In this document: piece by piece, positions 1-64,000 of the stretch
How positions within the stretch are numbered: position 1 is the stretch's first letter
How the letters are laid out: each line of letters opens with the position of its first letter
Virus record (IMG/VR): IMGVR_UViG_3300037487_001184
Coordinates: 32,001 to 96,000 of that record
Source of the DNA: a virus
DNA length: 64,000 bases
Direction: 5' to 3' (one strand)
Made by a program: the position numbers and the translations under genes
The notes under the pieces: model-generated
What the model was told of the DNA's origin: nothing
Databases searched by the model: none
Seen by the model: only the letters and a program-made list of their open reading frames with translations

Positions 1-12
1 TTAAAGTTTGCT

Positions 13-204
13 TTGTATCACATGCTAAAAGAAGAGCGGGCTTTATTTAACAAAATCACTCCTTCGGACATTAAAGAGGTGAGTGAATACATAGACCAGA
101 TTGGAATATGGGATAGGTATAAACCACCGATAAATATACCGTTGTGGATAAAAGGTATGCGGCAGGATTACATTAACAGAAAACCTATATGGAGTGAGTT
201 TTAA
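13..204 (+). CDS. hypothetical phage protein (may start before the window)
   Basis: ORF whose stop overlaps the next start (TAATG); no motif recognised. Confidence 0.5.
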   Translation: MYHMLKEERALFNKITPSDIKEVSEYIDQIGIWDRYKPPINIPLWIKGMRQDYINRKPIWSEF

Positions 205-395
205 TGGAACTTAAATCAGAGGAAGATTTTACAGGGGAGGAGTTTTGGGATACCTTCAAGGTTGAATTTAAAGCGATGGTTATAGGATTAAAGAACCAAC
301 ATCCTTACTTGACATTCGAGATGATACAGGACTGCCTTTTAGGTATCCTATTGGCGCACCAACAAAGGATATTAGGAGTAAAAGATGATGGATGA
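204..395 (+). CDS. hypothetical protein
   Basis: GGAG Shine-Dalgarno, coupled to both neighbours. Confidence 0.6.
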   Translation: MELKSEEDFTGEEFWDTFKVEFKAMVIGLKNQHPYLTFEMIQDCLLGILLAHQQRILGVKDDG

Positions 396-585
396 TCCAA
401 TTAATCCTGCTCACTACACCAAACGCTCTATAATGCCAGTGGATGTTGCTGAAGACTGGGAACTTAACTTCAACCTTGGGTGTGTAATAAAATACCTAGC
501 TCGGTACAAAGATAAAGGTGGTATGACAGATTTACGTAAAGCATTGTGGTATTTAAAAAGAGAAATAAACAGGGAGGAAGTATGA
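385..585 (+). CDS. DUF3310 (SaV-like) phage protein
   Basis: D-P-I-N-P-A-H-Y, FNLGCVIKYLARY.DKGG..DLRKALWYL signature. Confidence 0.85.
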   Translation: MMDDPINPAHYTKRSIMPVDVAEDWELNFNLGCVIKYLARYKDKGGMTDLRKALWYLKREINREEV

Positions 586-1088
586 AGCGTGTATATATTG
601 CTGGACCATACAACGCAGACAATGTTATAGACGTTCTTAACAACATGCGACGCGGTATAAGAATATCAGTGGAGCTGCTCACACAAGGGTTTGCTCCCTT
701 CTGCCCTTGGTTGGATTATAACTTTCAGCTACAGGCAGAATTAACTATTAAGCAATTCAAAGATTTTAGTATGGCATGGGTCCAAGTGAGTGATGCTATA
801 TTTATGATAACCGGGTGGGAAAATTCCGGAGGTGCTATAGCAGAAAAGGAAGAAGCAGAACGCCTGGGCATCCCAGTGTTTTATGATCTAGATAGTTTAC
901 TAGCACGGGGAAAGCCTAAAACTTGTCATGAGTGCAACGATTCGACAAACCTTCGAGAATGTGATAAAGGAAGATGGTTAGATGAGAATACCTTTTGTTA
1001 CTGTAACCTTATTCACCAAGCAGTATCAAAGGAGGATTTTTGTTCGTCTTGGAGGTCTAATGATAAAACGAATGCCCATGATATTTAA
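582..1088 (+). CDS. DUF4406 / nucleoside 2-deoxyribosyltransferase-like protein with Cys-rich C-terminus
   Basis: RVYIAGPY, SDAIFMITGWENSGGAIAE; GGAGG upstream of ATG 582. Confidence 0.75.
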   Translation: MKRVYIAGPYNADNVIDVLNNMRRGIRISVELLTQGFAPFCPWLDYNFQLQAELTIKQFKDFSMAWVQVSDAIFMITGWENSGGAIAEKEEAERLGIPVFYDLDSLLARGKPKTCHECNDSTNLRECDKGRWLDENTFCYCNLIHQAVSKEDFCSSWRSNDKTNAHDI

Positions 1089-1269
1089 GGGGGGTGTAGT
1101 ATGGATAGACCTGAAAGAAGAGGGCGATCTTTTCATAGGAGAGTGTAAGGAACTTGGTTTGCAAGTAGAGGCACATCTTGAGAGCGGAGCCATAAAGAAG
1201 ATGCGAGGTCTGTTAGAGTTTCATGGATTAGGTTACGATGAATGTTTTGAAAGAGGTGGCAATGAATGA
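1060..1269 (+). CDS. small HicB-like (partial RNase H fold) protein
   Basis: EEGDLFIGECKELGL resembles the HicB N-terminus; GGAGG before ATG 1060. Confidence 0.45.
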   Translation: MIKRMPMIFKGGVVWIDLKEEGDLFIGECKELGLQVEAHLESGAIKKMRGLLEFHGLGYDECFERGGNE

Positions 1270-1468
1270 GTTTGAGGCTGAGAATTTCAATGTAAAAATA
1301 GACCGCGCATATTTAGCCGGGATACTGAAAGGTGTATCTACGTGTAAAATGATGTATGCTAGTTCTCCTAAGAAGGATGAACTTCAACCGGCATTTGATT
1401 CACTTATCGAGTACGTGAAGGCTGACCTAGCTATGAGCTTTCCGAATAGTGAGATACCACGTGCATAA
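1262..1468 (+). CDS. hypothetical protein
   Basis: GAGG Shine-Dalgarno, coupled ORF. Confidence 0.55.
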   Translation: MNEFEAENFNVKIDRAYLAGILKGVSTCKMMYASSPKKDELQPAFDSLIEYVKADLAMSFPNSEIPRA

Positions 1469-2024
1469 TCTAGCAAATCATATTAAAATGTACCCGCACT
1501 CAGCAATCATGGAAAAAGAAGGTAGGCTTTATGGGCAGTGGATAATAGGAAACAACTACCGGGCTACACAACCATATCATGGTTCTTACCCTCCATCATA
1601 TGTGGAGCGCGTTAAATCTTTATTCCCAGATAATAAAAAGATACTGCATCTATACTCTGGGATGGTCCAACCAGCAGAAGGAGAACAGACATTCGATATA
1701 AATCCTGCCTTAAATCCCACAAAGTGTGGTAAAGCTGAGGAGTTATCTAATTATTTTTCTGAAAACGCTTTCAACTTGGTCATGTGTGACCCGCCATATA
1801 CTCCAGCAGACGCTGCTAAATATGGTGCCAAGATGCCTATCACGTACAGAGTTATGTCCGAGCTGTATAAAATCGTGGAGGTGGGGGGCGTAGTCGTGTG
1901 GCTTTGCACAAGAATACCACTTTGGAAGAAAGTTGAGTGGAAACTACTCGGAGTGATAGGGCTTTTTTGTGGCACTAATAGGGTGTATCGTGCCGTTGTT
2001 CTACTTCAAAAAATTAATGCTTGA
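1449..2024 (+). CDS. putative amino (N6-A/N4-C) DNA methyltransferase
   Basis: LHLYSG motif-I-like stretch and DPPY catalytic motif IV. Confidence 0.7.
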   Translation: MRYHVHNLANHIKMYPHSAIMEKEGRLYGQWIIGNNYRATQPYHGSYPPSYVERVKSLFPDNKKILHLYSGMVQPAEGEQTFDINPALNPTKCGKAEELSNYFSENAFNLVMCDPPYTPADAAKYGAKMPITYRVMSELYKIVEVGGVVVWLCTRIPLWKKVEWKLLGVIGLFCGTNRVYRAVVLLQKINA

Positions 2025-2048
2025 CAAAAAATTCTAAAATGGTATAAT
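2021..2048 (+). promoter_or_regulatory. sigma70-type promoter for the HNH/Y RNA/tRNA/Ro60 locus
   Basis: TTGACA-16 nt-TATAAT with extended -10 TG. Confidence 0.75.
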
Positions 2049-2146
2049 ACCCCCTAGTTTGGAAGCAGATAATTTTTGAAGAAGGTAGGAATGGTGTTGT
2101 TATAAACTTTCCTACCTACCCTTAAAGTAATACTGGACACTATAAG

Positions 2147-2710
2147 ATGATTTATAATAAAGAAATAAAACTAAATCTATCTGGCTCACGTAGGTACTAT
2201 TACTTTTTTGATGCAGACCATCCACTAAGCAATAAGACTGGGAGGATTCTGTATCACCGCCACGTTGCATCTCTAAAAATAGGAAGATGGTTAACATGTG
2301 ATGAGCATACTCATCACATAGATGGAAACTCATTGAATAATGACCCGGATAATATCACAGTGCTGTCTAGATCAGAGCACAGTAGAATACACAACCCAAA
2401 ACAGCTTTGCGCTATTAATTGTATATTATGTGGGAAGCTGTTTACCCCCCTCAAATCGAAGACTAAATTCTGCGGGACCAAATGTAGAATAGAATCCTAC
2501 AAAAAACTGTATATTCCTAAAGAAGAATTAGCTTCACTGGTTTGGGAAATGCCTTCCTCAAGGGTGGCTGAGCTACTGGGAGTATGTGATAGTGCTATCG
2601 TTAAGCTTTGTAGAAAGTTAGAAGTTAAAAAACCCCCAAGAGGGTACTGGGCAAAAGTTTATGCGAGTGAGAATGCCCTCATGTCGAATATAGGAGTTAC
2701 TTCATGCTAA
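2147..2710 (+). CDS. HNH endonuclease with zinc finger and HTH-like C-terminus
   Basis: HRHV...HHIDGNSLNNDPDNI...SEH; CILCG..FCGTKC. Confidence 0.85.
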   Translation: MIYNKEIKLNLSGSRRYYYFFDADHPLSNKTGRILYHRHVASLKIGRWLTCDEHTHHIDGNSLNNDPDNITVLSRSEHSRIHNPKQLCAINCILCGKLFTPLKSKTKFCGTKCRIESYKKLYIPKEELASLVWEMPSSRVAELLGVCDSAIVKLCRKLEVKKPPRGYWAKVYASENALMSNIGVTSC

Positions 2711-2741
2711 GAAAATACTCCTATAGCTTACTCACTGAGGG
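2676..2741 (+). ncRNA. Y RNA-like element 1 (short; AU-GCU-AA loop)
   Basis: CCCTCA/TGAGGG terminal stem, GTCGAA motif, TATAGGAGT/ACTCCTATA inner stem, shared TACTTC. Confidence 0.65.
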
Positions 2742-2754
2742 ACCAAATATAGAA

Positions 2755-2833
2755 ACGCGTGGCGATAACAAGTGGTTACTTCATAACTCATAGGGATATG
2801 TATTAACGGACCATTTGTAATATCTTCCCGCGT
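2755..2833 (+). ncRNA. Y RNA-like element 2 (short; CU-CAU-A in loop)
   Basis: ACGCG/CGCGT stem, GGCGATA, ACAAGTGGT/ACCATTTGT inner stem, TACTTC. Confidence 0.7.
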
Positions 2834-2841
2834 ATTATTAA

Positions 2842-2918
2842 AACTTCGTGGCGATAGATGTGGGTTACTTCATCTCCAAAATGAGCGACAATACCTACAT
2901 CGGAAATTCCCCGAAGTT
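2842..2918 (+). ncRNA. Y RNA-like element 3 (short; CU-CCA-AA loop)
   Basis: AACTTCG/CGAAGTT stem, GGCGATA, GATGTGGGT/ACCTACATC inner stem, TACTTC. Confidence 0.7.
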
Positions 2919-2930
2919 ACTTTCATTAAC

Positions 2931-3002
2931 ACTTCGTGGCGGCAGATACGGGTTACTTCATCTGAATTGAAACCATAACCTGCATCGCAAATTCCCCGAA
3001 GT
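2931..3002 (+). ncRNA. Y RNA-like element 4 (short; CU-GAA loop)
   Basis: ACTTCG/CGAAGT stem, GGCGGCAG, GATACGGGTTA/TAACCTGCATC inner stem, TACTTC. Confidence 0.7.
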
Positions 3003-3013
3003 TAAGTCTATTA

Positions 3014-3127
3014 AACGTGCGGCGGCTGTATCAGGTACTTCGTGTAACTGGTTAAACACTCTTCCTAATCGGGAGACTTTCTGGGTTCAAATCCCAGAGT
3101 ACCCCTGATACAAATAATACCCACGTT
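3014..3127 (+). ncRNA. yrlA: YrlA-type Y RNA with tRNA-like domain
   Basis: AACGTG/CACGTT and TGTATCAGG/CCTGATACA stems enclose a D arm (GTGT AACTGGTTAA ACAC), an anticodon-like arm and a T arm (CTGGG TTCAAAT CCCAG); no CCA end; Ro60 gene nearby. Confidence 0.8.
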
Positions 3128-3139
3128 ACTAAAATATAT

Positions 3140-3198
3140 CCTTGTGCCCGGATTAATTTTCCACCGAGCAATAAGCTCAACAGCACAGGGAGTTTTTT
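3140..3198 (+). other. structured element (three-way junction plus T-tract), possible terminator or leader
   Basis: CCTTGTGC/GCACAGGG closing stem with internal GGA/TCC and GAGC/GCTC hairpins, then TTTTTT. Confidence 0.4.
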
Positions 3199-3211
3199 AA
3201 TGGGTGATTAA

Positions 3212-3382
3212 ATGACAAAAGATGAAACCATAAAACGTCTTTCTTCGTCTCTTTATGACGCAGCCTCTAACCGCCAAGAAGATAAATCCCCAGAAGCAGT
3301 ATTGAAAACTGTCTCACAGTGGTTAGAAGAATTACCTACTGAGATGGAAAAGCTATTGAAAGAGAAAGAATCGGCTGGTTAG
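3212..3382 (+). CDS. small hypothetical protein (56 aa, not in the ORF track)
   Basis: MTKDETIKRL...ESAG*; GGTG upstream; abuts the HNH start. Confidence 0.5.
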   Translation: MTKDETIKRLSSSLYDAASNRQEDKSPEAVLKTVSQWLEELPTEMEKLLKEKESAG

Positions 3383-3384
3383 TG

Positions 3385-4032
3385 ATGCTAGACCTAACTA
3401 ATAAAAAATTTAATCGGCTGACAGTAGACTCTTTTGTGGGTAGGGATAATTTTCGAGACTCTGTATGGTCCTGTGTCTGTGATTGCGGGAATATTGTAGA
3501 AGTCACAGGAGGCAATTTAAAAAAGGGGAACACAAAGTCCTGCGGATGTCTAAAAAAAGAAGTAAAAAATGAACATAAGATTAAACACGGTCACGCACAA
3601 CACGGAGTAAAGAGCAAAGTGTATACGTGCTGGATAAGTATGATACAGAGATGCTATAACCCCAATAGGGATGGTTATAAAAACTATGGTGGCAGGGGAA
3701 TCAAAGTCTGTGAAAGATGGCACATCTTTGAGAACTTCTATAATGATGTGGGTGATTGTCCAGAAGGTTTAACATTGGATCGCGAGGACAACAATAAGGA
3801 CTACGCTCCTGAGAATTGTAGGTGGGCTACCAACAAGGAACAAAGCAACAATACCAGAAGAAACCATCGTGTAACCTATAAAGGAGAAACTAAAACACTC
3901 TCCCAATGGGCGCAGGATCTAGGTATAAATAAAAGTAAATTAAGAAGGGATTGGATTAAGGTTGGTATTATAACTCCCCTACCAGCCGCCAAATATATTG
4001 CGGGAGTAGAAGATTACAGGCAGGTCTCATAA
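3385..4032 (+). CDS. free-standing HNH homing endonuclease
   Basis: DLTNKKFNRLTV, CVCDCG, SCGC, YGGRGIKVCERW, LDREDNNKDYAPENCRWAT. Confidence 0.88.
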   Translation: MLDLTNKKFNRLTVDSFVGRDNFRDSVWSCVCDCGNIVEVTGGNLKKGNTKSCGCLKKEVKNEHKIKHGHAQHGVKSKVYTCWISMIQRCYNPNRDGYKNYGGRGIKVCERWHIFENFYNDVGDCPEGLTLDREDNNKDYAPENCRWATNKEQSNNTRRNHRVTYKGETKTLSQWAQDLGINKSKLRRDWIKVGIITPLPAAKYIAGVEDYRQVS

Positions 4033-4070
4033 ACCAGCACATCCCGGAGCGTTACCGGGTCCCGCGACCA
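3999..4070 (+). tRNA. atypical tRNA-Met(CAT), initiator-like
   Basis: TGCGGGA/TCCCGCG acceptor, CT-CAT-AA loop, CCA end; degenerate D arm and AGCGTTA T-loop. Confidence 0.6.
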
Positions 4071-4073
4071 GAT

Positions 4074-4148
4074 GCTGGCGTAGTTCAATGGTAGAACAAT
4101 GGTTCTGTACTCCATTTGTTGTGGGTTCAACTCCTACCGCCAGCTCCA
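4074..4148 (+). tRNA. tRNA-Thr(TGT), atypical anticodon loop
   Basis: cloverleaf with CCA; loop TC-TGT-AC. Confidence 0.7.
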
Positions 4149-4154
4149 ACAAAT

Positions 4155-4230
4155 TCCCTGATAGCTCAGTTGGTAGAGCGGAAGGTTGAAGACCTTCGCG
4201 TCGTAGGTTCAATTCCTGCTCAGGGAGCCA
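4155..4230 (+). tRNA. tRNA-Phe(GAA)
   Basis: canonical cloverleaf, loop TT-GAA-GA, CCA. Confidence 0.92.
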
Positions 4231-4233
4231 AAT

Positions 4234-4320
4234 GCAGGAGTGGAGGAACTGGGATACTCAACGGACTTAAAATCCGTTGCCAGAAATGGATTGAGGGTTC
4301 AACTCCCTCCTCCTGTACCA
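4234..4320 (+). tRNA. tRNA-Leu(TAA)
   Basis: cloverleaf with long variable arm, loop CT-TAA-AA, CCA. Confidence 0.9.
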
Positions 4321-4326
4321 ATAAAC

Positions 4327-4403
4327 GGGGGCGTACTCCAATTGGAAGAGAGACAGGATTTAGACTCCTGCCAGTGTAGGCTCGTATCCTACCGCCCCTA
4401 CCA
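4327..4403 (+). tRNA. tRNA-Leu(TAG) with short variable arm
   Basis: cloverleaf, loop TT-TAG-AC, T-loop CTCGTAT, CCA. Confidence 0.75.
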
Positions 4404-4409
4404 AGTAAC

Positions 4410-4498
4410 GGGGGGTTAGCCTAGTAGCGAGGGCGGTTGGCTGTAACCCAACTACATATAATGAAACACTGGAAGTTCAACTCTTCCCCCACCCACCA
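4410..4498 (+). tRNA. tRNA-Tyr(GTA), mismatched acceptor stem
   Basis: GTTGG CT-GTA-AC CCAAC, long variable region, T arm, CCA. Confidence 0.72.
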
Positions 4499-4521
4499 GA
4501 ATGGCTGAATAAGCCTAAAGC

Positions 4522-4588
4522 GGAGCGGCGGAGACTAGAGATACTTCAAACTGTTACTTTGACCAAACTCTAGTCAACACTACCCTCC
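4522..4588 (+). ncRNA. Y RNA-like element 6 (short; CU-GUU-AC loop) just upstream of Ro60
   Basis: GGAG/CTCC stem, GGCGGAG, GACTAGAG/CTCTAGTC inner stem, TACTTC. Confidence 0.7.
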
Positions 4589-4626
4589 ACATCCTTTAAT
4601 TCCACCAACACATATGGGAGGCGAAC

Positions 4627-6192
4627 ATGTCAAGATTCAATCAAAAAGCTGTTAATCCGAGGGATACAATCAACCATGAGGGTGCAAAAGCTTATGGTAT
4701 GTTGAATCCAGAAATGGAACTGTACGCCAGGACCGCTAGTTATCTGGCACAGGACACCAACTACTGCAAGGTTGCTGATGCAAATGCGCGCATCAAGGAA
4801 CTTGTTGGCATCTGCGACAAGAACTTTGTTGGTAGACTTGCAGGGTACTTGAGACATCAGATGTATCTCAGGTCCACACCCATCTTGTTACTGACTTATC
4901 TTGCACAGTGCGGGAAGCTGGAAGCGTGGATGGTGCAAGATGTCATCTCTAGGGCTGACGAGATTAAAGAGTTGCTTGCAGCATGGCAGCAAGAGACTGG
5001 CAGAAGGGACCTAAAGAAGCTTCCGAAGGCTATGCAGAATGGTATTGCAAAAGCATTCGGTAAGTTTAACGCGTTCCAGTTCAGGAAGTACAACAAGCAG
5101 GGCAGAGAGGAAATCACATTCCTCGATGCTATGCGTATCACCCATCCGAAGCCCATGAATGAGGAGCAGAATACCACTTATAAGGCTATTAAAGAGGGTA
5201 ATCTCCCACCGATTGAAACATGGGAAACCGTGCTATCATCTGGTATGAATAAGAGAGAAGCGTGGGAGCTACTTATCAAGGGGCACAAGCTTCCCTACAT
5301 GGCACTTCTACGTAACCTGGTTAATATTTCTAAAGCCGATGTTGATAATGTCTATATTGATATGGTTGTTAGCCAACTCACCAACAAAGATGAGATTCTC
5401 AGGTCTAAGCAGTTCCCGTTCAGATGGACTGCTGCTCACGACCAGCTAGAGCTTATGGGAGGAAACCAATTCATTACCACCGCATTCCAGCGCGCACTTG
5501 AAGAGGCTCTGAAGACTTCAGTACAGAACATTGCTGGGCTTAACTTGAAACAGAACACTATAATAGCTTGTGATGTGTCAGGGTCCATGCGTAATCCACT
5601 CAGCGTTAAGTCTAAAATTCAGCTTGTAGATGTGGGTTTGCTTATGGGTAAGTTAATTAGCGCGCATAATCCCAGGTCTTTGTATGGTGTGTTTGGTGAC
5701 ATCTGGATGCCTGTACATAGTGGCTCCTCTGTTCTAGAGAAAGCTTACTATGACCCCCACCAGATAGGGTTCTCCACACAGGGGCATAAGGTTATTGATT
5801 GGGCTGCAGATAACAACATAAAGGCAGAGGTGTTCATGTTCTTCTCAGACATGGAAATTTATTCCCTTTCTGATAAGGACTTCTTTCGTAGTACCTCTAG
5901 ATTGTATCTACCCATTACTAACACAGTTACTTGGGATGAAAGGAGAGCATCATTTAGAAAATCATGGAACAATTATAAGAAGCTTATGCCTAACGCTAAG
6001 TGTTACTTGTTTGATTTATCTTCTTATGGCAGCACACCAGTTGATGTTCAGCGTGATGATGTTATCTTCTCTTCTGGTTTTTCTGAGAAGATATTTGAAG
6101 TGCTGGATGGTACTGGAAACTGGAACGAAACACGAACTAAAATAATGATGGGAGCTAGTAAAGTAAGGGAGGAGGAAATGCAGCATGAGTAA
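4627..6192 (+). CDS. rsr: Ro60/TROVE-domain RNA-binding protein (Rsr) with vWA domain
   Basis: N.EGAKAY, YLRHQMYLRS.P, RADE, F..FQFRKY, ETWE, LPYMALLRNL, QFPFR, DVSGSM MIDAS. Confidence 0.93.
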   Translation: MSRFNQKAVNPRDTINHEGAKAYGMLNPEMELYARTASYLAQDTNYCKVADANARIKELVGICDKNFVGRLAGYLRHQMYLRSTPILLLTYLAQCGKLEAWMVQDVISRADEIKELLAAWQQETGRRDLKKLPKAMQNGIAKAFGKFNAFQFRKYNKQGREEITFLDAMRITHPKPMNEEQNTTYKAIKEGNLPPIETWETVLSSGMNKREAWELLIKGHKLPYMALLRNLVNISKADVDNVYIDMVVSQLTNKDEILRSKQFPFRWTAAHDQLELMGGNQFITTAFQRALEEALKTSVQNIAGLNLKQNTIIACDVSGSMRNPLSVKSKIQLVDVGLLMGKLISAHNPRSLYGVFGDIWMPVHSGSSVLEKAYYDPHQIGFSTQGHKVIDWAADNNIKAEVFMFFSDMEIYSLSDKDFFRSTSRLYLPITNTVTWDERRASFRKSWNNYKKLMPNAKCYLFDLSSYGSTPVDVQRDDVIFSSGFSEKIFEVLDGTGNWNETRTKIMMGASKVREEEMQHE

Positions 6193-6430
6193 ATTACTAA
6201 TTATTATCCTAGTGTTATTTGGAGCAGCTCAAAGCTGGGCACAAAGCAAGGATGTTAGGAACAGCAGCGGTGAGCTAGTTCAGGTATGGCGGCAACAGGG
6301 TAATCAGACTGATGTAAGAAGCGGAGATAACGAACTGTTGTATACACGTAACAGACAGGGTAACACTGTTACTATACGAAGCGCATCAGGAGAGGAAGAA
6401 GGGAGCGAGTACTACGATGACAGGGATTAA
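6185..6430 (+). CDS. small secreted protein with internal repeats
   Basis: signal peptide ending SWA; repeated DVR..SGEL...RQGN unit. Confidence 0.65.
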   Translation: MSKLLIIILVLFGAAQSWAQSKDVRNSSGELVQVWRQQGNQTDVRSGDNELLYTRNRQGNTVTIRSASGEEEGSEYYDDRD

Positions 6431-6740
6431 AAGTATACCACTGGGCAGCATTAATGACCTTAGCACACTCCTGGACGTATTGAACAGGAAACCAGGTAAA
6501 GAAAGAACCACCGATTACGGTGTTGGCGTACATGGGAGCATATTCATGGAGAATAAGAAGATAGACAGAAGAGTAGAAGCAGGACCACCGATAAATATCA
6601 TAACGATGAGACTAACCGAGAGTGAACTTTATACTCTACGCTGGGCTTTGCAGACTGCCATTACGCAGTCAAGGGAGGGTGACTTCAATCCTAAGACTAC
6701 TAAGGTAATCGAGAAGATTCTTAAAGGATTGGGTGACTAA
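6417..6740 (+). CDS. hypothetical protein
   Basis: coupled ORF ending just before the terminator. Confidence 0.6.
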   Translation: MTGIKSIPLGSINDLSTLLDVLNRKPGKERTTDYGVGVHGSIFMENKKIDRRVEAGPPINIITMRLTESELYTLRWALQTAITQSREGDFNPKTTKVIEKILKGLGD

Positions 6741-6745
6741 AAGAG

Positions 6746-6772
6746 AAAGCCCCCAGATGGGGGCTTTTTTTT
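6746..6772. terminator. intrinsic terminator between convergent transcription units
   Basis: AAAGCCCCC-AGAT-GGGGGCTTT followed by a T run; A-rich on the other side. Confidence 0.85.
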
Positions 6773-8477
6773 ATACCGCTGTTGTCGGGATAGCCGGAGG
6801 CTTAGGAGAAGGAACAGCGGGAGGCTTAGCCGGAGGGGTCGCTGGTGTTTCTGGAGGGGTATCCGTAGGAGTAGTTGGGGTATCAGGTAACTTGGCTGTA
6901 TCTACCGGAGGTTTATCCTGGGGCAATCCTGATGCTGTTTCCAACTCAGGTATAACCAACCTACCTTGGTCAAGTAACTTTCCTACTATTGCGTACGGAT
7001 AATCAGCCCACACCGCATTAATCTTACTAATCTGTGTACCCATAAGATTGTTCAACATATCAATTCCGTTGTTAATGGAAGTGGCTCCCATCGAACCAAA
7101 AGACTTCATGGCATTGATTATATCATTGGTGCCCACCGTCTGCGGACCCTTACTCTTATACTCCCAGAGAAAACATTCAAACTCCCCCCACACTACAGTA
7201 CGATTTATAACCTCATCAAACGATGTTCGTTCAGGAATAAAGATTTGCTGTTCAGCAAGCATCTGTGCTGTGAAGGCACTGGAGTAAGAATAAACTCCAA
7301 TCCCCCCAAGGTATAGGGCGGGTAATCTAAAAGCCTGACGAATTACATCGTAAGAGTTTTCCATATACCCCTTAAACATGAGGTCTTGGTTCCTGTTAGA
7401 AATCATGTTCTCAATTCTTATCTTAACATTCGAATCATTATCAAGCCCTGTTATCTCTGGCACTGCTTCCAGTAAACCTGTCCTGTTGAAATTGTCTGCA
7501 CTTCTAAACGATTGAATTAAATCCTGCAGCTCTGCTCTAGAATCATCCGTCAGCGAACCATTCTCCACTATGATTAACATAGGGGGGATGCCTTGGTTAT
7601 CAAACAAGTCGAAGTTCACATACTGTGCTGTAGACCTGCCAGCAACCTCAGTCAACGCGCCTATCCAGCGCGGCACACCATAAGCCTTCCCGCCAAAGTT
7701 ATTCTTAATCCAAAGCAACTCAGTAGCTAATTCTGTACTCTTACCGCCACCTTTGGTTGTAAGATACTCTCCTGTCAACGCGTCCATCGGTCTGGTATCC
7801 CCAAAGGTTTTGAACCACTTGAGTTTGTTATCAGATTGGTTGACCTGTACATACCTACGAAACTTCTTCTTTATATTAAAAGCAGTGGGATTCCCGTCTC
7901 GTATAATTATAGTCTTTACATTAACCGGATCTGTATCCAAATAACACATCCTGGTATCTGTAACAGGATTATAATAAGCAAAAGTGAGAAGGTTAGTCTT
8001 GGGTCGTCTAACCATTTCTATGGCTGAGTAGCCTACCACCTCATAATCCTCACGCGCAAGAACGCGCACTGATTGAAATGACTGATCCTCATTAACCTGG
8101 TCAAAGAAGTTTTCAAGTAACATCTTCTGCCGCTGAGCTTCTGAAGAATCTCGCTCGGTTAAATCATTGCCTTTGAAGACAAGTTCATACCCAAACCCAT
8201 CAACATTCTTCTGCATAGCTTTAACACATGCCTGTAAAACATCTGATGATTCATATGTGCTGTATAGTGACGAAGGTATCATATCAGGCTGGATGATAGC
8301 CTCATACGCGCCGTAGTAATCAATGAACGGGTCTTTATCTTCGCGCCCGCGCCCAAGCATATCTGGAGGTCCAGACCCACCTGTCTTTAAAGGTGTGACT
8401 TCATTAACTCGTTGTGTTCTAAACTTAGTCACACCCAAATTTATTCTACTCCGCTCTTGTAGTTCTTCATCAGTCAT
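6771..8477 (-). CDS. phage portal protein with Pro-rich C-terminal tail
   Basis: DYEVVGYSAIEMVR, YGVPRWIGAL, FDNQGIPPMLIIVENG, IRQAFRLPALYLG. Confidence 0.85.
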   Translation of the reverse strand: MTDEELQERSRINLGVTKFRTQRVNEVTPLKTGGSGPPDMLGRGREDKDPFIDYYGAYEAIIQPDMIPSSLYSTYESSDVLQACVKAMQKNVDGFGYELVFKGNDLTERDSSEAQRQKMLLENFFDQVNEDQSFQSVRVLAREDYEVVGYSAIEMVRRPKTNLLTFAYYNPVTDTRMCYLDTDPVNVKTIIIRDGNPTAFNIKKKFRRYVQVNQSDNKLKWFKTFGDTRPMDALTGEYLTTKGGGKSTELATELLWIKNNFGGKAYGVPRWIGALTEVAGRSTAQYVNFDLFDNQGIPPMLIIVENGSLTDDSRAELQDLIQSFRSADNFNRTGLLEAVPEITGLDNDSNVKIRIENMISNRNQDLMFKGYMENSYDVIRQAFRLPALYLGGIGVYSYSSAFTAQMLAEQQIFIPERTSFDEVINRTVVWGEFECFLWEYKSKGPQTVGTNDIINAMKSFGSMGATSINNGIDMLNNLMGTQISKINAVWADYPYAIVGKLLDQGRLVIPELETASGLPQDKPPVDTAKLPDTPTTPTDTPPETPATPPAKPPAVPSPKPPAIPTTAV

Positions 8478-11035
8478 GTAATATATTCCTCCAAATCTGC
8501 ATAATTATATCCTACCTTCGCCTCTACTACCCAAGGCACTTTCAATTCCACCCCAAAATATTCCTTCAGGGGGAGATTTTCCATCTCATATTGTATTATT
8601 GGTGCATAAAAGTCAACCCTATCTTCTCTACATTCGAAGATTAACTCATCATGAACAAATAAAATTGCTTTTATCTCTTTAGGATTCAACAATCCCTTTC
8701 GAAGAAGTTCATTGCAAGCCAGTAGTACAGAGTCTGAGGCAGCCGCCTGTATAGAATGGTTATAAGCCTGTCGTTCACTCCTTCCCGCGGCTTCCTGGTC
8801 TAGTGAATTTATCTCAGGGAGTCTCCTACGTCTACCAAGGGGGGACGAAACGTAACCAAGTTTCCTGGCTGACTTCCGTATCTTACTATGATAGGCTGCA
8901 ATCCCTGGATACGTTTTAAAGAATAGTGCATGATAATGCTTAGCTTCATCTATAGTCAAATCAATATCGTATTGAAGTTTGGCATATTTCTGATATCCAT
9001 ATACCCCCATCCCATATAACAACCCAAAGACGAGAGACTTTGCGCGCTTACGCGCAAGCTTGAAATCGTCTTCAGGAACCTCGTCCCTAGTCTTACCCAA
9101 AAGAAGTTCTGCGGTCTTAGTATGCACATCCTCCTTATTCCTGTATACCTCCAACAAGGTCGGGTCCTCAGAACAGTGAGCCATCCACCTAACCTCCGCC
9201 TGAGACGCATCCAACGCTAAGAATACTGAACCAGGCTTGGCTATTATAAGCCTACGCATCTCCCTGCCGGTACCACTAGCAGGTATGTTCTGTAAGTTAG
9301 GCGCGTTGACACTCGTACGCCCAGTAGTAGCAGTAACTAAAGAATAGGTGGGATGAATCCTACCGTCAGACCTGACTGACTGCTCGAAGTTCTTAATATA
9401 TCTAGTGACTAAAGTGTTTAATTTACTCCACTCCTCATATACCACTATAAACTCTAAAGCCTTCTTATGAATCCTGCCTTTATCCTTCAGATAATTCCTA
9501 GCCTTAGCATCTACACTAAAGGTGCCCCCCTTCGAAGTCTTGAAAATGGGCTCCAAGTGATAACCATCCTCTGCAAACAACACATCTCTAATTAAACCAG
9601 CTCTCGTAAGCTTTATCCCTTGTGGTGTGTGTCTCTCCAATACACCGGGGGGGATGAGTGCCACAGCAAGCTTATAACATGAGACTAATTCTCTAGATAT
9701 TGTATCCTTAACAATAGGAAGTTGTTCCATATCAACCAACGCGCCATTGTTAGCAAACTCAAACAGCGACGTTGATATTGTAGGCATCACAAACTTAGAG
9801 AAATAATTAGCTACGCGTTTAGTTTCAAGAAGTCTGTTGCGCGTACTTATAGCAGAGACGTAAGTGGTCGCTGCATCGGCACACGCGTAGTAGGATAGTT
9901 CGCTGCAAGGAACGGATAACATATTGGACTTATCGAATTTGTTGTCAAACTCAGTAGAGTAAGAAGAATCTAGGGTAGTGAAGTGCTTCCTAACCTGCTC
10001 TAAAGATGCTCTGGCGTGAAGGTTCTCATCTAAAAGATGAGCCGCAGCCTGAACATCCATACCATAAGCTCTTGGTTTAATGGGGGGAAGTCCCTCACGA
10101 ATACAGAGCGCGTTGATGAATAGTAAATCAAAATTTCCATTGAACATGTACTTGATAATATCTGGAGATTCTATCAAACGCACAAGGTCACTCAGCTTCT
10201 TATCGAAGTTGGTGGACTTCCTAACCCCTATTTTCTGTTCTACCTTCTTTCTACCGACCTTGGCAGTAAAATCAACATAAAAATCCGGATTATCTTCACA
10301 CATCTCATGCAGATATACCTGGTATGCGGTCTCCTGATCAGCACACAGTGAATAAGATATAAGAAGATTGTTATTGCCTAGCCAATCAAGTCCCTGTGTC
10401 TCTGTATCTAAAGCAACTGCCCTTGGTTTCTCATCGAACAACTTATCCAAACTCTCCAGTTCTTTAAATCTGAATGTGCTCATGGGATCAATTGGCACAC
10501 AACCACTATCAAGAAAGCGTTTAATCTTAGCAAAATCTGTGATTAGTTCAGACGTAAAGCTGTGAGCGCGTAGACAATAAGCCGGGTGATAGGTAGGAAG
10601 CACCCAGCAATTAAACTCCTCAGACCATACAAAAACACCGTGCCTCTTCTTTATGTTACGCTGCCTCATTACCTGCCATGTAGCTATATCCCCGAGTGTA
10701 ACAATCAGTTTAGGTTTGATAGCTGTGGCAGCTCTAACCATAAATCTTCTACAGTGTTGGAGAAGAGTGTTCACTTCTTTTACAGTATAAGCATCCTTAT
10801 CAATCCTACACACAGCAGCGTTTGATAGAAAAAAACTATCTAGATTAAGCTCGGTAAGAAATGCTACTTTCTTAAGCAGGTCTCCAGAGGGACCAACAAA
10901 AGGTTGTCCTTCTACCAACTCCATTCTTCCAGGTGATTCCCCAACTAGCATTACATCAGCGTTGACATTACCTCTAAACGGAACTTGTTTTAGTCTCCGA
11001 TAGTTTGGGCATTCTTTGTCAAGACACTTCTGCAT
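8474..11035 (-). CDS. polA: family A DNA polymerase with N-terminal uracil-DNA glycosylase (family 4)-like and 3'-5' exonuclease domains
   Basis: VGESPG..E...GQPFVGPSG and TYHPAY (UDG); LDTET (exo); DASQAEVR, KSLVFGLLYG, VHDEL (pol motifs A/B/C). Confidence 0.93.
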   Translation of the reverse strand: MQKCLDKECPNYRRLKQVPFRGNVNADVMLVGESPGRMELVEGQPFVGPSGDLLKKVAFLTELNLDSFFLSNAAVCRIDKDAYTVKEVNTLLQHCRRFMVRAATAIKPKLIVTLGDIATWQVMRQRNIKKRHGVFVWSEEFNCWVLPTYHPAYCLRAHSFTSELITDFAKIKRFLDSGCVPIDPMSTFRFKELESLDKLFDEKPRAVALDTETQGLDWLGNNNLLISYSLCADQETAYQVYLHEMCEDNPDFYVDFTAKVGRKKVEQKIGVRKSTNFDKKLSDLVRLIESPDIIKYMFNGNFDLLFINALCIREGLPPIKPRAYGMDVQAAAHLLDENLHARASLEQVRKHFTTLDSSYSTEFDNKFDKSNMLSVPCSELSYYACADAATTYVSAISTRNRLLETKRVANYFSKFVMPTISTSLFEFANNGALVDMEQLPIVKDTISRELVSCYKLAVALIPPGVLERHTPQGIKLTRAGLIRDVLFAEDGYHLEPIFKTSKGGTFSVDAKARNYLKDKGRIHKKALEFIVVYEEWSKLNTLVTRYIKNFEQSVRSDGRIHPTYSLVTATTGRTSVNAPNLQNIPASGTGREMRRLIIAKPGSVFLALDASQAEVRWMAHCSEDPTLLEVYRNKEDVHTKTAELLLGKTRDEVPEDDFKLARKRAKSLVFGLLYGMGVYGYQKYAKLQYDIDLTIDEAKHYHALFFKTYPGIAAYHSKIRKSARKLGYVSSPLGRRRRLPEINSLDQEAAGRSERQAYNHSIQAAASDSVLLACNELLRKGLLNPKEIKAILFVHDELIFECREDRVDFYAPIIQYEMENLPLKEYFGVELKVPWVVEAKVGYNYADLEEYIT

Positions 11036-11792
11036 TTGATGGCTCCTTACTAGTATTTACTTGACCTATAATTGCTGTTAAATCTCCTATAAGTTTTGCT
11101 CTACCAGGAGCGCTGTTGCACTCAACAGTAAAGAGTGTCTCGTTGTCAACAACCACCACACCGAACTTAGGGTCAAACTTAGCCCTGCCTGACCAAGTTG
11201 TCAGATAATCATAGTAGACACAAGACATAGAATAAAGTTTCTTATCTAAATCCTTGAACCAAATTATACCAGGGCTGGAAAATAAGTATCGTTGGTAGAA
11301 GAAAGGCAGTACCATCTTAGGCTTTATCTTATAAACTTTGTTTGTAAGGTCTACCGCTGCCTTCAACATCTCTTGGGAGGCTGGAAAATAATGCAGATAC
11401 AAATTTTTCTTTACCAGCTTTTTAGACAAGAGTGTGTCGCCACCAAACATCCCGCCCCTATCCGTCATGAACCGAATATTCTTCTCCCTCACCGTTCCTT
11501 TATACCACTTCGTTACTTTATTATCTCTCATTAATAGAAACCACTCTGGGAGTGTATTTACACGTTTAGATAGAGGGATGCCCTTTCTCATTAAAGTTCT
11601 ATGCTTACTCATCAGTTCGGTTCGGTTCTTACCTTTTTCAGTAAGTGTATAGGTCTTCCCCTTTCTAGTCATAAACCCAGATGATATAAGAAATAACAGA
11701 CTATCTGCCTGACTTTTAGTAGGGGATTTGAGGGTTATAGTATTACCCTCTAGATTAGATAACAAAAAATCCCATGCAATATAGGCTATCAT
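11019..11792 (-). CDS. hypothetical protein, possible N-terminal winged helix
   Basis: long coupled ORF; GFMTRKGKTYTLTEKG. Confidence 0.6.
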   Translation of the reverse strand: MIAYIAWDFLLSNLEGNTITLKSPTKSQADSLLFLISSGFMTRKGKTYTLTEKGKNRTELMSKHRTLMRKGIPLSKRVNTLPEWFLLMRDNKVTKWYKGTVREKNIRFMTDRGGMFGGDTLLSKKLVKKNLYLHYFPASQEMLKAAVDLTNKVYKIKPKMVLPFFYQRYLFSSPGIIWFKDLDKKLYSMSCVYYDYLTTWSGRAKFDPKFGVVVVDNETLFTVECNSAPGRAKLIGDLTAIIGQVNTSKEPSNAEVS

Positions 11793-12247
11793 GTGTAATG
11801 TTGCTTATGTCCAGCACCATAAGATTCGGTGTTATAATATCTGGTAGCCTGTTCATTACAGGTACTACACATCTTATTAGTGGTAGTGTTCTCTGAGTAG
11901 AAAATTCTATCGCACCCAAGACACCTAATCTCCCCAACGGAGATTTTCCTCATCCCGAAGAATGCACGCACTTCATCTACAGACATACCCTCAGATAAAT
12001 CACTGTTTATCTTTAGTTTGTATCGCTTCCGCTGCTCGCTTATGCATGTTTTCTTACCACATGTCTTACGATGCTCACCTCTAGCTTTTATAGGAGACCC
12101 GCATATGCAGCAATACCTGAGAGGGATTGCCCCTTTTCGTTTTTCGTATCTCATACGCTCCCCACAACGCTTCGAGCAATGTTTTTGACGTTTATCTCTG
12201 GGCTCGAAGTCGATCCCGCACCACGGACATTTCTTATTTTCAGCCAT
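11789..12247 (-). CDS. multi zinc-finger protein
   Basis: several CxxC pairs (CPWCG...CSKRC, CCICG, CLGC...CSTC). Confidence 0.65.
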   Translation of the reverse strand: MAENKKCPWCGIDFEPRDKRQKHCSKRCGERMRYEKRKGAIPLRYCCICGSPIKARGEHRKTCGKKTCISEQRKRYKLKINSDLSEGMSVDEVRAFFGMRKISVGEIRCLGCDRIFYSENTTTNKMCSTCNEQATRYYNTESYGAGHKQHYT

Positions 12248-12248
12248 T

Positions 12249-12309
12249 ATTGTACCATACTTTTTAAAAATTGTCAACTGTTGATTTTTCAACAAACTTA
12301 TGTTATACT
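12249..12309. promoter_or_regulatory. back-to-back sigma70-type promoters
   Basis: - strand TTGACA-17-TACAAT (12277-12249); + strand TTGATT-17-TATACT (12281-12309); both with extended TG. Confidence 0.6.
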
Positions 12310-12334
12310 AATGTAAATAAATTTGGAGGAAGGC

Positions 12335-12628
12335 ATGAAAAAAGAAGACGAGAACATAGTGAAAGAGGCTGTGAAAACTTTAAATCAGGAGCTAACTAAG
12401 GCGCGTGATTACAAGTCTCCAAAGCGGAGAATCGGGCTAGTTTGGCAAGCGGATGGTAATGCGGCAGTAATAGATATAGAGGATATTGAAGTCTTCTATG
12501 GAGATATGACCTCAATGCATATAAAAGCCAAGCTCCTTCATATCATCAACGACCCGTTCCATGTGGAGATTCACCATATTATCGAGGCATTCCTCCTGAA
12601 TAACCTTGATAGTGTATTAGATAAGTGA
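12335..12628 (+). CDS. hypothetical protein, lone + strand gene
   Basis: GGAGG Shine-Dalgarno and its own promoter. Confidence 0.65.
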   Translation: MKKEDENIVKEAVKTLNQELTKARDYKSPKRRIGLVWQADGNAAVIDIEDIEVFYGDMTSMHIKAKLLHIINDPFHVEIHHIIEAFLLNNLDSVLDK

Positions 12629-12741
12629 GAGGCGGGGGGTGCTGCAATTGGTTCGGTAGGGAGGCAATTCCTGAACCGCGCGGCACCCTCTACACTGCTA
12701 ATAATTACTTTCATCTTCAGTGCTTCACCCGCCAATTCTAG

Positions 12742-13821
12742 TTAACCAGAAGTTGATAGTACATCAGTAGTCCCTGTATCATACTTCACATACAAGGTTG
12801 TAACATTGCCTACCTTCAACGCGTAGAATGCAACATTGCCAGCGGCTGGCGTATCGGGGGCAGAGACCACAGTTGCTAACGCAGCAAAGGTACCTTGTGT
12901 TCCCTGGTTACCCTGTGTACCCTGATTTCCTTGAGTGCTTTGGTTGCCTTGTGTACCCTGATTTCCTTGAGTACCTTGGGTTCCTTCTCCAACAGTACCT
13001 TGAGTGCCTTGGTTGCCTTGTGTACCCTGATTTCCTTGAGTACCTTGGGTTCCTTCTCCAACAGTACCTTGATTACCCTGTGTGCCCTGTGTACCCTGAT
13101 TACCTTGAGGACCTGCCTCAGTACTAGCCGCACCAGTATTACCCTGATTGCCTTGAGTACCCTGATTACCCTGATTGCCTTGAGTACCAGAGTTCCCTGG
13201 ATTCCCCATATTACCCTGATTTCCCTGGCTTCCCTGTGTACCTTGAGGACCAGCTACTCCACTCTGATTACCCTGAGTGCCCTGTGGACCAGTGTTACCC
13301 TGAGTTCCTTGAGGACCCTGAGATCCGGTCTCACCAGTAGTACATGCTTCCCACGCTATGCCGGTAGAAACATAAAGTAGGTCAGTAGTAGTATCGTAGA
13401 AAAAAGCACCGGTATAATCCAGTGTTTTTAAAATATTAACTTTACAACCAGTACCACCACCACCTGTAGCTGCCACGTCATGAGCAACAGCATAGCCAGT
13501 TCCGCCAGCAAGTATTGCTATGCCAGTTACAGCGCCAGCATCGACAGATGTCACAGTAACAGTTCCGCTAGTACCACCAGCAATTGCTAATGTATTACCA
13601 ACTACGTATGTAGTTGCCCCGCCACTATGTAGACTCACTTCAGTAATAACACCAACAGGCGGTATCGCTGATGTTGCGCCTAGCATACACTTACCCATAA
13701 TTCTTTTGTTCACGCCGTCAGAGATGAGCATGACCTGTTTATCTTCTGCATACCCATAATCAAATTTGGATATAATTCCCTTTGTTGCCTGTACAAGTGT
13801 CGCAAATCGTTTGATTGCCAA
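12742..13821 (-). CDS. collagen-like virion protein with GGTGY beta-rich domain
   Basis: long G-x-Q triplet tract (GTQ/GNQ/GPQ). Confidence 0.8.
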   Translation of the reverse strand: MAIKRFATLVQATKGIISKFDYGYAEDKQVMLISDGVNKRIMGKCMLGATSAIPPVGVITEVSLHSGGATTYVVGNTLAIAGGTSGTVTVTSVDAGAVTGIAILAGGTGYAVAHDVAATGGGGTGCKVNILKTLDYTGAFFYDTTTDLLYVSTGIAWEACTTGETGSQGPQGTQGNTGPQGTQGNQSGVAGPQGTQGSQGNQGNMGNPGNSGTQGNQGNQGTQGNQGNTGAASTEAGPQGNQGTQGTQGNQGTVGEGTQGTQGNQGTQGNQGTQGTVGEGTQGTQGNQGTQGNQSTQGNQGTQGNQGTQGTFAALATVVSAPDTPAAGNVAFYALKVGNVTTLYVKYDTGTTDVLSTSG

Positions 13822-13932
13822 TTTAGTACCCCTTATTGTATAGCTTTACGCTACGGTTATACAGCAAATGCTGTAGTGGTGCCTCCACTTATATTATTTA
13901 ATACACCTATCATCAGGTTTGTCAATACGTTC

Positions 13933-14832
13933 CTATCCCCCCCGATTAATCCAGAAGCTATAGTTGCTCTTGTTGAATAAATATGGATTACCATCAATAA
14001 CAAAAGTGCCACCAGCATTCCATTTCGGGAAAGTATTTATTCTAGTAGACTTATACTCTGTATGCAATGGGTCACGCATACAACCACCATCAACAATCCA
14101 ATACTTACCAGATTTATCAAACCCGGTCGCTTGATGATGTGTATGCCCACATATTATATTCTTATGATAAATAGAAGCTAACTCTCTAGCAACAGCGAGC
14201 GGGAGTCTACTATAGTTATCCTGGTGTGCCACAAGGATTTCCGTCCCCCCCGATTCAAGAACACAATAAGAATACTCTGAGAACTCCACACCGGCTAGGC
14301 TCTTAAAGAAGTCAGCAATAGTTATCTCCCCATCAAGCTTATGAGCCAAGCGTCGCTCATGATTCCCTGTAGTGCAATGCACTTCAGAGAATAGACTCAG
14401 AAAAATTCTTAGTATCTTTACTGCTGGTTCTAACTCTTCTTTAAATGCAAGTTTATAAACCGTTGAGCGCGCCCATTTAGAGAAACTATCGAGTGATATA
14501 AAGTCTCCATTGATGATGAGAGTTTTAATATCAAACTTTTTAGCTATAGAACATGCTTGTTCTAATATCTCTGGGTCGTGGCACGGTACTTCTACATCTC
14601 CTATTACCATTGCCCGGTCTGCCTTAACCGTCATAAATTCGTCATATTTTGGCGTTCTGGGGGGAGGCATACTCTGCCTACTTTCCAATTTCCATCTCCT
14701 TATTGTGCGTTTAGATACGTCGTATTTAATTGCGAGGTCTGTGTTAGACATACGTGCCGCTTCTATTCTAAATTCTTCGTTATTTTTCACGTTTCTCCTT
14801 AAATCCACCAAACGACTCCAGCCCACACCCAA
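13933..14832 (-). CDS. calcineurin-like metallophosphoesterase with N-terminal HTH
   Basis: IGDVE, NGDF, GNHE, GHTH motifs; LAIKYDVSKRTIRRW HTH. Confidence 0.85.
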   Translation of the reverse strand: MGVGWSRLVDLRRNVKNNEEFRIEAARMSNTDLAIKYDVSKRTIRRWKLESRQSMPPPRTPKYDEFMTVKADRAMVIGDVEVPCHDPEILEQACSIAKKFDIKTLIINGDFISLDSFSKWARSTVYKLAFKEELEPAVKILRIFLSLFSEVHCTTGNHERRLAHKLDGEITIADFFKSLAGVEFSEYSYCVLESGGTEILVAHQDNYSRLPLAVARELASIYHKNIICGHTHHQATGFDKSGKYWIVDGGCMRDPLHTEYKSTRINTFPKWNAGGTFVIDGNPYLFNKSNYSFWINRGG

Positions 14833-14881
14833 TAGAACTCATCCGGCAACAAAATTAGAGACTCGACAACTATGCTCATTA

Positions 14882-15235
14882 TTACTGCCTCTGCAGATTT
14901 TGCATCTGCTGCTGATAGTTCTGTTGCAGTTGCTGCATCTGCTGTTGAAACTGCTGTGCTGACTGTTGTTGCATCTGTGGATTACCTTGATTCTGTATCT
15001 GGCTTATTGTACGCTGTGTTTGCAGCCTAGCCATAGATGCCTGAAAATCCGCCTGTGCTTGTATAGTCTGCACCTGCTTCTGTTGCTGTTGTTGCTGAGT
15101 TTGTGATATGGGTTGGTTAAATTGCTGATTAGGTATCATAGGCATCGGGTTAGGTCCGCAACCTGGGCTCTGTGCCGAAGCTATACTTACTGCCGCCAAT
15201 ACCACAAACATTACAAATACAAATCCTTTTTTCAT
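14882..15235 (-). CDS. secreted glutamine-rich protein
   Basis: signal peptide (MKKGFVFV...ASA) and polyQ tracts. Confidence 0.7.
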   Translation of the reverse strand: MKKGFVFVMFVVLAAVSIASAQSPGCGPNPMPMIPNQQFNQPISQTQQQQQQKQVQTIQAQADFQASMARLQTQRTISQIQNQGNPQMQQQSAQQFQQQMQQLQQNYQQQMQNLQRQ

Positions 15236-15627
15236 AATCTTACTCCCTAAGTTTTTACATCAACACTCTTATATAATACTAATATTGATTAGTCAAGTTT
15301 CATCACAATCAAATTCCTTAGCAGTATCACCGCTGTTTGCCTCTCCTTTTTGGTACAATGGGAGCTTCTTTCCTTCAGATTGAATCTCCCAAATGTCATT
15401 AATAATTTCAAGCAATTCCTCGTGAGTATGTCGTTGTTCTTTGCCACGACGTAATCTTCTATACAACTACATATCCTCAATATCTAGAGGAGTGCCGTTA
15501 TAATCGGTATACTCTTCGGCTGCTTCACGTTCGCGTATCAATTTAAGTTTAATACATTTCCGGCAATAGCAACCAGGCTCGTGTGTTATATCTCTAGTTA
15601 TATCGAATAACTCTTTATTTTCTTCCA

Positions 15628-15819
15628 TCATTCCTCTACATCGCTCAAATTAATACGACTGCCACATGCACACTCAGCGTAAACTCTCAACTTATCATTC
15701 ATTACAAATCCAATAGTATACCAACGCATTTTGTCTTTCTTTATGGGACAGTATTTTACATGCTTATTCTTCCAAAGCATTACACACGTCACTTGATTGT
15801 CATCAAGTTTGAACTCCAT
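15628..15819 (-). CDS. small Cys-containing hypothetical protein
   Basis: coupled ORF; CACG motif. Confidence 0.55.
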   Translation of the reverse strand: MEFKLDDNQVTCVMLWKNKHVKYCPIKKDKMRWYTIGFVMNDKLRVYAECACGSRINLSDVEE

Positions 15820-15821
15820 TG

Positions 15822-16364
15822 CTATTTATCGCCCAGAATAAGCCTTCGAACTTTTACAAGATCAGTTAATAACTTACCCTTTAATTTATCTAACACTACT
15901 CCACGCGTTTCACTTGCATGAGTAACTTCGAGTAGACCTGATTTTGGTCCTATCATGAAAGCACCTACATGCCCATAAGTTCTAGCACTTCCACTCCAGG
16001 TCCAAAAACTTAAGTCTAAATGGTCAGCGTCATCTGACTTAACATCCTTACCTAACCATCCACCACCACCTGTAGCCATATCCCGTGCAGTGGTCCGCGA
16101 TATAGGAATTCCTGCCCGTCTAGCCGTTAGATACATATAGCGACTGCAATCGACTCCTAATTCTATAGGGTCGTCTGGTTTAATCTTATCCGACATGACA
16201 TACTTGGGGTTCTTCAGAATCATGAAGTTGAGTTCTTTCTCCCAACTCGCCGCATACTCAGGCGCTAGACTTTTGGCAGGGATACACCATAGGAATATAA
16301 TAATAATAATCAGGAATACTATTCCTCCAGTGTAAATCGCAAACTCACGGCTATCTCGGTCCAT
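15822..16364 (-). CDS. NlpC/P60 cysteine peptidase (cell-wall hydrolase, endolysin candidate) with N-terminal TM helix
   Basis: VDCSRY, GHVGAF, THAS catalytic pattern. Confidence 0.8.
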   Translation of the reverse strand: MDRDSREFAIYTGGIVFLIIIIIFLWCIPAKSLAPEYAASWEKELNFMILKNPKYVMSDKIKPDDPIELGVDCSRYMYLTARRAGIPISRTTARDMATGGGGWLGKDVKSDDADHLDLSFWTWSGSARTYGHVGAFMIGPKSGLLEVTHASETRGVVLDKLKGKLLTDLVKVRRLILGDK

Positions 16365-16534
16365 TACTTACATTTCCCACAATCATATGCTGGAGTACCA
16401 CCGAGGTCTTTACACTGTTTCTCCTCTAACTGAACACATTTTATTCCAGGAAAGCAACAGTGTGTAAAAGGTTTTGTGCAGCCGATAAGGGCAAGCACGG
16501 CAACGATAATAAATGCTAACGCTAAATTTCTCAT
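16364..16534 (-). CDS. small Cys-rich lipoprotein
   Basis: lipobox LIGC after a hydrophobic stretch. Confidence 0.6.
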   Translation of the reverse strand: MRNLALAFIIVAVLALIGCTKPFTHCCFPGIKCVQLEEKQCKDLGGTPAYDCGKCK

Positions 16535-16545
16535 AATGTTCTCCT

Positions 16546-16785
16546 TTAACAAAAACCATTTGCACCATATAAAATACTGGGGGTATATCTCTGGTCCCCA
16601 CTAAAATAAGGTCCAGTTGGGTAAGGGTATGGATTAGTATAGGGCTGCGGAATCACCGGATTGGGATATGAATTCCTTTCTATCTCACGTATAATCACTG
16701 GTCCAGCCCGCTCTACCATCAATTTGGTTACAAGCTCCCGTAAGAACTCAACTTCTTTTTTAAGCATCTCTATTTTATCGTTCAT
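16546..16785 (-). CDS. hypothetical protein (coiled coil plus Pro/Tyr-rich tail)
   Basis: ORF with Shine-Dalgarno-like GGGG. Confidence 0.55.
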   Translation of the reverse strand: MNDKIEMLKKEVEFLRELVTKLMVERAGPVIIREIERNSYPNPVIPQPYTNPYPYPTGPYFSGDQRYTPSILYGANGFC

Positions 16786-16954
16786 TTTACAACCCCACAA
16801 TATTTATCAAGATTAAAGATAGGATGCCTGTTCCTTTCAGCCATTCGCTTCTCGTCTTCCTCTCGTAGAATCTTCGCTACCCTAGCCATACTAGCTTCCC
16901 ATTCAGGCGTTCCAATACGTAGTTTCTCTTTTACCTCTTTCACTGTCATCTTCT

Positions 16955-17218
16955 TCATTTCCTTGGGTCCTTATCAAACGGGGTAGGTATTCTTCCATCC
17001 TCAGTTGGTGCTGACTCTATTGAACCACCATTCATTTTCTTTGATGGAGCCCACTTTCTAGCCTTTGGTGGCTTAGGTTTTACCATATCGTTGACGTCAC
17101 CGAATTGATACTTCTGTGCTGGTGCTATAACCACAGGTGGAGTATCATTATCACATGTAGCCATAGATGATCCCATTAACGTGATCATGATCATGATTAG
17201 TAATATTCTCATCTGCAC
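16955..17218 (-). CDS. exported or lipoprotein, Pro-rich (o-spanin-like candidate)
   Basis: hydrophobic N-terminus followed by Cys, then Pro-rich region. Confidence 0.5.
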   Translation of the reverse strand: MQMRILLIMIMITLMGSSMATCDNDTPPVVIAPAQKYQFGDVNDMVKPKPPKARKWAPSKKMNGGSIESAPTEDGRIPTPFDKDPRK

Positions 17219-17222
17219 CCCA

Positions 17223-17702
17223 CTAACTATACGTAGCCAAGTAAATAAGCCCCAGTATTATACTGCATAATATTGCTGTGGGTCCATAAGTTGTTTCAAT
17301 TATCTGTTTAAACAACCCTTCAGGGAATAAGACTTTAGAAACAAAGAGTATCCCGCCTGTTATAAAGAACAAGCCTACAAGGAAAGAGGTAGACCTTAAC
17401 ACCACTACTCGATACAGCGCAAAGGAGTCACTATCGGGAAGGACTATAGGTGAGATGTACATGAAGATAGCAACTAAAATTATTAAGCCCATCGAGGATT
17501 GAATCCAACTCTTCATTTGTAGCCATAGATAATTATCCCGCCTAGTATGAACAATAGTCCATATGAGCAACCCAATCATTAATATCAACAGGGTTGCCTG
17601 GCCAGGCAAATCTAGCAACCTTGATAGATAATTCCAAACCAGGTCTAGAGCGTTCCACTCAGCTACGTCATTTACTATAACAATAGCGCTTGTACTCAAC
17701 AT
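17223..17702 (-). CDS. multi-pass membrane protein (holin candidate)
   Basis: about four hydrophobic segments, near the NlpC/P60 gene. Confidence 0.55.
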   Translation of the reverse strand: MLSTSAIVIVNDVAEWNALDLVWNYLSRLLDLPGQATLLILMIGLLIWTIVHTRRDNYLWLQMKSWIQSSMGLIILVAIFMYISPIVLPDSDSFALYRVVVLRSTSFLVGLFFITGGILFVSKVLFPEGLFKQIIETTYGPTAILCSIILGLIYLATYS

Positions 17703-18339
17703 GCCTCCTTACTGGTGTAGTTAATACTTTCTCGTCACTCCAGCCAATATTTGACCGATGTATTAATGTAGCAGAGTTTATGCCAGTATGCCTTACCCAC
17801 TCCGCAATAGTCTTTCGTTCTCCTTCAAAAGTCATCCATCTATTGCTTCTTCTATTGTTACATTGTTCTAGCATAGTAACCCATCGGCAATTCCCTGGTT
17901 CATAATCCCCGTCATTATCTATACGATCTAATGTCAGATCATCAGAGCAATCCCCCATGTCTTCGTAGAAATTGACAAATCCGTCTCGACCTAACCACCT
18001 ATCACAGACTTTTATACCCCGACCTCCGTAGCTCTTATAAGCTTTATGACCAATCTCATAGCATCTCCGCTGCATATCTGCCCAGGCTAGGTGGGCTCTG
18101 GTCTCAATACCATTGCGTAAGCATTGCCCATGTCTTGTTTGTGTCTCCTTAATACGATCTAACTTATAACAACCACACGAGTTTGTGTTACCTATTTTTA
18201 AATCTGGTCCGCGTGCTTCTATTATATTTCCACAATCACACAAACAACTCCATCGTGAAGTACGCTTAACTACACCGACAAATTCTTGCACGGTCAATCT
18301 ACCGAATTTCTGTCCCACTAGATTCAATCTCTTACTCAT
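17668..18339 (-). CDS. free-standing HNH homing endonuclease
   Basis: LVGQKFGRLTV, CLCDCG, SCGC, YGGRGIKVCDRW, LDRIDNDGDYEPGNCRW. Confidence 0.9.
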   Translation of the reverse strand: MSKRLNLVGQKFGRLTVQEFVGVVKRTSRWSCLCDCGNIIEARGPDLKIGNTNSCGCYKLDRIKETQTRHGQCLRNGIETRAHLAWADMQRRCYEIGHKAYKSYGGRGIKVCDRWLGRDGFVNFYEDMGDCSDDLTLDRIDNDGDYEPGNCRWVTMLEQCNNRRSNRWMTFEGERKTIAEWVRHTGINSATLIHRSNIGWSDEKVLTTPVRRHVEYKRYCYSK

Positions 18340-18380
18340 TATTACCACTCCTTATTGTGTCTATCCTTAGTGGTTTATTT

Positions 18381-18431
18381 GCTGGCAGGTGGCTAAGGTT
18401 TCCACTTTTCGGACCATGAATCCTAGCCAGC
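18381..18431 (-). ncRNA. conserved structured leader upstream of HNH (copy A)
   Basis: GCTGGCTAGG...CCGAAAAGTGG...CCACCTGCCAGC; same motif at 23771 and 30012. Confidence 0.7.
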
Positions 18432-18440
18432 GCTTTTCAA

Positions 18441-18860
18441 TTACTTAACCTCTATAGGTGGTATTTTTAACCATTCCTGGGTCCTTCTGTGCATTTCTCT
18501 ATTCGCCATAAATTCGACACGCAACCGCTCAAACACACTTTCTATCTCTTCGTGAATCCTATCATGGCTATCTATAATATATTTACGGTGCTCTTTAAGT
18601 TCCAAAGTATGATTAGCAAGCCCAGCATCAATTCGTTCTAATAACATAGCGTTGTTTTTCAATACCTCGACAGCGAGGATACCATTGCGATCCAGCTTTT
18701 CGGATAGTTCCAAAACACGTTTTGTCATCTGCCGGGTATGCTCACGAGCTACATGTGCATCTTCTACTTGGTATTGATAGTAGAAGTAAGCAATCCCGCA
18801 AACAGCTATGATAAAGCAAACACCTACCACCCAGGATATAAAGACCCTTAACTTACTCAT
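18441..18860 (-). CDS. membrane-anchored coiled-coil protein
   Basis: single N-terminal TM helix followed by a helical region. Confidence 0.6.
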   Translation of the reverse strand: MSKLRVFISWVVGVCFIIAVCGIAYFYYQYQVEDAHVAREHTRQMTKRVLELSEKLDRNGILAVEVLKNNAMLLERIDAGLANHTLELKEHRKYIIDSHDRIHEEIESVFERLRVEFMANREMHRRTQEWLKIPPIEVK

Positions 18861-19143
18861 TTTTACCCCTACCATTAATTAGTCTATTAATTACATCCAT
18901 TAGCCTTGTAGACGTGCCACTGGTTGTTTCCTTTATTTCTGTAAGTATCTGCTTGTTCTGCACATCAGACTGGCGCAAGTACGCATCGTGGGCGAGGGTG
19001 TTCTCAAGGATTAAATCAATCTTATTATGAGTCTCAACTTTAACCTTCTTCACATCCCGAATACGGTGATATACAAGATACCCGATAACAGGAAACAGAA
19101 CTATGGCTAGAATTATGAATGGTGTTATAGAGAACCAAGTCAT
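18853..19143 (-). CDS. membrane-anchored protein
   Basis: N-terminal TM helix. Confidence 0.6.
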   Translation of the reverse strand: MTWFSITPFIILAIVLFPVIGYLVYHRIRDVKKVKVETHNKIDLILENTLAHDAYLRQSDVQNKQILTEIKETTSGTSTRLMDVINRLINGRGKNE

Positions 19144-19304
19144 ACTACGTCCTTATCGACAGTTGTATCTTTGATTACCTCTTGTTTTAACGCAAAAAGT
19201 TCTATCAATAAAACATCCACCTTTGAATCTAAATTCTTTAGCCGAACAATTATCCCCGCCATGTTTCGGAGTAATTGAAGCGCTGTATTTTCTGATATTG
19301 GCAC
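19140..19304 (-). CDS. small coiled-coil protein (54 aa, not in the ORF track)
   Basis: GTG start after GGAG, (M)PISENTALQLL...DKDVV*, overlaps the next start. Confidence 0.5.
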   Translation of the reverse strand: MPISENTALQLLRNMAGIIVRLKNLDSKVDVLLIELFALKQEVIKDTTVDKDVV

Positions 19305-19317
19305 TGTTCATACTCCA

Positions 19318-19644
19318 TTAGGCGTTACCCATAGGCTGCTCAACTTCACCAAAATCACATAAATCGTCAGGAATGGTGGCAAGATACTTTAATAAGTCCC
19401 CGTGTTTAGCAACGAAGAGGCAGTGGTAAATAATATTAGCAACCATCTGCTGCTCTTGTGGACTCATCTGACGTGAAATCAAATTCAACTCATACGCCAG
19501 ATAATTTAACACGCCTTGTGTTGCCATAGCAGTGCGCGCATTGCTAACTGTCTCATGTACCAACCGTTTCCCTTCATCCGATTCACATAACTTAAGCATC
19601 ACGTTTGGCTGCAGGATATATTTGGGATTGTTTTCTTTATTCAT
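19318..19644 (-). CDS. hypothetical protein
   Basis: coupled to the RNR stop. Confidence 0.6.
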   Translation of the reverse strand: MNKENNPKYILQPNVMLKLCESDEGKRLVHETVSNARTAMATQGVLNYLAYELNLISRQMSPQEQQMVANIIYHCLFVAKHGDLLKYLATIPDDLCDFGEVEQPMGNA

Positions 19645-21494
19645 TACAACTCACAAGAGTTACCTGCACAGGCAAATTCTCGACTACCTGTGGTAGTATC
19701 TGTATTCTCATACTCTGAAAGTTTACTGAAGTCAAGGACTGGGAGTTCTCTCAACAGTCTATGATATTCTATTTCTGATACCTCCTCATACGGAGCTTGC
19801 GCGTACGACTTGTTCTCGTATGGGAAGAAAGCAACTCCATTAATAGTATCAAAATGTTTATACACATAAGCTATAATCTCCAACCACTCATCATCTTTAA
19901 CAAAGATGGTGCAGCTCATGTTCTGTTCTGCCCAATTCTCTACTAACATTCTATACCACTCAAGTTGACCAATTGCTGTATCCTGCTCACGAGTCTTCGC
20001 TCCGTCTGGAGAACGCATAGGGAACGAGAATATTGCAGTATCGTGGTTGCCTTTGTCTAACTCATAAGGCATACCTTGGTCAACCATCATCCTAAACAGA
20101 GCATCGTGCATCGAGATACGTACGCGTCTAAGATAATAATTAGCCCACCTGGAGTGCATACCTGAAGAGCAATCAACCATCTGACTCACAGTACCACTAG
20201 GCTTTCCAAGCGTTATAGCTGCTGGCATATTTATACCAAGTGCTGCTGATGCCTGTTTAGCAGTCTTCACAGCGGTAGTACGCCAATGGCGTAGTGTCTC
20301 TGGTGTTATCAGATTTATATTATCACAGAGTCCTGTAAGTGATACCCCTAGTAACCTCTCTTCTTCTGCATTTTTAGCCCACTCAGGACGTAAATGAGGG
20401 AAGTATGTAAGTGTAGACTGAATACATCCCATCCAGGTCGCTGTTCGTATCTTGTCTGCTACACTATCAAAATCATCATCTGCTCGAATGACTACCTCAG
20501 TTAAATTGCATAAACCCATATCACGTAGTAGTGTTTCCCCACAGGGATTTGATATCACTATAGCACTCTTATCTCTACGTTTAGGGCTTCGTTTTCTCGC
20601 TGCCACTAAATTAAATATGCCACGCTCACCAGAGCCAGACTTAGCCATATCTATGAACTCTTGGGTAAACTTGAGGACATCAGGTTTCTTTCTATAAACT
20701 GCTGAGATATTTGCCATGAACCTTCTTGGGTGAAAGTTACCCTGCTTTGCATTCTGCATATCCATATCATCTACATCACATAAACATATCATAGCAGTCC
20801 GACGAACACCACCACAAACCACTGCAGACCCAATCTCACACATCATATCAAAAACTTCTATAGATTTAAGCTTACGATCTTGTGCTTCTATTATTGTTTC
20901 TCTCAAAAATTCCAAGCAGCGCGCTAGAGGCTCAGGACCGGAAGCATAACCGCCTGATATCACTAAGGGAGTTCCCGCTGGTCTCACTTGAGAGTAATCA
21001 AACACTGCATCTCTACCGTTGAACCATTCCTGTATACCAAAATCAACTGCTTTCTTCCAACCTAACCTGCTATCTCCAACAACATGCCTCAATGTGGGCA
21101 AATTCCGCTGCTTTTTTATCTCAGGAAGTTGCTCTAACCACTTCGCTTCCACTGAAAACCCAACTCCAGTACCAGCAAGTTCGATATACATTGCCTCACC
21201 AAACCCTTCTAGTGAGGATGAGCAGAAGCCTGAACAACCGTACGCAGCTATATTGTCTCGTCTTACATTCTCCCCAGCAGACCAGACAAGTCGCATACTT
21301 GCCATAACACCTTTTGTAAGCATATAATCTTTAATTTTTTTCTTTGTCTTGGTGGGTATATTCTGGCAGTTCTTCGTTTCGTTAAATATAAAATTGCAGT
21401 ATCTATCGACGGTTTCACTCCAGGTTTCACGCCGCTGAAGTTCTGGAAGGAAACGACTATATGTTCTTAAAAAGATGAAATCTTCGTACACCAT
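19644..21494 (-). CDS. nrdJ: class II (B12-dependent) monomeric ribonucleoside-triphosphate reductase
   Basis: RTYSR, GTGVGFSV, NPCGE, CNLTE, KPSGTVS, C-terminal CAGNSCEL. Confidence 0.92.
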   Translation of the reverse strand: MVYEDFIFLRTYSRFLPELQRRETWSETVDRYCNFIFNETKNCQNIPTKTKKKIKDYMLTKGVMASMRLVWSAGENVRRDNIAAYGCSGFCSSSLEGFGEAMYIELAGTGVGFSVEAKWLEQLPEIKKQRNLPTLRHVVGDSRLGWKKAVDFGIQEWFNGRDAVFDYSQVRPAGTPLVISGGYASGPEPLARCLEFLRETIIEAQDRKLKSIEVFDMMCEIGSAVVCGGVRRTAMICLCDVDDMDMQNAKQGNFHPRRFMANISAVYRKKPDVLKFTQEFIDMAKSGSGERGIFNLVAARKRSPKRRDKSAIVISNPCGETLLRDMGLCNLTEVVIRADDDFDSVADKIRTATWMGCIQSTLTYFPHLRPEWAKNAEEERLLGVSLTGLCDNINLITPETLRHWRTTAVKTAKQASAALGINMPAAITLGKPSGTVSQMVDCSSGMHSRWANYYLRRVRISMHDALFRMMVDQGMPYELDKGNHDTAIFSFPMRSPDGAKTREQDTAIGQLEWYRMLVENWAEQNMSCTIFVKDDEWLEIIAYVYKHFDTINGVAFFPYENKSYAQAPYEEVSEIEYHRLLRELPVLDFSKLSEYENTDTTTGSREFACAGNSCEL

Positions 21495-21591
21495 GTATTA
21501 ACCCCGCTAAAGAATAATTTGGCAGCCGAAGCTGCCATCTAACAGCAAGCACATACCACAAATTATCTAAAAAGTCAAGGTACCTGCGCGT

Positions 21592-22242
21592 TTAAACTTC
21601 AATAGTATTTTTGTTCTTGAGCCCGTATACTACTGCCGTCCCAGTCCCCCCAGAGTAAACTAACATCGAATTTATACTTTCATCGTTTCTAATTATAACC
21701 TTTTCGCCCACTGGTATTGTTATAGCATTAGCAGAAGCGCCATTAAATCTAATCCCAGCCGCAGCATTGGTCCCGTTGTAAATATACAAGGCGGGATACG
21801 CTAACACTGAAACAGATGCAGTAGGAAAACTAGTTTCACTAAGTAATAAAGTAAGGGGCGTTACAAACGGCTCATCATCTGTGAGTGTAAGTCCTTCTAT
21901 TGCTGTGATAGTAACTGTACATGCTGCACCAAAACCGCCAGTTGTTGCTTTAGTGCCAATAGTATAACCGGTACCGCCAGTAACTAATGCAACTGCGGAT
22001 ATAACCCCTTGCGATTGTGTTATAGATACAGTTCCGCCAACTCCTCCCGCAAGAGTAAGGACATCACCAGTATGATAACCAGTGCCACCAACAACAGGTG
22101 TCGCAGTTATTGCAGTTATAGCACCAGTAAGAGTAGAGGGTTTAGTTCTAAAGTATCTACTTGTCTCTTTTTCTTCATCAACTTGAAACGTCATACCACC
22201 AATTACTATCACTTCATCAGAGGTATTTGTGTACGTAGGCAT
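21592..22242 (-). CDS. putative virion protein, paralog of 30077-30487 with an inserted GGTGY domain
   Basis: MPTYTN start and similar C-terminal half. Confidence 0.65.
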   Translation of the reverse strand: MPTYTNTSDEVIVIGGMTFQVDEEKETSRYFRTKPSTLTGAITAITATPVVGGTGYHTGDVLTLAGGVGGTVSITQSQGVISAVALVTGGTGYTIGTKATTGGFGAACTVTITAIEGLTLTDDEPFVTPLTLLLSETSFPTASVSVLAYPALYIYNGTNAAAGIRFNGASANAITIPVGEKVIIRNDESINSMLVYSGGTGTAVVYGLKNKNTIEV

Positions 22243-22295
22243 TAATCAATCTCCTTATTGTTAAAAATTAACGATACCCTTAATAAAATTAGGGG

Positions 22296-22592
22296 TTATG
22301 AAAGCTCTTTCACTTCTGGGTTAGAATATGCTTGATAGGTAGTCTGGACCACAGTATCAATTATACTCCTTTCGATAGTAGGGAAGTTCTCAGTAACTTT
22401 AGATACAGCAAACGAAAACTTCTCAGAACCACTCAACTCTGTTTTAGCGGCAGCATCACGAATACCATCCAATGCTATGGGAACTAATATCTTCCCGTGT
22501 GCCACCAAATCTTTAACTACATTTAATGCTATCGCTTGTACAGTTTTGTTACCTATTAGGTAAGACAGTGCTAATTTAAGTGCTATCCACAT
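22296..22592 (-). CDS. holin-like hypothetical protein
   Basis: SGSEKF..A motif reminiscent of LLH-type phage holins. Confidence 0.5.
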   Translation of the reverse strand: MWIALKLALSYLIGNKTVQAIALNVVKDLVAHGKILVPIALDGIRDAAAKTELSGSEKFSFAVSKVTENFPTIERSIIDTVVQTTYQAYSNPEVKELS

Positions 22593-22593
22593 T

Positions 22594-22830
22594 CTAATCT
22601 TCCTCCTTCTTCTTTGACATATTACCAATCAAAAATCCGAAGCTTGTACTAACAAGCCCAATGAGCACCTTCACTACCTCAATAGAAATAGTAGTCTCAC
22701 TCTTCTTGTCACCAAGGAGGGGGGATATTACAATCACAGCCAGAACAATAAACATACACACTGCAATAACAAAGATAGCAATACCAACTACTTGTTCGTT
22801 AATATCCTTCCCAAATATCTTAGAGAACAC
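22594..22830 (-). CDS. two-TM membrane protein (holin-like)
   Basis: two hydrophobic helices and a charged C-terminus. Confidence 0.6.
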   Translation of the reverse strand: MFSKIFGKDINEQVVGIAIFVIAVCMFIVLAVIVISPLLGDKKSETTISIEVVKVLIGLVSTSFGFLIGNMSKKKEED

Positions 22831-23018
22831 TACTCCTCCTCTTCATAATGTGAATCTAAAAAAGGCATGGGTAAATACTCAGTATAAGGAGTCCCCATTT
22901 TTAGTAGCACCGCACCTAAACAAGAACAATTTATATGAAAATTTCCCACTGGGTATGTATCATAAGTGTATATAATAGCCCCACATTGTGCACAATTACC
23001 AAGTAAAACCATACCCAT
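22830..23018 (-). CDS. small zinc-ribbon-like protein
   Basis: CAQCG...CSC; coupled ORF. Confidence 0.5.
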   Translation of the reverse strand: MGMVLLGNCAQCGAIIYTYDTYPVGNFHINCSCLGAVLLKMGTPYTEYLPMPFLDSHYEEEE

Positions 23019-23548
23019 TAAACATCCACACTATCTAAAAAAACTTCAACATCCGAACTACACAACAGTTCCAGATTAGCATTAATTTTCTCGTCTGTCC
23101 AGTTATACCAAGCCACGTTTAATAACCGTTCAATGATTTCTGGTTCAAATCTATAGCGTATTAACTTAGCTGGATTACCACCATAAATAGCGTACGGTGG
23201 AACAGACTCAATAATATGACTATTACAAGCAATCACTGCTCCATCCCCAATAATCACGCCCGACATTATTGTAGACCAGTTTGCTATCCAGACATCATTT
23301 CCTATCACAGTTGATTTACCTGGCTTAGGGTGCCCTATGCCATGATAAGGAAACACGTCCTGTGATGTATGCCCAAATGGGAAAGTCGTGACCCAATTAG
23401 TATTATGATTCCCGCCAAGGAATATTCTAACACCATCCCCTATACTACAGAAATTCCCAATAGTTAAATCACCGCCGCCAAAATACTCACCATAAAGTAT
23501 TTCAATACGTTGATGTCCAAAAGTGTGCCGCCCATAGATAATACTCAT
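23018..23548 (-). CDS. CatB/Vat-family hexapeptide-repeat O-acetyltransferase
   Basis: IGNFCSIG, GGNH, TFPF, IGNDVWI, VPPYAIYGGNPAKLIRYRF. Confidence 0.88.
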   Translation of the reverse strand: MSIIYGRHTFGHQRIEILYGEYFGGGDLTIGNFCSIGDGVRIFLGGNHNTNWVTTFPFGHTSQDVFPYHGIGHPKPGKSTVIGNDVWIANWSTIMSGVIIGDGAVIACNSHIIESVPPYAIYGGNPAKLIRYRFEPEIIERLLNVAWYNWTDEKINANLELLCSSDVEVFLDSVDV

Positions 23549-23552
23549 ATAA

Positions 23553-23735
23553 CTACACCTCTATTACAAGTTTTGTGCTTCTATTTTTTAGATTACTACT
23601 ACTGACACTCTTAATATTCCCACAATCACAAACACAAATCCAACAAGAACAATGTCCCCGCTTATCCATGCCAGCAAATTCCTTTACAATCAATCTACCA
23701 AACCGCTGCCCAGTCAAATCAATGAACTTACTCAT
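23553..23735 (-). pseudogene. truncated HNH endonuclease (N-terminal zinc-binding module only)
   Basis: DLTGQRFGRL...CVCDCG, stops before the nuclease domain. Confidence 0.75.
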
Positions 23736-23770
23736 ATCTACCCCCTGTAGTAAACCCCCGATTTTGTTGT

Positions 23771-23828
23771 TTAATGGGCAGGTGGTTCAGGAAGACCACT
23801 TTTCGGTTCCGGTAACCTAGCCCATTAA
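23771..23828 (-). ncRNA. conserved structured leader upstream of HNH (copy B)
   Basis: TTAATGGGCTAGG...CCGAAAAGTGG...CCACCTGCCCATTAA. Confidence 0.7.
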
Positions 23829-23830
23829 TT

Positions 23831-25123
23831 TTAGATTAATTCACGCCCCATAGGACGATAGCCATCCTTTAAGCAAATCAAAATACACGAGACGTATGGA
23901 ATATTATTCTCCTCAAACCACGGTCCAGGAAAGTACTGGTATAAAGTCACTGCTTTGAATCTTACGCGGTCGTTGTCAATATATCTAGCCGTTTCTCTGT
24001 CAGTATAGTACCAAAAACTGTTGGGATTCCAGTACGTGCGATGAGTTGGGTCTTGGAAAGCCCCACGACCATCAGAACTGGGAACTCTGATAAGCGCATA
24101 CCCACCTGGCATTAATACCCTAAATATTTCGGACATTGTATGCCATTTATCTGATAAGTGTTCAATTATATCGAACGCACGAATTACACCCACAGATGAT
24201 GTCTCGAACGGAAAGTCATCATTTAAGTCCGTATTAACATCTGCGTCCTTTAAATCCACACTTATGAAATTTTCTGGGGTATTGAACCTGCCCCCAATGT
24301 CCAACATTGTGTAATTATTTGTCTTTGCCCAATGCAAAATCATATCATAGATAAATTGCTTCTGCACATTATGCATATTATCTTGGATAGCTTTATTCCT
24401 ATTTAGCCAACTGTTAGAGCCATATACGCGGTAAAGATACAAACAATCGTCGAGATGAATAAACTTACCCTCAAGGTAGAATTTACACATAAGCGTCGAG
24501 TCATCCAACACATTCAGAGTCTCATCATGTCCGCCCACTTTTTCATAAACCGATTTACGGAATACACGAGGATGGTCTGGCTGATAAAGAATCAGTGATG
24601 TATGATAGGGATTCAACGGTGGGCAGATAGTTTCCTTGTACAAAATATCTTTGTAAAAAAAGTCCTTATACTTCCAGCCATATAAGGTATCTTCGTTAGT
24701 GATACTAGTAGCGTTACCAAATAGGCGTGGGGACCTGTCATCATTATTAAAACTTGCAGCATTAGCATATATGAACACTGCTTCGGTATCTTCCGCCGCA
24801 GCACTAATCTTATCTAAGGCACCATCTACCAGCTCGTCATCGTGATCGAGTTCTAATATCCACTCCCCACTGCATTTACCAAATACATATTTCTTCAAAG
24901 ACCCAATATTAGGTAGTCCATTGGTATGGATAGGGATAAAACCATCATCTATAATGACAGTTCTAGGGTCATCCTTAATCTCCTGTGGTATATCTTTAGC
25001 AGTAATGCCAGAATTGGGTAATAAAACCCACTCCAAATAATCCTGATTTTGTATAGACTTATAGGTATCTAATAGAAAACGTGTATTATGTGTTGGTGTT
25101 GCAATAGAGATATTAGATGTCAC
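23831..25123 (-). CDS. GT2 glycosyltransferase fused to a SAM-dependent methyltransferase
   Basis: IATPTHN, ELDHDD (DxD), VGGHDE; LDIGG, DIIEHL, EIFRVLMPGG, DPTH. Confidence 0.85.
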   Translation of the reverse strand: MTSNISIATPTHNTRFLLDTYKSIQNQDYLEWVLLPNSGITAKDIPQEIKDDPRTVIIDDGFIPIHTNGLPNIGSLKKYVFGKCSGEWILELDHDDELVDGALDKISAAAEDTEAVFIYANAASFNNDDRSPRLFGNATSITNEDTLYGWKYKDFFYKDILYKETICPPLNPYHTSLILYQPDHPRVFRKSVYEKVGGHDETLNVLDDSTLMCKFYLEGKFIHLDDCLYLYRVYGSNSWLNRNKAIQDNMHNVQKQFIYDMILHWAKTNNYTMLDIGGRFNTPENFISVDLKDADVNTDLNDDFPFETSSVGVIRAFDIIEHLSDKWHTMSEIFRVLMPGGYALIRVPSSDGRGAFQDPTHRTYWNPNSFWYYTDRETARYIDNDRVRFKAVTLYQYFPGPWFEENNIPYVSCILICLKDGYRPMGRELI

Positions 25124-25988
25124 CTAACACCTCACGCGTCTCCTCAATGTGCTTCGTTAGCAAGAGATAGTTGGGAATTATAGGCACAAGTTTCTGAAGT
25201 CTCCAAAGCAATCCTTTGAAGTCTCCCTGACCCTTACACAGTTCACACATGCCCCATAAACTAGCCTCAAAATAAGGTCCATCAGTTTGCCCATGTTTCA
25301 GAAGCTGGAAGCATAACTCAATAGCTTTATTAGTTTCACCCTTTACCAGATATTCTTTAGCCTGGAGGAATAAAAAACTGATGTCTCCTTTATCTATCTC
25401 AGTCTGATACAAATCAATATGCAAATCTACCTTGTATTCTGCCGGATTGTCTTTGATATGCTCAAAAATGAAGTCACTCATTACCGGAGCATCGGCACCA
25501 TTTATAACATACGGATACTCATGGACAGGGTTTCCCCACCTACGGGTACCGTACTTCCATATCCGCACACTACCCTCTCTTACAATTGTTCCAGCTTTGT
25601 TCCAACCTACATCATGAAGATAGTGTGTAGCAAAATTAACAGCCTCTGGTCTAGTCTCAGCAAGCCATTGTCTAATTAGTAATGGGTTAGAAGCTAATAC
25701 CTCGTCCGAATCACTTCTGCCGATATAGTCAGCGGGGGGAACCCTATCTAAAACATCCTGTCGCAGCTTACCGAAATGCCTAAAATCTTCGAAGTTCTGC
25801 CTATAACAAGATACATTAGGATAATGTTTTAATAGTTCGTATACTGCATCAGAATCACTTCTAGAATCTACCCCTATCACAGCGAAATCGTATAGACCCT
25901 GAAGTGAAGTCATGGCACTCTCAGTGTAGTCGGTACGTCCCTTCACGATAAGGTGCCATCCCACGGTAATTGTTGATGTCTCCATCAT
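25113..25988 (-). CDS. GT2-like glycosyltransferase with helical (TPR-like) C-terminus
   Basis: LIVK, DSRSDSD, DSDE, W.NPVHE. Confidence 0.75.
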   Translation of the reverse strand: MMETSTITVGWHLIVKGRTDYTESAMTSLQGLYDFAVIGVDSRSDSDAVYELLKHYPNVSCYRQNFEDFRHFGKLRQDVLDRVPPADYIGRSDSDEVLASNPLLIRQWLAETRPEAVNFATHYLHDVGWNKAGTIVREGSVRIWKYGTRRWGNPVHEYPYVINGADAPVMSDFIFEHIKDNPAEYKVDLHIDLYQTEIDKGDISFLFLQAKEYLVKGETNKAIELCFQLLKHGQTDGPYFEASLWGMCELCKGQGDFKGLLWRLQKLVPIIPNYLLLTKHIEETREVLGDI

Positions 25989-26020
25989 CTGCCTCCCATT
26001 TCAATCCTCATTATTTTCGT

Positions 26021-26049
26021 ATTATAGCACAATTAATCTTATTTGTCAA
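26021..26049 (-). promoter_or_regulatory. consensus sigma70 promoter ahead of the glycosyltransferase cluster
   Basis: TTGACA-17-TATAAT with extended TG. Confidence 0.8.
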
Positions 26050-26052
26050 GCT

Positions 26053-29000
26053 TTATTCTATAAGTCCCCCATCTATTGTGCTAAGAGCACTAATCTCTGA
26101 GTCAAGTTCTGCTAATGCGGTCTGAACATTAGTTGCAACAAGCCCACCAACGGCAGTCACCGCTACGGCAGATGCTATACTAGCACCACCACCACCACCA
26201 CCGCCATCAGCTAAAGCTATATAATCAAACCTTAGTGAGTGAGCAGTAGTCCCATTAGATGTATGGATAAATTGTAGTTTAACAGCCCCAGTGCTAATAT
26301 AAGGTGCACCATTAAAGACTACTAAACTTCTGGACACATAATCTGCCTCACCAGCAAATGTTGCGAACGTATCCCAAGCACCAGTGCTATTATTCCACAA
26401 CTGAATGCTCATATAATGGTTTACAGCACCAATATAATACGAACGTGTGTCTATTGTCGTGAAGCTGGTAATACCTGTAAACAAGAACTGGACAGTAAGC
26501 GGTGCTACTGCCGATGCACTATCAGCGGTCTCTCGAACATTCAGATAGGTATTATCACGAGCGGTGCCTATAGCTGTTAAGCAGTTAGCCAGTTTATGAT
26601 TAGTCACCGTTTCGTCAGGAATAAATCCTAACGTCCCGCCAGCTACAGGAGTGACCCATGTTGTGCCAGTGATATCATAGGTATGCCCAACATTGCCTAA
26701 CTCAATGCCCACAGGTGCATATAGCACATTAGACACAACGCCAAGGGTTAATGCAGCACCAGCATCATCATAGGTTACAGTAAGATGGCTATTGGCTGTT
26801 TTGATAAACCCGTCACCACCAACAGTTCCACCTAAATCATCCTGAACATTTTCTAGGGTTAGGGATGTCCCTTGAGTACCCTGTGTTCCTTGATTACCCT
26901 GATTACCTTGATTGCCTTGGGTCCCCTGCGTTCCTTGTGTGCCTTGTGTACCTTGATTCCCTTGTGTTCCTTGGTATCCCTGGTCTCCACCAACATCACC
27001 CTGATTACCTTGATACCCCTGTGGTCCTTCTAATGTACCTTGTATTCCTTCCGTACCTTGATTACCCTGGTATCCTTGATAACCCTGTGGACCTTCTAAT
27101 GTTCCCTGGATTCCCTCATCACCCTGGAATCCTTGGTTCCCGCGATAACCCTGGTACCCATCTGTACCTTGAATCCCATCAAATCCCTGCGTACCCTGAA
27201 AACCATCTGTTCCCTGGTTCCCATCAAATCCTTGTGTTCCTTGAAAACCGTCTGTTCCTTGATAACCCTGGAACCCGTCTGTTCCTTGGATTCCATCAAA
27301 GCCCTGTGTTCCTTGAAAACCATCGGTACCTTGGGACCCCTGATATCCCTGCGTTCCTTGGAAGCCATCAGTTCCCTGGTACCCTTGATTTCCTTGAGTT
27401 CCTTGAGTTCCTTGTGTTCCCTGAAAACCCTGGTTTCCCTGGGCTCCTTGATATCCAAGATTTCCACGATATCCTTGGTTACCCTGATACCCTTGATACC
27501 CTTGAACTCCCTGGTTACCTTGGTATCCCTGGTTGCCACGATAACCCTGTGGTCCAGGTAATGTACCCTGTGTTCCTTCAGTCCCTTGATACCCCTGCGT
27601 TCCTTGTGGTCCTTCTAAAGTTCCCTGCGGACCTTGATTCCCTTGATACCCCTGATTTCCACGATATCCCTGATATCCCTGTGAACCACGATAACCAGTG
27701 GTTCCTTGTACTCCGCGATAACCGTCAGTACCCTGCACACCATCAGTGCCTTGAACACCTTGGTATCCCTGTACCCCTTGATTTCCCTGATATCCCTGAT
27801 TTCCTCTATATCCCTGGTATCCCTGATATCCCTGCGGTCCTTCTAAAGTACCTTGGATACCTTCTGTACCTTGGTACCCTTGAGTACCACGATACCCTTG
27901 CGGTCCTTCTAGTGTGCCTTGGATTCCTTCGGTTCCTTGGTATCCTTGAGTCCCCGAATATCCCTGGTATCCCTGCGGACCTTCTAATGTACCTTGTGGA
28001 CCATAATCTCCCTGATAACCTTGGTTTCCCCTATAACCCTGAACACCATCAAATCCTTGTGTTCCTTGATTTCCATCGGTACCCTGATTACCATCAAATC
28101 CTTGTGTTCCTTGACTTCCATCGGTACCCTGAACACCATCAAATCCTTGTGTTCCCTGATTACCATCATCTCCTTGATTTCCCTGATATCCTTGTGGTCC
28201 TTCTAATGTACCTTGTGGACCATCATCTCCCTGATTTCCTTGATATCCTTGCGGTCCTTCTAAAGTTCCTTGTGGACCCTCATCTCCCTGATATCCCTGA
28301 AAGCCATCAGTGCCCTGGTTCCCATCAAATCCTTGTACTCCTTGAAAACCATCTGTTCCTTGAATACCATCGGTACCTTGATAACCCTGGAACCCGTCTG
28401 TTCCTTGGATTCCATCAAAGCCCTGTGTTCCTTGAAAACCGCCATCTCCTTGATATCCCTGATATCCCTGTGGACCTTCTAAGGTTCCCTGTATTCCTTC
28501 GGTACCTTGGTATCCTTGATACCCATCAGTGCCCTGGTTCCCATCAAATCCTTGTGTTCCTTGAAAACCGTCTGTTCCTTGGTTTCCATCGGTACCTTGA
28601 TTTCCATCAAACCCTTGATTACCTTGCGGTCCTTCTAATGTTCCTTGTGGACCTTCATCACCTTGGTATCCCTGATAACCATCAGTACCTTGATAACCTT
28701 GAGGACCTTCAAGTGTTCCTTGAACACCTTCATCACCTTGAACTCCTTGCGTACCCTGATTTCCTTGTGTTCCTTGAGAACCATCAAAACCTTGGTATCC
28801 CTGATAACCATCTGTACCTTGATATCCATCAAAGCCTTGGTATCCTTGGAAGCCATCTGTTCCTTGATTTCCGTCGAATCCTTGGTTACCTCGGTATCCC
28901 TGTTGACCTTGTGGTCCTTCCCCTTGATTTCCTTGTGTGCCTTGAAATCCATCAGTACCTTGATTACCGTCAAATCCCTGTGTACCTTGAAAACCCCGAT

Positions 29001-29322
29001 TTCCTTGAGTTCCTTGGTTACCCTGTAATCCTTCTAAAGTTCCCTGTATTCCTTCATTACCCTGATTACCTTGTGTTCCTTGAAAACCGCTAGTACCTTG
29101 TGTACCTTGTGGCCCATCAAAACCACCTAAACCCCGAATACCAGTTGTACCCTGATAACCCTGGTTTCCACGATATCCTTGATTTCCTTGATAACCTTTA
29201 GTACCCTGATACCCAGCATCCCCCTGAACACCATCTATACCTTGATTACCTTGGTATCCCTGACTACCCTGACTTCCAATAGCCCCATGAGCCGGTGGGG
29301 AAATTACAGTGAAATTACTCAT
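26053..29322 (-). CDS. giant collagen-like (Gly-X-Gln) fibre protein
   Basis: about 800 aa of G-x-y triplets with recurrent GTLE interruptions; globular C-terminus. Confidence 0.88.
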   Translation of the reverse strand: MSNFTVISPPAHGAIGSQGSQGYQGNQGIDGVQGDAGYQGTKGYQGNQGYRGNQGYQGTTGIRGLGGFDGPQGTQGTSGFQGTQGNQGNEGIQGTLEGLQGNQGTQGNRGFQGTQGFDGNQGTDGFQGTQGNQGEGPQGQQGYRGNQGFDGNQGTDGFQGYQGFDGYQGTDGYQGYQGFDGSQGTQGNQGTQGVQGDEGVQGTLEGPQGYQGTDGYQGYQGDEGPQGTLEGPQGNQGFDGNQGTDGNQGTDGFQGTQGFDGNQGTDGYQGYQGTEGIQGTLEGPQGYQGYQGDGGFQGTQGFDGIQGTDGFQGYQGTDGIQGTDGFQGVQGFDGNQGTDGFQGYQGDEGPQGTLEGPQGYQGNQGDDGPQGTLEGPQGYQGNQGDDGNQGTQGFDGVQGTDGSQGTQGFDGNQGTDGNQGTQGFDGVQGYRGNQGYQGDYGPQGTLEGPQGYQGYSGTQGYQGTEGIQGTLEGPQGYRGTQGYQGTEGIQGTLEGPQGYQGYQGYRGNQGYQGNQGVQGYQGVQGTDGVQGTDGYRGVQGTTGYRGSQGYQGYRGNQGYQGNQGPQGTLEGPQGTQGYQGTEGTQGTLPGPQGYRGNQGYQGNQGVQGYQGYQGNQGYRGNLGYQGAQGNQGFQGTQGTQGTQGNQGYQGTDGFQGTQGYQGSQGTDGFQGTQGFDGIQGTDGFQGYQGTDGFQGTQGFDGNQGTDGFQGTQGFDGIQGTDGYQGYRGNQGFQGDEGIQGTLEGPQGYQGYQGNQGTEGIQGTLEGPQGYQGNQGDVGGDQGYQGTQGNQGTQGTQGTQGTQGNQGNQGNQGTQGTQGTSLTLENVQDDLGGTVGGDGFIKTANSHLTVTYDDAGAALTLGVVSNVLYAPVGIELGNVGHTYDITGTTWVTPVAGGTLGFIPDETVTNHKLANCLTAIGTARDNTYLNVRETADSASAVAPLTVQFLFTGITSFTTIDTRSYYIGAVNHYMSIQLWNNSTGAWDTFATFAGEADYVSRSLVVFNGAPYISTGAVKLQFIHTSNGTTAHSLRFDYIALADGGGGGGGASIASAVAVTAVGGLVATNVQTALAELDSEISALSTIDGGLIE

Positions 29323-29975
29323 TTTTTATTAATCCTATTTCTATTACCTGCTGGTGTATTCAGAGCACGTTCAAGAGTCCAATTCTGTATACGGTAATCC
29401 AAAGCACTCATACTTATATCTAAACTATGCGCCCACTGGGCTCTAGTCTTATCCTCACCATTATAGATAATCCTTTTATTACACCTACGATTATTAGACT
29501 GCACACTAGCAGTAGCCCATCTACAATTACCAGGCTCGTAGTCACCATCATTGTCTTTTCTATCTAAGGTCATACCGTCTGGACGCATTCCCATATCAGC
29601 TAAGAAATTTTCAAAACCATGCTTCTTGTCTAACCATCTATCGCAAACCTTAATACCGCGACCACCATAATTATGATAACCGGCATATTTAGGATTATAG
29701 CACCTATTCTTCATGTTCTGCCAACAATTATACGTCCCACTTGACCACCCACGTTTAGTGTGGTTATGCTTAGTGAACCATTCAATATGCATTTCTCGCT
29801 TAAAACAACCACACGATTTTGTACTACCGTTATTTAGAGACAGCCCCCTAACTGTTGTAGTATTCCCACAGTCACATATACAGTACCACCAAGAATTCTT
29901 TTCGTCAGTAAAAGCAAATCCTAAGACCGATAACCTCCCAAATACTTGTCCTGTTAAATTAATGACTTTTCCCAT
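29319..29975 (-). CDS. free-standing HNH homing endonuclease
   Basis: LTGQVFGRL, CICDCG, YGGRGIKVCDRW, LDRKDNDGDYEPGNCRWAT. Confidence 0.9.
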   Translation of the reverse strand: MGKVINLTGQVFGRLSVLGFAFTDEKNSWWYCICDCGNTTTVRGLSLNNGSTKSCGCFKREMHIEWFTKHNHTKRGWSSGTYNCWQNMKNRCYNPKYAGYHNYGGRGIKVCDRWLDKKHGFENFLADMGMRPDGMTLDRKDNDGDYEPGNCRWATASVQSNNRRCNKRIIYNGEDKTRAQWAHSLDISMSALDYRIQNWTLERALNTPAGNRNRINKK

Positions 29976-30011
29976 TACCGCACCCCTTATTGTGTTTTCC
30001 TTAGTATTATC

Positions 30012-30064
30012 AATGGGCAGGTGGCTAAGGTTTCCACTTTTCGGGTAGCTTTCCCTAGCCCATT
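30012..30064 (-). ncRNA. conserved structured leader upstream of HNH (copy C)
   Basis: AATGGGCTAGG...CCGAAAAGTGG...CCACCTGCCCATT. Confidence 0.7.
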
Positions 30065-30076
30065 AAATTTGTCCCA

Positions 30077-30487
30077 CTAAGTGCCCCATAAAGTTATTGC
30101 ACCTTCATTACCCCCGGATGTAAAAACAATACTACCTGCCTTGCCATCGGACTCCCAGGTCAAGTATACTTCAGGCGGGATTTGCAACACATCGGCATCA
30201 TTTCCATTAGCATAAAAAGTCACCACGTCACCAGTACGATTATAAAAAATAAGTGTTGCATATCCAGTAACCGCGATAGTATCAGATGGATACTCTGTAA
30301 TAGATGCCAGCTCCCTAAACGGGTATACTAATGGCGAGTGACTGGAAAACGTGATTCCTGTAGGGATTACAGTTGGATAAAAATCTGTAGTTGCAGAAGA
30401 ATTCTTTCTTACAGTCGCGTGCTTCTTCCCTGAAATGCCACCCCTCAGAGTAATACTGCGCGCCGTTGAGTTCAAGTACGTAGGCAT
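30077..30487 (-). CDS. putative virion protein (paralog of 21592-22242)
   Basis: MPTYLN start, beta-rich; AGGAGG upstream. Confidence 0.65.
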   Translation of the reverse strand: MPTYLNSTARSITLRGGISGKKHATVRKNSSATTDFYPTVIPTGITFSSHSPLVYPFRELASITEYPSDTIAVTGYATLIFYNRTGDVVTFYANGNDADVLQIPPEVYLTWESDGKAGSIVFTSGGNEGAITLWGT

Positions 30488-30511
30488 AATTAAAAATCCT
30501 CCTGCTTACAA

Positions 30512-30751
30512 TTAATCTTCTACTACTAGTTCTGGAATCATTTCTTCTTCCACCGGACGGAAGGTTATCACCTTAATTTCTGTTTGGCTAATCCAAATAC
30601 TACCACCATTTTCCATAGGAACTCTTATCTTAGCCTGTGACATTAGAGCAGGTTCAATAGCTGCTTGTTCCCCGTCTATAACCATGCTAAATACCACATC
30701 ATTTCCGTCCGAATCACGTAAATTACTTATAATTGTCACTGTCGTCTTCAT
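30512..30751 (-). CDS. hypothetical protein
   Basis: GGAGGT Shine-Dalgarno. Confidence 0.6.
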   Translation of the reverse strand: MKTTVTIISNLRDSDGNDVVFSMVIDGEQAAIEPALMSQAKIRVPMENGGSIWISQTEIKVITFRPVEEEMIPELVVED

Positions 30752-30778
30752 CTGTCTACCTCCCTTTTGTTTTACAGT

Positions 30779-31129
30779 TTATACTTTTAGTGCTGCTACT
30801 GCTTTAAACGTAGCAATCTTCTCTGACATAGCCAATTCTGTCGGTGTTGCTTCCGCTGCAATAAACTCAGCCAACTCACCTTCTGCTGCATCTGCCACAT
30901 CCCCTATCTGAGCCTCAACCGCAGTAGTCAATGCACTGAAGTCTGTCGTGATATCGGCAATAACTTTATTGCCTCTGGTTAGTTTTAAGCCTTCTGGTGA
31001 AAGCTGTGCCATGAACATACCGAACACTGAACTATAAAGCCCAGACTCAGCCGGTCCTGCTTCCTGCCACACTATACGAAATGATTCCGTACCTGAAATT
31101 ATACTAGCCAAAACATCTGCTGCTGCCAT
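30779..31129 (-). CDS. hypothetical protein
   Basis: coupled ORF. Confidence 0.6.
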   Translation of the reverse strand: MAAADVLASIISGTESFRIVWQEAGPAESGLYSSVFGMFMAQLSPEGLKLTRGNKVIADITTDFSALTTAVEAQIGDVADAAEGELAEFIAAEATPTELAMSEKIATFKAVAALKV

Positions 31130-31130
31130 T

Positions 31131-31802
31131 TTATTCCCCTTCTACTACTTTTAGTTGTGGCTTTAGTAGTTCTTTTCTAAAGCGCATGAAATCTCCTATG
31201 AACCGTTTACCACCAATATGAACATTGGTAATTTCGGGATCTAAATAAATGCTATACCCCAACTCTCTTAATCTCCTACACATCACATTATCTTCCGACA
31301 CCAACTCCCCATCTATTATCTTAACGTCAAATATCATTTTTCTCAATTTGCCTTCATTCTCATACTCAGGACTATTGTCCCATAATGATTGCATGGCTTT
31401 ATTACTAAGTTTGAGGAATCCAGTACCTAAACTATTAACTTTGATAAGACCATTCTCTCCTATATCCAAATTTTGTGTGTTAATGTTATAAAGCTCTGCG
31501 TCATCAGTCTTTTTACGCACAGTTCCACCAACTACATCCTCTGGATAATTGAATAGCTTGAAAACATTTATTGGCTCAAACTCCATGTCATCGTCCACGA
31601 AGATCATCGCATCGGCACTGTTCTCCAATGCTATTGCAATCAAGTCATTTCTTGCCCTTTGGATAAGCGCATCGTGACTGAGATAGATGGGATAAGTGGT
31701 AATACCAAGGGATTCACCCATACGAATAGTTTCTACCATAGAAGCACAGTAGTAGACCGAAACTGTTCCAGAATAACAAGGAGTTCCAATAATTATATTC
31801 AT
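31131..31802 (-). CDS. GT-A fold glycosyltransferase-like protein
   Basis: IGTPCY, IQRARN, FVDDD, LGTGF, SEDNVMCRR, IYLDP..HIG. Confidence 0.8.
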   Translation of the reverse strand: MNIIIGTPCYSGTVSVYYCASMVETIRMGESLGITTYPIYLSHDALIQRARNDLIAIALENSADAMIFVDDDMEFEPINVFKLFNYPEDVVGGTVRKKTDDAELYNINTQNLDIGENGLIKVNSLGTGFLKLSNKAMQSLWDNSPEYENEGKLRKMIFDVKIIDGELVSEDNVMCRRLRELGYSIYLDPEITNVHIGGKRFIGDFMRFRKELLKPQLKVVEGE

Positions 31803-33877
31803 CTAGCTTCCAGTTCCTTTACCCTGGCAGATAGTTCCTGAATAGCTTTTACCATAACAACCAGTAGATTTCCCGATGCTACCTCCAACCTTTCAGGATT
31901 AACATCATAGACTAGGCCCGGTATTGTTACACCCTCTTCCTTCTGTGCGATTTGAAGTTCTTGGGCGAGAAAGCCCATACCCGGTATCCCAACTTTGCTA
32001 CCATCCCTCATATTCCAAGTAAATTCCCTTGGTTTAAGGCGATTAATAAACTCTAGCCCTACTGGGATATTACCTATGTTAGTTTTATCTCGTTCATCAG
32101 ATATGGCGGTAATAGAAGTAACCTGACATCTCAATGTAGCAACACTGGCATTACCTAATGTTACTTCATTAGCAGCATTAGCAGCAGAAGCATTAGCATC
32201 ATAGCCTATTGCAGTTAGGTTTGAACCTGTGGTTACACTGTTAAGAGCCTGAAATCCAACAGCGGTGTTGTTGGCACCAGTAGTATTTGCATTTAAACTG
32301 TAAGCCCCTAATGCAGTATTACTAGACGCAGCACCCCCGATTGTAAGCGAAAACATACCAACAGCAGTATTATTGTTACCTCCACTACCATCCCTACATG
32401 CCTGATAGCCTATAATTGTGTTATTACCCCCGGTCGTATTTACGCTTAGTGCTGACTGACCAACCGCGGTATTAAATACACCAGTTATATTAGCAGCTAA
32501 TGCCAAATAACCCACAGCAGTATTTGAGTTCCCCACAGTATTCCCCGCCAATGCTGATGCACCTACAGCGGTGTTGTAGACTCCGGTGGTGTTGGCAGTG
32601 AGGGCTTGATAACCAAAAGCAGAGTTGCAAGTTCCTGTTGAGTTAGTTTTGAGACTTTGACTTCCTACAGCGGTATTACCGGCTCCAGTATTTGCAAAGA
32701 GAGCGGCCCACCCTACTGCAACACAATCATAACCAATTATATTAGTATAAAGTGCCTCAAACCCAATCGCAGTGTTTCTCACACCCGTTGTATTAGCTGC
32801 TAACGTCCAATAACCACACGCAGTATTCTCAGTCCCCACAGTATTCCCAGCCAATGCTGATGTACCAACAGCCGTGTTGTTGGCTCCGGTGGTGTTGGCA
32901 GCCAGTGCTGATGCACCGATTCCAGTGTTACTATTAGCAGTATTGTATCTAAGAGCTAAGTACCCCATAGCTACATTAGAACTACCAGTTTGGTTGGTTG
33001 TAAGTGCACTAGGCCCAACAGCCACATTTTGAGTACCTGTAGTAGTTGCAGCAAGTGCAGCGTTACCAAAAGCAGTGTTAGCGTCAGCAAGGTTTGCAGC
33101 AAGTGCAGCGTTACCAAAAGCAGTGTTCCAGCTTCCCACAGTATTCCCCGCCAATGCTGATGTACCAACAGCGGTGTTGTAGGCTCCGGTGGTGTTTGCT
33201 TGAAGTGCACAGTATCCTAAAGCCGAGTTGCTGCTGGCAAGGTTTTGTTGAAGTGCATACATTCCTACGCCAGTATTATTTCCACCAACTAGGTTTGCAT
33301 ATAAACAGCCATACCCAACAGCGGTATTATATAAACCAGTAGTGTTTAATTGAAGAGCAGAAGTACCTACTGCTGTCAATTCATGCCCCACCGTATTCCC
33401 CGCCAATGCTGATGCACCTACAGCGGTGTTGTTGACTCCGGTGGTGTTTGCATTCAACGCACTAGTACCAATAGCAACATTTGATGTAACTAATCCAGCA
33501 CCATAGGATAGGACACGAGAGAATATGAAATCACCAGTGGGGAATGTTCCAGCAGTTACTTCAGATGCAGCTACTTGTTCAAATACTAAATTAGCAGTAG
33601 TCCCTTTGCCTTTTAATACTAAACCTGTTGCGGGTGCTGCTAATAGAGTCGGGTCGAACCCTGCATCAGCATACACCATAATACCACGGGATGCACCGTG
33701 GGCGATGTTGGTTAGAGCTATATTATTAACGGCATCGTCAGGAGAATACTCTTTCTTGTTAGTGCCATCGTATACAATAATCTTCTTAGTATCTGAAGTG
33801 TATGCAATTTCATAATCACTGAGCACAGCACCACTCATAACCGCTGCGGTTCCCCGTTTAATTTTTATTACAGCCAT
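31799..33877 (-). CDS. tail fibre/spike with beta-helical repeats and C-terminal peptidase S74 intramolecular chaperone
   Basis: IKIKRGT N-terminus, tandem NTAVG..AL..NTTG repeats, SDERDKTNI...GFLAQE. Confidence 0.88.
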   Translation of the reverse strand: MAVIKIKRGTAAVMSGAVLSDYEIAYTSDTKKIIVYDGTNKKEYSPDDAVNNIALTNIAHGASRGIMVYADAGFDPTLLAAPATGLVLKGKGTTANLVFEQVAASEVTAGTFPTGDFIFSRVLSYGAGLVTSNVAIGTSALNANTTGVNNTAVGASALAGNTVGHELTAVGTSALQLNTTGLYNTAVGYGCLYANLVGGNNTGVGMYALQQNLASSNSALGYCALQANTTGAYNTAVGTSALAGNTVGSWNTAFGNAALAANLADANTAFGNAALAATTTGTQNVAVGPSALTTNQTGSSNVAMGYLALRYNTANSNTGIGASALAANTTGANNTAVGTSALAGNTVGTENTACGYWTLAANTTGVRNTAIGFEALYTNIIGYDCVAVGWAALFANTGAGNTAVGSQSLKTNSTGTCNSAFGYQALTANTTGVYNTAVGASALAGNTVGNSNTAVGYLALAANITGVFNTAVGQSALSVNTTGGNNTIIGYQACRDGSGGNNNTAVGMFSLTIGGAASSNTALGAYSLNANTTGANNTAVGFQALNSVTTGSNLTAIGYDANASAANAANEVTLGNASVATLRCQVTSITAISDERDKTNIGNIPVGLEFINRLKPREFTWNMRDGSKVGIPGMGFLAQELQIAQKEEGVTIPGLVYDVNPERLEVASGNLLVVMVKAIQELSARVKELEAR

Positions 33878-33882
33878 CTTAA

Positions 33883-34272
33883 TTACTCCTTCAAAAGGTC
33901 CAATTGTAAACGTAAGGTGGAGAACTTGATAAGCAAATTCATTAAATTCTTATTAGTCTTCATCATAGAAGATAACAACGTATCATGTTTTGCAGACGAA
34001 TCAGTATAACCACCATCAAAAAAAGGATATGACCTATATATAGCAGCGTCTCCACCATCAAATAATACAACCCCACCGGGTATTGTAACTATGCCACCAT
34101 CTAAATTAACACTAGGTGTAGTAATAAACTCCGGCATAAATGTATGTATATCTACTGACCCCCCTATTGTGTCACCATCCACTATAAAGAAAGTACTAGA
34201 TGGAGTTGCATCGCCACCATCAACTACGACAGTCCCCGGAACCGCAATGTCTTTTCCATCTACAATAATCAC
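33883..34272 (-). CDS. hypothetical virion protein with repeated (V/F)DGG motifs
   Basis: IVDG, VDGG, LDGG, FDGG repeats. Confidence 0.55.
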   Translation of the reverse strand: MIIVDGKDIAVPGTVVVDGGDATPSSTFFIVDGDTIGGSVDIHTFMPEFITTPSVNLDGGIVTIPGGVVLFDGGDAAIYRSYPFFDGGYTDSSAKHDTLLSSMMKTNKNLMNLLIKFSTLRLQLDLLKE

Positions 34273-34418
34273 GCTTCCTCCAACGCTGCAATCTCTGATT
34301 CCATCAATATAATCTCATCCTGAAGAGAAAGCATATTAGTATTAATCTTTCCCCACGCGTCCATAACTGTGTCTGGACTATCTAAAGTAACTGCTATATA
34401 TTCTGGTTCAAATGGCAT
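34269..34418 (-). CDS. small fibre-associated protein (49 aa, not in the ORF track)
   Basis: DTVMDAWGKINTNM resembles the D..R.AF.KIN.NF N-terminal motif of phage fibre/baseplate proteins. Confidence 0.5.
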   Translation of the reverse strand: MPFEPEYIAVTLDSPDTVMDAWGKINTNMLSLQDEIILMESEIAALEEA

Positions 34419-34421
34419 CTG

Positions 34422-35579
34422 CTACCTCTTTATCAACATTGCGGGTGCTGCTTCTGGGAACCTACCAGATTCAGGGCAAAAAGTTACTTCCTGACCACTC
34501 TCTACTAATGCCTGATTGACACCAAACTTTCTCGGTGAGGCATCATGAAATAAAATAATACCACCATTTACCATCTTAGGCAAGTAGAGAGATAATATCT
34601 CTTTCGTGTCTGTATATGAGTGTGGGTCCACATCTACGTGAAGTAGGGTTATCTCCTCGAATATATCCAATACATGTTTGTCTTTAAAAGACCCCTTAAT
34701 TATTGATATTCTATCTACGTCACCTAATTCCTCCGCCTTACACCTAATATTAGTATCCACAAAAGCCGCTTTGTAATCAAACTTATTAATTACCTCCAAA
34801 AACATCTTAGCGGATTGTGCCTCACCTAAACCCAGCTCTAAAAATACAACAGGCTGCTTCGCTTTGCCTATACTCTCCTTATAGAAAGGTCTATAAGGCT
34901 CAAATAATTCTGAGATACCCCGATTACGTCCTCTTCCATGGTCTCCATTTAACAACTCTCTAGCGTCTGAATGGCTAGATAAAGTAGCATGTCCATAATG
35001 AAACAAAGGAGCATTCAAACACTCGACATTTAAATAACCAAGACTCTTAGAACCGTTCCATATGTGATCATCTCCATACCACACCAATACATTATCACTG
35101 ATTGGTCCTATACTCAACCACAAATCTCTTCGAATAAAATAATGAAAACCTGGAACTCTACCGCCCCTTTCACTCACTATAGGAATCCTGGGTTTAGTAT
35201 TTAATAGCTCTCGCTTATCTTTAACCTCATGCGGAATACATATACCAACTTGAGATAAGTCATGCAGAACAGTCAAGACCATCTCTATAGTATAATCAGC
35301 AAATAGAATATCATTATTCAATATAGCTACATAGTCTGATTCAACGAGGTTCATACAATAATTCCACGCTGGATTCACCCCAAGATTAGTCTCGCTACGA
35401 TGATATCGAATAGGTAGCATAGAAAACTTATCTACCAATGTTGGTGTCTCATCGGTACTACCATTATCAAACATGAAAATGTTCGTAGGCTGGACAGTGC
35501 TATTCTTTATGCAGGTCAGCATCTGGATCGTCATGTCATATCGGTCATATACAGGTACTACGACATCATAAGTTAGCAT
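34422..35579 (-). CDS. GT2 glycosyltransferase fused to a class I SAM methyltransferase
   Basis: VVVPVY, DNGSTD, LNNDI, YGDD; LELGL, HVDVDPHSY, GGIILFHD. Confidence 0.85.
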   Translation of the reverse strand: MLTYDVVVPVYDRYDMTIQMLTCIKNSTVQPTNIFMFDNGSTDETPTLVDKFSMLPIRYHRSETNLGVNPAWNYCMNLVESDYVAILNNDILFADYTIEMVLTVLHDLSQVGICIPHEVKDKRELLNTKPRIPIVSERGGRVPGFHYFIRRDLWLSIGPISDNVLVWYGDDHIWNGSKSLGYLNVECLNAPLFHYGHATLSSHSDARELLNGDHGRGRNRGISELFEPYRPFYKESIGKAKQPVVFLELGLGEAQSAKMFLEVINKFDYKAAFVDTNIRCKAEELGDVDRISIIKGSFKDKHVLDIFEEITLLHVDVDPHSYTDTKEILSLYLPKMVNGGIILFHDASPRKFGVNQALVESGQEVTFCPESGRFPEAAPAMLIKR

Positions 35580-36198
35580 GTTTAGCCCTTACAAAATCAT
35601 TCAATGCTTTTTCTTCAGACCAACCACGATACAGTCTACTCTTCAGGGTACCAGCTCTCATTCCCAAATGCCTCTCCCACTGTGCCACTGTTTTAGTCTC
35701 ACCTTTGTATGCAACCCAATGATTATTCCCCTTATTGTTACATTGCTCTCGTTGGGTAGCAAGTCTCCAATTTCCCGGTTCATAATCACCATCGTTGTCA
35801 ATTCTATCTAAGGTCATACCCTTGGGTATCTTCCCGATATCTGCGTAGAAATTCTCAAATGACTCTAACCACCTGTCACAAACCTTAATGCCACGTCCAC
35901 CGTGGTTTTTATACTTCTTAACTCTCGGGTTATAACATCTACTCTTCATATTACACCAGACCGCATACTCTTTACTAAATCTACCACCATGAGTTCTAAA
36001 GTTATTGCCACAAACCTCAACACGTAAACAACCACAAGATTGGGATTTTCCACGAATAATATTATCTATGAAAACAGTCTTAATACTACCACAAGAACAC
36101 TTGCACTGTGCCATCCACTTTCCAGTATCCCCCCTAAACCTAGACAACACAGTCCAATTATTATATTTCTTCCCCACAATTAATGTATACTTACTCAT
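35566..36198 (-). CDS. free-standing HNH homing endonuclease
   Basis: CKCSCG, SCGC, GGRGIKVCDRW, LDRIDNDGDYEPGNWR. Confidence 0.88.
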   Translation of the reverse strand: MSKYTLIVGKKYNNWTVLSRFRGDTGKWMAQCKCSCGSIKTVFIDNIIRGKSQSCGCLRVEVCGNNFRTHGGRFSKEYAVWCNMKSRCYNPRVKKYKNHGGRGIKVCDRWLESFENFYADIGKIPKGMTLDRIDNDGDYEPGNWRLATQREQCNNKGNNHWVAYKGETKTVAQWERHLGMRAGTLKSRLYRGWSEEKALNDFVRAKHANL

Positions 36199-37847
36199 GT
36201 TGACGACCTACCCTGTAGTAGACTATCAATAGCACTTATAATCTCATCAACATTATGATTCATACATGGATGTCCCGGTAAAGGGCACACTCTTTTGTCC
36301 TGTTGAAACATAACTCCGCCATTGCATGGTTTGTCCTTCCCTTTCGGGCACATCCCTTGTAGATTCACAATATTCTTCTTATCATACCCGTACATCGAGG
36401 CATCACTTCGTCCGAATAATACAACTGATGGTACGTTCAAAGCAGCGGCAGCATGTGCAGCCATTGTATCAATACTCACAACACAACGTGCACCTTTAAT
36501 CCAACGAAAGGCATCCCGATAATTCACATTATTCACAAGACGAACATTTTGAAGAGGATCTACCACTTCTGCGCCAGATAACTGTATTACTTCACAATTA
36601 TATTTATTCCTCAGCTCTTGAATTATAGAATCCCACTTACTAATAGGTTCCAAGTGCTTGGTTCTAGAGAAATCACTGAAGTCATATATCTTAGCAGATG
36701 AATTATTAGCAACTATTATATAATTTTCAATCTCCCCCATTGGTTCTACATTATATAATTCAGGAGATGGGTTGTCTAACTCGGGTAGGTCCAAAGCTTT
36801 ACAATAAGCATTTGCCAAACTACCACGCCACTCGTTCTTCCCCATCCACCCGTACACACTTAACTCTACACGATGTGTTCGTTGGTCGCTCAACGCTGAC
36901 TTACATATCACATCTATATTAGGATTACCCTCAAGTACGTCTTTTGCTAGTGGATGCCAAACCGATATATTTCGACCGGGATGTTTCTTACGAAGCTCCG
37001 CGAACATCGGGGTTGAGGCGATTAAATCACCACACGCGTGCGTAAGGTTGAGGTGGATTCCAGGTTGCATATCTTTTCGAACTAGGTTAAACTTACGTGC
37101 ATCGTCCAGAGCGTTACCCTGACCACGTACTCCACCCGAGGGGGCTCTTAAGTGCCATACTTCTGCCGTCGGAACAATGACTACGCGATGTCCCTCTACA
37201 TGAAAACGCCAGCTATGAAAAGACTCTTCCCTAAAATGATCGAACAGGTGTGTATCAAACCCACCTATCTCACGAAGTCTATCTGTACGCATTATCATTG
37301 GACACGTAAGATGCTCCACATCAATCAGATTCTGGTCTTCATGCCGAATCCATTGAAGGTTTGGGGTATTAGCTATTGTCGCTACCTTCCCCCACGTCTG
37401 TCTACGCTCATCCCCTACGGCTAAAGACTGGATATCTGCACCAGGGTCTAACACAAGACTTGCGGCGCAGGCTATTTTGTCGTCATCGAACACCTTTACC
37501 ATCTTAGAAAAGTAGTCAGTGTTCAACCAATGATCATCGTCTGCTCGACAGAATAATGGGTTTCTCCAGTTCTTCTCTGCCCATAGAAAACCCTCTTGCA
37601 GAACTGCACCTACTTTACTGGTCTTAGGACTTGCAAGTATCTGCACTTTATGAGATTTTCTCAACTCTGCAATGATGCGCTTGTACATCTCATCCTTTTC
37701 CCAGTTTTCGATGTTAAATGGACCCTCACTATCATCTACTATAATAAGGTCCCAGTAGGGATAATCTTGATTCCTAAGCGACCAGAGTATCTGGTGAAGC
37801 ACATACTTCCTATCTTTGGTTGCTATGACTGTTGTGACACGCTTCAT
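36195..37847 (-). CDS. GT2 plus GT9 (heptosyltransferase-like) double glycosyltransferase
   Basis: VIATKDR, IVDDS, ADDD, IGGFD; CGDLI..TP, LEGNPNID, SIDTMAAHAAAALNVPSVVLFG. Confidence 0.85.
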   Translation of the reverse strand: MKRVTTVIATKDRKYVLHQILWSLRNQDYPYWDLIIVDDSEGPFNIENWEKDEMYKRIIAELRKSHKVQILASPKTSKVGAVLQEGFLWAEKNWRNPLFCRADDDHWLNTDYFSKMVKVFDDDKIACAASLVLDPGADIQSLAVGDERRQTWGKVATIANTPNLQWIRHEDQNLIDVEHLTCPMIMRTDRLREIGGFDTHLFDHFREESFHSWRFHVEGHRVVIVPTAEVWHLRAPSGGVRGQGNALDDARKFNLVRKDMQPGIHLNLTHACGDLIASTPMFAELRKKHPGRNISVWHPLAKDVLEGNPNIDVICKSALSDQRTHRVELSVYGWMGKNEWRGSLANAYCKALDLPELDNPSPELYNVEPMGEIENYIIVANNSSAKIYDFSDFSRTKHLEPISKWDSIIQELRNKYNCEVIQLSGAEVVDPLQNVRLVNNVNYRDAFRWIKGARCVVSIDTMAAHAAAALNVPSVVLFGRSDASMYGYDKKNIVNLQGMCPKGKDKPCNGGVMFQQDKRVCPLPGHPCMNHNVDEIISAIDSLLQGRSST

Positions 37848-37874
37848 AAAGCCTCCCCAGTGAAAATAATATTT

Positions 37875-37903
37875 ACACTAAATTGAAAAGTCTGATTTGT
37901 CAA
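37875..37903 (-). promoter_or_regulatory. putative sigma70 promoter ahead of the GT2-GT9 gene
   Basis: TTGACA-17-TAGTGT. Confidence 0.5.
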
Positions 37904-37904
37904 A

Positions 37905-38090
37905 CTATCTTTTTCCTTGAACCTCAATAAATAAAGCCACTTTGTTTCTATAGGTATCTAAAGCATAAATAAAATCAGATGTTCCGTCTACATTCTGTGC
38001 GGAAACCATGTGCTCTAGAGATGATATCATTTGAATGATGTTAAGTAAAACCATATCCACTTTTTCATAATCAATGCTGGATACCGCCAT
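37905..38090 (-). CDS. hypothetical protein
   Basis: AAGGAG Shine-Dalgarno. Confidence 0.55.
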   Translation of the reverse strand: MAVSSIDYEKVDMVLLNIIQMISSLEHMVSAQNVDGTSDFIYALDTYRNKVALFIEVQGKR

Positions 38091-38107
38091 AATAATCTCC
38101 TTTCTTA

Positions 38108-41100
38108 CTACAATATTATTGGATAAGATGTCGGGGTTCTAGTTACTCGAAAGTTCCCAGTGGCACCATCTACTACTGAATAATAATAATTAGCACCCAT
38201 TACATAAACATAATGAGGAGGAAACGGTACTTGATATAAATAAGCTACAGCATCACTCCTACCAACAACAGGAGGGCTACCATAATAAATATCTAATCCT
38301 GATTCTGTGTGCCTTGATGCAGATCCCCCAGGTTGCTCACAATCAACCTCGGAAGAATCCCCGCTATGTCCACCAACCCAATAAGTGATAGTTGCAGAAC
38401 CAATAGTTATAAAAGCTGAATAACAAGTACCATAATTAGAAACATACGCCCTAGTTGTACCAGTCCTACTCAACGAACAAACTACTTCCTCTATTGGACG
38501 AATAAACCCAGGAAGCGATATAGAGGTATTGGAGTTACCAATAGCAGCTTCCCAATACTGGGTGGGTTGATGATAAATACTCCACAGATTCCAATTTCCA
38601 CTCATTCTATTTGTAGATGTAACTACTATATATCCGATACAAATACTATCATCATAGTCCATTGTACCTGACTTTCTAGTAGAGAGTGCTGTAAGCCTAT
38701 TTGTTGGAGGAGTCGCTGATATGTACCAATAGTTAGGACTTACCCAATCCGTAGTTAAGGTTACTACGTCACTCATTGCTACTTTCAGATAAATATAATA
38801 CAAATTTCCTGGAGACAAATTACAAAAGTCTAACCAAAAACGCGGGACTGCCCCATTATTAACATTAAGTACCCCAGCATTTGGAAAAACAATCTGAGTA
38901 CCGGTCTCAATCGGGGACAAGGAAAAATAAGATGTATCTCTATAATCTATCCTAATTGGCAATCCAGCGTACTTCTGGTCCTCGAACTTAAACCTCTTAC
39001 CAATCCAGTCATACGTCACAATTCTAGGAATTGTACCTATATAACCACTTATCAATCCATTCTCTAGTGTATCTATATAACTATCTAGTGCAGACACATC
39101 AATTGATAAACTACGCAGATGCGTCCAGCCATCCTGTATATCATGCCCTAATTGATATGCCTCAGAGTACAAGTTGTTTACATCTAAACTAAATGCATCT
39201 GTCAGTCCCCGAAGTATACCAGCATGGCTATCCAAGTCATCCATAATATCGTGTAAAGCATCCAAGTCACTAGTCAACGAAAGCCGTAAATCGTCTAGCT
39301 GGTCAAAATTAGATTCTAAGGAACCTATCAAACGGTGAGCATCCGAATACTGATGACTCAAATCCATAGTGTAAGAATACATATCATCATTTAGGCTAAA
39401 CAGACTATCTACATAAAGGTCTAGAGTATTTGCCCTACCACTAATAGTGTCTAGTTTACCGCTCAGACTGTAAACTGTAGCACTAATTCCATCAGTCCTT
39501 GTGGATAGTGAATCTAGCTGAATATCCATAAGAGATACATTACCGGATAGCGTATTAGCATTACTGTACAAGATGTTAACATGCCCGCTAAGGGATGTGA
39601 GTTTACCCCCTAACTGTGTGTCCAGAATCTGCAAATCACTAATATCCGAAAATAAACTATCCCGTTGATGCTCCAGGCTATGAATTAAATTACCGGCTGT
39701 AGAATCAGCGCTACGCAGAAGAGCAGTCATTGAATTAAGGCTTGTTATAAGTACACCTTCTGCACTAAGGTCTGCTGACAGACTATCTAACCCATGACTC
39801 AGGCTATGTAAATAAAGTGATTGTGTATTCACATGGGACTGTAAATTAAGAGCTGCTACACTCATACTATATATCAAGGCTGATTGAATATTTAAATCAC
39901 CTTCTAGTACACCTAGCTGAGAGTCTAACATACTGGTGTATAGTTCTTGCAGAGAAACATCCCCGGATAGCACGTTTAACTGAGACCCAACACTATTCAG
40001 ATGAGCACTTAGAAGATTAGCATCCTCAAACAAAGAATCAGCAGTATTAGATATAAGTGAAACATACCCCTCCAGATCCCCAAACTCACTCCAGAGATGC
40101 CCAAGGTCGTGTGATATCTCTAATGTATCTGAAGTAATGGCAGTAAAACTCATACCAAGAGACGCTTCCATTAAATCTATGTCTACAACCAAGTTACTAA
40201 AGTGTCCTGCTAAAGCGTTTAACCAGTAACCTACATCACTTATATCCTCACCCAAAGAGTCACCAATAATATACAAGTCAGAGACGTGACCAAATATATT
40301 ATTAACATCTACTCGCATATAAGAAGCTAAATCACTGAGAACATCTGTATCACTCCATAAGTTAGATATCCCACTTTCCATAGACCTTTGAATATCACTC
40401 AAAACATAGTAATCTGAGCGTAGAGCGCTTTCCCTTATTTCCATCCAAAACTGCAAATCTTGTAAAATAAGAGTATCATCCCTAATTGCACCAATATTAA
40501 TCTCCAAATACGAGTACATATCGTGAATATAACTATAATCAGAAACAAGACGTTCTTCATAACTTTCAATCTGTGTGGTCACATCACCAATTAGACTTGT
40601 AACATCGTCTATATAACCAATAACAGAATCCAAGGAGTCTGTAAGCGCAGAAATAACTTCTGCATCACTTAATAAGTCCCATACTTCTTGTGTAAATAGA
40701 CTCTTAAAGCTAAACAGTCCGTCCACATCACCACTAATTAAGTTGATGTTACTGTATATATCCGATACATCTTGATGCAGATTGTCACCTATAGAGTTCA
40801 GATTACTATTGATATCATACAAATCGGATACTTGCCATACTAAATCGCCGACTAGTGATTGAACATCCGCAATATCTGACCTCATATAGGATATCTCTGA
40901 GTCCATTGCTAGAAGAACGCTGTCTACATCACTAATTGTATCAAATAAACCACTAACATCAGACCCTATATTCTCAATGACCTGGTCTAGGGCAGAGAGA
41001 TTACTCCGTCCCTCACTAATCTCATCCCCCATTGCACTTACAATGAGGTCCATATCTGACATAATTGAGTAGGCAGCATCAATGTCCGAATCTATTAAGT

Positions 41101-43402
41101 CTAACTCGTGATACATGGATTCAACAAGGATGGACATATGCCCAGCGGTACTCATGATATTTCGCTGGTCTGAGTCTAGATTACTAAAGTCTTGATACAG
41201 GTCTGCTATATCACTCCATATATCTGACATAAAAGAGTCCATACCAAGGTCTATGTCAGACCCCCAACCTAATAAGAAATCAATTAAACTGTCATGAGCA
41301 AATAAGCTATCATCAATTGCACTTAAATGATTTACTCTATCAGCTAAATAACCATAAACAGCGGTTTGGTTTCCAGGACTATCTACCAACCAACTACCTG
41401 TAAACTGTCCATTAGCATCCGTCCTTACAGTTGCTATCCAACGTGCTGAGGTACCAGGATAATTTGAAGATAAATAACCTCTTGTTGGAGCTATTGTAGA
41501 AAAGAACAGTGTGTTAGCACGAACGCCCCAACAAATATCAGTATTAGCCATATACACATAGAGAGTAGTATTAGGATGAGTATTAATTCTAGTTAAATTA
41601 CTAAGTGGACTTGTAATATTTGCTTCTGTATATAATTGAATGTAATCAGTTACATTTGCAGTATGCACACCAGAATCCGTAGAGGGAAGAGTTATTATAG
41701 TATCTCCGCCCACATATACAACTCCAGCGGTACCCTCAATCTCAACTACTTTGAACCGATTCACCGTATCTGGTTTTATTGCAAAGTCTGCTTGACCTTT
41801 AAAATGTGTAGGATTTAATACAAGAGATTTTATATATGATATATCCTTAGCGTATAAAAACCGAGCATTAGCATCTGTCCATATATGCCCCACACACCTA
41901 GAAAAGAACAAAGGAAAAGTCTCTGTCATCCGATAATGTTCATGTTCTTTGGTAGATAATACTATCTTGAGACGTAAGTCTTTCTCTGGGTCATAATAAG
42001 TTTCTGAACCTTCATCAGAAGACTGCCAGGGTCTTGTAGTAAGTGTATTTATCGCATTGAAGTTTACTGCATCTATCTCATTTATTAAATAAATCCAATA
42101 ATGCGTATTTGCTAAAATAGGCGTATCAACATAGACTGGTAAATCAGTAGCTGGGTCTACAGATATCCAAGAATCAAAACGAGAAGCAGAGTGTCCCTCT
42201 CCTAAATAAATTAACTCGTCTGGTAAATAAATCTGCCCATAGCAACCGTCTGTACGGAGCAGTCTTATCTCATCTTGACTCTCATAACTTAAATAGAAAT
42301 CAGAGTAATCCCTAAAAGTAGCAGAAAAAGAGGGTCTCCTTGATATCCAGGAGAAGTCTAAGTTATGTCGAAAGTAAGGACCCCCCTCTGCTTTAGAGGT
42401 AACATCTGTCTCAATAAATCCCGCGATTATCGCATAATTCTTCAATGAAGGAGTGTCTATATAATCATCTACAGGAGCTATTTTGGATAAAAACAACCTC
42501 CCATTAAAATTACAAGCCGGTGTGGAATTATGGGTAGAGTCTCCAGGAAGAGCAGGGACACTTATAGGCACCTTACTATTAGCATAATAAACATAATACT
42601 CCGTACCAGACTCTACATACTCTGGTAAGACCTGCCCATCTACAACTTTTATCGCTGGGTAAGAATTGAAAACAATAGCTGTATCTGTAGGAGTCATCTT
42701 CTCACTACCCACAAATACAAAACCTTTACCACCGGCTACTAATGTAATTCCAACAGCCGACTTACCGTAATATTCTAACTTAGCATCGGGTATTAAAAAC
42801 TCAATAAACCCATCCGGTAAATGCTTATATTCTTCGTCATCCTCTATTGCTGAGTGTTTCCATCTTCTCCATGCAAGCCCATCCCAAAAAACTTTGATAT
42901 CATAGTAATATAGAACGTGCGCAGAGCCCCTATGTAAACCAGGTCTAGGTAATGCGCCTTCGTCATCAATATCCCAATACCACTTAACTATCTTCCATTC
43001 TTGAAAATCAACATCCCAGAAATAATAATCCTTATCACGCATATCAAAAAATTCTGCATCTTCTGGGGGCCAATTGGGTCTAGGAACAGACCACATCTCG
43101 AAATCTTTGCGTGGACCATATGGCAATCCGGTATTAGGGTTTGTATTACCTAATACGGGGAGTGTTTCGACAGAGGCTGCGGAACCCGCGAGGGTTATTA
43201 CTTCATAATCTATACCATTCCAGACAACAGGGTTAGGCCAATCCCTTACCCACCGCTCTTGCCCATAAAAATTCCCTTCTGGTGATTGCCAACCTAATGC
43301 TCTGGAGTAATTTACTCCGTCTCCGACGGGGGGCGCAGTCTGCCCCTCTTCTACATAATAAAATTTATCTCCCTGATCTACTAAGGTAGGATCAAAAGGC
43401 AT
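38108..43402 (-). CDS. very large virion protein with repeated beta modules and a long acidic coiled coil
   Basis: 1764 aa in the tail module; central S/D/L-rich heptad region. Confidence 0.8.
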   Translation of the reverse strand: MPFDPTLVDQGDKFYYVEEGQTAPPVGDGVNYSRALGWQSPEGNFYGQERWVRDWPNPVVWNGIDYEVITLAGSAASVETLPVLGNTNPNTGLPYGPRKDFEMWSVPRPNWPPEDAEFFDMRDKDYYFWDVDFQEWKIVKWYWDIDDEGALPRPGLHRGSAHVLYYYDIKVFWDGLAWRRWKHSAIEDDEEYKHLPDGFIEFLIPDAKLEYYGKSAVGITLVAGGKGFVFVGSEKMTPTDTAIVFNSYPAIKVVDGQVLPEYVESGTEYYVYYANSKVPISVPALPGDSTHNSTPACNFNGRLFLSKIAPVDDYIDTPSLKNYAIIAGFIETDVTSKAEGGPYFRHNLDFSWISRRPSFSATFRDYSDFYLSYESQDEIRLLRTDGCYGQIYLPDELIYLGEGHSASRFDSWISVDPATDLPVYVDTPILANTHYWIYLINEIDAVNFNAINTLTTRPWQSSDEGSETYYDPEKDLRLKIVLSTKEHEHYRMTETFPLFFSRCVGHIWTDANARFLYAKDISYIKSLVLNPTHFKGQADFAIKPDTVNRFKVVEIEGTAGVVYVGGDTIITLPSTDSGVHTANVTDYIQLYTEANITSPLSNLTRINTHPNTTLYVYMANTDICWGVRANTLFFSTIAPTRGYLSSNYPGTSARWIATVRTDANGQFTGSWLVDSPGNQTAVYGYLADRVNHLSAIDDSLFAHDSLIDFLLGWGSDIDLGMDSFMSDIWSDIADLYQDFSNLDSDQRNIMSTAGHMSILVESMYHELDLIDSDIDAAYSIMSDMDLIVSAMGDEISEGRSNLSALDQVIENIGSDVSGLFDTISDVDSVLLAMDSEISYMRSDIADVQSLVGDLVWQVSDLYDINSNLNSIGDNLHQDVSDIYSNINLISGDVDGLFSFKSLFTQEVWDLLSDAEVISALTDSLDSVIGYIDDVTSLIGDVTTQIESYEERLVSDYSYIHDMYSYLEINIGAIRDDTLILQDLQFWMEIRESALRSDYYVLSDIQRSMESGISNLWSDTDVLSDLASYMRVDVNNIFGHVSDLYIIGDSLGEDISDVGYWLNALAGHFSNLVVDIDLMEASLGMSFTAITSDTLEISHDLGHLWSEFGDLEGYVSLISNTADSLFEDANLLSAHLNSVGSQLNVLSGDVSLQELYTSMLDSQLGVLEGDLNIQSALIYSMSVAALNLQSHVNTQSLYLHSLSHGLDSLSADLSAEGVLITSLNSMTALLRSADSTAGNLIHSLEHQRDSLFSDISDLQILDTQLGGKLTSLSGHVNILYSNANTLSGNVSLMDIQLDSLSTRTDGISATVYSLSGKLDTISGRANTLDLYVDSLFSLNDDMYSYTMDLSHQYSDAHRLIGSLESNFDQLDDLRLSLTSDLDALHDIMDDLDSHAGILRGLTDAFSLDVNNLYSEAYQLGHDIQDGWTHLRSLSIDVSALDSYIDTLENGLISGYIGTIPRIVTYDWIGKRFKFEDQKYAGLPIRIDYRDTSYFSLSPIETGTQIVFPNAGVLNVNNGAVPRFWLDFCNLSPGNLYYIYLKVAMSDVVTLTTDWVSPNYWYISATPPTNRLTALSTRKSGTMDYDDSICIGYIVVTSTNRMSGNWNLWSIYHQPTQYWEAAIGNSNTSISLPGFIRPIEEVVCSLSRTGTTRAYVSNYGTCYSAFITIGSATITYWVGGHSGDSSEVDCEQPGGSASRHTESGLDIYYGSPPVVGRSDAVAYLYQVPFPPHYVYVMGANYYYSVVDGATGNFRVTRTPTSYPIIL

Positions 43403-43657
43403 TTAAACAAACACTCCGGGAAGTTGATATGGATTTACGCAAGGACATTGTGTACCACTACAATGCATATTCCGATTGAATACTTCGAAACCACCGTGAA
43501 CGGGAGCAGTGGTGTCTCCAATAGTTATACCTAATCCCCATATAGTAAAACAAGCCTTTGTTATATTATCCCATGCAGTAGCTTGGCTTGCTCCACATAC
43601 TGCTGGTCCTGGACCAAATGTAACCGGCGATTCACTATCTCCTACGTACTTAGCCAT
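43403..43657 (-). CDS. small Cys-rich protein (paralog 3 of 3)
   Basis: K.C...IGD...G...PG.V family motif. Confidence 0.7.
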   Translation of the reverse strand: MAKYVGDSESPVTFGPGPAVCGASQATAWDNITKACFTIWGLGITIGDTTAPVHGGFEVFNRNMHCSGTQCPCVNPYQLPGVFV

Positions 43658-43659
43658 GA

Positions 43660-43917
43660 TTATACGACCGCAGTCCCAGGAAGAAAGTACTTATTTGGGC
43701 AACAAGGTTGTGTACCATCAACCCTGAAATTCCAGTTACAGCACTCCATACCCTTCATCACTGAATCTGCTTTATCTCCAATTATAACAGTCTGCCCTGT
43801 TATTGCCCAACAACCCTTTCCTACGGTATCGTTTACATACCCACCAGGTAAATCCTTACAACCAGGACTTTGAATAGGAGCATCTGCCGATCCACCTGGA
43901 GACCAGTACTTACCCAT
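43660..43917 (-). CDS. small Cys-rich protein (paralog 2 of 3)
   Basis: KGC...IIGD...NW.F..CCP.KY..PG. Confidence 0.7.
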   Translation of the reverse strand: MGKYWSPGGSADAPIQSPGCKDLPGGYVNDTVGKGCWAITGQTVIIGDKADSVMKGMECCNWNFRVDGTQPCCPNKYFLPGTAVV

Positions 43918-44195
43918 TATACCACAACTCCAGGTATAGCATACTTATCTGGACAACAAGCACAGTCTCCATTTGTATGAAATACCCAATTTATATGAGA
44001 AAACCCGTCTTTCACAGACATAGCAGTATCACCTATAATAACAGGGGGGGAGGTTGTCAAAAAACATTTTTTACCAGTGGGCATTCGACTAGGGTCGTGT
44101 GCTGGTGGGTCATACATAGCTCCACCATCTGAACCACAAGGAGCACCCATCGTTATAACTGAGCCATACTGACTTGGTGGACTAATAAAACTCAT
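43917..44195 (-). CDS. small Cys-rich protein (paralog 1 of 3)
   Basis: KKC...IIGD...NW.F..CCP.KY..PG. Confidence 0.7.
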   Translation of the reverse strand: MSFISPPSQYGSVITMGAPCGSDGGAMYDPPAHDPSRMPTGKKCFLTTSPPVIIGDTAMSVKDGFSHINWVFHTNGDCACCPDKYAIPGVVV

Positions 44196-44199
44196 TCTT

Positions 44200-45180
44200 T
44201 TACTCCAAACAAATAGAACCTAAACCCAAATCCCACAGATTTGTTTTTAGGTGTTCGATGTTCTTATTGGCAAATATTCTATCTCGGTAAGACATTCGAA
44301 CTGTCTCACCCATCTCTGGGAATTCTTGGTGGGCACAGTTTCTTCCTTGTACAAGCACATTACCTATCATAAACCACCGAAGCATATTATTGTCTTTTTC
44401 AATTTCCGGAGGAATCATATCATAATAACTTACATCTATATCCGTCAGGAAACGCATTGCTGCTAACACAGCAAAAGTATCATCACAATGCTCCTCTCCT
44501 AACCCAATATAATGCAATAATCCAGCATACCTATTCCTATCTGCTCTCGCTAGACTATAAAATACTGAATAAACAGTTCCCAGTTTATGAACCAAATGTG
44601 GAGATTTAAACATATCCGCCACATCAAATACATGAGCACCCTCAGAAATATCATTGATGCTGGCTTTATCCCAAGGGAGATTCCAATCATTCCTTATCAT
44701 ATAATAAAGTAGCTCTAAAAGTTGCCCTGTATCTCCATCTGGAAGAAATCGTTTCCTATCACATTTATAATCAAGCACAAAGTAATACTGATGATTTTCT
44801 GTATCATGCTCTACATAATCCAGCACCTGCACACCAGACTTATCGAAATCCTTCGAGTTCCTAATGAGCTTCAGTTCTTTGGGACCACACGTTCCTATGA
44901 AATCTGAGAAGTATGGTTGATACTTGTGTTGAAATATTCCTACTTTACCTTCAAATCTGGGGTCTTTTGCAACATAACCACAGTAAAACACATTAGCTTT
45001 CTCTATTACTCCAGGACAGTTTCTGTCCATTGTAAGGTGTGTGTCATAAGGCACACCCACGCCTTTATAATAAGTGCTGCCATTTTTACACACCCTACCG
45101 CCCACAAATGTCAAGTCAGCAGGTATAGAAAGAGTTCTTATCTCATCTCCGAACTCATTGTATATTGGTATCTCTGTCAC
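44200..45180 (-). CDS. hypothetical protein in the tail module
   Basis: 326-aa coupled ORF, no motif recognised. Confidence 0.65.
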   Translation of the reverse strand: MTEIPIYNEFGDEIRTLSIPADLTFVGGRVCKNGSTYYKGVGVPYDTHLTMDRNCPGVIEKANVFYCGYVAKDPRFEGKVGIFQHKYQPYFSDFIGTCGPKELKLIRNSKDFDKSGVQVLDYVEHDTENHQYYFVLDYKCDRKRFLPDGDTGQLLELLYYMIRNDWNLPWDKASINDISEGAHVFDVADMFKSPHLVHKLGTVYSVFYSLARADRNRYAGLLHYIGLGEEHCDDTFAVLAAMRFLTDIDVSYYDMIPPEIEKDNNMLRWFMIGNVLVQGRNCAHQEFPEMGETVRMSYRDRIFANKNIEHLKTNLWDLGLGSICLE

Positions 45181-45352
45181 TTTGCATCCCTAATATCATT
45201 GACTTAATACTTTCTATCTCATTCAGAAGATTATCATTTTGTTCTTTGAGTTTACGCATCTTTTTATCCAAGGGGTTAGGGGCTGATCTGAGCCAGCCCT
45301 GTGAACCCCTCACTCTAAAATATCCTAGTGGTGGTCGGTCGAAACTAGACAC
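45155..45352 (-). CDS. small coiled-coil protein
   Basis: coupled to the DUF4815-like gene. Confidence 0.55.
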   Translation of the reverse strand: MSSFDRPPLGYFRVRGSQGWLRSAPNPLDKKMRKLKEQNDNLLNEIESIKSMILGMQSDRDTNIQ

Positions 45353-48300
45353 TATATACGCTCATTACATAAGAGCCTTATATTTCTGACTCTTGGAGTT
45401 ACTGCTTTACTTGCAGTAGTCATATCAACGCGAAGTCTACATTGTGTAAACTCTGCCAACACCGCGGTCCCGCCTGATGTATATGCTGAGTTCCCTTGAC
45501 TGTCTACACCGGTGTCTGGGTCTACTAACTCAAACGTATTAGCAGTAGCATTAGCCACTCTCCACGTATCATTAGCCGCCGTATTACCCCCCACAGTAGC
45601 AACAACAACTATCTCGTTATCGTTAAAACCATGACCAGCAGAAGTTATAACTATAGGAGAAGCATTGGTTGCGCCCGTCACTGTTGCTGCATCAGGTCGT
45701 GTGGAAAATTCCCATTCCATGAATGGGTCATCTTTTGCAACAGCGTTATAACCAGTCTGCACCTTCAACTCACACCAGAAAAGACCATCATCTACAGTGT
45801 AATAAGGAGTTACCGACCGAGAACCTGCACCATTAACACCATCGGTATCCAAATCAAGGATAGCTCGGACCTCGTTGGGATAGTTCTCTGCATCTGTAAA
45901 AGTAATTGAGTTGCCTATATAAGTAGCCTCATCTTCATGAAGCAAGAACACTATACCATTAAACTCTTTTACTACGGCATACGCCCCACCAAGAGATGTT
46001 ACATCAATCTTTAGCCGAACCTGTGTAGCAATAGAACCAAGATACGTATCAACCCACGGTCTATAGGCAACCCAACTTGTTCCGTTATCCAACGAGTAAG
46101 ACCATTTAGCGTTAGTACCCGGAGCAAGAAATTCCATCGTCTTCAACACTAAATAACTCGCCTCGATACCTGTAAGGTTCTCGAACACAATTGCACAATC
46201 AGACACAAAGTTACTCTTGTATAGTTTGAACTTCAGGTCCTTCTTGGTTTCCGGTTGCCATGTACTATTATTAGGAGAATGGAACTGAACCCCACCGTGG
46301 GATTGCGTCATAATAACATTACCAGTTATGATATCAGTATCACCAAGTTCAGAGTTCCACACTTCATAATCAACACAGTTAGTCATTAGAACAATGGCAT
46401 ATTCTTCCATGTTATAACCAACCACGTCAGGGAAGGTAAACACAGTCTCAGATGTAGCGTCATCAGATATAGTTATATCAGCCGCTTGCTTTGTCACAGA
46501 CTGAAAAACATCCTTCGATGGCATTCCGTTAACCATCTTTCTGATTTCACAGGTCACTGGTTTGGTTGCACTTTTAGCTGCAAAGAACACACCTACCGCA
46601 CAAAGATATGTATTGTCTTCCATAACAAGAAACGATTGTGCTAACGGGTCCCATCCCCACGCATCTGTTATCCACCAATCTGAGCGTGTACCTGACACAC
46701 AAGTAGTATTGACGCGAGCGGAGGTCATACCTAATGTGGTAGCTTGCTTAGTTTCCTTCAAACCACTACCGTAGAAGTTTGCGGAGGCTTCACTAACATC
46801 ATCTGTAGTTGCGTGTAAAATCCTGACAAGACAGGTCCCACACTCAACCCCTGCTGGCATTGTAAACTTAGCTGTCAACCTACCAGCAGAATCAGTTTTC
46901 ACAGTAGTAAGACTTGTAGGTACAACCCTGGAAGTAACCGAAACCTCTCCATTCACAGGATTAGTAGAATAAACCATTGTCACAATATTCTTTGTAACGC
47001 TAGTACCTGCTACACTATCACCTGTAGCTGTTAAATTAACATTCACGCCAGCTATTTCACACCTATGGTCTGCATTCACCATAAGTGAATCAGCAACAAC
47101 TGCTATCTCAAAGGGAGAATTGTCAGTATTCTTAGTTCGCATAAACTGAATTGTGGATAGGTCAACTACTCTATCCCCAAAATCTATTACCTGTCTGTCT
47201 GGAACTATTGAATCAATCTGAGTACCTGTTCGCGCATAATCAATATAATTCCACCTGCCACCGCCCCACCAGGTTTGGAAATCAAACCTGCCACCGCCAG
47301 TCCTATTCCATGCACCCCAATCAATCTGACCTATTCTCTCAGCATCCAAAATGTTAAGTAGCGCTGCCATATTATTATCATAGTTAATGGTAGCTCTTGG
47401 TAACTGCTCAGTATCATAGAACATATCAACACCAGGCGTAAGAGTCAGCCTACCATTCATAGGGGACCAGATTAAATCAGGGTTCAAATTCTGTCTACGT
47501 GAAGCTGCTTTACTTTCCTGATGCAAAACAGGCTGATAACCTAGAACTATCTGATTACCCACCAAACTAATATTTTCACTTTCAGACTCATCCAGAGTAA
47601 TAAGTTGCTGCACCTGTGTTACAGGAATCTTTACTTCACGATTCTTAGCATCAATAGCAGCGGTATGAATAACAGCGCCCTCAACTCCAGCAGTATTACC
47701 GGTCTTACTAAAAGACCATGACATCTTGTTCTGCCCTGTAATGGGGTCGGTAAACAAACCCTTAGCGCCAATTGCGGCATCAGAGTAAGTAGTTTGATTC
47801 TCCAAGTCGTTCACAGTTTGCCAGTACTCCAACCTGGCAATACGGTCTTTCATATCGGAAATGCCTAACTGTGTAGTCCTCATAACTCCGACGTTCCTAA
47901 CCTTCACATCACTCACATAGTAGGTATAAGGAGAAACGATTATCTGTGCTACTGTAAGTTTACCTTCCTGGTCAGTAGGAATCGGGGGCTCTATTGCTGC
48001 ATTTCCTTCAATAACTGACAATGTTCCGTCTGGACTCACTGCCAACTTATCAACGCGTGCAAAGTAAAAATCATAATCGAATACTGGATTATCTGCATTG
48101 ATGGGTCTACTTGTACTTGTAGTACGAAAATCTATACAATCACGTAAATATGTTACACCATCAGGTGCAAGTTCTATACTTGCATAAGTATCATAACTAT
48201 CAGCCGAAACATAATCACCCTCTGCACTATGCGCCCAGTAAGTATAAGATACATAATATTTAGCATTTGTTGTTGGTTGACCAACACCCTGTGCCCCAGC

Positions 48301-50259
48301 AGTAGACCAATCAATCTGAGAAGTTGCGTGAAGCATAGCAGTAGAGTTCTTTAAGAAAACATACTCATCCCACGCATTGTCACCACCAATAGTATTAGAT
48401 ATCTTGGTAATTTCTACAACATCACTGTGACCCAAATCATCCTGACCTTGATAAGCAAGTTTGGTAACTTCCTCATTTGCTACCGTAGTGAGAACTCTTG
48501 TACCCTTTACTGCATTGCGCTGATAACGATACTTAACATAAAGAGGTACCCCGCTACCAGGTTTTTCACCAGACATACCAACAAAGCTTATATAGTCTCC
48601 ATCGCGTTCAAAATCTACGTTCTTTTCGTATGTAAACAAACCATCGTGGCAGTCTGCAAGCACAAGAGAAGCACCCAATACATCATAAACACCGCTATTA
48701 GATTGATTATCTAAAAGCAGGTTTTTATCGGTAGTGCCATTATATGAAACACTTACGACATGCTCGCAAGAATAATTAAGGTCTGTAATTGTTTTTAAGA
48801 AAGCATCATTTGCATCGTATATCCGTTGTCCAGTCGGAAGGATTACACCTTCACTGAGACCTAGAATTGTGTAAGCGTCACCAGCAATAGCCATGATTTC
48901 CAGCGTTTGGTCATCCCTAGCTCGTATATTAAGAGATCCGGTAGCATCAATACAAGTTATAAGGTCCGGGGATTCATTGGAAATATAACCATTTAATGCT
49001 GCCTCAATCTGTGTAGCGACTGTTGCTGCGGTTGCACTAACCCCAGACAAGGTTACCGTGTGTGCATTACCACTACCGACTTTTAACTTCACCTTCAGCC
49101 CATTTACGTTATAATTCTCTGCATTAGTAGCCGTAGCTGCACCACCATCTGATTCATATGCATCAATCGTAGAATTGTTTCGACTACCATATTCCCTGGC
49201 TTTATTAATGTGTTCAAAACGATAACCAATGGTCTCAACCGGATATCCCTCAACATAAGCAAGTCCGGGACCAATCTTCAAGGTTAGTTGTGTTGCATCG
49301 GTTGCATGTGCTTGCACTTCTACTGGAAAGTTGCGTACAACAAAGTTGCCAGACACGTCTCTTGTTCTATTAGCTAATTTCCTATCCAGCACTGTAGTTT
49401 CTGGTGTAACAGTTACAATCAAAGGAGTATTATCGGTAAACTTCTGTATATCAAGCTGATTGTCCTGGTCGATACCCCACACAAACTCATAAATTAACCT
49501 AGCAGCACCGTCCTGGGCATACTCTAAATCAACCAACTCATCCTGATTTCTCATCACTGGGTCAATTACATGAGACACTACAGTCGGAGTCACCACAATA
49601 CCAACAGTCTCTACTCCAGTTCCAACTAGTTCCACCTGACCAGCAGGAACATCAACAATCTGACCCTGAATATAAACCTTACCTGTAGTAAAATTCCATG
49701 TAGTACCACTATCAAACTGATAAGCGCACCCAGAAATTATATCACCATCACGATGTAATGATGCTTCCGCTAAATCCTTAACTCCACGAAGCATTATCCA
49801 CTGAAGGTCAATTAGTTCCTGTCGCTGAAGGTAAACACCATGATTGAAAAGCAAAGCTCTCCACTGCGGTCTACCAGAAGTATTGTCTTCTTTAATTAGT
49901 TCCGCAGTCTGTAGTGCTACACCCTTATCATTATATGCAGCAATTGATGCAGCAACTTCTTGAAGCAGGTAATAGACACCACCCTGCAACTTATAAAACC
50001 TAACAAATGTTGCCGCAGCAGGAACACTCTCAACAGACAAGGCAATATAATTAGTATTATTTATTGTTGCCGGTCCTGTAGTTACTACAACAGCTTCAGT
50101 TGGAGTTGTTTCACCAACTAATGTAACAAAAGAAGCTCTGTAGGAATAAGAGGTGCTACCAGGAGTTCCATGAACCACTGGGGTAGTCATTACCGGAACA
50201 GGAAGATTGTCCCCAGCCCTCAACTTATAATCAAACATTTTGTCATTTAAAAGTCCCAT
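45352..50259 (-). CDS. DUF4815-like large baseplate/virion structural protein
   Basis: LQRQELIDLQ, GA.RL, RT.DVSGNFVV, GLAYVEGY, DPLAQSF, DLKFKLY. Confidence 0.85.
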   Translation of the reverse strand: MGLLNDKMFDYKLRAGDNLPVPVMTTPVVHGTPGSTSYSYRASFVTLVGETTPTEAVVVTTGPATINNTNYIALSVESVPAAATFVRFYKLQGGVYYLLQEVAASIAAYNDKGVALQTAELIKEDNTSGRPQWRALLFNHGVYLQRQELIDLQWIMLRGVKDLAEASLHRDGDIISGCAYQFDSGTTWNFTTGKVYIQGQIVDVPAGQVELVGTGVETVGIVVTPTVVSHVIDPVMRNQDELVDLEYAQDGAARLIYEFVWGIDQDNQLDIQKFTDNTPLIVTVTPETTVLDRKLANRTRDVSGNFVVRNFPVEVQAHATDATQLTLKIGPGLAYVEGYPVETIGYRFEHINKAREYGSRNNSTIDAYESDGGAATATNAENYNVNGLKVKLKVGSGNAHTVTLSGVSATAATVATQIEAALNGYISNESPDLITCIDATGSLNIRARDDQTLEIMAIAGDAYTILGLSEGVILPTGQRIYDANDAFLKTITDLNYSCEHVVSVSYNGTTDKNLLLDNQSNSGVYDVLGASLVLADCHDGLFTYEKNVDFERDGDYISFVGMSGEKPGSGVPLYVKYRYQRNAVKGTRVLTTVANEEVTKLAYQGQDDLGHSDVVEITKISNTIGGDNAWDEYVFLKNSTAMLHATSQIDWSTAGAQGVGQPTTNAKYYVSYTYWAHSAEGDYVSADSYDTYASIELAPDGVTYLRDCIDFRTTSTSRPINADNPVFDYDFYFARVDKLAVSPDGTLSVIEGNAAIEPPIPTDQEGKLTVAQIIVSPYTYYVSDVKVRNVGVMRTTQLGISDMKDRIARLEYWQTVNDLENQTTYSDAAIGAKGLFTDPITGQNKMSWSFSKTGNTAGVEGAVIHTAAIDAKNREVKIPVTQVQQLITLDESESENISLVGNQIVLGYQPVLHQESKAASRRQNLNPDLIWSPMNGRLTLTPGVDMFYDTEQLPRATINYDNNMAALLNILDAERIGQIDWGAWNRTGGGRFDFQTWWGGGRWNYIDYARTGTQIDSIVPDRQVIDFGDRVVDLSTIQFMRTKNTDNSPFEIAVVADSLMVNADHRCEIAGVNVNLTATGDSVAGTSVTKNIVTMVYSTNPVNGEVSVTSRVVPTSLTTVKTDSAGRLTAKFTMPAGVECGTCLVRILHATTDDVSEASANFYGSGLKETKQATTLGMTSARVNTTCVSGTRSDWWITDAWGWDPLAQSFLVMEDNTYLCAVGVFFAAKSATKPVTCEIRKMVNGMPSKDVFQSVTKQAADITISDDATSETVFTFPDVVGYNMEEYAIVLMTNCVDYEVWNSELGDTDIITGNVIMTQSHGGVQFHSPNNSTWQPETKKDLKFKLYKSNFVSDCAIVFENLTGIEASYLVLKTMEFLAPGTNAKWSYSLDNGTSWVAYRPWVDTYLGSIATQVRLKIDVTSLGGAYAVVKEFNGIVFLLHEDEATYIGNSITFTDAENYPNEVRAILDLDTDGVNGAGSRSVTPYYTVDDGLFWCELKVQTGYNAVAKDDPFMEWEFSTRPDAATVTGATNASPIVITSAGHGFNDNEIVVVATVGGNTAANDTWRVANATANTFELVDPDTGVDSQGNSAYTSGGTAVLAEFTQCRLRVDMTTASKAVTPRVRNIRLLCNERI

Positions 50260-50271
50260 TACTCACACCTC

Positions 50272-50784
50272 TTATTTGAATTCAAAAATTACTTGGACTA
50301 TTTCTTCACGCTCCAGTGACATCACTATAGGAGCAGTATTTTCCACATATTCCAAAACACCGGTATCCTCAACATCATCTGGGTCCAACCACAAATCTGT
50401 GGTGTGCCCAGAAGCGGGAACTAGGTTAGAAAAAACACCCATCTGTCTAAATATACCATAAGGTTGCCCAACAGAAGGGTCAAATCTAGCTTTAATGTAA
50501 ATAAACCTACCCAATTCTGACAACGCGTTAGAATCCTCTACATAACGATATCTCCGACCGCGTATCATAACATCTTCTTGACTATTAACAAATCTACAAA
50601 GACTCACTAACTCTGCTTTAACAAAAACGATATGTTCTTCAATATCTGTGAGTCCGGCTTCCGGAGAAGGTGGTGCTAATTCATCGTCCCACGCTGTAGT
50701 CTTACCCACTGCGACCCAATAAGTAGAGTAGGTTTTGTGTAACAACGCAGTCCGCGCACGAGCGGTATAGGGTATTACAGCCAT
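50272..50784 (-). CDS. baseplate wedge-like protein
   Basis: VAVGKTTAWDDE..PP.P, FRQMGVF. Confidence 0.7.
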   Translation of the reverse strand: MAVIPYTARARTALLHKTYSTYWVAVGKTTAWDDELAPPSPEAGLTDIEEHIVFVKAELVSLCRFVNSQEDVMIRGRRYRYVEDSNALSELGRFIYIKARFDPSVGQPYGIFRQMGVFSNLVPASGHTTDLWLDPDDVEDTGVLEYVENTAPIVMSLEREEIVQVIFEFK

Positions 50785-50795
50785 TTTCTTTCACC

Positions 50796-51725
50796 TCATA
50801 ATTCTACGCTATCTAAGCGCGGTTTTAATGCTGGAGCCGTGGACAATGCAAGTTCCCCTATAAGTTGTTCGCCAATCCGCAGCTCATTTGTTTCGATATC
50901 AGTCCAACGTAAAGATGTATACGTATGCATATATGTAGTTGTTGGTACTGGGTAAAAAGGAACTTCTCCTAATAAAGTATTTCCAAGAACAGGTCCGAGT
51001 GTATCACAATCATTCCAATTAACAATGTGATAAGACCACTGTGGTCTCGGTGCAGGACGGTCCCCAACAACTTCAGTTATACCTAAACTACCATAACCAA
51101 TCCCACCATCAAGACAATTTGTATATGAAAGAGCGCTGGTGATTAATAAATATCCAACAACCTCATCAATACCAGTCATAACAAAAAAGTATTCGATAAA
51201 CCAAATAACTCCGGCTGGTGAGGTTTCAAGTAAAGCAGCAAGTAAGTCCTCTGTTTCTCCGGCTCTATCTACCCCTATTACATACGCACCGTCATGCCAA
51301 TAATTTGGCGCTACTATATAAGCATCATCGCATGATAACCTACCTTGCTTACCGAGGATTAATAGCTTAGAGGCATTATCCTGATACTTATTAAGATGTG
51401 AGCCGTGCTCTTCAACTAAATCATTAAGTGATACAAAGGTTCCTTTGTAGGAATATTTACGAATAGAATCTCGAATTCTATTTCTATTCCAAAGTAAAGT
51501 TCTATTATAATACCACCTATGTCCTACAAGGTCTCCAATAAGTTTCAGATGTCGAGTGGGTATCTTGTCAACACTATGGATGTCTAATAAACTATCAGCA
51601 AGTTGTTCGATAGAATCAAAATCATCATCAACAACATTCAGGAACCTCTCCAACACTCCTTGAGTATCTAGTTTACGCCATATATTTGGCAGTCTATCAT
51701 AGAGGTCTGTTCTTTGTGCTGCCAT
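50796..51725 (-). CDS. baseplate/tail protein (P2 gpI-like)
   Basis: LYDRLPNIWR, LERFL, YSYKGT. Confidence 0.75.
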   Translation of the reverse strand: MAAQRTDLYDRLPNIWRKLDTQGVLERFLNVVDDDFDSIEQLADSLLDIHSVDKIPTRHLKLIGDLVGHRWYYNRTLLWNRNRIRDSIRKYSYKGTFVSLNDLVEEHGSHLNKYQDNASKLLILGKQGRLSCDDAYIVAPNYWHDGAYVIGVDRAGETEDLLAALLETSPAGVIWFIEYFFVMTGIDEVVGYLLITSALSYTNCLDGGIGYGSLGITEVVGDRPAPRPQWSYHIVNWNDCDTLGPVLGNTLLGEVPFYPVPTTTYMHTYTSLRWTDIETNELRIGEQLIGELALSTAPALKPRLDSVEL

Positions 51726-53134
51726 TAGTCTTGAATCACCACACTAACTGTACCTAAAGTAGCCATATACCCATTAGGTATATCAGTATCAACTACCGGT
51801 GCATCAAACTCTATCCAGGATACCCCGTTAACCCTACTTAATGTTAAGTTAAGGTCTCCAAAATCAACATCTAATGCCAAACCTTGGTTCTCGGACAAAA
51901 AGAATGTTGTACAAGCATCCTCAATAGCAGCTATTACACTAGCATGTTCATATCCAACAGAAACACCAATCCTAATACTCACATCTATTGGAAATGCAGT
52001 CCAGTCCTTTATCAAATATCTTCCTTGCCACGTACCTAAATGTCCCCAAGTAGTGCATTCATCAAGTAATATATCACGCATAGTAGTAGTAACTACCCCG
52101 CCACCCTCTGGAACTACATACATTACAATGTAAAGATGGGGCCATTCTAAAGAATCATTTCTATCAATTATTTGACAATGCAGTACACCGGGTAAGTGCT
52201 CAATCAACGCTTGATAATCTTCCTTAACAACGCCCCTTCGTTGAGCGCGTGTTACAATAGGAATGGATTCTCTTATTGATTCTGTTCCTTCAGAGGGAGC
52301 GCCCCCTGTTGCTTCCTCTATATTAGTACACGTTGCCATATCAACCATATTAGCTGGCAACCCGGTAATAACACCGGTACCACAGTTACCACTACTACCA
52401 TCTGTAGTTATATAAGTAACTGTTATGTCACCAAAAGACAGTAGACTTCCCTGCACACCATCCCCAATTACTAGATATACATTATCTGTTTCACCATCAA
52501 GTTCCAACATATAGTGCCAATCAGTAGAGGTAGACCGCCAAAAAGAATCAACCTGTGTCCAAACCACTGATTCGTCAGTATGAATAATCTCAACGGTACC
52601 AGCAGCTACTTCCGTTCCAAGATTATACTTCAACTTATTTGTGTTATCCAAATATTCAAAATCTGATGCGCCCAACGATAGTGTGTGTGCAACACCCTGC
52701 AGCACTTGAACATCGGCATAATCTGGAGTTGCACTAATAGCAGAAGCCGCTACAGAAGAATAAATTAAACCATCTGCTCTAGTAAACTCCATAAATCTAG
52801 GTAATACAATCCTGCGCGTATAGCCACCCCCCCTCGTAACACGCACAACAGAGGCAGCAGCAGAAGCGAGAACGGGCGTATAACCAACAGTGGCTCCAAT
52901 ATCAACAAGTGATTGTCTGAATCTTGCAGTAGATAAGTATCCCTCTAAAAATACTTCATCAATATAAAAGGATAGCAAATCTGTTTCACGAGACAACAAA
53001 CGAATTAAAGAGATTCCGCCATCACTATGATTTCTATCGGTTAATTCGGGTACTTCAACAGAAAGTAGCGCGAGCAATCGTTCAAAACTCGCTGTATAGT
53101 CACGCTGTGTGAATATATTATTCATATCAGCCAT
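51725..53134 (-). CDS. baseplate J-like wedge protein
   Basis: RDY, GDGVQG, TTDGSSGN, ATGGAPSE, RGVVKEDY. Confidence 0.88.
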   Translation of the reverse strand: MADMNNIFTQRDYTASFERLLALLSVEVPELTDRNHSDGGISLIRLLSRETDLLSFYIDEVFLEGYLSTARFRQSLVDIGATVGYTPVLASAAASVVRVTRGGGYTRRIVLPRFMEFTRADGLIYSSVAASAISATPDYADVQVLQGVAHTLSLGASDFEYLDNTNKLKYNLGTEVAAGTVEIIHTDESVVWTQVDSFWRSTSTDWHYMLELDGETDNVYLVIGDGVQGSLLSFGDITVTYITTDGSSGNCGTGVITGLPANMVDMATCTNIEEATGGAPSEGTESIRESIPIVTRAQRRGVVKEDYQALIEHLPGVLHCQIIDRNDSLEWPHLYIVMYVVPEGGGVVTTTMRDILLDECTTWGHLGTWQGRYLIKDWTAFPIDVSIRIGVSVGYEHASVIAAIEDACTTFFLSENQGLALDVDFGDLNLTLSRVNGVSWIEFDAPVVDTDIPNGYMATLGTVSVVIQD

Positions 53135-54034
53135 TTATAGTCCCTCACTCATCAGAATGGTTGCTTTCGGAGGAACTCGTAACATCGTTCCTATTAAGGG
53201 ATCTGCAAGCGTTTTCATATTAACTCTACCAAGACCAGCATCGGCAGAATCTGAGATATAACACCGCGCAAGATAATACCACAACCTAATATCTTTGTAA
53301 AACTTATAAGCCAAAAGCAACCAGGTATCGCCGCGCTTTACGCTATAAAAAGAATCGTTAGAGGATAATGGTATTGGTTTATATTTTTGAAGTCTGATAT
53401 AGTCATGACTGTTTCGAAAACTTCTAGTTGCTCCTCTATAACGACTAACATGGTCGTGCCCATTAGAATCAACATTACTCGAATGGTATTCCTGTAATCT
53501 AGAAGCCCTGTTTGTAACAAAAGGAATAACCAAATTCCCTGGTGCTTGTCCTGTTATAAAATCTATAGTAACCCACATAGGAGCAATTCCCATATCAGCT
53601 TGTCTTCCTGTAAGTTTCCACCTAACTCCGCTATAACCCGCATCTTTGTATTCATGTCCAAAAGTATCCGGCACCTTTGCTCGTTTTTCCCACCTTACTG
53701 TAGAGGTCTTAAAATACACTTCTGCTATCTGCCTAAATTCGTATGTGTTTGGTTCAAACAATATCATGAATATATAAGAACCGAACTCAGGAAGTGTATC
53801 ATGCTCACCTGGTCTTGTCAAGAGTATATGTGCAATTGATTCCGCTATGTGGTTTACGTTAGGGGTAACAGTTTCCCGTATAGACCAGCTATCCTGTAAG
53901 TATTCCAAAGCCACAGAAGTAGCATCGGTATTTCCTGCCGTAGTTACAACTCCACCTGTCGATGGGTTAAGTCTAAATGGAAACCCGATCCCACGGCCAT
54001 ACACTTTGAGTTCTGTAGCTTTTCGTACTGTCAA
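53135..54034 (-). CDS. GPW/gp25-family baseplate protein with C-terminal LysM-like domain
   Basis: GIGFPF, ILLTRPGE...PEFGS, WEKR; YSVKRGDTW..LAYKFY. Confidence 0.82.
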   Translation of the reverse strand: MTVRKATELKVYGRGIGFPFRLNPSTGGVVTTAGNTDATSVALEYLQDSWSIRETVTPNVNHIAESIAHILLTRPGEHDTLPEFGSYIFMILFEPNTYEFRQIAEVYFKTSTVRWEKRAKVPDTFGHEYKDAGYSGVRWKLTGRQADMGIAPMWVTIDFITGQAPGNLVIPFVTNRASRLQEYHSSNVDSNGHDHVSRYRGATRSFRNSHDYIRLQKYKPIPLSSNDSFYSVKRGDTWLLLAYKFYKDIRLWYYLARCYISDSADAGLGRVNMKTLADPLIGTMLRVPPKATILMSEGL

Positions 54035-55002
54035 GCGGTTGTAACCTCATTATATAACATAGTCTTACTTATCTCTGCCAATTGGGTCATCAGCGGTTTT
54101 ACCGTATCTGTTTCAACCTCGAACTTAACCAGCTCTTGAATAATATTTTTATTAAACTTTACATCCCCTGTTTTACCACGAACTTGAACTTGCGCGGCTC
54201 CTGCAGTGAGTATAATAGAACCACCGTCTTTAGATGATAGGAATATAGATGGGCCATTTTCAGAATTCATACTATCGGCTACTCTAATAATCATACCACT
54301 ACCGTCTTCTGCATCTACTATTGTCAACCCAGAACCGTTTTGCCCAAGAAGTCTAACATAACCTACCTTATTTTTAAATACTTCACCAGGAGCTTTTTGT
54401 GTTTTACAGGCTACACAATCATCCCCTCGCTTATACGCTGTTCTAAACTTAGTCTCTTCTTTCTCGCTTTGTTTTGGTTCTTCACCTTTGTTTGGACCAT
54501 CTATGAATAAACCAGCACCAGTATTGCTCTGTAATGCAACACCCTCCTTTCCTGTCTTATCATTAAAAGTTAGTCCAGCTCCTGCAGGTGTCTTCAACTG
54601 ATAAAAAAGGTGCCCCTCTTTTTTAGTGATAGCGTTTGCAGTCTCTTTAGGTAGTAATCCTACCTTGCTATCTTTAGACTCAGAAGATGGACCAGCGGGA
54701 AACACAATTTGGTTCATTGGGTCTCCGTCAATATTAACAAGAACACCCCTTTGCCTTGGAGACATGGGCCAGGATATACCAGTATCGCCTTTATTATGTG
54801 TGCCACCAATCGGCATACCACCTACTTCAACCCAACTAGTATAGTTTTCCTTCCCAACTCCACTCTTAACAGGGCATTCTACTTGTACCCTATTATCCCC
54901 TTTTGGGTCTCCTTCTGTTTTACGAATAACACAATCGCTAAAAGTGACAGCTTTTAGAATATTTCCAGCATCTGGATTAACTATTGTTGGTGTTTCCCAC
55001 AT
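54031..55002 (-). CDS. baseplate central spike (gp5/gpV OB-fold)
   Basis: DPKGDNRVQVECP, TSW, G...P....G.L..IDGDP. Confidence 0.75.
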   Translation of the reverse strand: MWETPTIVNPDAGNILKAVTFSDCVIRKTEGDPKGDNRVQVECPVKSGVGKENYTSWVEVGGMPIGGTHNKGDTGISWPMSPRQRGVLVNIDGDPMNQIVFPAGPSSESKDSKVGLLPKETANAITKKEGHLFYQLKTPAGAGLTFNDKTGKEGVALQSNTGAGLFIDGPNKGEEPKQSEKEETKFRTAYKRGDDCVACKTQKAPGEVFKNKVGYVRLLGQNGSGLTIVDAEDGSGMIIRVADSMNSENGPSIFLSSKDGGSIILTAGAAQVQVRGKTGDVKFNKNIIQELVKFEVETDTVKPLMTQLAEISKTMLYNEVTTA

Positions 55003-55004
55003 TA

Positions 55005-55265
55005 TTATGTCCTATCCACCGATGCATTTGCGCCATCCTTTTTTACCCCGCCACCTTTAGCCTTTTCAGCACCTCCCCGTGACTGAGTAGTTGACATGGT
55101 AAACTTTGCTGATACTATAGTGCTATCATCTTTACCAAACGAAACTGTAGCCTGACTTCCAGCATCTAGGTCTCTGGGTCCAATATTAATGTCACCGCCC
55201 CCATATATATCAGAGTTAATAACTACCTTACCTTTACCTTTTTTTGTTTTTTTAGCTTGTGTCAT
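55005..55265 (-). CDS. small baseplate-hub-associated protein
   Basis: overlaps the hub gene stop. Confidence 0.55.
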   Translation of the reverse strand: MTQAKKTKKGKGKVVINSDIYGGGDINIGPRDLDAGSQATVSFGKDDSTIVSAKFTMSTTQSRGGAEKAKGGGVKKDGANASVDRT

Positions 55266-56359
55266 GTTCTAGCCACCGAAGAGTTCATTCCTTGTTTTAC
55301 AGAGGACCCTTTCTTATTCCCCTCCTGCTTCTCATCTGGTTCATTTCTCATCACATGTAGTGTAGTAGAACCACCGTGTCCTTCCTCCCAACCATGTGTA
55401 CATGTTTGAACATACCAACCACCAGAATTCTCTGGTCCTAAATTATCAAATTCAATTCCCTTCTTTGCGCGAAGTTCAGGAGACCAGTATAGGACCACAT
55501 CTCCGCGCACTGACTTACCTTTACTGGCATTCTGTGCTGCATTAGCCCTGTTATTATCCACTGAATTAGTATCAGATGAAGAACCATAATCGTAAGTCAA
55601 ATCACCACCAGCAGCCGCTCCAGCGGCAGCACCAGCAACTCCTCCACTGCCAGCCCCTCCTCCACTACCGGCAGCAGCTCCTGCAGCAGCTCCTGCAGCT
55701 CCGCCCTTGCCTCCATCTGGTTTCTTTCCGTTTTTTTCCTCACGACCAACCCCAGAATTAAGCGCTGTACCTGTCATACACATTGCTTTTGGCGCGCACG
55801 AGGGAGCCTTGAATTCTCCAATATTAAACATAGTCTGCTCTGCGTTATATTGACTGGTAGTTTTACACATATTGGTTAATTCACCTATAATACTCCATAC
55901 AGTACCATTACACGGGAGTTTTACACCATTACCAAAATCAGGACTTTGAAGGTCTACTTTTACACTAGCCTTATTATCAACAGCAGCCTCAACAGTCTCC
56001 TTTATAGCTTTAACTGCATCTGTTCCTTCTTTATACATACCTTTCATAGATTTCCCATCAATATTTGCTATTATATCTTGCCCAAGAATCTCTATAGTTA
56101 ATGCTTTATCAGAATAAGTCTCTGTGACCCCTTGAATTTTAAGTTTTGCTGTGTTTGATAAATCATTTGGTGTTCCGAACATAACCTCGATATCACCATC
56201 TAATTGAAATAAACCACTAAATAACATATCAATGTTAACTATAGTTATATTGCAAGAAGACATCCCATCATCAACTTCCTTAACCGACCATTTAGATACA
56301 ATCTTCGTTATATCTGTCTCGGCTACCTTAACAATAAAATCACACTCTTTATCATACAT
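55262..56359 (-). CDS. baseplate hub (late control gpD-like)
   Basis: position after the tube initiator; PEL....I...LG...SGGWYV....H. Confidence 0.7.
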   Translation of the reverse strand: MYDKECDFIVKVAETDITKIVSKWSVKEVDDGMSSCNITIVNIDMLFSGLFQLDGDIEVMFGTPNDLSNTAKLKIQGVTETYSDKALTIEILGQDIIANIDGKSMKGMYKEGTDAVKAIKETVEAAVDNKASVKVDLQSPDFGNGVKLPCNGTVWSIIGELTNMCKTTSQYNAEQTMFNIGEFKAPSCAPKAMCMTGTALNSGVGREEKNGKKPDGGKGGAAGAAAGAAAGSGGGAGSGGVAGAAAGAAAGGDLTYDYGSSSDTNSVDNNRANAAQNASKGKSVRGDVVLYWSPELRAKKGIEFDNLGPENSGGWYVQTCTHGWEEGHGGSTTLHVMRNEPDEKQEGNKKGSSVKQGMNSSVART

Positions 56360-56814
56360 TACGCGGTTAACCTCAGAATTGTAACTGCAATTGTTGCATT
56401 ATATGGTAAAAGAGTATCTGGGTTAGCTAAAGTTTTGTAGTGTACATCCACTTTATCTACTACACCATATATTGATAATGAGGCACCTGATACAAACATA
56501 ACTTTTGGTGGTCTCTTGATATTACCACCACCAGATTGAGTAGTGTCAGCTAATGCTATAAGACTAGCTGCAAAGCCTCGAACAAAGAAGTCTGAGTTAT
56601 TATCTCTAGAAACGTCTATAGTAAAATGCACTATATGACTTGAACCGCATGTATACTGCAGGAATGGTTCGTTATTACCCGCTGCTTTCATAGGATGCCA
56701 CTGAGCTGACCTTGAATATTGAATGGTTGCTGGGTTCCATTGAAAAATAACCGGGGAAGCCCCACCATCGACTGGTATTATCATACCTTTAGTAAAATTA
56801 GGTGAGTATGGCAT
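56359..56814 (-). CDS. tail tube initiator (CIS-tube-like) protein
   Basis: FQWNPATI, PFLQYT.G, RPPKVMF. Confidence 0.75.
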   Translation of the reverse strand: MPYSPNFTKGMIIPVDGGASPVIFQWNPATIQYSRSAQWHPMKAAGNNEPFLQYTCGSSHIVHFTIDVSRDNNSDFFVRGFAASLIALADTTQSGGGNIKRPPKVMFVSGASLSIYGVVDKVDVHYKTLANPDTLLPYNATIAVTILRLTA

Positions 56815-56834
56815 TTATATAGATAACATCCTTA

Positions 56835-59678
56835 TTAATTTGTATAACCGCCCTGTGGTGGTACTTCAGCAGAACCCCCCACTCTAACGTCCTGTGCCAT
56901 GCCAGGTCCTGCTATCTTAATTCCTGCAATAGCTGCTGCCACTCCTGCTAAAGCCGATGCAATACTAGTTCCACCAGTACTAATACTTGCTGCCACTGTG
57001 TTGCTAACATCAGTTATAACACCACTAGAAGCCTCAGCATCAGACATCCCTGTTTTACCCCCAGCAGCGACCACGGACTCCATTGCTCCTTCCATCCCTT
57101 CTGGATACAAATCAACACCTGAAGCAAGACCTTCTTTATCGAACCAACTCCCTACATAATCTCTATTTAATTTTATGCCTCTTTTAAGTTCACCCCCCCA
57201 ATAATCACCAGCAACATTATCATCTTTACGATTGGGATCTGAGAGACTATTCCAATACTTCAAGTCTGCTTCATTCTTTAAAACCTGCTGCGCCTTTGTT
57301 TGTGTTGAATCTGGAGCATACCTAGATAAAAAGTTTGAAAGGAATGAGTTTGAGGCAGCAAATTGAGCAACGTCTCTAGAAAAGTTAGCAGTAGCACGTT
57401 GATAAACTGTAGAAGCATCTAATAACTTATCAGCACCAGTAACGGTATCTCCTTGACCATGAAAAGCCTCCTTAGCTTCTGCTGAAACTTGTTTTACTTG
57501 TTCCCTAATAAGAGGATTGTTCATAGAATCCATTACTCCCAACACTTCCAGACTCTTCACTCCGCGCCTAGCTTCTCCTTTACCAAATATATCATCCGCA
57601 CGAGAGGAACTCTCTCCTACTAAATTCCATAATTTAGATGGGTCTTCTGCATATAACGCTGGGGTCATCTGCTCAATAGACTGCCCACCAAACTCAGGCA
57701 ATGGTTTTGTAATCACCCTTCTATTATGTGTTTGCACCCCAGACTTACTAACATAAGCAGGTGTAAACGCCTTCGCTCCCCTAACAAAGAAATCCCTTGG
57801 TTGTTTACTCATCCATTTTAGTTGCTGAGGGGTAAGCTTATATGGGTCCTCTGGCAAGTACCTAGATTCAAGAACTTTTCCACGCGTAGCACCCATCGCT
57901 ACTATTCTATTAATATCCTCCATATTTTTTCCGGTTAAATGTCTAAGTTGTCTACCTTGAGTATTGGCTTTCATGCCCATTGCTCTGGCTGAAAAAGCCA
58001 TTCCAATTTCTTGTTCAATCGGTCTCCCTGTATTTAAAAGGGACTGAAATGTATACCTACCACTAGCTATCAAATCCCTAAACCATCCAGAAGAGAACGT
58101 TTCCCCTGCCCTGACCATATTCTGAAACTTAGTAAATCCAGCAGCCGGGTCTTTTGCCATAATATCTTTAAACTGAGGATGTTTTGTTAACAACTCAAAC
58201 ACAGTAGGCATCTCTAGTTGCGCCTGTTGAGGAGTCATTTTTCCTAATCTAGCACCAACTATCGCATTCTCAGTTAACTTATCCATCTGCCCCGGTGCCA
58301 TATTCTTAGTACCACCCAAACCCATAAACTCCGCCCGCATACTAGCAAAGTCTCCAGAACCTATCCCCTTTAAACCACCATACTTTGCCGATATGTCTGT
58401 ACCAGTCATAAAAGCAGCTTCAACTTGTTCCTTAGTAGCACCAGCAGCGTACATATTAACAGCAGATTCTGTAAACTCTCCTCGATGCCTTTGTGTTATG
58501 ACATCACTCATTACATTTCCAATACCTCTGACCGCACTATAAGCAGGTACATATACTACTGCAGAACCCATGCCTCTCCCGAAAGTATTAACACCTTCCC
58601 TAATCGCCCCACCAGTTGCGCTAGCCACTCCTCCAATACGTTCTCTTATATTACCACCAGCACCACTAAACATATGAGAAGGACCCGCATCCCAAGGCAT
58701 CCCCCACTCACCTAACCCAGTTCCGGTAGGACCACCATAATAACGTCCACGCTGTCTAGCATTGTTCTGTCTGGTCCACTCCGCTCTCCTTATCTCCGCT
58801 TCGTTATACTGACTAGACCTACCACCCACATAACCTGGTGCTTGCCAATTAACATAGGCTTGTCTTCCAGCCGCCGTAGTTAGATCAAATTTTGGGGCAG
58901 CTCCCGAAACATGAGCGCCCAAATCCGCAGCAAACTGCCTCATTCTAGGTGTCGGTCCTACACGGTCTGCCCCCCATCTTCCATCTGTCGTTTCAAGAGA
59001 ACCGGCTGGTCTACCTAGACCACCAGCATCCCTTTTCAAAGCTGCGTTGCGTGCTTTTTCTTTTGCTGCGGATAAACTCGCTACATCAGCATCGGCTTGC
59101 ATTGCGGCATCAACTGCTCTTCGGGCTAGTGTAACTTTCTGCACATCTAATGCAAGTTGTTTTTGACCTTTATGCATGGTAGCATATTTTTTCTGCTGTG
59201 CTGTATTCATCGAGGCGACAAGCTGCGCTTCAGTTAATGCACCTTGAAGTGCTGCCTGTAATGCAACAGCTTCCTGTTTACCAGCTTTTGTAGTCTTAGC
59301 GACGCTCATAACGGCAGCTTTGCTTTGTGCCGCTGCAAGTTCTGGAGCGTAAAGTGATGAGGGTGTTAAGTTTTTAGCAGAACCACCCGCCACATTGGCA
59401 AACATATTTCGAACATTACCAATTACTCTCTTGGCTTCAGTCTCAAAAGCCTTCAAACTATCAGTGCTTATTTTAGGCTCAACAAGAATATCACCGGCTG
59501 CTTTCTTTAACTCAGCAAACTGTTTACGCAGCGGAGCAGTCAAATCCTTAGACATGGATTTGCCGACAGTTTGCTCAAGTTTGGCACCTAATTGATTAAA
59601 CTCAGTAGCTATCTTATTTATTTCAGCTTCTAAGTTTCCAACTAGTGAAACACCTATGGTTACATTGGTATCAGGCAC
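56835..59678 (-). CDS. tail tape measure protein
   Basis: long Ala/Gly-rich helical protein after the chaperone genes. Confidence 0.78.
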   Translation of the reverse strand: MPDTNVTIGVSLVGNLEAEINKIATEFNQLGAKLEQTVGKSMSKDLTAPLRKQFAELKKAAGDILVEPKISTDSLKAFETEAKRVIGNVRNMFANVAGGSAKNLTPSSLYAPELAAAQSKAAVMSVAKTTKAGKQEAVALQAALQGALTEAQLVASMNTAQQKKYATMHKGQKQLALDVQKVTLARRAVDAAMQADADVASLSAAKEKARNAALKRDAGGLGRPAGSLETTDGRWGADRVGPTPRMRQFAADLGAHVSGAAPKFDLTTAAGRQAYVNWQAPGYVGGRSSQYNEAEIRRAEWTRQNNARQRGRYYGGPTGTGLGEWGMPWDAGPSHMFSGAGGNIRERIGGVASATGGAIREGVNTFGRGMGSAVVYVPAYSAVRGIGNVMSDVITQRHRGEFTESAVNMYAAGATKEQVEAAFMTGTDISAKYGGLKGIGSGDFASMRAEFMGLGGTKNMAPGQMDKLTENAIVGARLGKMTPQQAQLEMPTVFELLTKHPQFKDIMAKDPAAGFTKFQNMVRAGETFSSGWFRDLIASGRYTFQSLLNTGRPIEQEIGMAFSARAMGMKANTQGRQLRHLTGKNMEDINRIVAMGATRGKVLESRYLPEDPYKLTPQQLKWMSKQPRDFFVRGAKAFTPAYVSKSGVQTHNRRVITKPLPEFGGQSIEQMTPALYAEDPSKLWNLVGESSSRADDIFGKGEARRGVKSLEVLGVMDSMNNPLIREQVKQVSAEAKEAFHGQGDTVTGADKLLDASTVYQRATANFSRDVAQFAASNSFLSNFLSRYAPDSTQTKAQQVLKNEADLKYWNSLSDPNRKDDNVAGDYWGGELKRGIKLNRDYVGSWFDKEGLASGVDLYPEGMEGAMESVVAAGGKTGMSDAEASSGVITDVSNTVAASISTGGTSIASALAGVAAAIAGIKIAGPGMAQDVRVGGSAEVPPQGGYTN

Positions 59679-59937
59679 TTTTCCTCTTCTTTTTAGCCTC
59701 TTTTTTCTCGAACTCTATCTGAGCTAGGTACTGTTTCCATGTATCTTTTCTTACTGAGCTGGGCCAGGACATAATATCATTCTTGCTTTCTTTCATGTGC
59801 CACTCAAGATTAAACACATCTTGATTGAATCCTTTAAGTGTTTCATAAACAAGTGGGCACCATATTGAAGCATCTCTATAACCCCATTGTACAAACTCAC
59901 CAGCCACCTGGCGAGCTAGCCCGTTGGAAATAAAAAA
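59671..59937 (-). CDS. tail assembly chaperone, -1 frameshift extension (GT-like)
   Basis: open -1 frame beginning at the slippery site; DIMSWPSSVR resembles chaperone C-termini. Confidence 0.65.
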   Translation of the reverse strand, partial: FFISNGLARQVAGEFVQWGYRDASIWCPLVYETLKGFNQDVFNLEWHMKESKNDIMSWPSSVRKDTWKQYLAQIEFEKKEAKKKRKSA

Positions 59938-60623
59938 TCCGGGTGTGTAAGCACATTCACCAACGCGGGAGAACTGCACTTAGGGCACACCAACTTAGCC
60001 ACAGAATCATAACCACATACTAATTTACTTCTAGCCTTTCTTATTGCTCTATGATCAGCAGAAGGGAATTTAACAACATCTTCATATGAAAAATCATTAG
60101 AGCCATCAATAGACCTAATACTCTGAAACTCACTCTGATTAGAGTCCACGCCGGTATCCAGTTGAGATAAAACAATAGCTTCTTTGTGTCCGGTAAGTAA
60201 ACCAAATACAATTTTCTTTTTAGTCTTTGGAAGTGTAATCTCAACCTCCGGGTCCGCTTTATTCTCTACATCTGGATATGTAAACTTCATAGATTTAAGT
60301 GGAAACTCGTGTGGGGAAACTTCTCCACATACGTAACACATATTGTTGAACTCAAATACTTCACCGTAATTAATCTTATAGCCCTCTATTAACAAATGGT
60401 CTTGATCTGGAATATATAAATCTAATATGTGATCGGTGGTAACTTTCCTCAAACTACCTATTGATTGAACAAGAACTGCTAGGTAATCCACTATCAGTTC
60501 ATACATTTTTTTATTTCTTTTGAGAAGCAGCCTATCAGCGTATCCATCAGTTTCCTGAATAACGACATCTTTTCCGTTTAACGGGAGTGTAACTGTTTTC
60601 TTCTCAAGAACATAATCAGACAT
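59916..60623 (-). CDS. tail assembly chaperone (T4 gp26-like) with zinc ribbons
   Basis: between tube and tape measure; CYVCG, CPKC, ITLPK. Confidence 0.75.
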   Translation of the reverse strand: MSDYVLEKKTVTLPLNGKDVVIQETDGYADRLLLKRNKKMYELIVDYLAVLVQSIGSLRKVTTDHILDLYIPDQDHLLIEGYKINYGEVFEFNNMCYVCGEVSPHEFPLKSMKFTYPDVENKADPEVEITLPKTKKKIVFGLLTGHKEAIVLSQLDTGVDSNQSEFQSIRSIDGSNDFSYEDVVKFPSADHRAIRKARSKLVCGYDSVAKLVCPKCSSPALVNVLTHPDFLFPTG

Positions 60624-60641
60624 AAAGCCTCCCTATTAAAA

Positions 60642-61124
60642 TTATGTTATAATTCGCATAGTCCTTGATTCGTATGCAATCTCCAGCTCTTCAATAACAT
60701 TAGCAGCTTCTCCCAAAGAGTGCCTGTCTCCTAATGTAAAGCTAACAGGAAAACCACGTTTATATTCCCACACTCTAGAGGGGTCTCCCTTCGGATCTAA
60801 CTCATACAAAGTAAAATTTTTCAAGTATGTAGCTGGAATTTGACCATTACCAGTAACCGGGTCTTGACACAGATTCATCCAATCTTCGAAATAAACCCTT
60901 CCAGGTCCATCCAAAGGCGAGACTATACCAAGTGTACAGTTACCATAATTAAGCATCCCTGCTTCTTTAGCCGGGTGGTTTTGCCCAGCCCCTGCGTGCT
61001 GGGTAACACTATTTGTACGAACCCCAGGATTAAAGTGCTGCACTAAAGCAGCCGGAAGTCCATTAATCTCTAATCTAAACTTAAATTGCTTCAACACACT
61101 AATTGCTGCAGCTTCTACGGGCAT
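60642..61124 (-). CDS. tail tube protein (T4 gp19-like)
   Basis: FKFRLEI, FEDW, W....FP, IEELEIAYE. Confidence 0.88.
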   Translation of the reverse strand: MPVEAAAISVLKQFKFRLEINGLPAALVQHFNPGVRTNSVTQHAGAGQNHPAKEAGMLNYGNCTLGIVSPLDGPGRVYFEDWMNLCQDPVTGNGQIPATYLKNFTLYELDPKGDPSRVWEYKRGFPVSFTLGDRHSLGEAANVIEELEIAYESRTMRIIT

Positions 61125-61229
61125 TTTCTAGTTCCTCCTATCAATTTTTGTGCACACAAAAATGAACATGGCGAACATGTTAGATGCTCGCCAGATTCTG
61201 TCAAGGGGATGTCAGGAGATATGTTACTT

Positions 61230-62267
61230 TTAACTAATCCTATTCTTCAACTCCTCTACCCGTAGACAACCGCAAGATTTGGAAGAGCCCCTCTTCAGGT
61301 TGTTTAAAAGAACCTCGGTAACCTTACCACAATCGCACTTACATAACGCATATGTGAGATACTGTTTTCCGTTAGATTTTCTGCATGTATTTACTACGGT
61401 TAATCTACCAAACCTAATTCCTGAAAGGTCTTTCAACTTAGAACCTTGAGGGATATTATACTTAGTACCTGGTTTAGTTCCGGGCGTGTGCGCGTTAGGG
61501 TCCAATATCTTCTCGGGTGGGTCCCCCCGTTCATACCTGTTCTTTAATAACTGATACGAAACTCCAAGTTTCTCTGCCCACTCTCCTATAGTCCGTGACT
61601 CGCCGCCATATGTAAGAATGGTATTTTTAATATCCCTAGTCTTGTTGTCAAGTGTGTTCTTAGATAGAACCTTATCTACAGAAAACTTCGACCTTGACCT
61701 TATTCGTTTATGAATAGTAGTGGCTGGAATATCAAGTTGCTTTGCCCAATCCTCTACAACACGAGTCTCTCCTTTATATGTCAACTTACGATTCGTACGT
61801 TTGTTCCTTGCCTGTTCTCTTAGGCTTTCGTACCTACAGTTCTCTGGAGAATACCCCAAATCATTATCTTTCCTACCTAATGTCTTTCCATCTGGGCATA
61901 TTCCCATATCTTCAAAGAAGTTAGCGAAGCCGTCTTCCCCATCCCACCTATCACAAAAGGTTATCCCTCTCCCTCCATAATTTTTATACTCTTTTCTGTT
62001 AGGATTTCTGCATCTAGCACGCGCCCCTTCCCATATCGTATATTCCTTCTGGTATATACTGTCTTTTGCCGCCCCGCCGTGTTTCACATTAGCGCTGCAC
62101 CCACAAGAGGTGGATTTACCAGTTCGTACTGAATAAGAATCGACGAGTCTCTCTGTTCCACACTCACATACACACTTGTAAAAATAACGTGTAGATGTCC
62201 CCATAACCTTCTTAATGACACCAGTCACTTTCCATTTCCCAAATTTTGTTCCGGCTTTATTTTCCAT
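61230..62267 (-). CDS. HNH homing endonuclease with duplicated DNA-binding modules
   Basis: CVCECG/SCGC at the N-terminus and CKCDCG/SCGC at the C-terminus; YGGRGI, GYSPENCR. Confidence 0.85.
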   Translation of the reverse strand: MENKAGTKFGKWKVTGVIKKVMGTSTRYFYKCVCECGTERLVDSYSVRTGKSTSCGCSANVKHGGAAKDSIYQKEYTIWEGARARCRNPNRKEYKNYGGRGITFCDRWDGEDGFANFFEDMGICPDGKTLGRKDNDLGYSPENCRYESLREQARNKRTNRKLTYKGETRVVEDWAKQLDIPATTIHKRIRSRSKFSVDKVLSKNTLDNKTRDIKNTILTYGGESRTIGEWAEKLGVSYQLLKNRYERGDPPEKILDPNAHTPGTKPGTKYNIPQGSKLKDLSGIRFGRLTVVNTCRKSNGKQYLTYALCKCDCGKVTEVLLNNLKRGSSKSCGCLRVEELKNRIS

Positions 62268-62272
62268 AAAAA

Positions 62273-62326
62273 AACCTCCTTACATTTTCATAAGGAGGTT
62301 ATACCATAAAAAAGATGAAATGTTAA
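62273..62326 (-). promoter_or_regulatory. RBS-sequestering hairpin with overlapping promoter
   Basis: AACCTCCTTA/TAAGGAGGTT 10-bp stem; TTAACA-17-TATAAC. Confidence 0.65.
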
Positions 62327-62427
62327 GTTTTACTCTGGAACGCCGTTTGAGTTTTTCCTCAATAGTATGTTTTTTTGTTCCAGACTGAGAAATAAGCTAC
62401 TTTAAGTATTTTACCTAAGTAGTTGAA

Positions 62428-64000
62428 TTATCTTCGAATCCAACCCGGCAGTTCCTTTAACTCTGTGTAGGTCTCGAAAGCCTCACCCGTTCTAAGTACA
62501 CCTAACTCAAATTCCAGGTAGTAAATAGTTCTCGTAGGCTGGATAAGCGCCCTACAATGGTAAATTCCTCTATCGATATCAAGTCCTGAGTTGATAACAG
62601 CATTCTTTAGTACTCCACCATCAAACCAGGCATCACGGTCGGTCTGCAACGCGTAGTCATAGATATCATACTTATTCTTCCAATCATCAAAAGCAGGTTC
62701 AAGAGTTCTATGAATCTCTCTCCATGTTACAGGATGGTTAGGTTCAAACAAGAAGGTTCTCAGTATCGGCATAAGCATCCTATTCATAACCGTAATAAAC
62801 CTAACAACATTGAGTTCTCTCAATGCGGAAGGTGCTCTTTGAGTAGTTCTCTGCTCCCAGAACATCGCGCCCTCGATACCTACGTATCTAGATATCATCA
62901 GGTAATTGATGCCGTTCTCTGCAAACAAGTCAGAGTAACCTGTAGTCCTATTAGTTTGGATATCAAAATCCAAATCCTCAACAAGTGTTACCACACCTCG
63001 TCTGGGTCCAACAGGAGCGTGACTTGAACCGTAATCATTATCAGTCCTACATAAACAAGATGCTAGATGCCCAAGGTTGGAAACCCACTTCCTAGTATCA
63101 TCCAAGTCATCATAAACCAACGGACGACCGTACCACAAAGAGAACCTATGACTATTGAAAGCCGGATGGCTCCAAGGGGCTCCACCTAGTCTCCAGGTCA
63201 CTGCTTCTTCAGGACGCAATCCGTAAGGCACCATCCCATACCCTAACATATCGGCTCTATCCTCACAGTATACAATCATCGCTTGATAGACCGTAGCAGA
63301 GGTAGTACCTGGAACCATAAGATCCATACTCATATGAGCAGTATCTGCAGCATAAATTCCGGTTTGTGAAGGAGAATCACCTATCCAATCGGAATCATCA
63401 AAATCATCAAGCCCGTTAAACCCACCTGTGAGAGCAACACCCAGTGTCTCATCAGAAAGTTCTGGTCGATTAAGCCACCCAACTTCTGTATAAAAATCAT
63501 TTGAAGAACTTTCATCAGTCACTGTTACAAGTGTAGACCTTTCATTAATGTAGTTAACAAAATATCTCTGAGATGTTGGGTCCATGCTAAGTGTTGGGAA
63601 CCACTCTTGCATGGCACTTTGTCGAAGATAAGAAACCTTTACATCAAAACTACCTCTTGAATCAAGCGCAGAATCGTATATAAACACTCTAAGGTCATCG
63701 CCCCAATCTCCTGGGTCTTTTGATGTGAATGTTGCAGTGTCTTCCTGTACCCCTTCATACCCAAGAACTTCTGTAGTTATAAACCCTAATTTTATAGCTG
63801 AGGATGACTCAGATTTAATTTGTACAGAAGAGTCATCACCAGAAGCTACAGTTCTAAAAGCTAGTTTACCATCTACGGACAGCACAGTAGCCCCTTCTAA
63901 TCCTGCCTCGTTTATTTGAGTAACTAACTGAGCAGAGGTCAATCTAAAAGAAGAGCCCGGTGATGTAGAGGGGCTTCTTTCATAAACACCTTCTACAAAT
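62428..64000 (-). CDS. tail sheath protein (5' part beyond the window)
   Basis: PGDWGD.L.V, APVGPRRG, GINY, QRTTQ, LNVVR, LFEPN; frame stays open to the window edge. Confidence 0.9.
   Translation of the reverse strand, partial: FVEGVYERSPSTSPGSSFRLTSAQLVTQINEAGLEGATVLSVDGKLAFRTVASGDDSSVQIKSESSSAIKLGFITTEVLGYEGVQEDTATFTSKDPGDWGDDLRVFIYDSALDSRGSFDVKVSYLRQSAMQEWFPTLSMDPTSQRYFVNYINERSTLVTVTDESSSNDFYTEVGWLNRPELSDETLGVALTGGFNGLDDFDDSDWIGDSPSQTGIYAADTAHMSMDLMVPGTTSATVYQAMIVYCEDRADMLGYGMVPYGLRPEEAVTWRLGGAPWSHPAFNSHRFSLWYGRPLVYDDLDDTRKWVSNLGHLASCLCRTDNDYGSSHAPVGPRRGVVTLVEDLDFDIQTNRTTGYSDLFAENGINYLMISRYVGIEGAMFWEQRTTQRAPSALRELNVVRFITVMNRMLMPILRTFLFEPNHPVTWREIHRTLEPAFDDWKNKYDIYDYALQTDRDAWFDGGVLKNAVINSGLDIDRGIYHCRALIQPTRTIYYLEFELGVLRTGEAFETYTELKELPGWIRR

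What the first reader, a model, noticed from the sequence alone, without database searches (positions are those of the whole stretch)
2676..6192. Phage Ro60 with six Y RNA-like genes spread through a tRNA cluster
Seen: six elements (2676-2741, 2755-2833, 2842-2918, 2931-3002, 3014-3127, 4522-4588) share one architecture. Each has a terminal stem, a G(G/T)CG(A/G) motif, an 8-11 bp inner stem and an invariant TACTTC. The stems differ in sequence but keep pairing. Five are tandem and the sixth sits just upstream of the Ro60/TROVE gene, all downstream of one promoter. Established: bacterial and some phage Rsr genes lie next to Y RNAs with a GNCGA-like Ro60-binding strand, and YrlA has a tRNA-like domain. 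Inference: one Ro60 is loaded with a panel of different Y RNAs, only one of which keeps the full tRNA domain. I am not aware of such an expanded panel being described.
Basis: partly seen in the sequence, partly recalled or inferred. Interest (0 to 1): 0.9.

Follow-up and report, generated by a model that had tools for sequence, protein, structure and literature searches.

The report
Phage Ro60 with six Y RNAs
A 124-kb uncultured phage carries six small RNA genes that share one conserved "handle" next to its gene for the RNA-binding ring protein Ro60; they are very probably its partner Y RNAs, a known kind of particle in an enlarged, uncatalogued form that is common in related phages and Bacteroidota.

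Summary
All six elements exist at the stated places and fold as described. They are the only six matches to the family model in the 124,229-bp phage genome. A covariance model built from elements 1-4 alone recovers elements 5 and 6. It also gives 55 matches in 43 other phage TROVE loci, all on the TROVE strand. The two stems covary strongly. The handle has the layout of the published YrlA Ro60-binding module: GNCG-type motif, inner stem, conserved UA. In other loci it encloses sub-threshold Rfam YrlA matches. So they are Y RNA-like partners of the phage Ro60. Binding and expression are untested.

A panel of six is not exceptional. 21 of 43 phage loci have three or more copies and 4 have six or seven. 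In Bacteroidota, 31 of 40 loci have three or more, up to eight. Element 5 carries a normal-order cloverleaf, unlike YrlA. None of the six reaches Rfam YrlA. I found no paper describing such arrays; supplements were closed. This scan has noted similar arrays before on other DNA. Verdict: real, a new variant of a known kind, moderate interest.

The parts
2021..2048 (+). Sigma-70-type promoter-like site (TTGACA, 16 nt, TG-TATAAT) upstream of the first HNH gene and the array
   Evidence: 12 of 12 matches with a TG extension. This is a consensus match only. The stretch 1900-2076 is kept in a near relative (run X2, record 1).
2147..2710 (+). HNH endonuclease ORF (187 aa) whose last 36 nt overlap element 1. 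Probably a mobile insertion, not part of the RNA system.
   Evidence: Pfam HNH_3, 32.8 bits, E 5.2e-8. One contig of run X2 has 246 of its own letters where the window has 876 (2077-2952), which is too short for this ORF.
2675..2742 (+). Element 1, short Y RNA-like. Its handle has GUCGAA and its apical hairpin is 3 bp with the heptaloop AUGCUAA.
   Evidence: R1 (built from elements 3+4) gives 35.5 bits, E 2e-6. R3 gives 62.3 bits. Fold z -4.08. Loop.
2753..2835 (+). Element 2, short Y RNA-like (handle GGCGAUA)
   Evidence: R1 31.2 bits, E 2.4e-5. R3 52.8 bits. Fold z -3.57.
2842..2918 (+). Element 3, short Y RNA-like (handle GGCGAUAG)
   Evidence: R3 61.4 bits. Fold z -4.04.
2930..3003 (+). 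Element 4, short Y RNA-like (handle GGCGGCAG). It is a close paralogue of element 3, with one compensatory U-A to C-G change in the inner stem.
   Evidence: 88% mean column identity to element 3. R3 59.0 bits. Fold z -2.34.
3013..3128 (+). Element 5, long Y RNA-like. It has the same handle, and its inner stem runs on into a tRNA-like cloverleaf.
   Evidence: R2, built without it, gives 23.6 bits, E 5.8e-4. R3 36.7 bits. Fold z -4.26. In a near relative it differs at 3014 (A to G, pair kept as G-U) and at 3117 in the loop.
3033..3105 (+). tRNA-like domain inside element 5. The order is D arm, anticodon-like arm, T arm. It has no free ends.
   Evidence: ARAGORN calls tRNA-Ile (aat). Rfam tRNA gives 32.2 bits with a 5-nt loop in place of the anticodon loop and a mismatch at the first acceptor pair. 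The T arm lies at 0.66 of the element's length.
3212..3382 (+). Small ORF (56 aa) of unknown function between element 5 and the second HNH gene
   Evidence: No Pfam family. The stretch is kept in the X2 relative.
3382..4032 (+). Second HNH endonuclease gene (216 aa), which separates the array from the tRNA genes
   Evidence: PHROG 374 HNH endonuclease, E 3e-77. DNA similarity to HNH genes of Staphylococcus phages.
4074..4498 (+). Five tRNA genes: Thr-UGU, Phe-GAA, Leu-UAA, Leu-UAG, Tyr-GUA. They lie between elements 5 and 6.
   Evidence: ARAGORN. Rfam tRNA 42.8-63 bits.
4519..4591 (+). Element 6, short Y RNA-like (handle GGCGGAG). Its apical hairpin is 5 bp with the heptaloop CUGUUAC. It ends 36 nt before the Ro60 start codon.
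   Evidence: R2, built without it, gives 16.9 bits, E 0.041, with the next hit at 9.1 bits. R3 37.2 bits, E 6e-6. Fold z -3.53. Loop.
4627..6192 (+). Ro60/Rsr homologue (521 aa): TROVE domain plus a vWA-like part with a DVSGS metal-site motif
   Evidence: Pfam TROVE 87.4 bits, E 1.6e-24; vWA_Ro60 20.7 bits, below its cut-off of 27.7. Thermus phage phiLo Ro60 (9KOP, 9L5Y), E 8.6e-18. D316, S318 and S320 are invariant in 25 homologues.

Best explanation
The six elements are genes for Y RNA-like small RNAs, the partner RNAs of the phage-encoded Ro60.

All six share a Ro60-binding 'handle'. It consists of a terminal stem made by the 5' and 3' ends, a bulged pyrimidine, a GG/CC step, an internal loop beginning CG(A/G), an inner stem, and then the single-stranded, near-invariant UACUUC. 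The apical 'cargo' differs. Elements 1-4 and 6 carry short hairpins. Element 5 carries a whole tRNA-like cloverleaf.

Inferred mechanism: the RNAs are transcribed together with the neighbouring tRNAs and the Ro60 gene. Host tRNA-processing and other nucleases cut them out. Ro60 binds each one through the handle. The different cargoes then gate Ro60 or tether it to different partners, as Y RNAs tether Rsr to PNPase in Deinococcus and Salmonella.

Shown here: the architecture, the family relationship, the covariation and the linkage to TROVE genes. Not shown: transcription, processing, binding and any partner.
For: 1. Family. A model built from elements 3+4 finds elements 1 and 2 (35.5 and 31.2 bits). 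A model built from elements 1-4 finds elements 5 and 6 next in rank (23.6 and 16.9 bits), with noise at 9.1 bits or less in 64 kb, filters off.

2. Linkage to TROVE.
- The model from elements 1-4 alone gives 55 matches (E<=10) in 43 IMG/VR TROVE loci (425 kb). All 55 are on the TROVE strand.
- With the wider model R3 there are 113 matches at E<=0.01, the window's six included. All 113 are on the TROVE strand: 104 upstream and 9 downstream of the gene, and 80 within 1 kb upstream.
- In 80 mostly Bacteroidota TROVE loci there are 308 matches at E<=1. All 300 listed are on the TROVE strand, mostly just downstream of the gene.
- Control: two 40-kb tRNA-rich phage stretches with no annotated TROVE gene give a best hit of 14 bits, E 0.84, with strands mixed.
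- The whole phage genome holds only the six.

3. Covariation.
- On 44 sequences, 90.1% of cells are paired against 55.8% in shuffles. 17 of 18 pairs change on both sides. The score is 0.859 against 0.218 (0 of 500 shuffles reach it), and slid controls give 0.20 or less.
- The picture is the same on 113 sequences: 88.2% against 54.6%, and 18 of 18 pairs.

4. Likeness to known Y RNAs.
- Chen et al. 2014 (PMC4201824, sections 5, 6 and 10 read) define YrlA by a 5' GNCGAAN0-1G motif near the 5' end and a conserved YUAY after it.
- The Rfam YrlA consensus shows that order: motif, stem, CUA.
- Rfam YrlA matches inside R2/R3 hits are sub-threshold but significant. L042 gives 50.7 bits, E 1.9e-8, and L005 gives two. 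There are 11 more in 5 of 7 bacterial loci.
- Thermus phage phiLo Ro60 binds two upstream Y RNA-like RNAs that have a CGAA motif in an internal bulge (PMC12135203, passages read). That protein is the best solved match to this one.

5. The protein is a plausible Ro60: TROVE domain, MIDAS-type DVSGS motif.
Against: - No RNA run holds the stretch, so there is no evidence of transcripts.
- Binding to this Ro60 was not tested and could not be.
- Rfam YrlA does not match any of the six at E<=10. It reaches its gathering score in none of the 14 phage or 15 bacterial loci scanned.
- The published motif GNCGAAN0-1G is kept only loosely. All six have GNCG, three have GNCGA and one has GNCGAA.
- Element 6 alone is marginal under the model built without it (E 0.041).
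- The covariation counts were made on alignments fitted to the model's structure, and the sequences are related. R3 was trained on some of the loci it was then run on. The calibration of all three models is short, so E-values are rough.
- Element 1 overlaps the end of an HNH ORF by 36 nt.
Confidence: 0.8

Rival explanations
1. The elements are tRNA-derived structured spacers. They would be processing or stability signals, or decayed tRNA genes, within a polycistronic tRNA/mRNA transcript, and would have no specific tie to Ro60.
For: They lie in a tRNA-rich stretch. Element 5 scores as a tRNA (32.2 bits). Phage TROVE genes often sit inside tRNA clusters, so co-location could be indirect.
Against: Two tRNA clusters (25 and 19 annotated tRNAs) in phage stretches with no annotated TROVE gene give no match, best 14 bits. 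The handle also flanks TROVE genes in loci where ARAGORN finds no tRNA gene, such as L007, L009, L014 and L017. The single-stranded motifs (GNCG, UACUUC) are near-invariant while the stems vary. That fits a protein-binding site rather than a plain hairpin.
Confidence: 0.07
2. The RNAs are real and stable, but their main binder is another tRNA-handling protein, with Ro60 only a neighbour. The binder could be a phage protein such as the CCA-adding enzyme or the RNA ligase encoded elsewhere in the genome, or a host factor.
For: The genome encodes a PolyA_pol/CCA-adding family protein (63.3 bits) and an RNA ligase (95.7 bits). Many cargoes are tRNA parts. M. smegmatis YrlA is cut by RNase P and receives CCA (PMC4201824, section 8 passages).
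Against: The constant part of the RNAs tracks the TROVE gene across phages and Bacteroidota. It has the layout of the published Ro60-binding module. The cargo, which is where other proteins would bind, is the variable part.
Confidence: 0.08
3. The repeats are recognition or homing sites tied to the two flanking HNH endonuclease genes.
For: HNH genes lie at 2147-2710 and 3382-4032, on either side of the five tandem elements.
Against: The closest arrays (L009-L011) have six contiguous elements. In L010 no ORF of 50 aa or more lies wholly between the first element and the TROVE start except a 63-aa frame over the RNAs. A near relative lacks room for the first HNH gene yet keeps element 5. The stems covary, which a DNA site would not need.
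Confidence: 0.02

Closest known systems
YrlA and YrlB, the Y RNA-like RNAs bound by Rsr (Ro60) in Salmonella Typhimurium and Mycobacterium smegmatis, and their predicted relatives in 254 bacteria and 22 phages (Chen et al. 2014, PMC4201824; Rfam RF02553; YrlA structure in bioRxiv 10.1101/312249, passages read)
   Same: They are encoded within a few kb of the Ro60 gene on the same strand. The 5' and 3' ends pair into a stem carrying a GNCG(A)-type motif on the 5' strand, followed by an inner stem and a conserved UA. The design is modular, with a Ro60-binding module and a variable effector module. There is at least one tRNA-like member per locus plus hairpin-type members (YrlB-like).
   Different: None of the six reaches Rfam YrlA. 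The tRNA-like member has the normal order D, anticodon-like, T instead of T, acceptor-like, D. There are six copies, five of them short. UACUUC is invariant, where the paper names only YUAY. The exact GNCGAAN0-1G motif is kept in none in full.
Deinococcus radiodurans Yrn1 and Yrn2 with Rsr and PNPase (PMC4201824, sections 6, 9 passages and 10)
   Same: Yrn2, tRNA-Asp and Yrn1 are made as one precursor, so Y RNAs and tRNA genes are interleaved as they are here. Yrn1 is modelled with an anticodon-like arm that has a short loop and a T arm in the normal order, like element 5. Up to four small RNAs are encoded upstream of rsr.
   Different: According to the paper, the Deinococcus Ro60-binding helix keeps both strands in the metazoan manner. 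No sequence comparison with Yrn1 was made here.
Thermus phage phiLo Ro60 with Yrl1 and Yrl2 (PMC12135203, passages read; PDB 9KOP, 9L5Y)
   Same: It is a phage-encoded Ro60 with Y RNA-like genes directly upstream. The RNAs have a stem-bulge-stem form with a CGAA motif in the internal bulge, and binding was shown in vitro. It is the best solved sequence match to this protein (E 8.6e-18).
   Different: There are two RNAs there and six here. Protein similarity is distant and covers residues 14-342 only. No tRNA-like member is mentioned in the passages I read.
Metazoan Ro60 with Y RNAs (four Y RNAs in humans; recalled, not from a call)
   Same: One ring protein is served by a small family of paralogous RNAs that share the binding stem and differ in the loop.
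   Different: According to PMC4201824 section 10, no tRNA-like domain is apparent in metazoan Y RNAs. Their genes are not in an operon-like array with the protein gene (recalled).

Membership tests
Ro60/Rsr protein (TROVE + vWA) | TROVE (HEAT-repeat ring) domain | tested here: met
   Pfam PF05731, 87.4 bits against a cut-off of 23, E 1.6e-24.
Ro60/Rsr protein (TROVE + vWA) | C-terminal vWA domain with a MIDAS metal site (DxSxS) | tested here: inconclusive
   Pfam vWA_Ro60 gives 20.7 bits, below its cut-off of 27.7. The motif DVSGS is present at residues 316-320, and D316, S318 and S320 are invariant in 25 aligned homologues. The fold was not predicted.
Ro60/Rsr protein (TROVE + vWA) | Sequence relationship to Ro60 proteins of known structure | tested here: met
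   phiLo Ro60 9KOP/9L5Y, E 8.6e-18. RO60 9NEN, E 9.5e-4.
Y RNA (Ro60-bound small RNA) | Encoded close to the Ro60 gene on the same strand | tested here: met
   The six lie 36-1885 nt upstream on the + strand. 113 of 113 family matches in 44 sources are on the TROVE strand.
Y RNA (Ro60-bound small RNA) | Stem formed by the 5' and 3' ends, carrying a conserved 5'-strand motif | tested here: met
   Folds. Both helices covary. GNCG is present in 6 of 6.
Y RNA (Ro60-bound small RNA) | Bound by Ro60, which is needed for stable accumulation | not testable with these tools
   No RNA-protein prediction or experiment is available here.
Y RNA (Ro60-bound small RNA) | Discrete small transcript | not testable with these tools
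   No run on record as RNA holds the stretch.
YrlA (Rfam RF02553) | Score at or above the gathering threshold of 69 bits | tested here: not met
   No match to any of the six at E<=10. The only YrlA row (4115-4181, 20.4 bits) spans two true tRNAs.
YrlA (Rfam RF02553) | tRNA-like domain in the order T arm, acceptor-like stem-loop, D arm | tested here: not met
   Element 5 runs D, anticodon-like, T, with the T arm at 0.66 of its length. Elements 1-4 and 6 have no T arm.
YrlA (Rfam RF02553) | 5' GNCGAAN0-1G motif | tested here: inconclusive
   GUCGAAU, GGCGAUAA, GGCGAUAG, GGCGGCAG, GGCGGCUG and GGCGGAGA. All six have GNCG, three have GNCGA, one has GNCGAA, and none has the full motif with its closing G.
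YrlA (Rfam RF02553) | Conserved YUAY / UA after the handle stem | tested here: met
   UUAC in elements 1-4, GUAC in element 5, AUAC in element 6. UAC is present in 146-150 of 150 bacterial copies.
tRNA (element 5 only) | Cloverleaf reaching the Rfam tRNA threshold | tested here: met
   32.2 bits against 29. ARAGORN calls it.
tRNA (element 5 only) | Seven-nt anticodon loop and free acceptor end | tested here: not met
   The Rfam alignment gives a 5-nt loop and a mismatched first acceptor pair. The acceptor-like stem continues into the handle's inner stem.

The most novel reading that the evidence does not exclude
The Ro60 handle is a display scaffold. Phages and Bacteroidota would use arrays of handle RNAs to present different tRNA parts on one Ro60 ring: anticodon stem-loops in the short forms, the D/T elbow in YrlA-type forms, and a whole cloverleaf in element 5. 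In the phage this would be part of a tRNA-protection kit, together with its own tRNAs, CCA-adding enzyme and RNA ligase. The RNAs would act as decoys or sensors for host tRNA-cleaving defence nucleases, or would recruit repair enzymes to damaged tRNAs.

Hint for this reading. Among 83 short family members, 33 of 96 predicted hairpins have 7-nt loops, against 6.6 when the apical part is shuffled. Of these, 24 have U at loop position 2 and a purine at position 6, against 0.93. Element 6 is a 5-bp stem with the loop CUGUUAC, and element 1 a 3-bp stem with the loop AUGCUAA.

Caveats. The folds are minimum-free-energy predictions. The sequences are related, so counts are not independent. A few of these loops are T-loop-like.
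Probability: 0.15. Interest if true: 0.8.

Novelty: new variant of a known kind. Interest (0 to 1): 0.5.

Why it matters
Ro60 and Y RNAs are conserved from bacteria to humans, but what the RNAs' variable ends do is still largely open. Described bacterial and phage systems have about two Y RNAs.

This phage, its relatives and many Bacteroidota carry arrays of three to eight RNAs. These share one handle, with an invariant UACUUC that the published YrlA description names only as YUAY. Their cargoes differ and are mostly tRNA-like. The Rfam YrlA model does not catch them at its threshold.

That gives a defined sequence and structure signature for annotating a large, mostly unannotated set of small RNA genes. 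It also gives a compact natural panel for asking what the cargo does: six RNAs and one protein in 4 kb. For this window alone it is one more instance of a recurrent pattern, not a singular oddity.

Tried and rejected
- Rfam. No family other than tRNA covers the six at gathering or at E<=10. YrlA reaches its gathering score in none of the 14 phage or 15 bacterial loci scanned.
- MAFFT on the six aligned only the 5' halves. I used model-guided alignments instead.
- The single Ro60 protein found no relative in IMG/VR. The 25-protein alignment did.
- INPHARED phages: no DNA relative, with at most 6% of the query covered. Protein matches are at most 32.7% identical.
The contigs of the closest Ro60 homologues (P0002-P0025, 41-48% identity) could therefore not be fetched, except those also in IMG/VR (L009-L011).
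- Expression: no RNA holder is listed.
- Read laying used contigs of DNA runs only. Parts without cover say nothing. A joint 4176 to 4492 in run X2 rests on 25 letters of a tRNA and is weak.
- The whole-genome RNA search of three bacterial genomes scored only 150 of 3,201-8,625 candidates each. Its only two matches lie in the L049 TROVE locus. The two genomes with no match are not evidence of absence.
- The second 40 bacterial loci (L088-L127) were not counted per locus. They are included only. Alignment A8 holds 150 of the 151 matches.
- Two reviews (PMC10870794, PMC6047535) are not held. The supplementary tables of Chen et al. 2014 list how many YrlA-like RNAs each genome has. They were not seen and may already show multi-copy loci.
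- Claim of no paper describing arrays of more than about four Y RNA genes beside Ro60: it rests on full-text searches and on reading parts of three papers.
- Complex prediction was not used, because it does not take RNA as the partner.
- Readings considered and set aside: decayed tRNA genes, terminators or processing hairpins, and HNH homing repeats (see the rival explanations).

Full report
**What is there.**

The window is bases 32001-96000 of a 124,229-bp IMG/VR virus record. The record has direct terminal repeats and is estimated to be 100% complete. Tail sheath, baseplate, portal, DNA polymerase and ribonucleotide reductase genes mark it as a contractile-tailed phage. G+C is 41.7%.

On the + strand, from 2021 to 6192, the features lie in this order:
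- a 12-of-12 sigma-70-type promoter-like site at 2021-2048;
- an HNH endonuclease ORF at 2147-2710 (Pfam HNH_3);
- five tandem structured elements (2675-3128), separated by 6-11 nt;
- a 56-aa ORF;
- a second HNH gene at 3382-4032 (PHROG 374, E 3e-77);
- five tRNA genes at 4074-4498;
- a sixth element at 4519-4591;
- 36 nt further on, a 521-aa TROVE protein at 4627-6192 (Pfam TROVE, E 1.6e-24).

**Check of the observation.**

Fold z-scores against 200 dinucleotide shuffles run from -2.34 to -4.26.

Read together, the common plan is as follows. There is a terminal stem of 4-7 bp, then one bulged pyrimidine, then a two-pair step. The step is GG/CC in five elements and GU/AC in element 1, which is itself a compensatory change. 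An asymmetric internal loop follows: its 5' side begins CG(A/G) and its 3' side is 7-8 A/U-rich nucleotides. Then comes an inner stem of 8-9 bp, then UACUUC.

The simple pattern G(G/T)CG(A/G), 8-14 nt, TACTTC occurs seven times on both strands of the whole genome. These are the six elements and one at 18257-18279 on the minus strand. Shuffles give a mean of 0.84.

**Are they one family?**

MAFFT aligned only the 5' halves, so I built covariance models stepwise.

- R1 was built from elements 3 and 4 alone. It finds element 1 (35.5 bits, E 2e-6) and element 2 (31.2 bits, E 2.4e-5) in the 64-kb window with filters off. Element 6 scores only 10.3 bits and element 5 is not found.
- R2 was built from elements 1-4. 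It finds element 5 (23.6 bits, E 5.8e-4) and element 6 (16.9 bits, E 0.041) as the next two hits. Everything else scores 9.1 bits or less.
- R3 was built from 44 family members. It gives 36.7 and 37.2 bits for elements 5 and 6. It finds exactly the six elements in the whole phage genome at E<=1.

**Linkage to Ro60 genes elsewhere.**

The Ro60 has no close relative among isolated phages; identity is at most 32.7%. A clade of metagenomic proteins is 41-48% identical. Next come Bacteroidota proteins at 35-40%.

An alignment of 25 of these proteins retrieved 43 IMG/VR TROVE loci and 80 bacterial loci, nearly all Bacteroidota.

R2 had seen only this window's elements 1-4. It gave 55 matches (E<=10) in the 43 phage loci, and all 55 are on the TROVE strand.

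R3 at E<=0.01 gave 113 matches in the window plus the 43 loci, all on the TROVE strand. 104 are upstream and 9 downstream of the gene, and 80 lie within 1 kb upstream.

Per-locus counts in the 43 phage loci:
- 34 have at least one match, 21 at least three, 7 at least five, and 4 have six or seven.
- Of the 9 loci with none, 4 hold no sequence upstream of the gene.
- The three closest loci (L009-L011, Ro60 44-48% identical) each have six contiguous elements ending 28-29 nt before the start codon.

In the first 40 bacterial loci, at E<=0.001, 38 have at least one match, 31 at least three, 13 at least five and 8 at least six. The maximum is eight. All are on the TROVE strand and mostly just downstream of the gene. 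Over all 80 bacterial loci there were 308 matches at E<=1.

As a control I took two 40-kb stretches of phages that have 25 and 19 annotated tRNA genes and no annotated TROVE gene. They gave nothing better than 14 bits (E 0.84), on mixed strands.

**Covariation.**

On the 44 R2 matches, 90.1% of cells form standard pairs, against 55.8% when 3' partners are shuffled. 17 of 18 pairs show changes on both sides. The covariation score is 0.859 against 0.218 (0 of 500 shuffles reach it). Sliding the partners by 1-3 columns gives 0.20 or less.

On the 113 R3 matches the figures are 88.2% against 54.6%, 18 of 18 pairs, and 0.859 against 0.213.

These alignments were fitted to the model's structure and the sequences are related, so the figures lean towards the structure. 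The contrast with the slid controls is nevertheless large.

The unpaired letters behave in the opposite way. In 150 bacterial copies, G9, C11, G12 and each letter of UACUUC are kept in 146-150 copies. The same holds in the phage set.

**Why Y RNA.**

Chen et al. 2014 (PMC4201824; outline, passages, and sections 5, 6 and 10 read) describe YrlA RNAs as follows:
- they are encoded within 4 kb of Ro60 on the same strand;
- they have a GNCGAAN0-1G motif near the 5' end, thought to be the Ro60 site;
- a conserved YUAY follows;
- they carry a tRNA-like domain.

The YrlA structure paper (bioRxiv 10.1101/312249, passages read) notes that the UA of that motif is conserved and makes a kink next to the Ro60-binding module.

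The Rfam YrlA consensus printed shows the same order as the handle here: motif, stem, CUA. Where the cargo is of YrlA type, Rfam YrlA matches inside the handle:
- L042, 50.7 bits, E 1.9e-8;
- two matches in L005;
- 11 matches, with E from 2e-8 to 2e-3, in 5 of 7 bacterial loci.

All of these are below the gathering score of 69 bits.

The best solved sequence match to this protein is the Ro60 of Thermus phage phiLo (E 8.6e-18). That protein was shown to bind two upstream Y RNA-like RNAs that have a CGAA motif in an internal bulge (PMC12135203, passages read).

**How this set differs from YrlA.**

None of the six matches Rfam YrlA at E<=10.

Element 5 carries a cloverleaf in the normal order: a D arm, a 5-bp arm with a 5-nt loop, then a canonical T arm. 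It scores as a tRNA (32.2 bits) and ARAGORN calls it tRNA-Ile. Its acceptor-like stem runs straight on into the handle, so it has no free ends. This is the topology the paper describes for Deinococcus Yrn1, not for YrlA.

Across the family the cargo is mixed. Of the 66 long copies in the phage set:
- 39 have a T arm in the first half, which is the YrlA order;
- 10 have it in the second half, 3 of them (element 5 among them) at 0.61-0.67 of the length;
- 17 have no strict T arm.

Lengths are bimodal. 47 copies are 64-91 nt, 63 are 108-167 nt and 3 are over 200 nt. This window is unusual among its relatives only in that five of its six copies are short, and in that the array is split.

**The split array.**

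In L009-L011 the six elements are contiguous. Here, two HNH genes, a small ORF and five tRNAs are interposed.

One contig of a DNA run (X2, record 1, 2,131 nt) matches window 1900-2076 and 2953-3374. It has 246 of its own letters where the window has 876. A near relative therefore has no room for the first HNH ORF between the promoter-like site and the array. In that relative, element 5 differs at two places only: 3014 (A to G, which keeps the pair as G-U) and 3117 (in the loop).

Interleaving of Y RNAs with a tRNA gene in one precursor is known from Deinococcus (PMC4201824, section 9 passage).

**Mechanism.**

Shown here: the common architecture, the family relationship, covariation of both stems, invariance of the unpaired motifs, and tight same-strand linkage to TROVE genes.

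Inferred:
- co-transcription, from the promoter-like site or from others;
- excision by host nucleases;
- binding of each RNA to the phage Ro60 through the handle;
- use of the cargo to gate Ro60 or tether it to other factors, as with Rsr, Y RNA and PNPase.

The same genome encodes a CCA-adding-family enzyme (63.3 bits) and an RNA ligase (95.7 bits), but no RtcB. This fits a role in tRNA upkeep during infection but does not prove one.

**A further hint.**

Following a lead from other notes of this scan, I looked at the apical hairpins of 83 short family members. 33 of 96 predicted hairpins have 7-nt loops, against 6.6 when the apical part is shuffled. 24 of these have U at position 2 and a purine at position 6, the pattern of anticodon loops, against 0.93.

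Element 6 (5 bp plus CUGUUAC) and element 1 (3 bp plus AUGCUAA) fit this pattern. Elements 2, 3 and 4 do not.

The folds are predictions, the sequences are related, and a few of the loops are T-loop-like. I treat this as a lead only.

**Novelty.**

The kind is known: Ro60 with neighbouring Y RNAs, in phages too.

In the papers I could read, characterised systems have about two Y RNAs. Up to four small RNAs lie near Deinococcus rsr. 355 predicted YrlAs were reported for 276 genomes.

I found no paper describing arrays of three to eight handle-sharing RNAs beside Ro60, the UACUUC signature, or the short anticodon-loop-like forms. The supplementary tables of Chen et al. 2014 and two reviews were not available to me and may bear on this.

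Other agents of this scan have reported similar arrays beside Ro60 and Ro60-like genes in many other phages. My own counts agree that multi-copy sets are the rule.

I class this as a new variant of a known kind, of moderate interest.

Noticed in passing
window 18365-18433, 23756-23827, 29998-30065 (minus strand): Three matches above the gathering score to the Rfam family int-alpA RNA (41-49.5 bits against 35.8). Another note of this scan places them upstream of HNH genes.
   Followed up: no
window 2077-2952, compared with a contig of run X2: A near relative has 246 letters where the window has 876. The first HNH ORF, and probably elements 1-3 in their present form, are therefore replaced there. 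The promoter-like stretch and element 5 are kept.
   Followed up: partly
window 4616-4621, and about 6166-6174: Strong Shine-Dalgarno-like GGAGG runs precede the Ro60 gene and the next ORF, and the promoter-like site is a perfect sigma-70 consensus. The nearest cellular Ro60 relatives are in Bacteroidota, which as I recall rarely use such signals. The host is therefore unclear.
   Followed up: no
own genome G000:C1:3367-3741 and 19928-20398 (outside the window): There is a PolyA_pol/CCA-adding family gene (422-aa frame) and an RNA ligase gene (340-aa frame). No RtcB was found. Together with the tRNAs and Ro60 they look like a tRNA-upkeep kit.
   Followed up: partly
short family members in A7 and A8; window 4519-4591 and 2675-2742: Seven-nt apical loops with U at position 2 and a purine at position 6 are much more frequent than in shuffled controls (24 against 0.93).
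   Followed up: partly
L056 and L051 (contigs of Bacteroidota metagenome-assembled genomes): The TROVE gene and its RNA array sit among dense tRNA gene clusters: 19 and 11 Rfam tRNA matches in about 9.5 kb. These contigs may be phage or prophage DNA binned with a bacterial genome.
   Followed up: no
L024 2313-2662: ARAGORN calls a tmRNA gene with the tag ANNTFAVAA on a 212-kb viral contig, about 2.3 kb upstream of its TROVE gene.
   Followed up: no
L042 1176-1240 (minus strand): A sub-threshold match to the type II hammerhead ribozyme, 29.1 bits against 37.
   Followed up: no
window 4115-4181: The only Rfam YrlA row in the window (20.4 bits, E 0.4) spans the T arm of tRNA-Thr and the D arm of tRNA-Phe. 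This is the dimeric-tRNA false positive that Chen et al. 2014 warn about.
   Followed up: yes
window 4176-4492, compared with run X2: A high-depth contig joins 4176 to 4492, which would skip three tRNA genes. The joint rests on only 25 letters of a tRNA. The tRNA set between elements 5 and 6 may differ among near relatives.
   Followed up: no

Follow-up and report, generated by a model that had tools for sequence, protein, structure and literature searches.

int-alpA RNAs ahead of HNH-like genes in a sediment phage, and the covariation of their P3 loop with two downstream sites

Three int-alpA RNAs and the genes behind them

The window analysed here is a 64,000-nt stretch (positions 32,001 to 96,000) of IMG/VR record IMGVR_UViG_3300037487_001184, a 124-kb DTR myovirus from a sediment metagenome, without a close cultured relative. 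Three copies of a short repeated element, A, B and C, lie on its minus strand, each just upstream of an HNH-like ORF; the neighbours comprise HNH-like, RNR, glycosyl/methyl-transferase, hexapeptide-transferase, collagen-like and tail-fibre genes (Table 1). The copies sit where an earlier note on this DNA had placed them: a core pattern, CTAG-N(8-16)-CGAAAAGNGG-N(6-14)-CCNCCTG, matches at 18386-18426, 23779-23820 and 30018-30058 (three matches against 0.00 expected from 100 dinucleotide shuffles). From the 3′ end of the basal stem P1 to the ATG there are 41, 35 and 36 nt in copies A, B and C, in line with the spacing of about 35-45 nt given in that note, which had also recognized one of the HNH genes as truncated. 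The stop codon of the truncated ORF B stands 4 nt ahead of the ATG of a hexapeptide-transferase ORF (23018-23548), and no further HNH remnant was found downstream of it.

Table 1. Features of the three int-alpA loci (window coordinates).
Feature	Position	Strand	Remarks
Copy A int-alpA RNA	18365..18433	-	Junction 18381-18433 plus 3′ tail up to S1; RF02996 41.0 bits
Copy A P3 apical loop ("anti-site")	18393..18401	-	AAACCUUAG; complementary to S1 and S2
Copy A site S1	18365..18370	-	CUAAGG; 6-nt perfect complement of the P3 loop; last RF02996 model positions
Copy A site S2	18348..18354	-	UAAGGAG; Shine-Dalgarno region of the HNH ORF; 5 nt complementary to the P3 loop
HNH-like ORF A, 223 aa	17668..18339	-	phrog_374, E 3.8e-68; ATG 18337-18339
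ORF upstream of copy A, 144 aa	18441..18875	-	No family; co-directional; stop 7 nt before the Rfam match
Copy B int-alpA RNA	23756..23827	-	RF02996 48.6 bits
Copy B P3 loop	23787..23794	-	CUUCCUGA; unlike the loop of A and C
Copy B site S1	23755..23761	-	UCGGGGG; base-pairs (some G-U) with the B loop; compensatory when set against A and C; -6.4 kcal/mol
Copy B site S2	23741..23747	-	CAGGGGG; Shine-Dalgarno region; 7 pairs with the B loop; -9.2 kcal/mol
Truncated HNH-like ORF B, 60 aa	23553..23735	-	phrog_374, E 7.3e-17; about 53 N-terminal residues homologous
Copy C int-alpA RNA	29998..30065	-	RF02996 49.5 bits
Copy C P3 loop	30025..30033	-	AAACCUUAG; same as the copy A loop
Copy C site S1	29999..30004	-	CUAAGG; duplex with the loop -7.2 kcal/mol
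Copy C site S2	29983..29989	-	UAAGGGG; Shine-Dalgarno region; duplex -5.4 kcal/mol
HNH-like ORF C, 218 aa	29319..29975	-	phrog_374, E 4.2e-69

The ORFs behind the leaders match phrog_374, annotated "HNH endonuclease" in PHROGs, and four other "HNH endonuclease" PHROGs, with E-values down to 4e-69. Searches gave no Pfam match up to E 10, no NCBIfam match and no PDB sequence match. An AF2 model of ORF C had a pLDDT of 91.6; Foldseek against the PDB returned nothing at E ≤ 0.001, and the top VIA-align match was the HNH restriction enzyme PacI (3m7k_A), with a weak Z of 5.9 and an rmsd of 5.3 Å over 97 aligned residues, below the level that the tool deems reliable. The label "HNH" for these ORFs is a putative one, taken solely from PHROGs.

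The earlier note could not assign the motif to a named family, and it named an Rfam match as the finding that would remove its novelty. The Rfam search gives such a match, so the novelty is lost: all three copies belong to RF02996, int-alpA, with scores (Table 1) above the gathering cut-off of 35.8 bits and alignments that span model positions 1-71 of 71, none of them truncated. The consensus drawn in the note, P1-UA-P2-GAAAA-P3-CU-P1′, was right, and the model alignments show the same three-way junction of P1, P2 and P3, joined by the strands UA, GAAAA and CU, in every copy. The purine-rich 3′ element of RF02996 (positions ~66-71), which is site S1, the complement of the P3 loop, is also aligned in all three with high posterior probability. 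Covariance-model searches of the whole 124,229-bp genome returned only copies A, B and C, to which our own model, R1, gave 55.6, 58.7 and 61.2 bits, respectively. RF02996 had no match in the control genomes (0/14), and its gathering score was exceeded by all 14 instances tested among those collected by pattern in other phages. Neither ARAGORN nor the Rfam tRNA model calls the three elements. The three repeats are int-alpA RNAs, already catalogued, and not a new HNH-specific element; annotation should use that name and posit no new HNH-linked family.

Eleven HNH paralogs are encoded in the genome, and the upstream regions of the other eight lack the motif, as had been noticed from the sequence. 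The further idea that the element travels with this HNH family did not hold: the leader stands at 3 of the 11 paralogs here and at none of 80 loci of HNH relatives in other viral contigs, whether searched with the covariance model (0/80 at E ≤ 10) or with a strict regex (0/80), and a relaxed regex gave three matches at these loci, none in a plausible place. The leader-bearing HNHs are 44-53% identical to one another, no closer than to leaderless paralogs. The phage collection contained no Megablast match to 17600-19000, and flanking proteins used as queries in viral contigs found 0 loci and 1 weak locus.

Conserved fold and intercistronic placement

All three helices, P1, P2 and P3, are backed by covariation in an alignment of 65 distinct instances. 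Paired cells made up 85.6%, against 62.7% in shuffles, and the covariation score was 0.556 against 0.143, a value equalled by 0 of 500 shuffles; the covariation collapses once the partners slide by 1-3 columns. Pairs not fixed by the search pattern covary as well, with columns 33-52 showing CG 35 times, UA 14, GC 8, AU 6, UG once and one unpaired case, and none of the 65 instances is unpaired at columns 14-25. The invariance of the junction in this alignment is partly imposed, because the pattern used to collect the instances fixes the junction bases. The consensus fold of the window copies lies 1.5-3.3 kcal/mol above the minimum free energy (MFE), and at least 80% of the consensus pairs occur in the MFE fold in only 30 of the 65 family members. 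The Rfam match and the covarying helices support the earlier view of a conserved structured RNA. The same note had suggested a pseudoknot between the apical regions of P2 and P3. The 4-nt complementarities that it saw in copies B and C are literally there, but they use stem bases and are no feature of the family: the mean loop-loop score was 2.05 against 2.22 in the control, and a score of at least 4 was reached in 1 of 61 cases against 5.8% of mismatched ones.

int-alpA is an intercistronic leader. Among 102 unique viral instances, 91 are followed by a same-strand ORF of at least 40 aa that begins 25-80 nt past the junction, and the median distance from junction to start codon is 40 nt (101 instances with a candidate ORF). 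An ORF on the same strand lies upstream in 93 of 97, with a median gap of 11 nt between its stop codon and P1. The 91 downstream ORFs of other viral instances comprise 15 HNH, homing or EndoVII nucleases and 25 replication genes, the rest being other or unknown; genes found behind the leader include those for primases, replication initiators, ParB/methyltransferases and nucleases of several unrelated families. These mixed gene classes, together with the counts among paralogs and relatives given above, indicate that int-alpA is not HNH-specific. Where the upstream gene encodes the major capsid protein, a nuclease (HNH, homing or EndoVII) follows in 4/4 cases. Copies also occur in series: at loci L019, L035, L063 and L056, two of them flank one small ORF, and some of these doubly flanked ORFs encode nucleases. 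The junction bases are kept in MAGs and genomes labelled as many phyla.

The name int-alpA comes from an integrase/alpA neighbourhood, which is a tendency and lies outside the Rfam definition of the family. This neighbourhood is absent at the three window copies, which precede HNH-like genes and share with the family the three helices, the UA, GAAAA and CU strands and the 3′ tail element; unlike the Rfam consensus, their tails are not U-rich. Among 79 upstream ORFs of other viral instances there were 4 integrases, and none had a Phage_AlpA match at E ≤ 1e-4.

Complementarity of the P3 loop with two downstream sites

Two sites in the 3′ tail complement the P3 loop: S1, about 7-9 nt after P1, and S2, which overlaps the Shine-Dalgarno (SD) sequence. 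In the viral set, with one representative per distinct loop (n = 61) and loop i paired with tail j as control, S1 reached a score of at least 5 in 34/61 against 7.5% in the control. The SD region (-20..-3) did so in 40/61 against 17.9%, and both sites were present in 26/61. The observed means for S1 and the SD region were reached by 0 of 2000 permutations, counts that are not probabilities because the sequences are related. Bacterial genome contigs, restricted to loops absent from the viral set, replicated the result: S1 in 26/41 (control 8.8%) and S2 in 29/41 (control 22.4%), again with 0/2000 permutations. The high control rate of S2 (18-22%) in both sets arises because the loops are pyrimidine-rich and the SD regions purine-rich. 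Duplex energies differ in the same direction, at -5.4 against -2.4 kcal/mol for loop:S1 and -7.3 against -4.7 kcal/mol for loop:SD, relative to mismatched partners.

S2 covaries with the loop independently of the position of S1, and it ends a median of 7 nt ahead of the start codon. In most members a small hairpin, P4, carries S2 in its loop. The arms of this hairpin, the flanks of S2, pair at a score of at least 4 in 62/69 against 34.1%; the observed mean was reached by 0 of 1000 within-sequence shuffles. Within the window, copies A and C have loop, S1 and S2 in common, and in copy B the loop differs and both sites are altered to match it. Four copies that the pattern missed, the second ones at L019 and L056, the first at L014 and a plus-strand one at L017, follow the rule by eye.

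Predicted gating of translation and competing explanations

Given the placement as a 5′ leader, a cis-regulatory or processing role, as the earlier note had proposed, is the most plausible class of function; the conserved structured RNA and the leader position in that interpretation stand, and the unnamed family, the travel with HNH genes and the P2-P3 pseudoknot fall away. Within this class, we lean towards the view that int-alpA gates translation of the following gene through loop-SD pairing, a regulation predicted from sequence. int-alpA is a three-way junction of ~55 nt plus a 3′ tail, a portable intercistronic leader of phages and prophages that starts a few nucleotides past the preceding co-directional stop and ends at the next start codon, here that of an HNH-like endonuclease. 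The junction would position the P3 apical loop, pairing of the loop with S2 would hide the ribosome-binding site, and pairing with S1 would compete with it and free the site, giving a two-state switch. This reading builds on the family membership, covarying fold, placement and covarying complementarity observed above; that the pairings form in vivo, that they control translation and in which direction they do so, we infer.

Some observations count against gating. Single-sequence folding of the window copies does not favour the junction (Z of -1.33, -0.56 and -0.53), 21 of the 61 loops in the viral set lack S2 and 27 lack S1 at a score of at least 5, and hairpin P4 has just 3 bp in copy C and, by eye, in copy A. 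Rfam types RF02996 as an sRNA gene and not as cis-regulatory, which also counts against this reading. A bolder version, which we hold only tentatively and find rather doubtful as a whole, is a self-contained switch shared across phyla, a cis counterpart of C4/CI in which the loop would pair with either the decoy or the SD hairpin. It would be placed before dangerous genes (nucleases, primases, replication initiators), with A and C possibly cross-talking in trans and B insulated.

Two known systems bear comparison. The int-alpA layout resembles that of the C4/CI antisense RNAs (C4 of P1/P7, CI of P4), with a stem closing the ends, two hairpins and a second loop antisense to sites on its own transcript. 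c4 RNA is described as blocking translation around an RBS (PMC12197685), and C4 and CI RNAs as processed by RNase P (PMC5499578). The CI RNA of P4 scores 74.9 bits as Rfam C4 and has a basal stem and two hairpins, and the same transcript contains UUCACAGG, the complement of its second-hairpin loop, CCUGUGAA; C4, isrK and c4-a1b1 are present in P4, and int-alpA has no match there at E ≤ 1. In int-alpA, likewise, both S1 and the SD region complement the P3 loop and covary with it, the pairing itself being predicted. The basal stem, however, is 7-9 bp long in int-alpA and 17 bp in C4, the junction strands are unlike, and both int-alpA targets lie directly downstream, within ~35 nt. C4, c4-a1b1 and isrK had no match at E ≤ 1 in 17000-31500 and none at gathering score in the whole window. 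Membership of the C4 family (RF01695, clan CL00128) is ruled out, with no model or clan match.

In the T4-type homing-endonuclease genes I-TevI/II/III, segB and mobE, which are free-standing or intron-encoded, RNA structure sequesters the RBS and holds back translation, according to PMC2988022. As predicted for int-alpA, the Shine-Dalgarno sequence of an endonuclease gene is masked by structure within a polycistronic transcript. The T4 hairpins, in contrast, are simple and local, have no conserved junction and are relieved by late promoters starting within the hairpin, whereas the anti-SD of int-alpA lies in a three-way-junction loop and is accompanied by a decoy site; no promoter-like site stands out at the window leaders. 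In 17000-31000, sigma-70-like promoters numbered 36 against 34.9 expected, none of them placed for the leaders.

The same complementarity might instead serve a processed antisense RNA acting in trans, which we consider unlikely. RNase P or RNase E, for example, would excise the junction from the polycistronic transcript; the excised RNA would accumulate, and the P3 loop would pair in trans with S1 and S2 of freshly made transcripts. The HNH genes would then be under delayed negative feedback, and A and C could regulate each other, with B insulated by its loop. The sRNA type in Rfam fits, as do the C4/CI topology with its antisense loop on the second hairpin, the RNase P processing of CI and C4, and the two target sites per loop, as with seqA and seqC of P4. 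So do the identical loops and sites of A and C beside the different but compensated set of B, and at L014 an int-alpA copy begins 4 nt after a tRNA. The targets, however, are part of the same molecule, only 7-35 nt away from the loop, and pairing in cis should therefore win over pairing in trans; moreover, the C4 model and clan give no match at E ≤ 1, no conserved CCA-like 3′ element is seen past P1 by eye, and P1 falls short of the 17-bp basal stem of C4. Still less probable is a purely structural element for punctuation or stability, an RNase site or a 5′/3′ cap uncoupling cistrons in which loop-S1 pairing would be a tertiary brace and the S2 resemblance a by-product. The short median gap to the upstream stop and the serial copies between consecutive genes would suit it, as would junction bases kept across many labelled phyla, which suits a universal host factor, and a loose tRNA-like layout (7-9-bp closing stem, UA, G-starting stem) that is our own reading; ARAGORN and the Rfam tRNA model, on the other side, call no tRNA here. 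Since S2 covaries with the loop at SD distance and is displayed in the loop of hairpin P4, this explanation is hard to sustain without a role at the ribosome-binding site.

We regard as very improbable an HNH-specific element that moves with the endonuclease family, whether as a signal for mobility or homing or as a self-cleaving ribozyme. In its favour, every copy in this genome stands ahead of an HNH paralog, the 15 nucleases among 91 downstream ORFs elsewhere come from several PHROG families, a nuclease follows the capsid gene each time, two copies enclose some of the small nuclease ORFs, and small ribozymes typically show invariant junction bases. Against this, the leader is missing at eight paralogs and at all 80 closest HNH relatives, its presence does not track the HNH phylogeny, the downstream genes are mostly non-nuclease, ribozyme family models give no match on the three copies at E ≤ 1, and the copy B leader is intact with matched S1 and S2 although its HNH is cut to 53 residues. 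Hardly credible, finally, is an intrinsic terminator or attenuator, in which the GC-rich P1 and a U-tract would halt transcription ahead of the downstream gene. The Rfam consensus has a U-run after P1, and at least 6 T occur in the 9 nt past P1 in 19 of 102 representatives, mostly primase leaders; the other 83, however, have no U-tract, the two window rows (A collapsed with C through their shared loop) show 3 and 0 T over that stretch, and the tail of copy A has one T. The terminator scan flags no window leader, the 11 terminator-like sites in 17000-31000 (8.0 expected) all lying elsewhere.

The motif reportedly originates from the survey of Weinberg et al. 2017. The main text of that paper (PMC5737381) does not mention it. 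In the literature searched, the term int-alpA appears in only two papers, neither of which treats its function, and nothing appears under "RF02996"; in that literature int-alpA is an orphan motif. The analysis here shows its intercistronic placement, the covariation of one loop with two sites downstream of it, one of them at the ribosome-binding site, and its occurrence ahead of nuclease and replication genes in many phages. Taken together, these findings turn the orphan into a testable mechanism, and if the switch is real, it would offer a compact portable part for restraining toxic genes.

As to transcription, 0.04 of the sampled words were present in one metatranscriptome run, and its contigs cover a portion of the upstream ORF and 38 nt inside the HNH ORF, none of them reaching over the leader. 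Counts of G-U against A-C (34 vs 38) did not tell the strands apart. Locus L014 also yields a Hammerhead_II match.

Three copies of int-alpA in the phage genome

Based on cmscan against Rfam 15, copies A, B and C, the three leader elements of the window, are RF02996 int-alpA (41.0, 48.6 and 49.5 bits); all lie above the gathering score of 35.8 bits and cover model positions 1-71 of 71. The earlier note had correctly placed three dispersed motif copies upstream of HNH-like open reading frames (ORFs), one of them truncated, and a pattern derived from the core had exactly three window matches versus 0.00 expected from 100 dinucleotide-preserving shuffles. It had been unable to assign the motif to a named family, and had itself stated that a hit to an existing Rfam entry would take away the novelty, as these scores do. 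Copies A-C add to an existing RNA family that is functionally uncharacterised, and the host context is new. All 14 of the other pattern-derived instances tested scored above the Rfam int-alpA cut-off, and none of 14 control genomes contained an int-alpA match.

The window belongs to a virus record of 124,229 bp that carries direct terminal repeats and comes from a sediment metagenome; these three are its only int-alpA copies. The genome is myovirus-like (sheath, baseplate, DNA polymerase, RNR and a tRNA cluster); no close cultured relative was found, with tail sheath identity at or below 30%. The three elements of about 55 nt share one architecture, and each occupies a gap of about 100 nt separating two co-directional ORFs. 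The Rfam match starts 7, 3 and 11 nt after the upstream stop in copies A, B and C, respectively, and the downstream ATG follows the P1 3' end by 41, 35 and 36 nt. Copies B and C have identical P1 strands and share an 8-nt string, UAUGGGGC, similarities that hint at recombination between cassettes. A freshwater-sediment DNA contig (run X2) matches only the 34-nt junction core at 30012-30045, with two differences and unlike flanks; it is a further int-alpA copy, in another genome.

Coordinates of leaders, genes and other features in the window
Feature	Position	Strand	Description
Copy A element	18381-18433	minus	P1-UA-P2-GAAAA-P3-CU-P1'
Copy B element	23771-23829	minus	P1-UA-P2-GAAAA-P3-CU-P1'
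Copy C element	30012-30067	minus	P1-UA-P2-GAAAA-P3-CU-P1'
8-nt string of copies B and C	23840-23850, 30085-30095	minus	just before stop codons of unrelated upstream ORFs
ORF B	23553-23735		60 aa, truncated
Hexapeptide-repeat transferase ORF	23018-23548		ATG 4 nt past the ORF B stop
ORF C	29319-29975		HNH-like, 218 aa
Leaderless HNH-like paralogs (examples)	3382-4032, 35566-36198, 61230-62267		same family as A, B and C
Gene of a different HNH family	2147-2710		phrog_15471
Collagen-repeat protein	26053-29322		1089 aa; Pfam Collagen, E 1e-108
Long antisense ORF	26865-29093		opposite the collagen-repeat gene

The junction fold and complementarity of the P3 loop

An alignment of 65 distinct instances shows that the three-way junction of helices P1, P2 and P3 covaries. 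Paired cells amounted to 85.6% versus 62.7% in shuffles, and the covariation score was 0.556 versus 0.143, a value reached by 0 of 500 shuffles; sliding the partners by 1-3 columns made both the paired share and the covariation score collapse. The informative pairs are those left free by the search pattern, which partly imposes the junction-base invariance of the alignment. Columns 33-52 held CG in 35 instances, UA in 14, GC in 8, AU in 6 and UG in 1, with 1 unpaired, while columns 14-25 held five pair types with none of the 65 unpaired; at columns 7-59, 4 of 65 were unpaired. Thermodynamic calculations gave no support for the fold in the window copies (z-scores −1.33, −0.56 and −0.53), and in these copies the consensus junction is less stable than the minimum free energy (MFE) structure by 1.5-3.3 kcal/mol. 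Across the family, the MFE structure is a two-hairpin fold in 45 of 65 instances and includes at least 80% of the consensus pairs in 30 of 65.

Two sites in the 3' tail, S1 and S2, are complementary to the P3 loop. S1, at the final positions of the Rfam model, begins a median of 15 nt past the junction CCUG. The median distance from the end of S2 to the start codon is 7 nt, so this site overlaps the Shine-Dalgarno (SD) sequence. Complementarity was scored with one representative per distinct loop, pairing every loop with every other tail as the control. In the viral set, scores of at least 5 were found at S1 for 34 of 61 loops (control 7.5%), at S2 for 40 of 61 (control 17.9%) and at both together for 26 of 61. 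In bacterial genome contigs the pattern matched 121 times; a filter on P1/P2/P3 pairing retained 59 of these hits, and 52 had an ORF at a suitable position. Using only loops unseen in the viral set, the same threshold was reached at S1 by 26 of 41 (control 8.8%), at S2 by 29 of 41 (control 22.4%) and at both by 20 of 41. The observed mean was reached by 0 of 2000 permutations in each set, counts that are not probabilities because the sequences are related. Duplex energies were −5.4 versus −2.4 kcal/mol for loop and S1, and −7.3 versus −4.7 kcal/mol for loop and SD. By eye, additional copies that the pattern had missed follow this loop-site rule.

The sequences on either side of S2 pair to form a small hairpin, P4, which carries the SD in its loop. 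A P4 score of at least 4 was found in 62 of 69 sequences versus 34.1%, and none of 1000 shuffles within sequences reached the observed mean. The window copies A and C share the loop AAACCUUAG, with CUAAGG at S1 and UAAGG at S2; in copy B the loop is CUUCCUGA, S1 is UCGGGGG and S2 is CAGGGGG. Loop, S1 and S2 of copy B versus A and C form a compensated set within one genome. Hairpin P4 is weak in copy C (3 bp), alike by eye in A, and better in B (6 pairs). The pairing between P2 and P3 loops suggested earlier found no support in the family.

A candidate mechanism and its precedents

Comparison across instances shows that the loop sequence co-varies with both a nearby site and the ribosome-binding site (RBS), and that the place between cistrons is fixed. 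A candidate mechanism built from the loop, a decoy and the SD hairpin is supported at the comparative level. In the off state the loop would pair with S2 and hide the SD; in the on state it would pair with S1, leaving the SD hairpin for the ribosome. Under the rules for three-way junctions, a short CU strand versus a longer GAAAA strand would make P3 lean back along P1, toward the tail, which fits the short linker to S1. The switch might be triggered by a ribosome terminating about 11 nt upstream and melting P1, by a protein or RNase recognising the conserved junction, or by junction RNA that is excised, builds up and acts in trans.

By analogy, the closest worked-out logic for int-alpA is that of the C4 and CI RNAs. 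In phage P4, the CI RNA matches Rfam C4 at 74.9 bits. Its layout is a closing stem plus two hairpins, and the loop of the second, CCUGUGAA, is complementary to an upstream stretch of that transcript, UUCACAGG. The c4 RNA is described as blocking translation around an RBS (PMC12197685), and C4 and CI RNAs as RNase P substrates (PMC5499578). The int-alpA copies did not match the C4 family or its clan, so int-alpA would work alike without being a member. RBS-sequestering structures on nuclease genes of T4-type phages, as described in PMC2988022, are a further precedent.

Neighbouring genes and the HNH association

Scanning IMG/VR with the core pattern gave at least 118 stretches in other viruses; with the window these make 121 instances and 102 unique sequences. 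Among the matches listed, 91 of the 102 are followed by a same-strand ORF of at least 40 aa beginning 25-80 nt past the junction, and the median distance to the start codon is 40 nt (101 instances with a candidate ORF). Of the 97 instances with enough sequence on the upstream side, 93 have a same-strand ORF there whose end lies within 400 nt, with a median of 11 nt from its stop to P1. The motif is an intercistronic leader.

A set of 91 downstream ORFs of at least 40 aa from the other viral instances, non-identical and not independent, was compared with PHROGs. Among the matches listed, 15 fell in HNH, homing-endonuclease or EndoVII families, spread over several unrelated PHROGs, 16 were replication initiators, helicase loaders or primosomal proteins, 9 primase/helicases, 5 structural (one behind a motif unconfirmed by our own model), 3 ParB/methyltransferases, 1 Rha/antirepressor-like and 1 resolvase-like; 8 matched function-unknown PHROGs only and 33 had no hit. 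Nucleases are therefore a recurrent, but minority, partner. Upstream, 79 of the 93 ORFs were scanned with Pfam after dropping 7 near-duplicates, 4 doubtful instances and 3 window ORFs already scanned. They include 9 Cro/HTH-type regulators, 4 integrases, 4 major capsid proteins, 3 Rz spanins, 2 Mu-F-like proteins, a terminase and an antiterminator Q, and none is AlpA. An HNH or homing nuclease lies behind the leader in 4 of 4 cases with a capsid gene upstream.

The leader is a portable element. That of viral locus L016 (about 95 nt, within 12940-13240) has 89-93% identity to unannotated intergenic DNA in Enterobacter phage Tyrion, Salmonella phage BIS08P22, Edwardsiella phage GF-2 and Pantoea phage PA-1, phages of different genera whose flanks lack similarity; in BIS08P22 an annotated CDS begins 2 nt past the match. 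Our own model gave 66 matches at E ≤ 0.001 in 80 genome loci, out of 120 returned, the loci and the model both being derived from the same pattern. Among the matched contigs, the labels include Proteobacteria, Acidobacteriota, Planctomycetota, Chloroflexota, Bacillota, Nitrospirae, Saccharibacteria and further groups; many of the contigs are MAG bins, so single assignments may be wrong.

ORFs A, B and C (223, 60 and 218 aa) are mutual paralogs and match phrog_374, 'HNH endonuclease' (E 3.8e-68, 7.3e-17 and 4.2e-69). This label is softer than it looks. For these proteins, Pfam gave nothing at E values up to 10, and neither an NCBIfam family nor a PDB sequence matched; the top fold match of the confident AF2 model of ORF C (pLDDT 91.6), the atypical HNH restriction enzyme PacI, is weak (Z 5.9, rmsd 5.3 Å, 97 residues). 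The conserved core of the proteins reads LDR.DN...Y.P.NCRW and shows no obvious first histidine. ORF B keeps homology only over its first ~53 residues, and no further HNH remnant follows it; the intact copy B leader may now serve the hexapeptide-transferase gene via coupling.

The whole genome has 11 paralogs of this family (10 full-length, 1 truncated; pairwise 40-64% identical). The earlier note was right that the motif is missing before the other HNH genes, as the remaining 8 paralogs lack it, several of them abutting or overlapping the preceding gene. Its proposal that the RNA travels with the HNH family did not hold: only 3 of 11 paralogs carry the leader, these being 44-53% identical mutually and no closer to each other than to leaderless ones, and among 554 HNH relatives found in viral contigs by profile search, the motif was near 0 of the best 80 (600-nt flanks), by regex and by our own covariance model at E ≤ 10. 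The HNH link is local and non-defining.

In viral loci L019 (2059-2702), L035, L063 and L056 (4446-4985), int-alpA copies lie on both sides of small nuclease ORFs, one GIY-YIG-like by eye and one HNH phrog_15471, in the order leader, ORF, leader, next gene. The arrangement resembles the outcome of a leader-bearing nuclease cassette landing before a gene that already had a leader. Elsewhere, a tRNA gene is followed 4 nt on by an int-alpA copy (L014, 8795-8937; L102, ~1300-1373), and L014 also has a Hammerhead_II ribozyme (4576-4645, minus, 49.1 bits). In the window, the long antisense ORF opposite the collagen-repeat gene is probably an artefact of the repeat.
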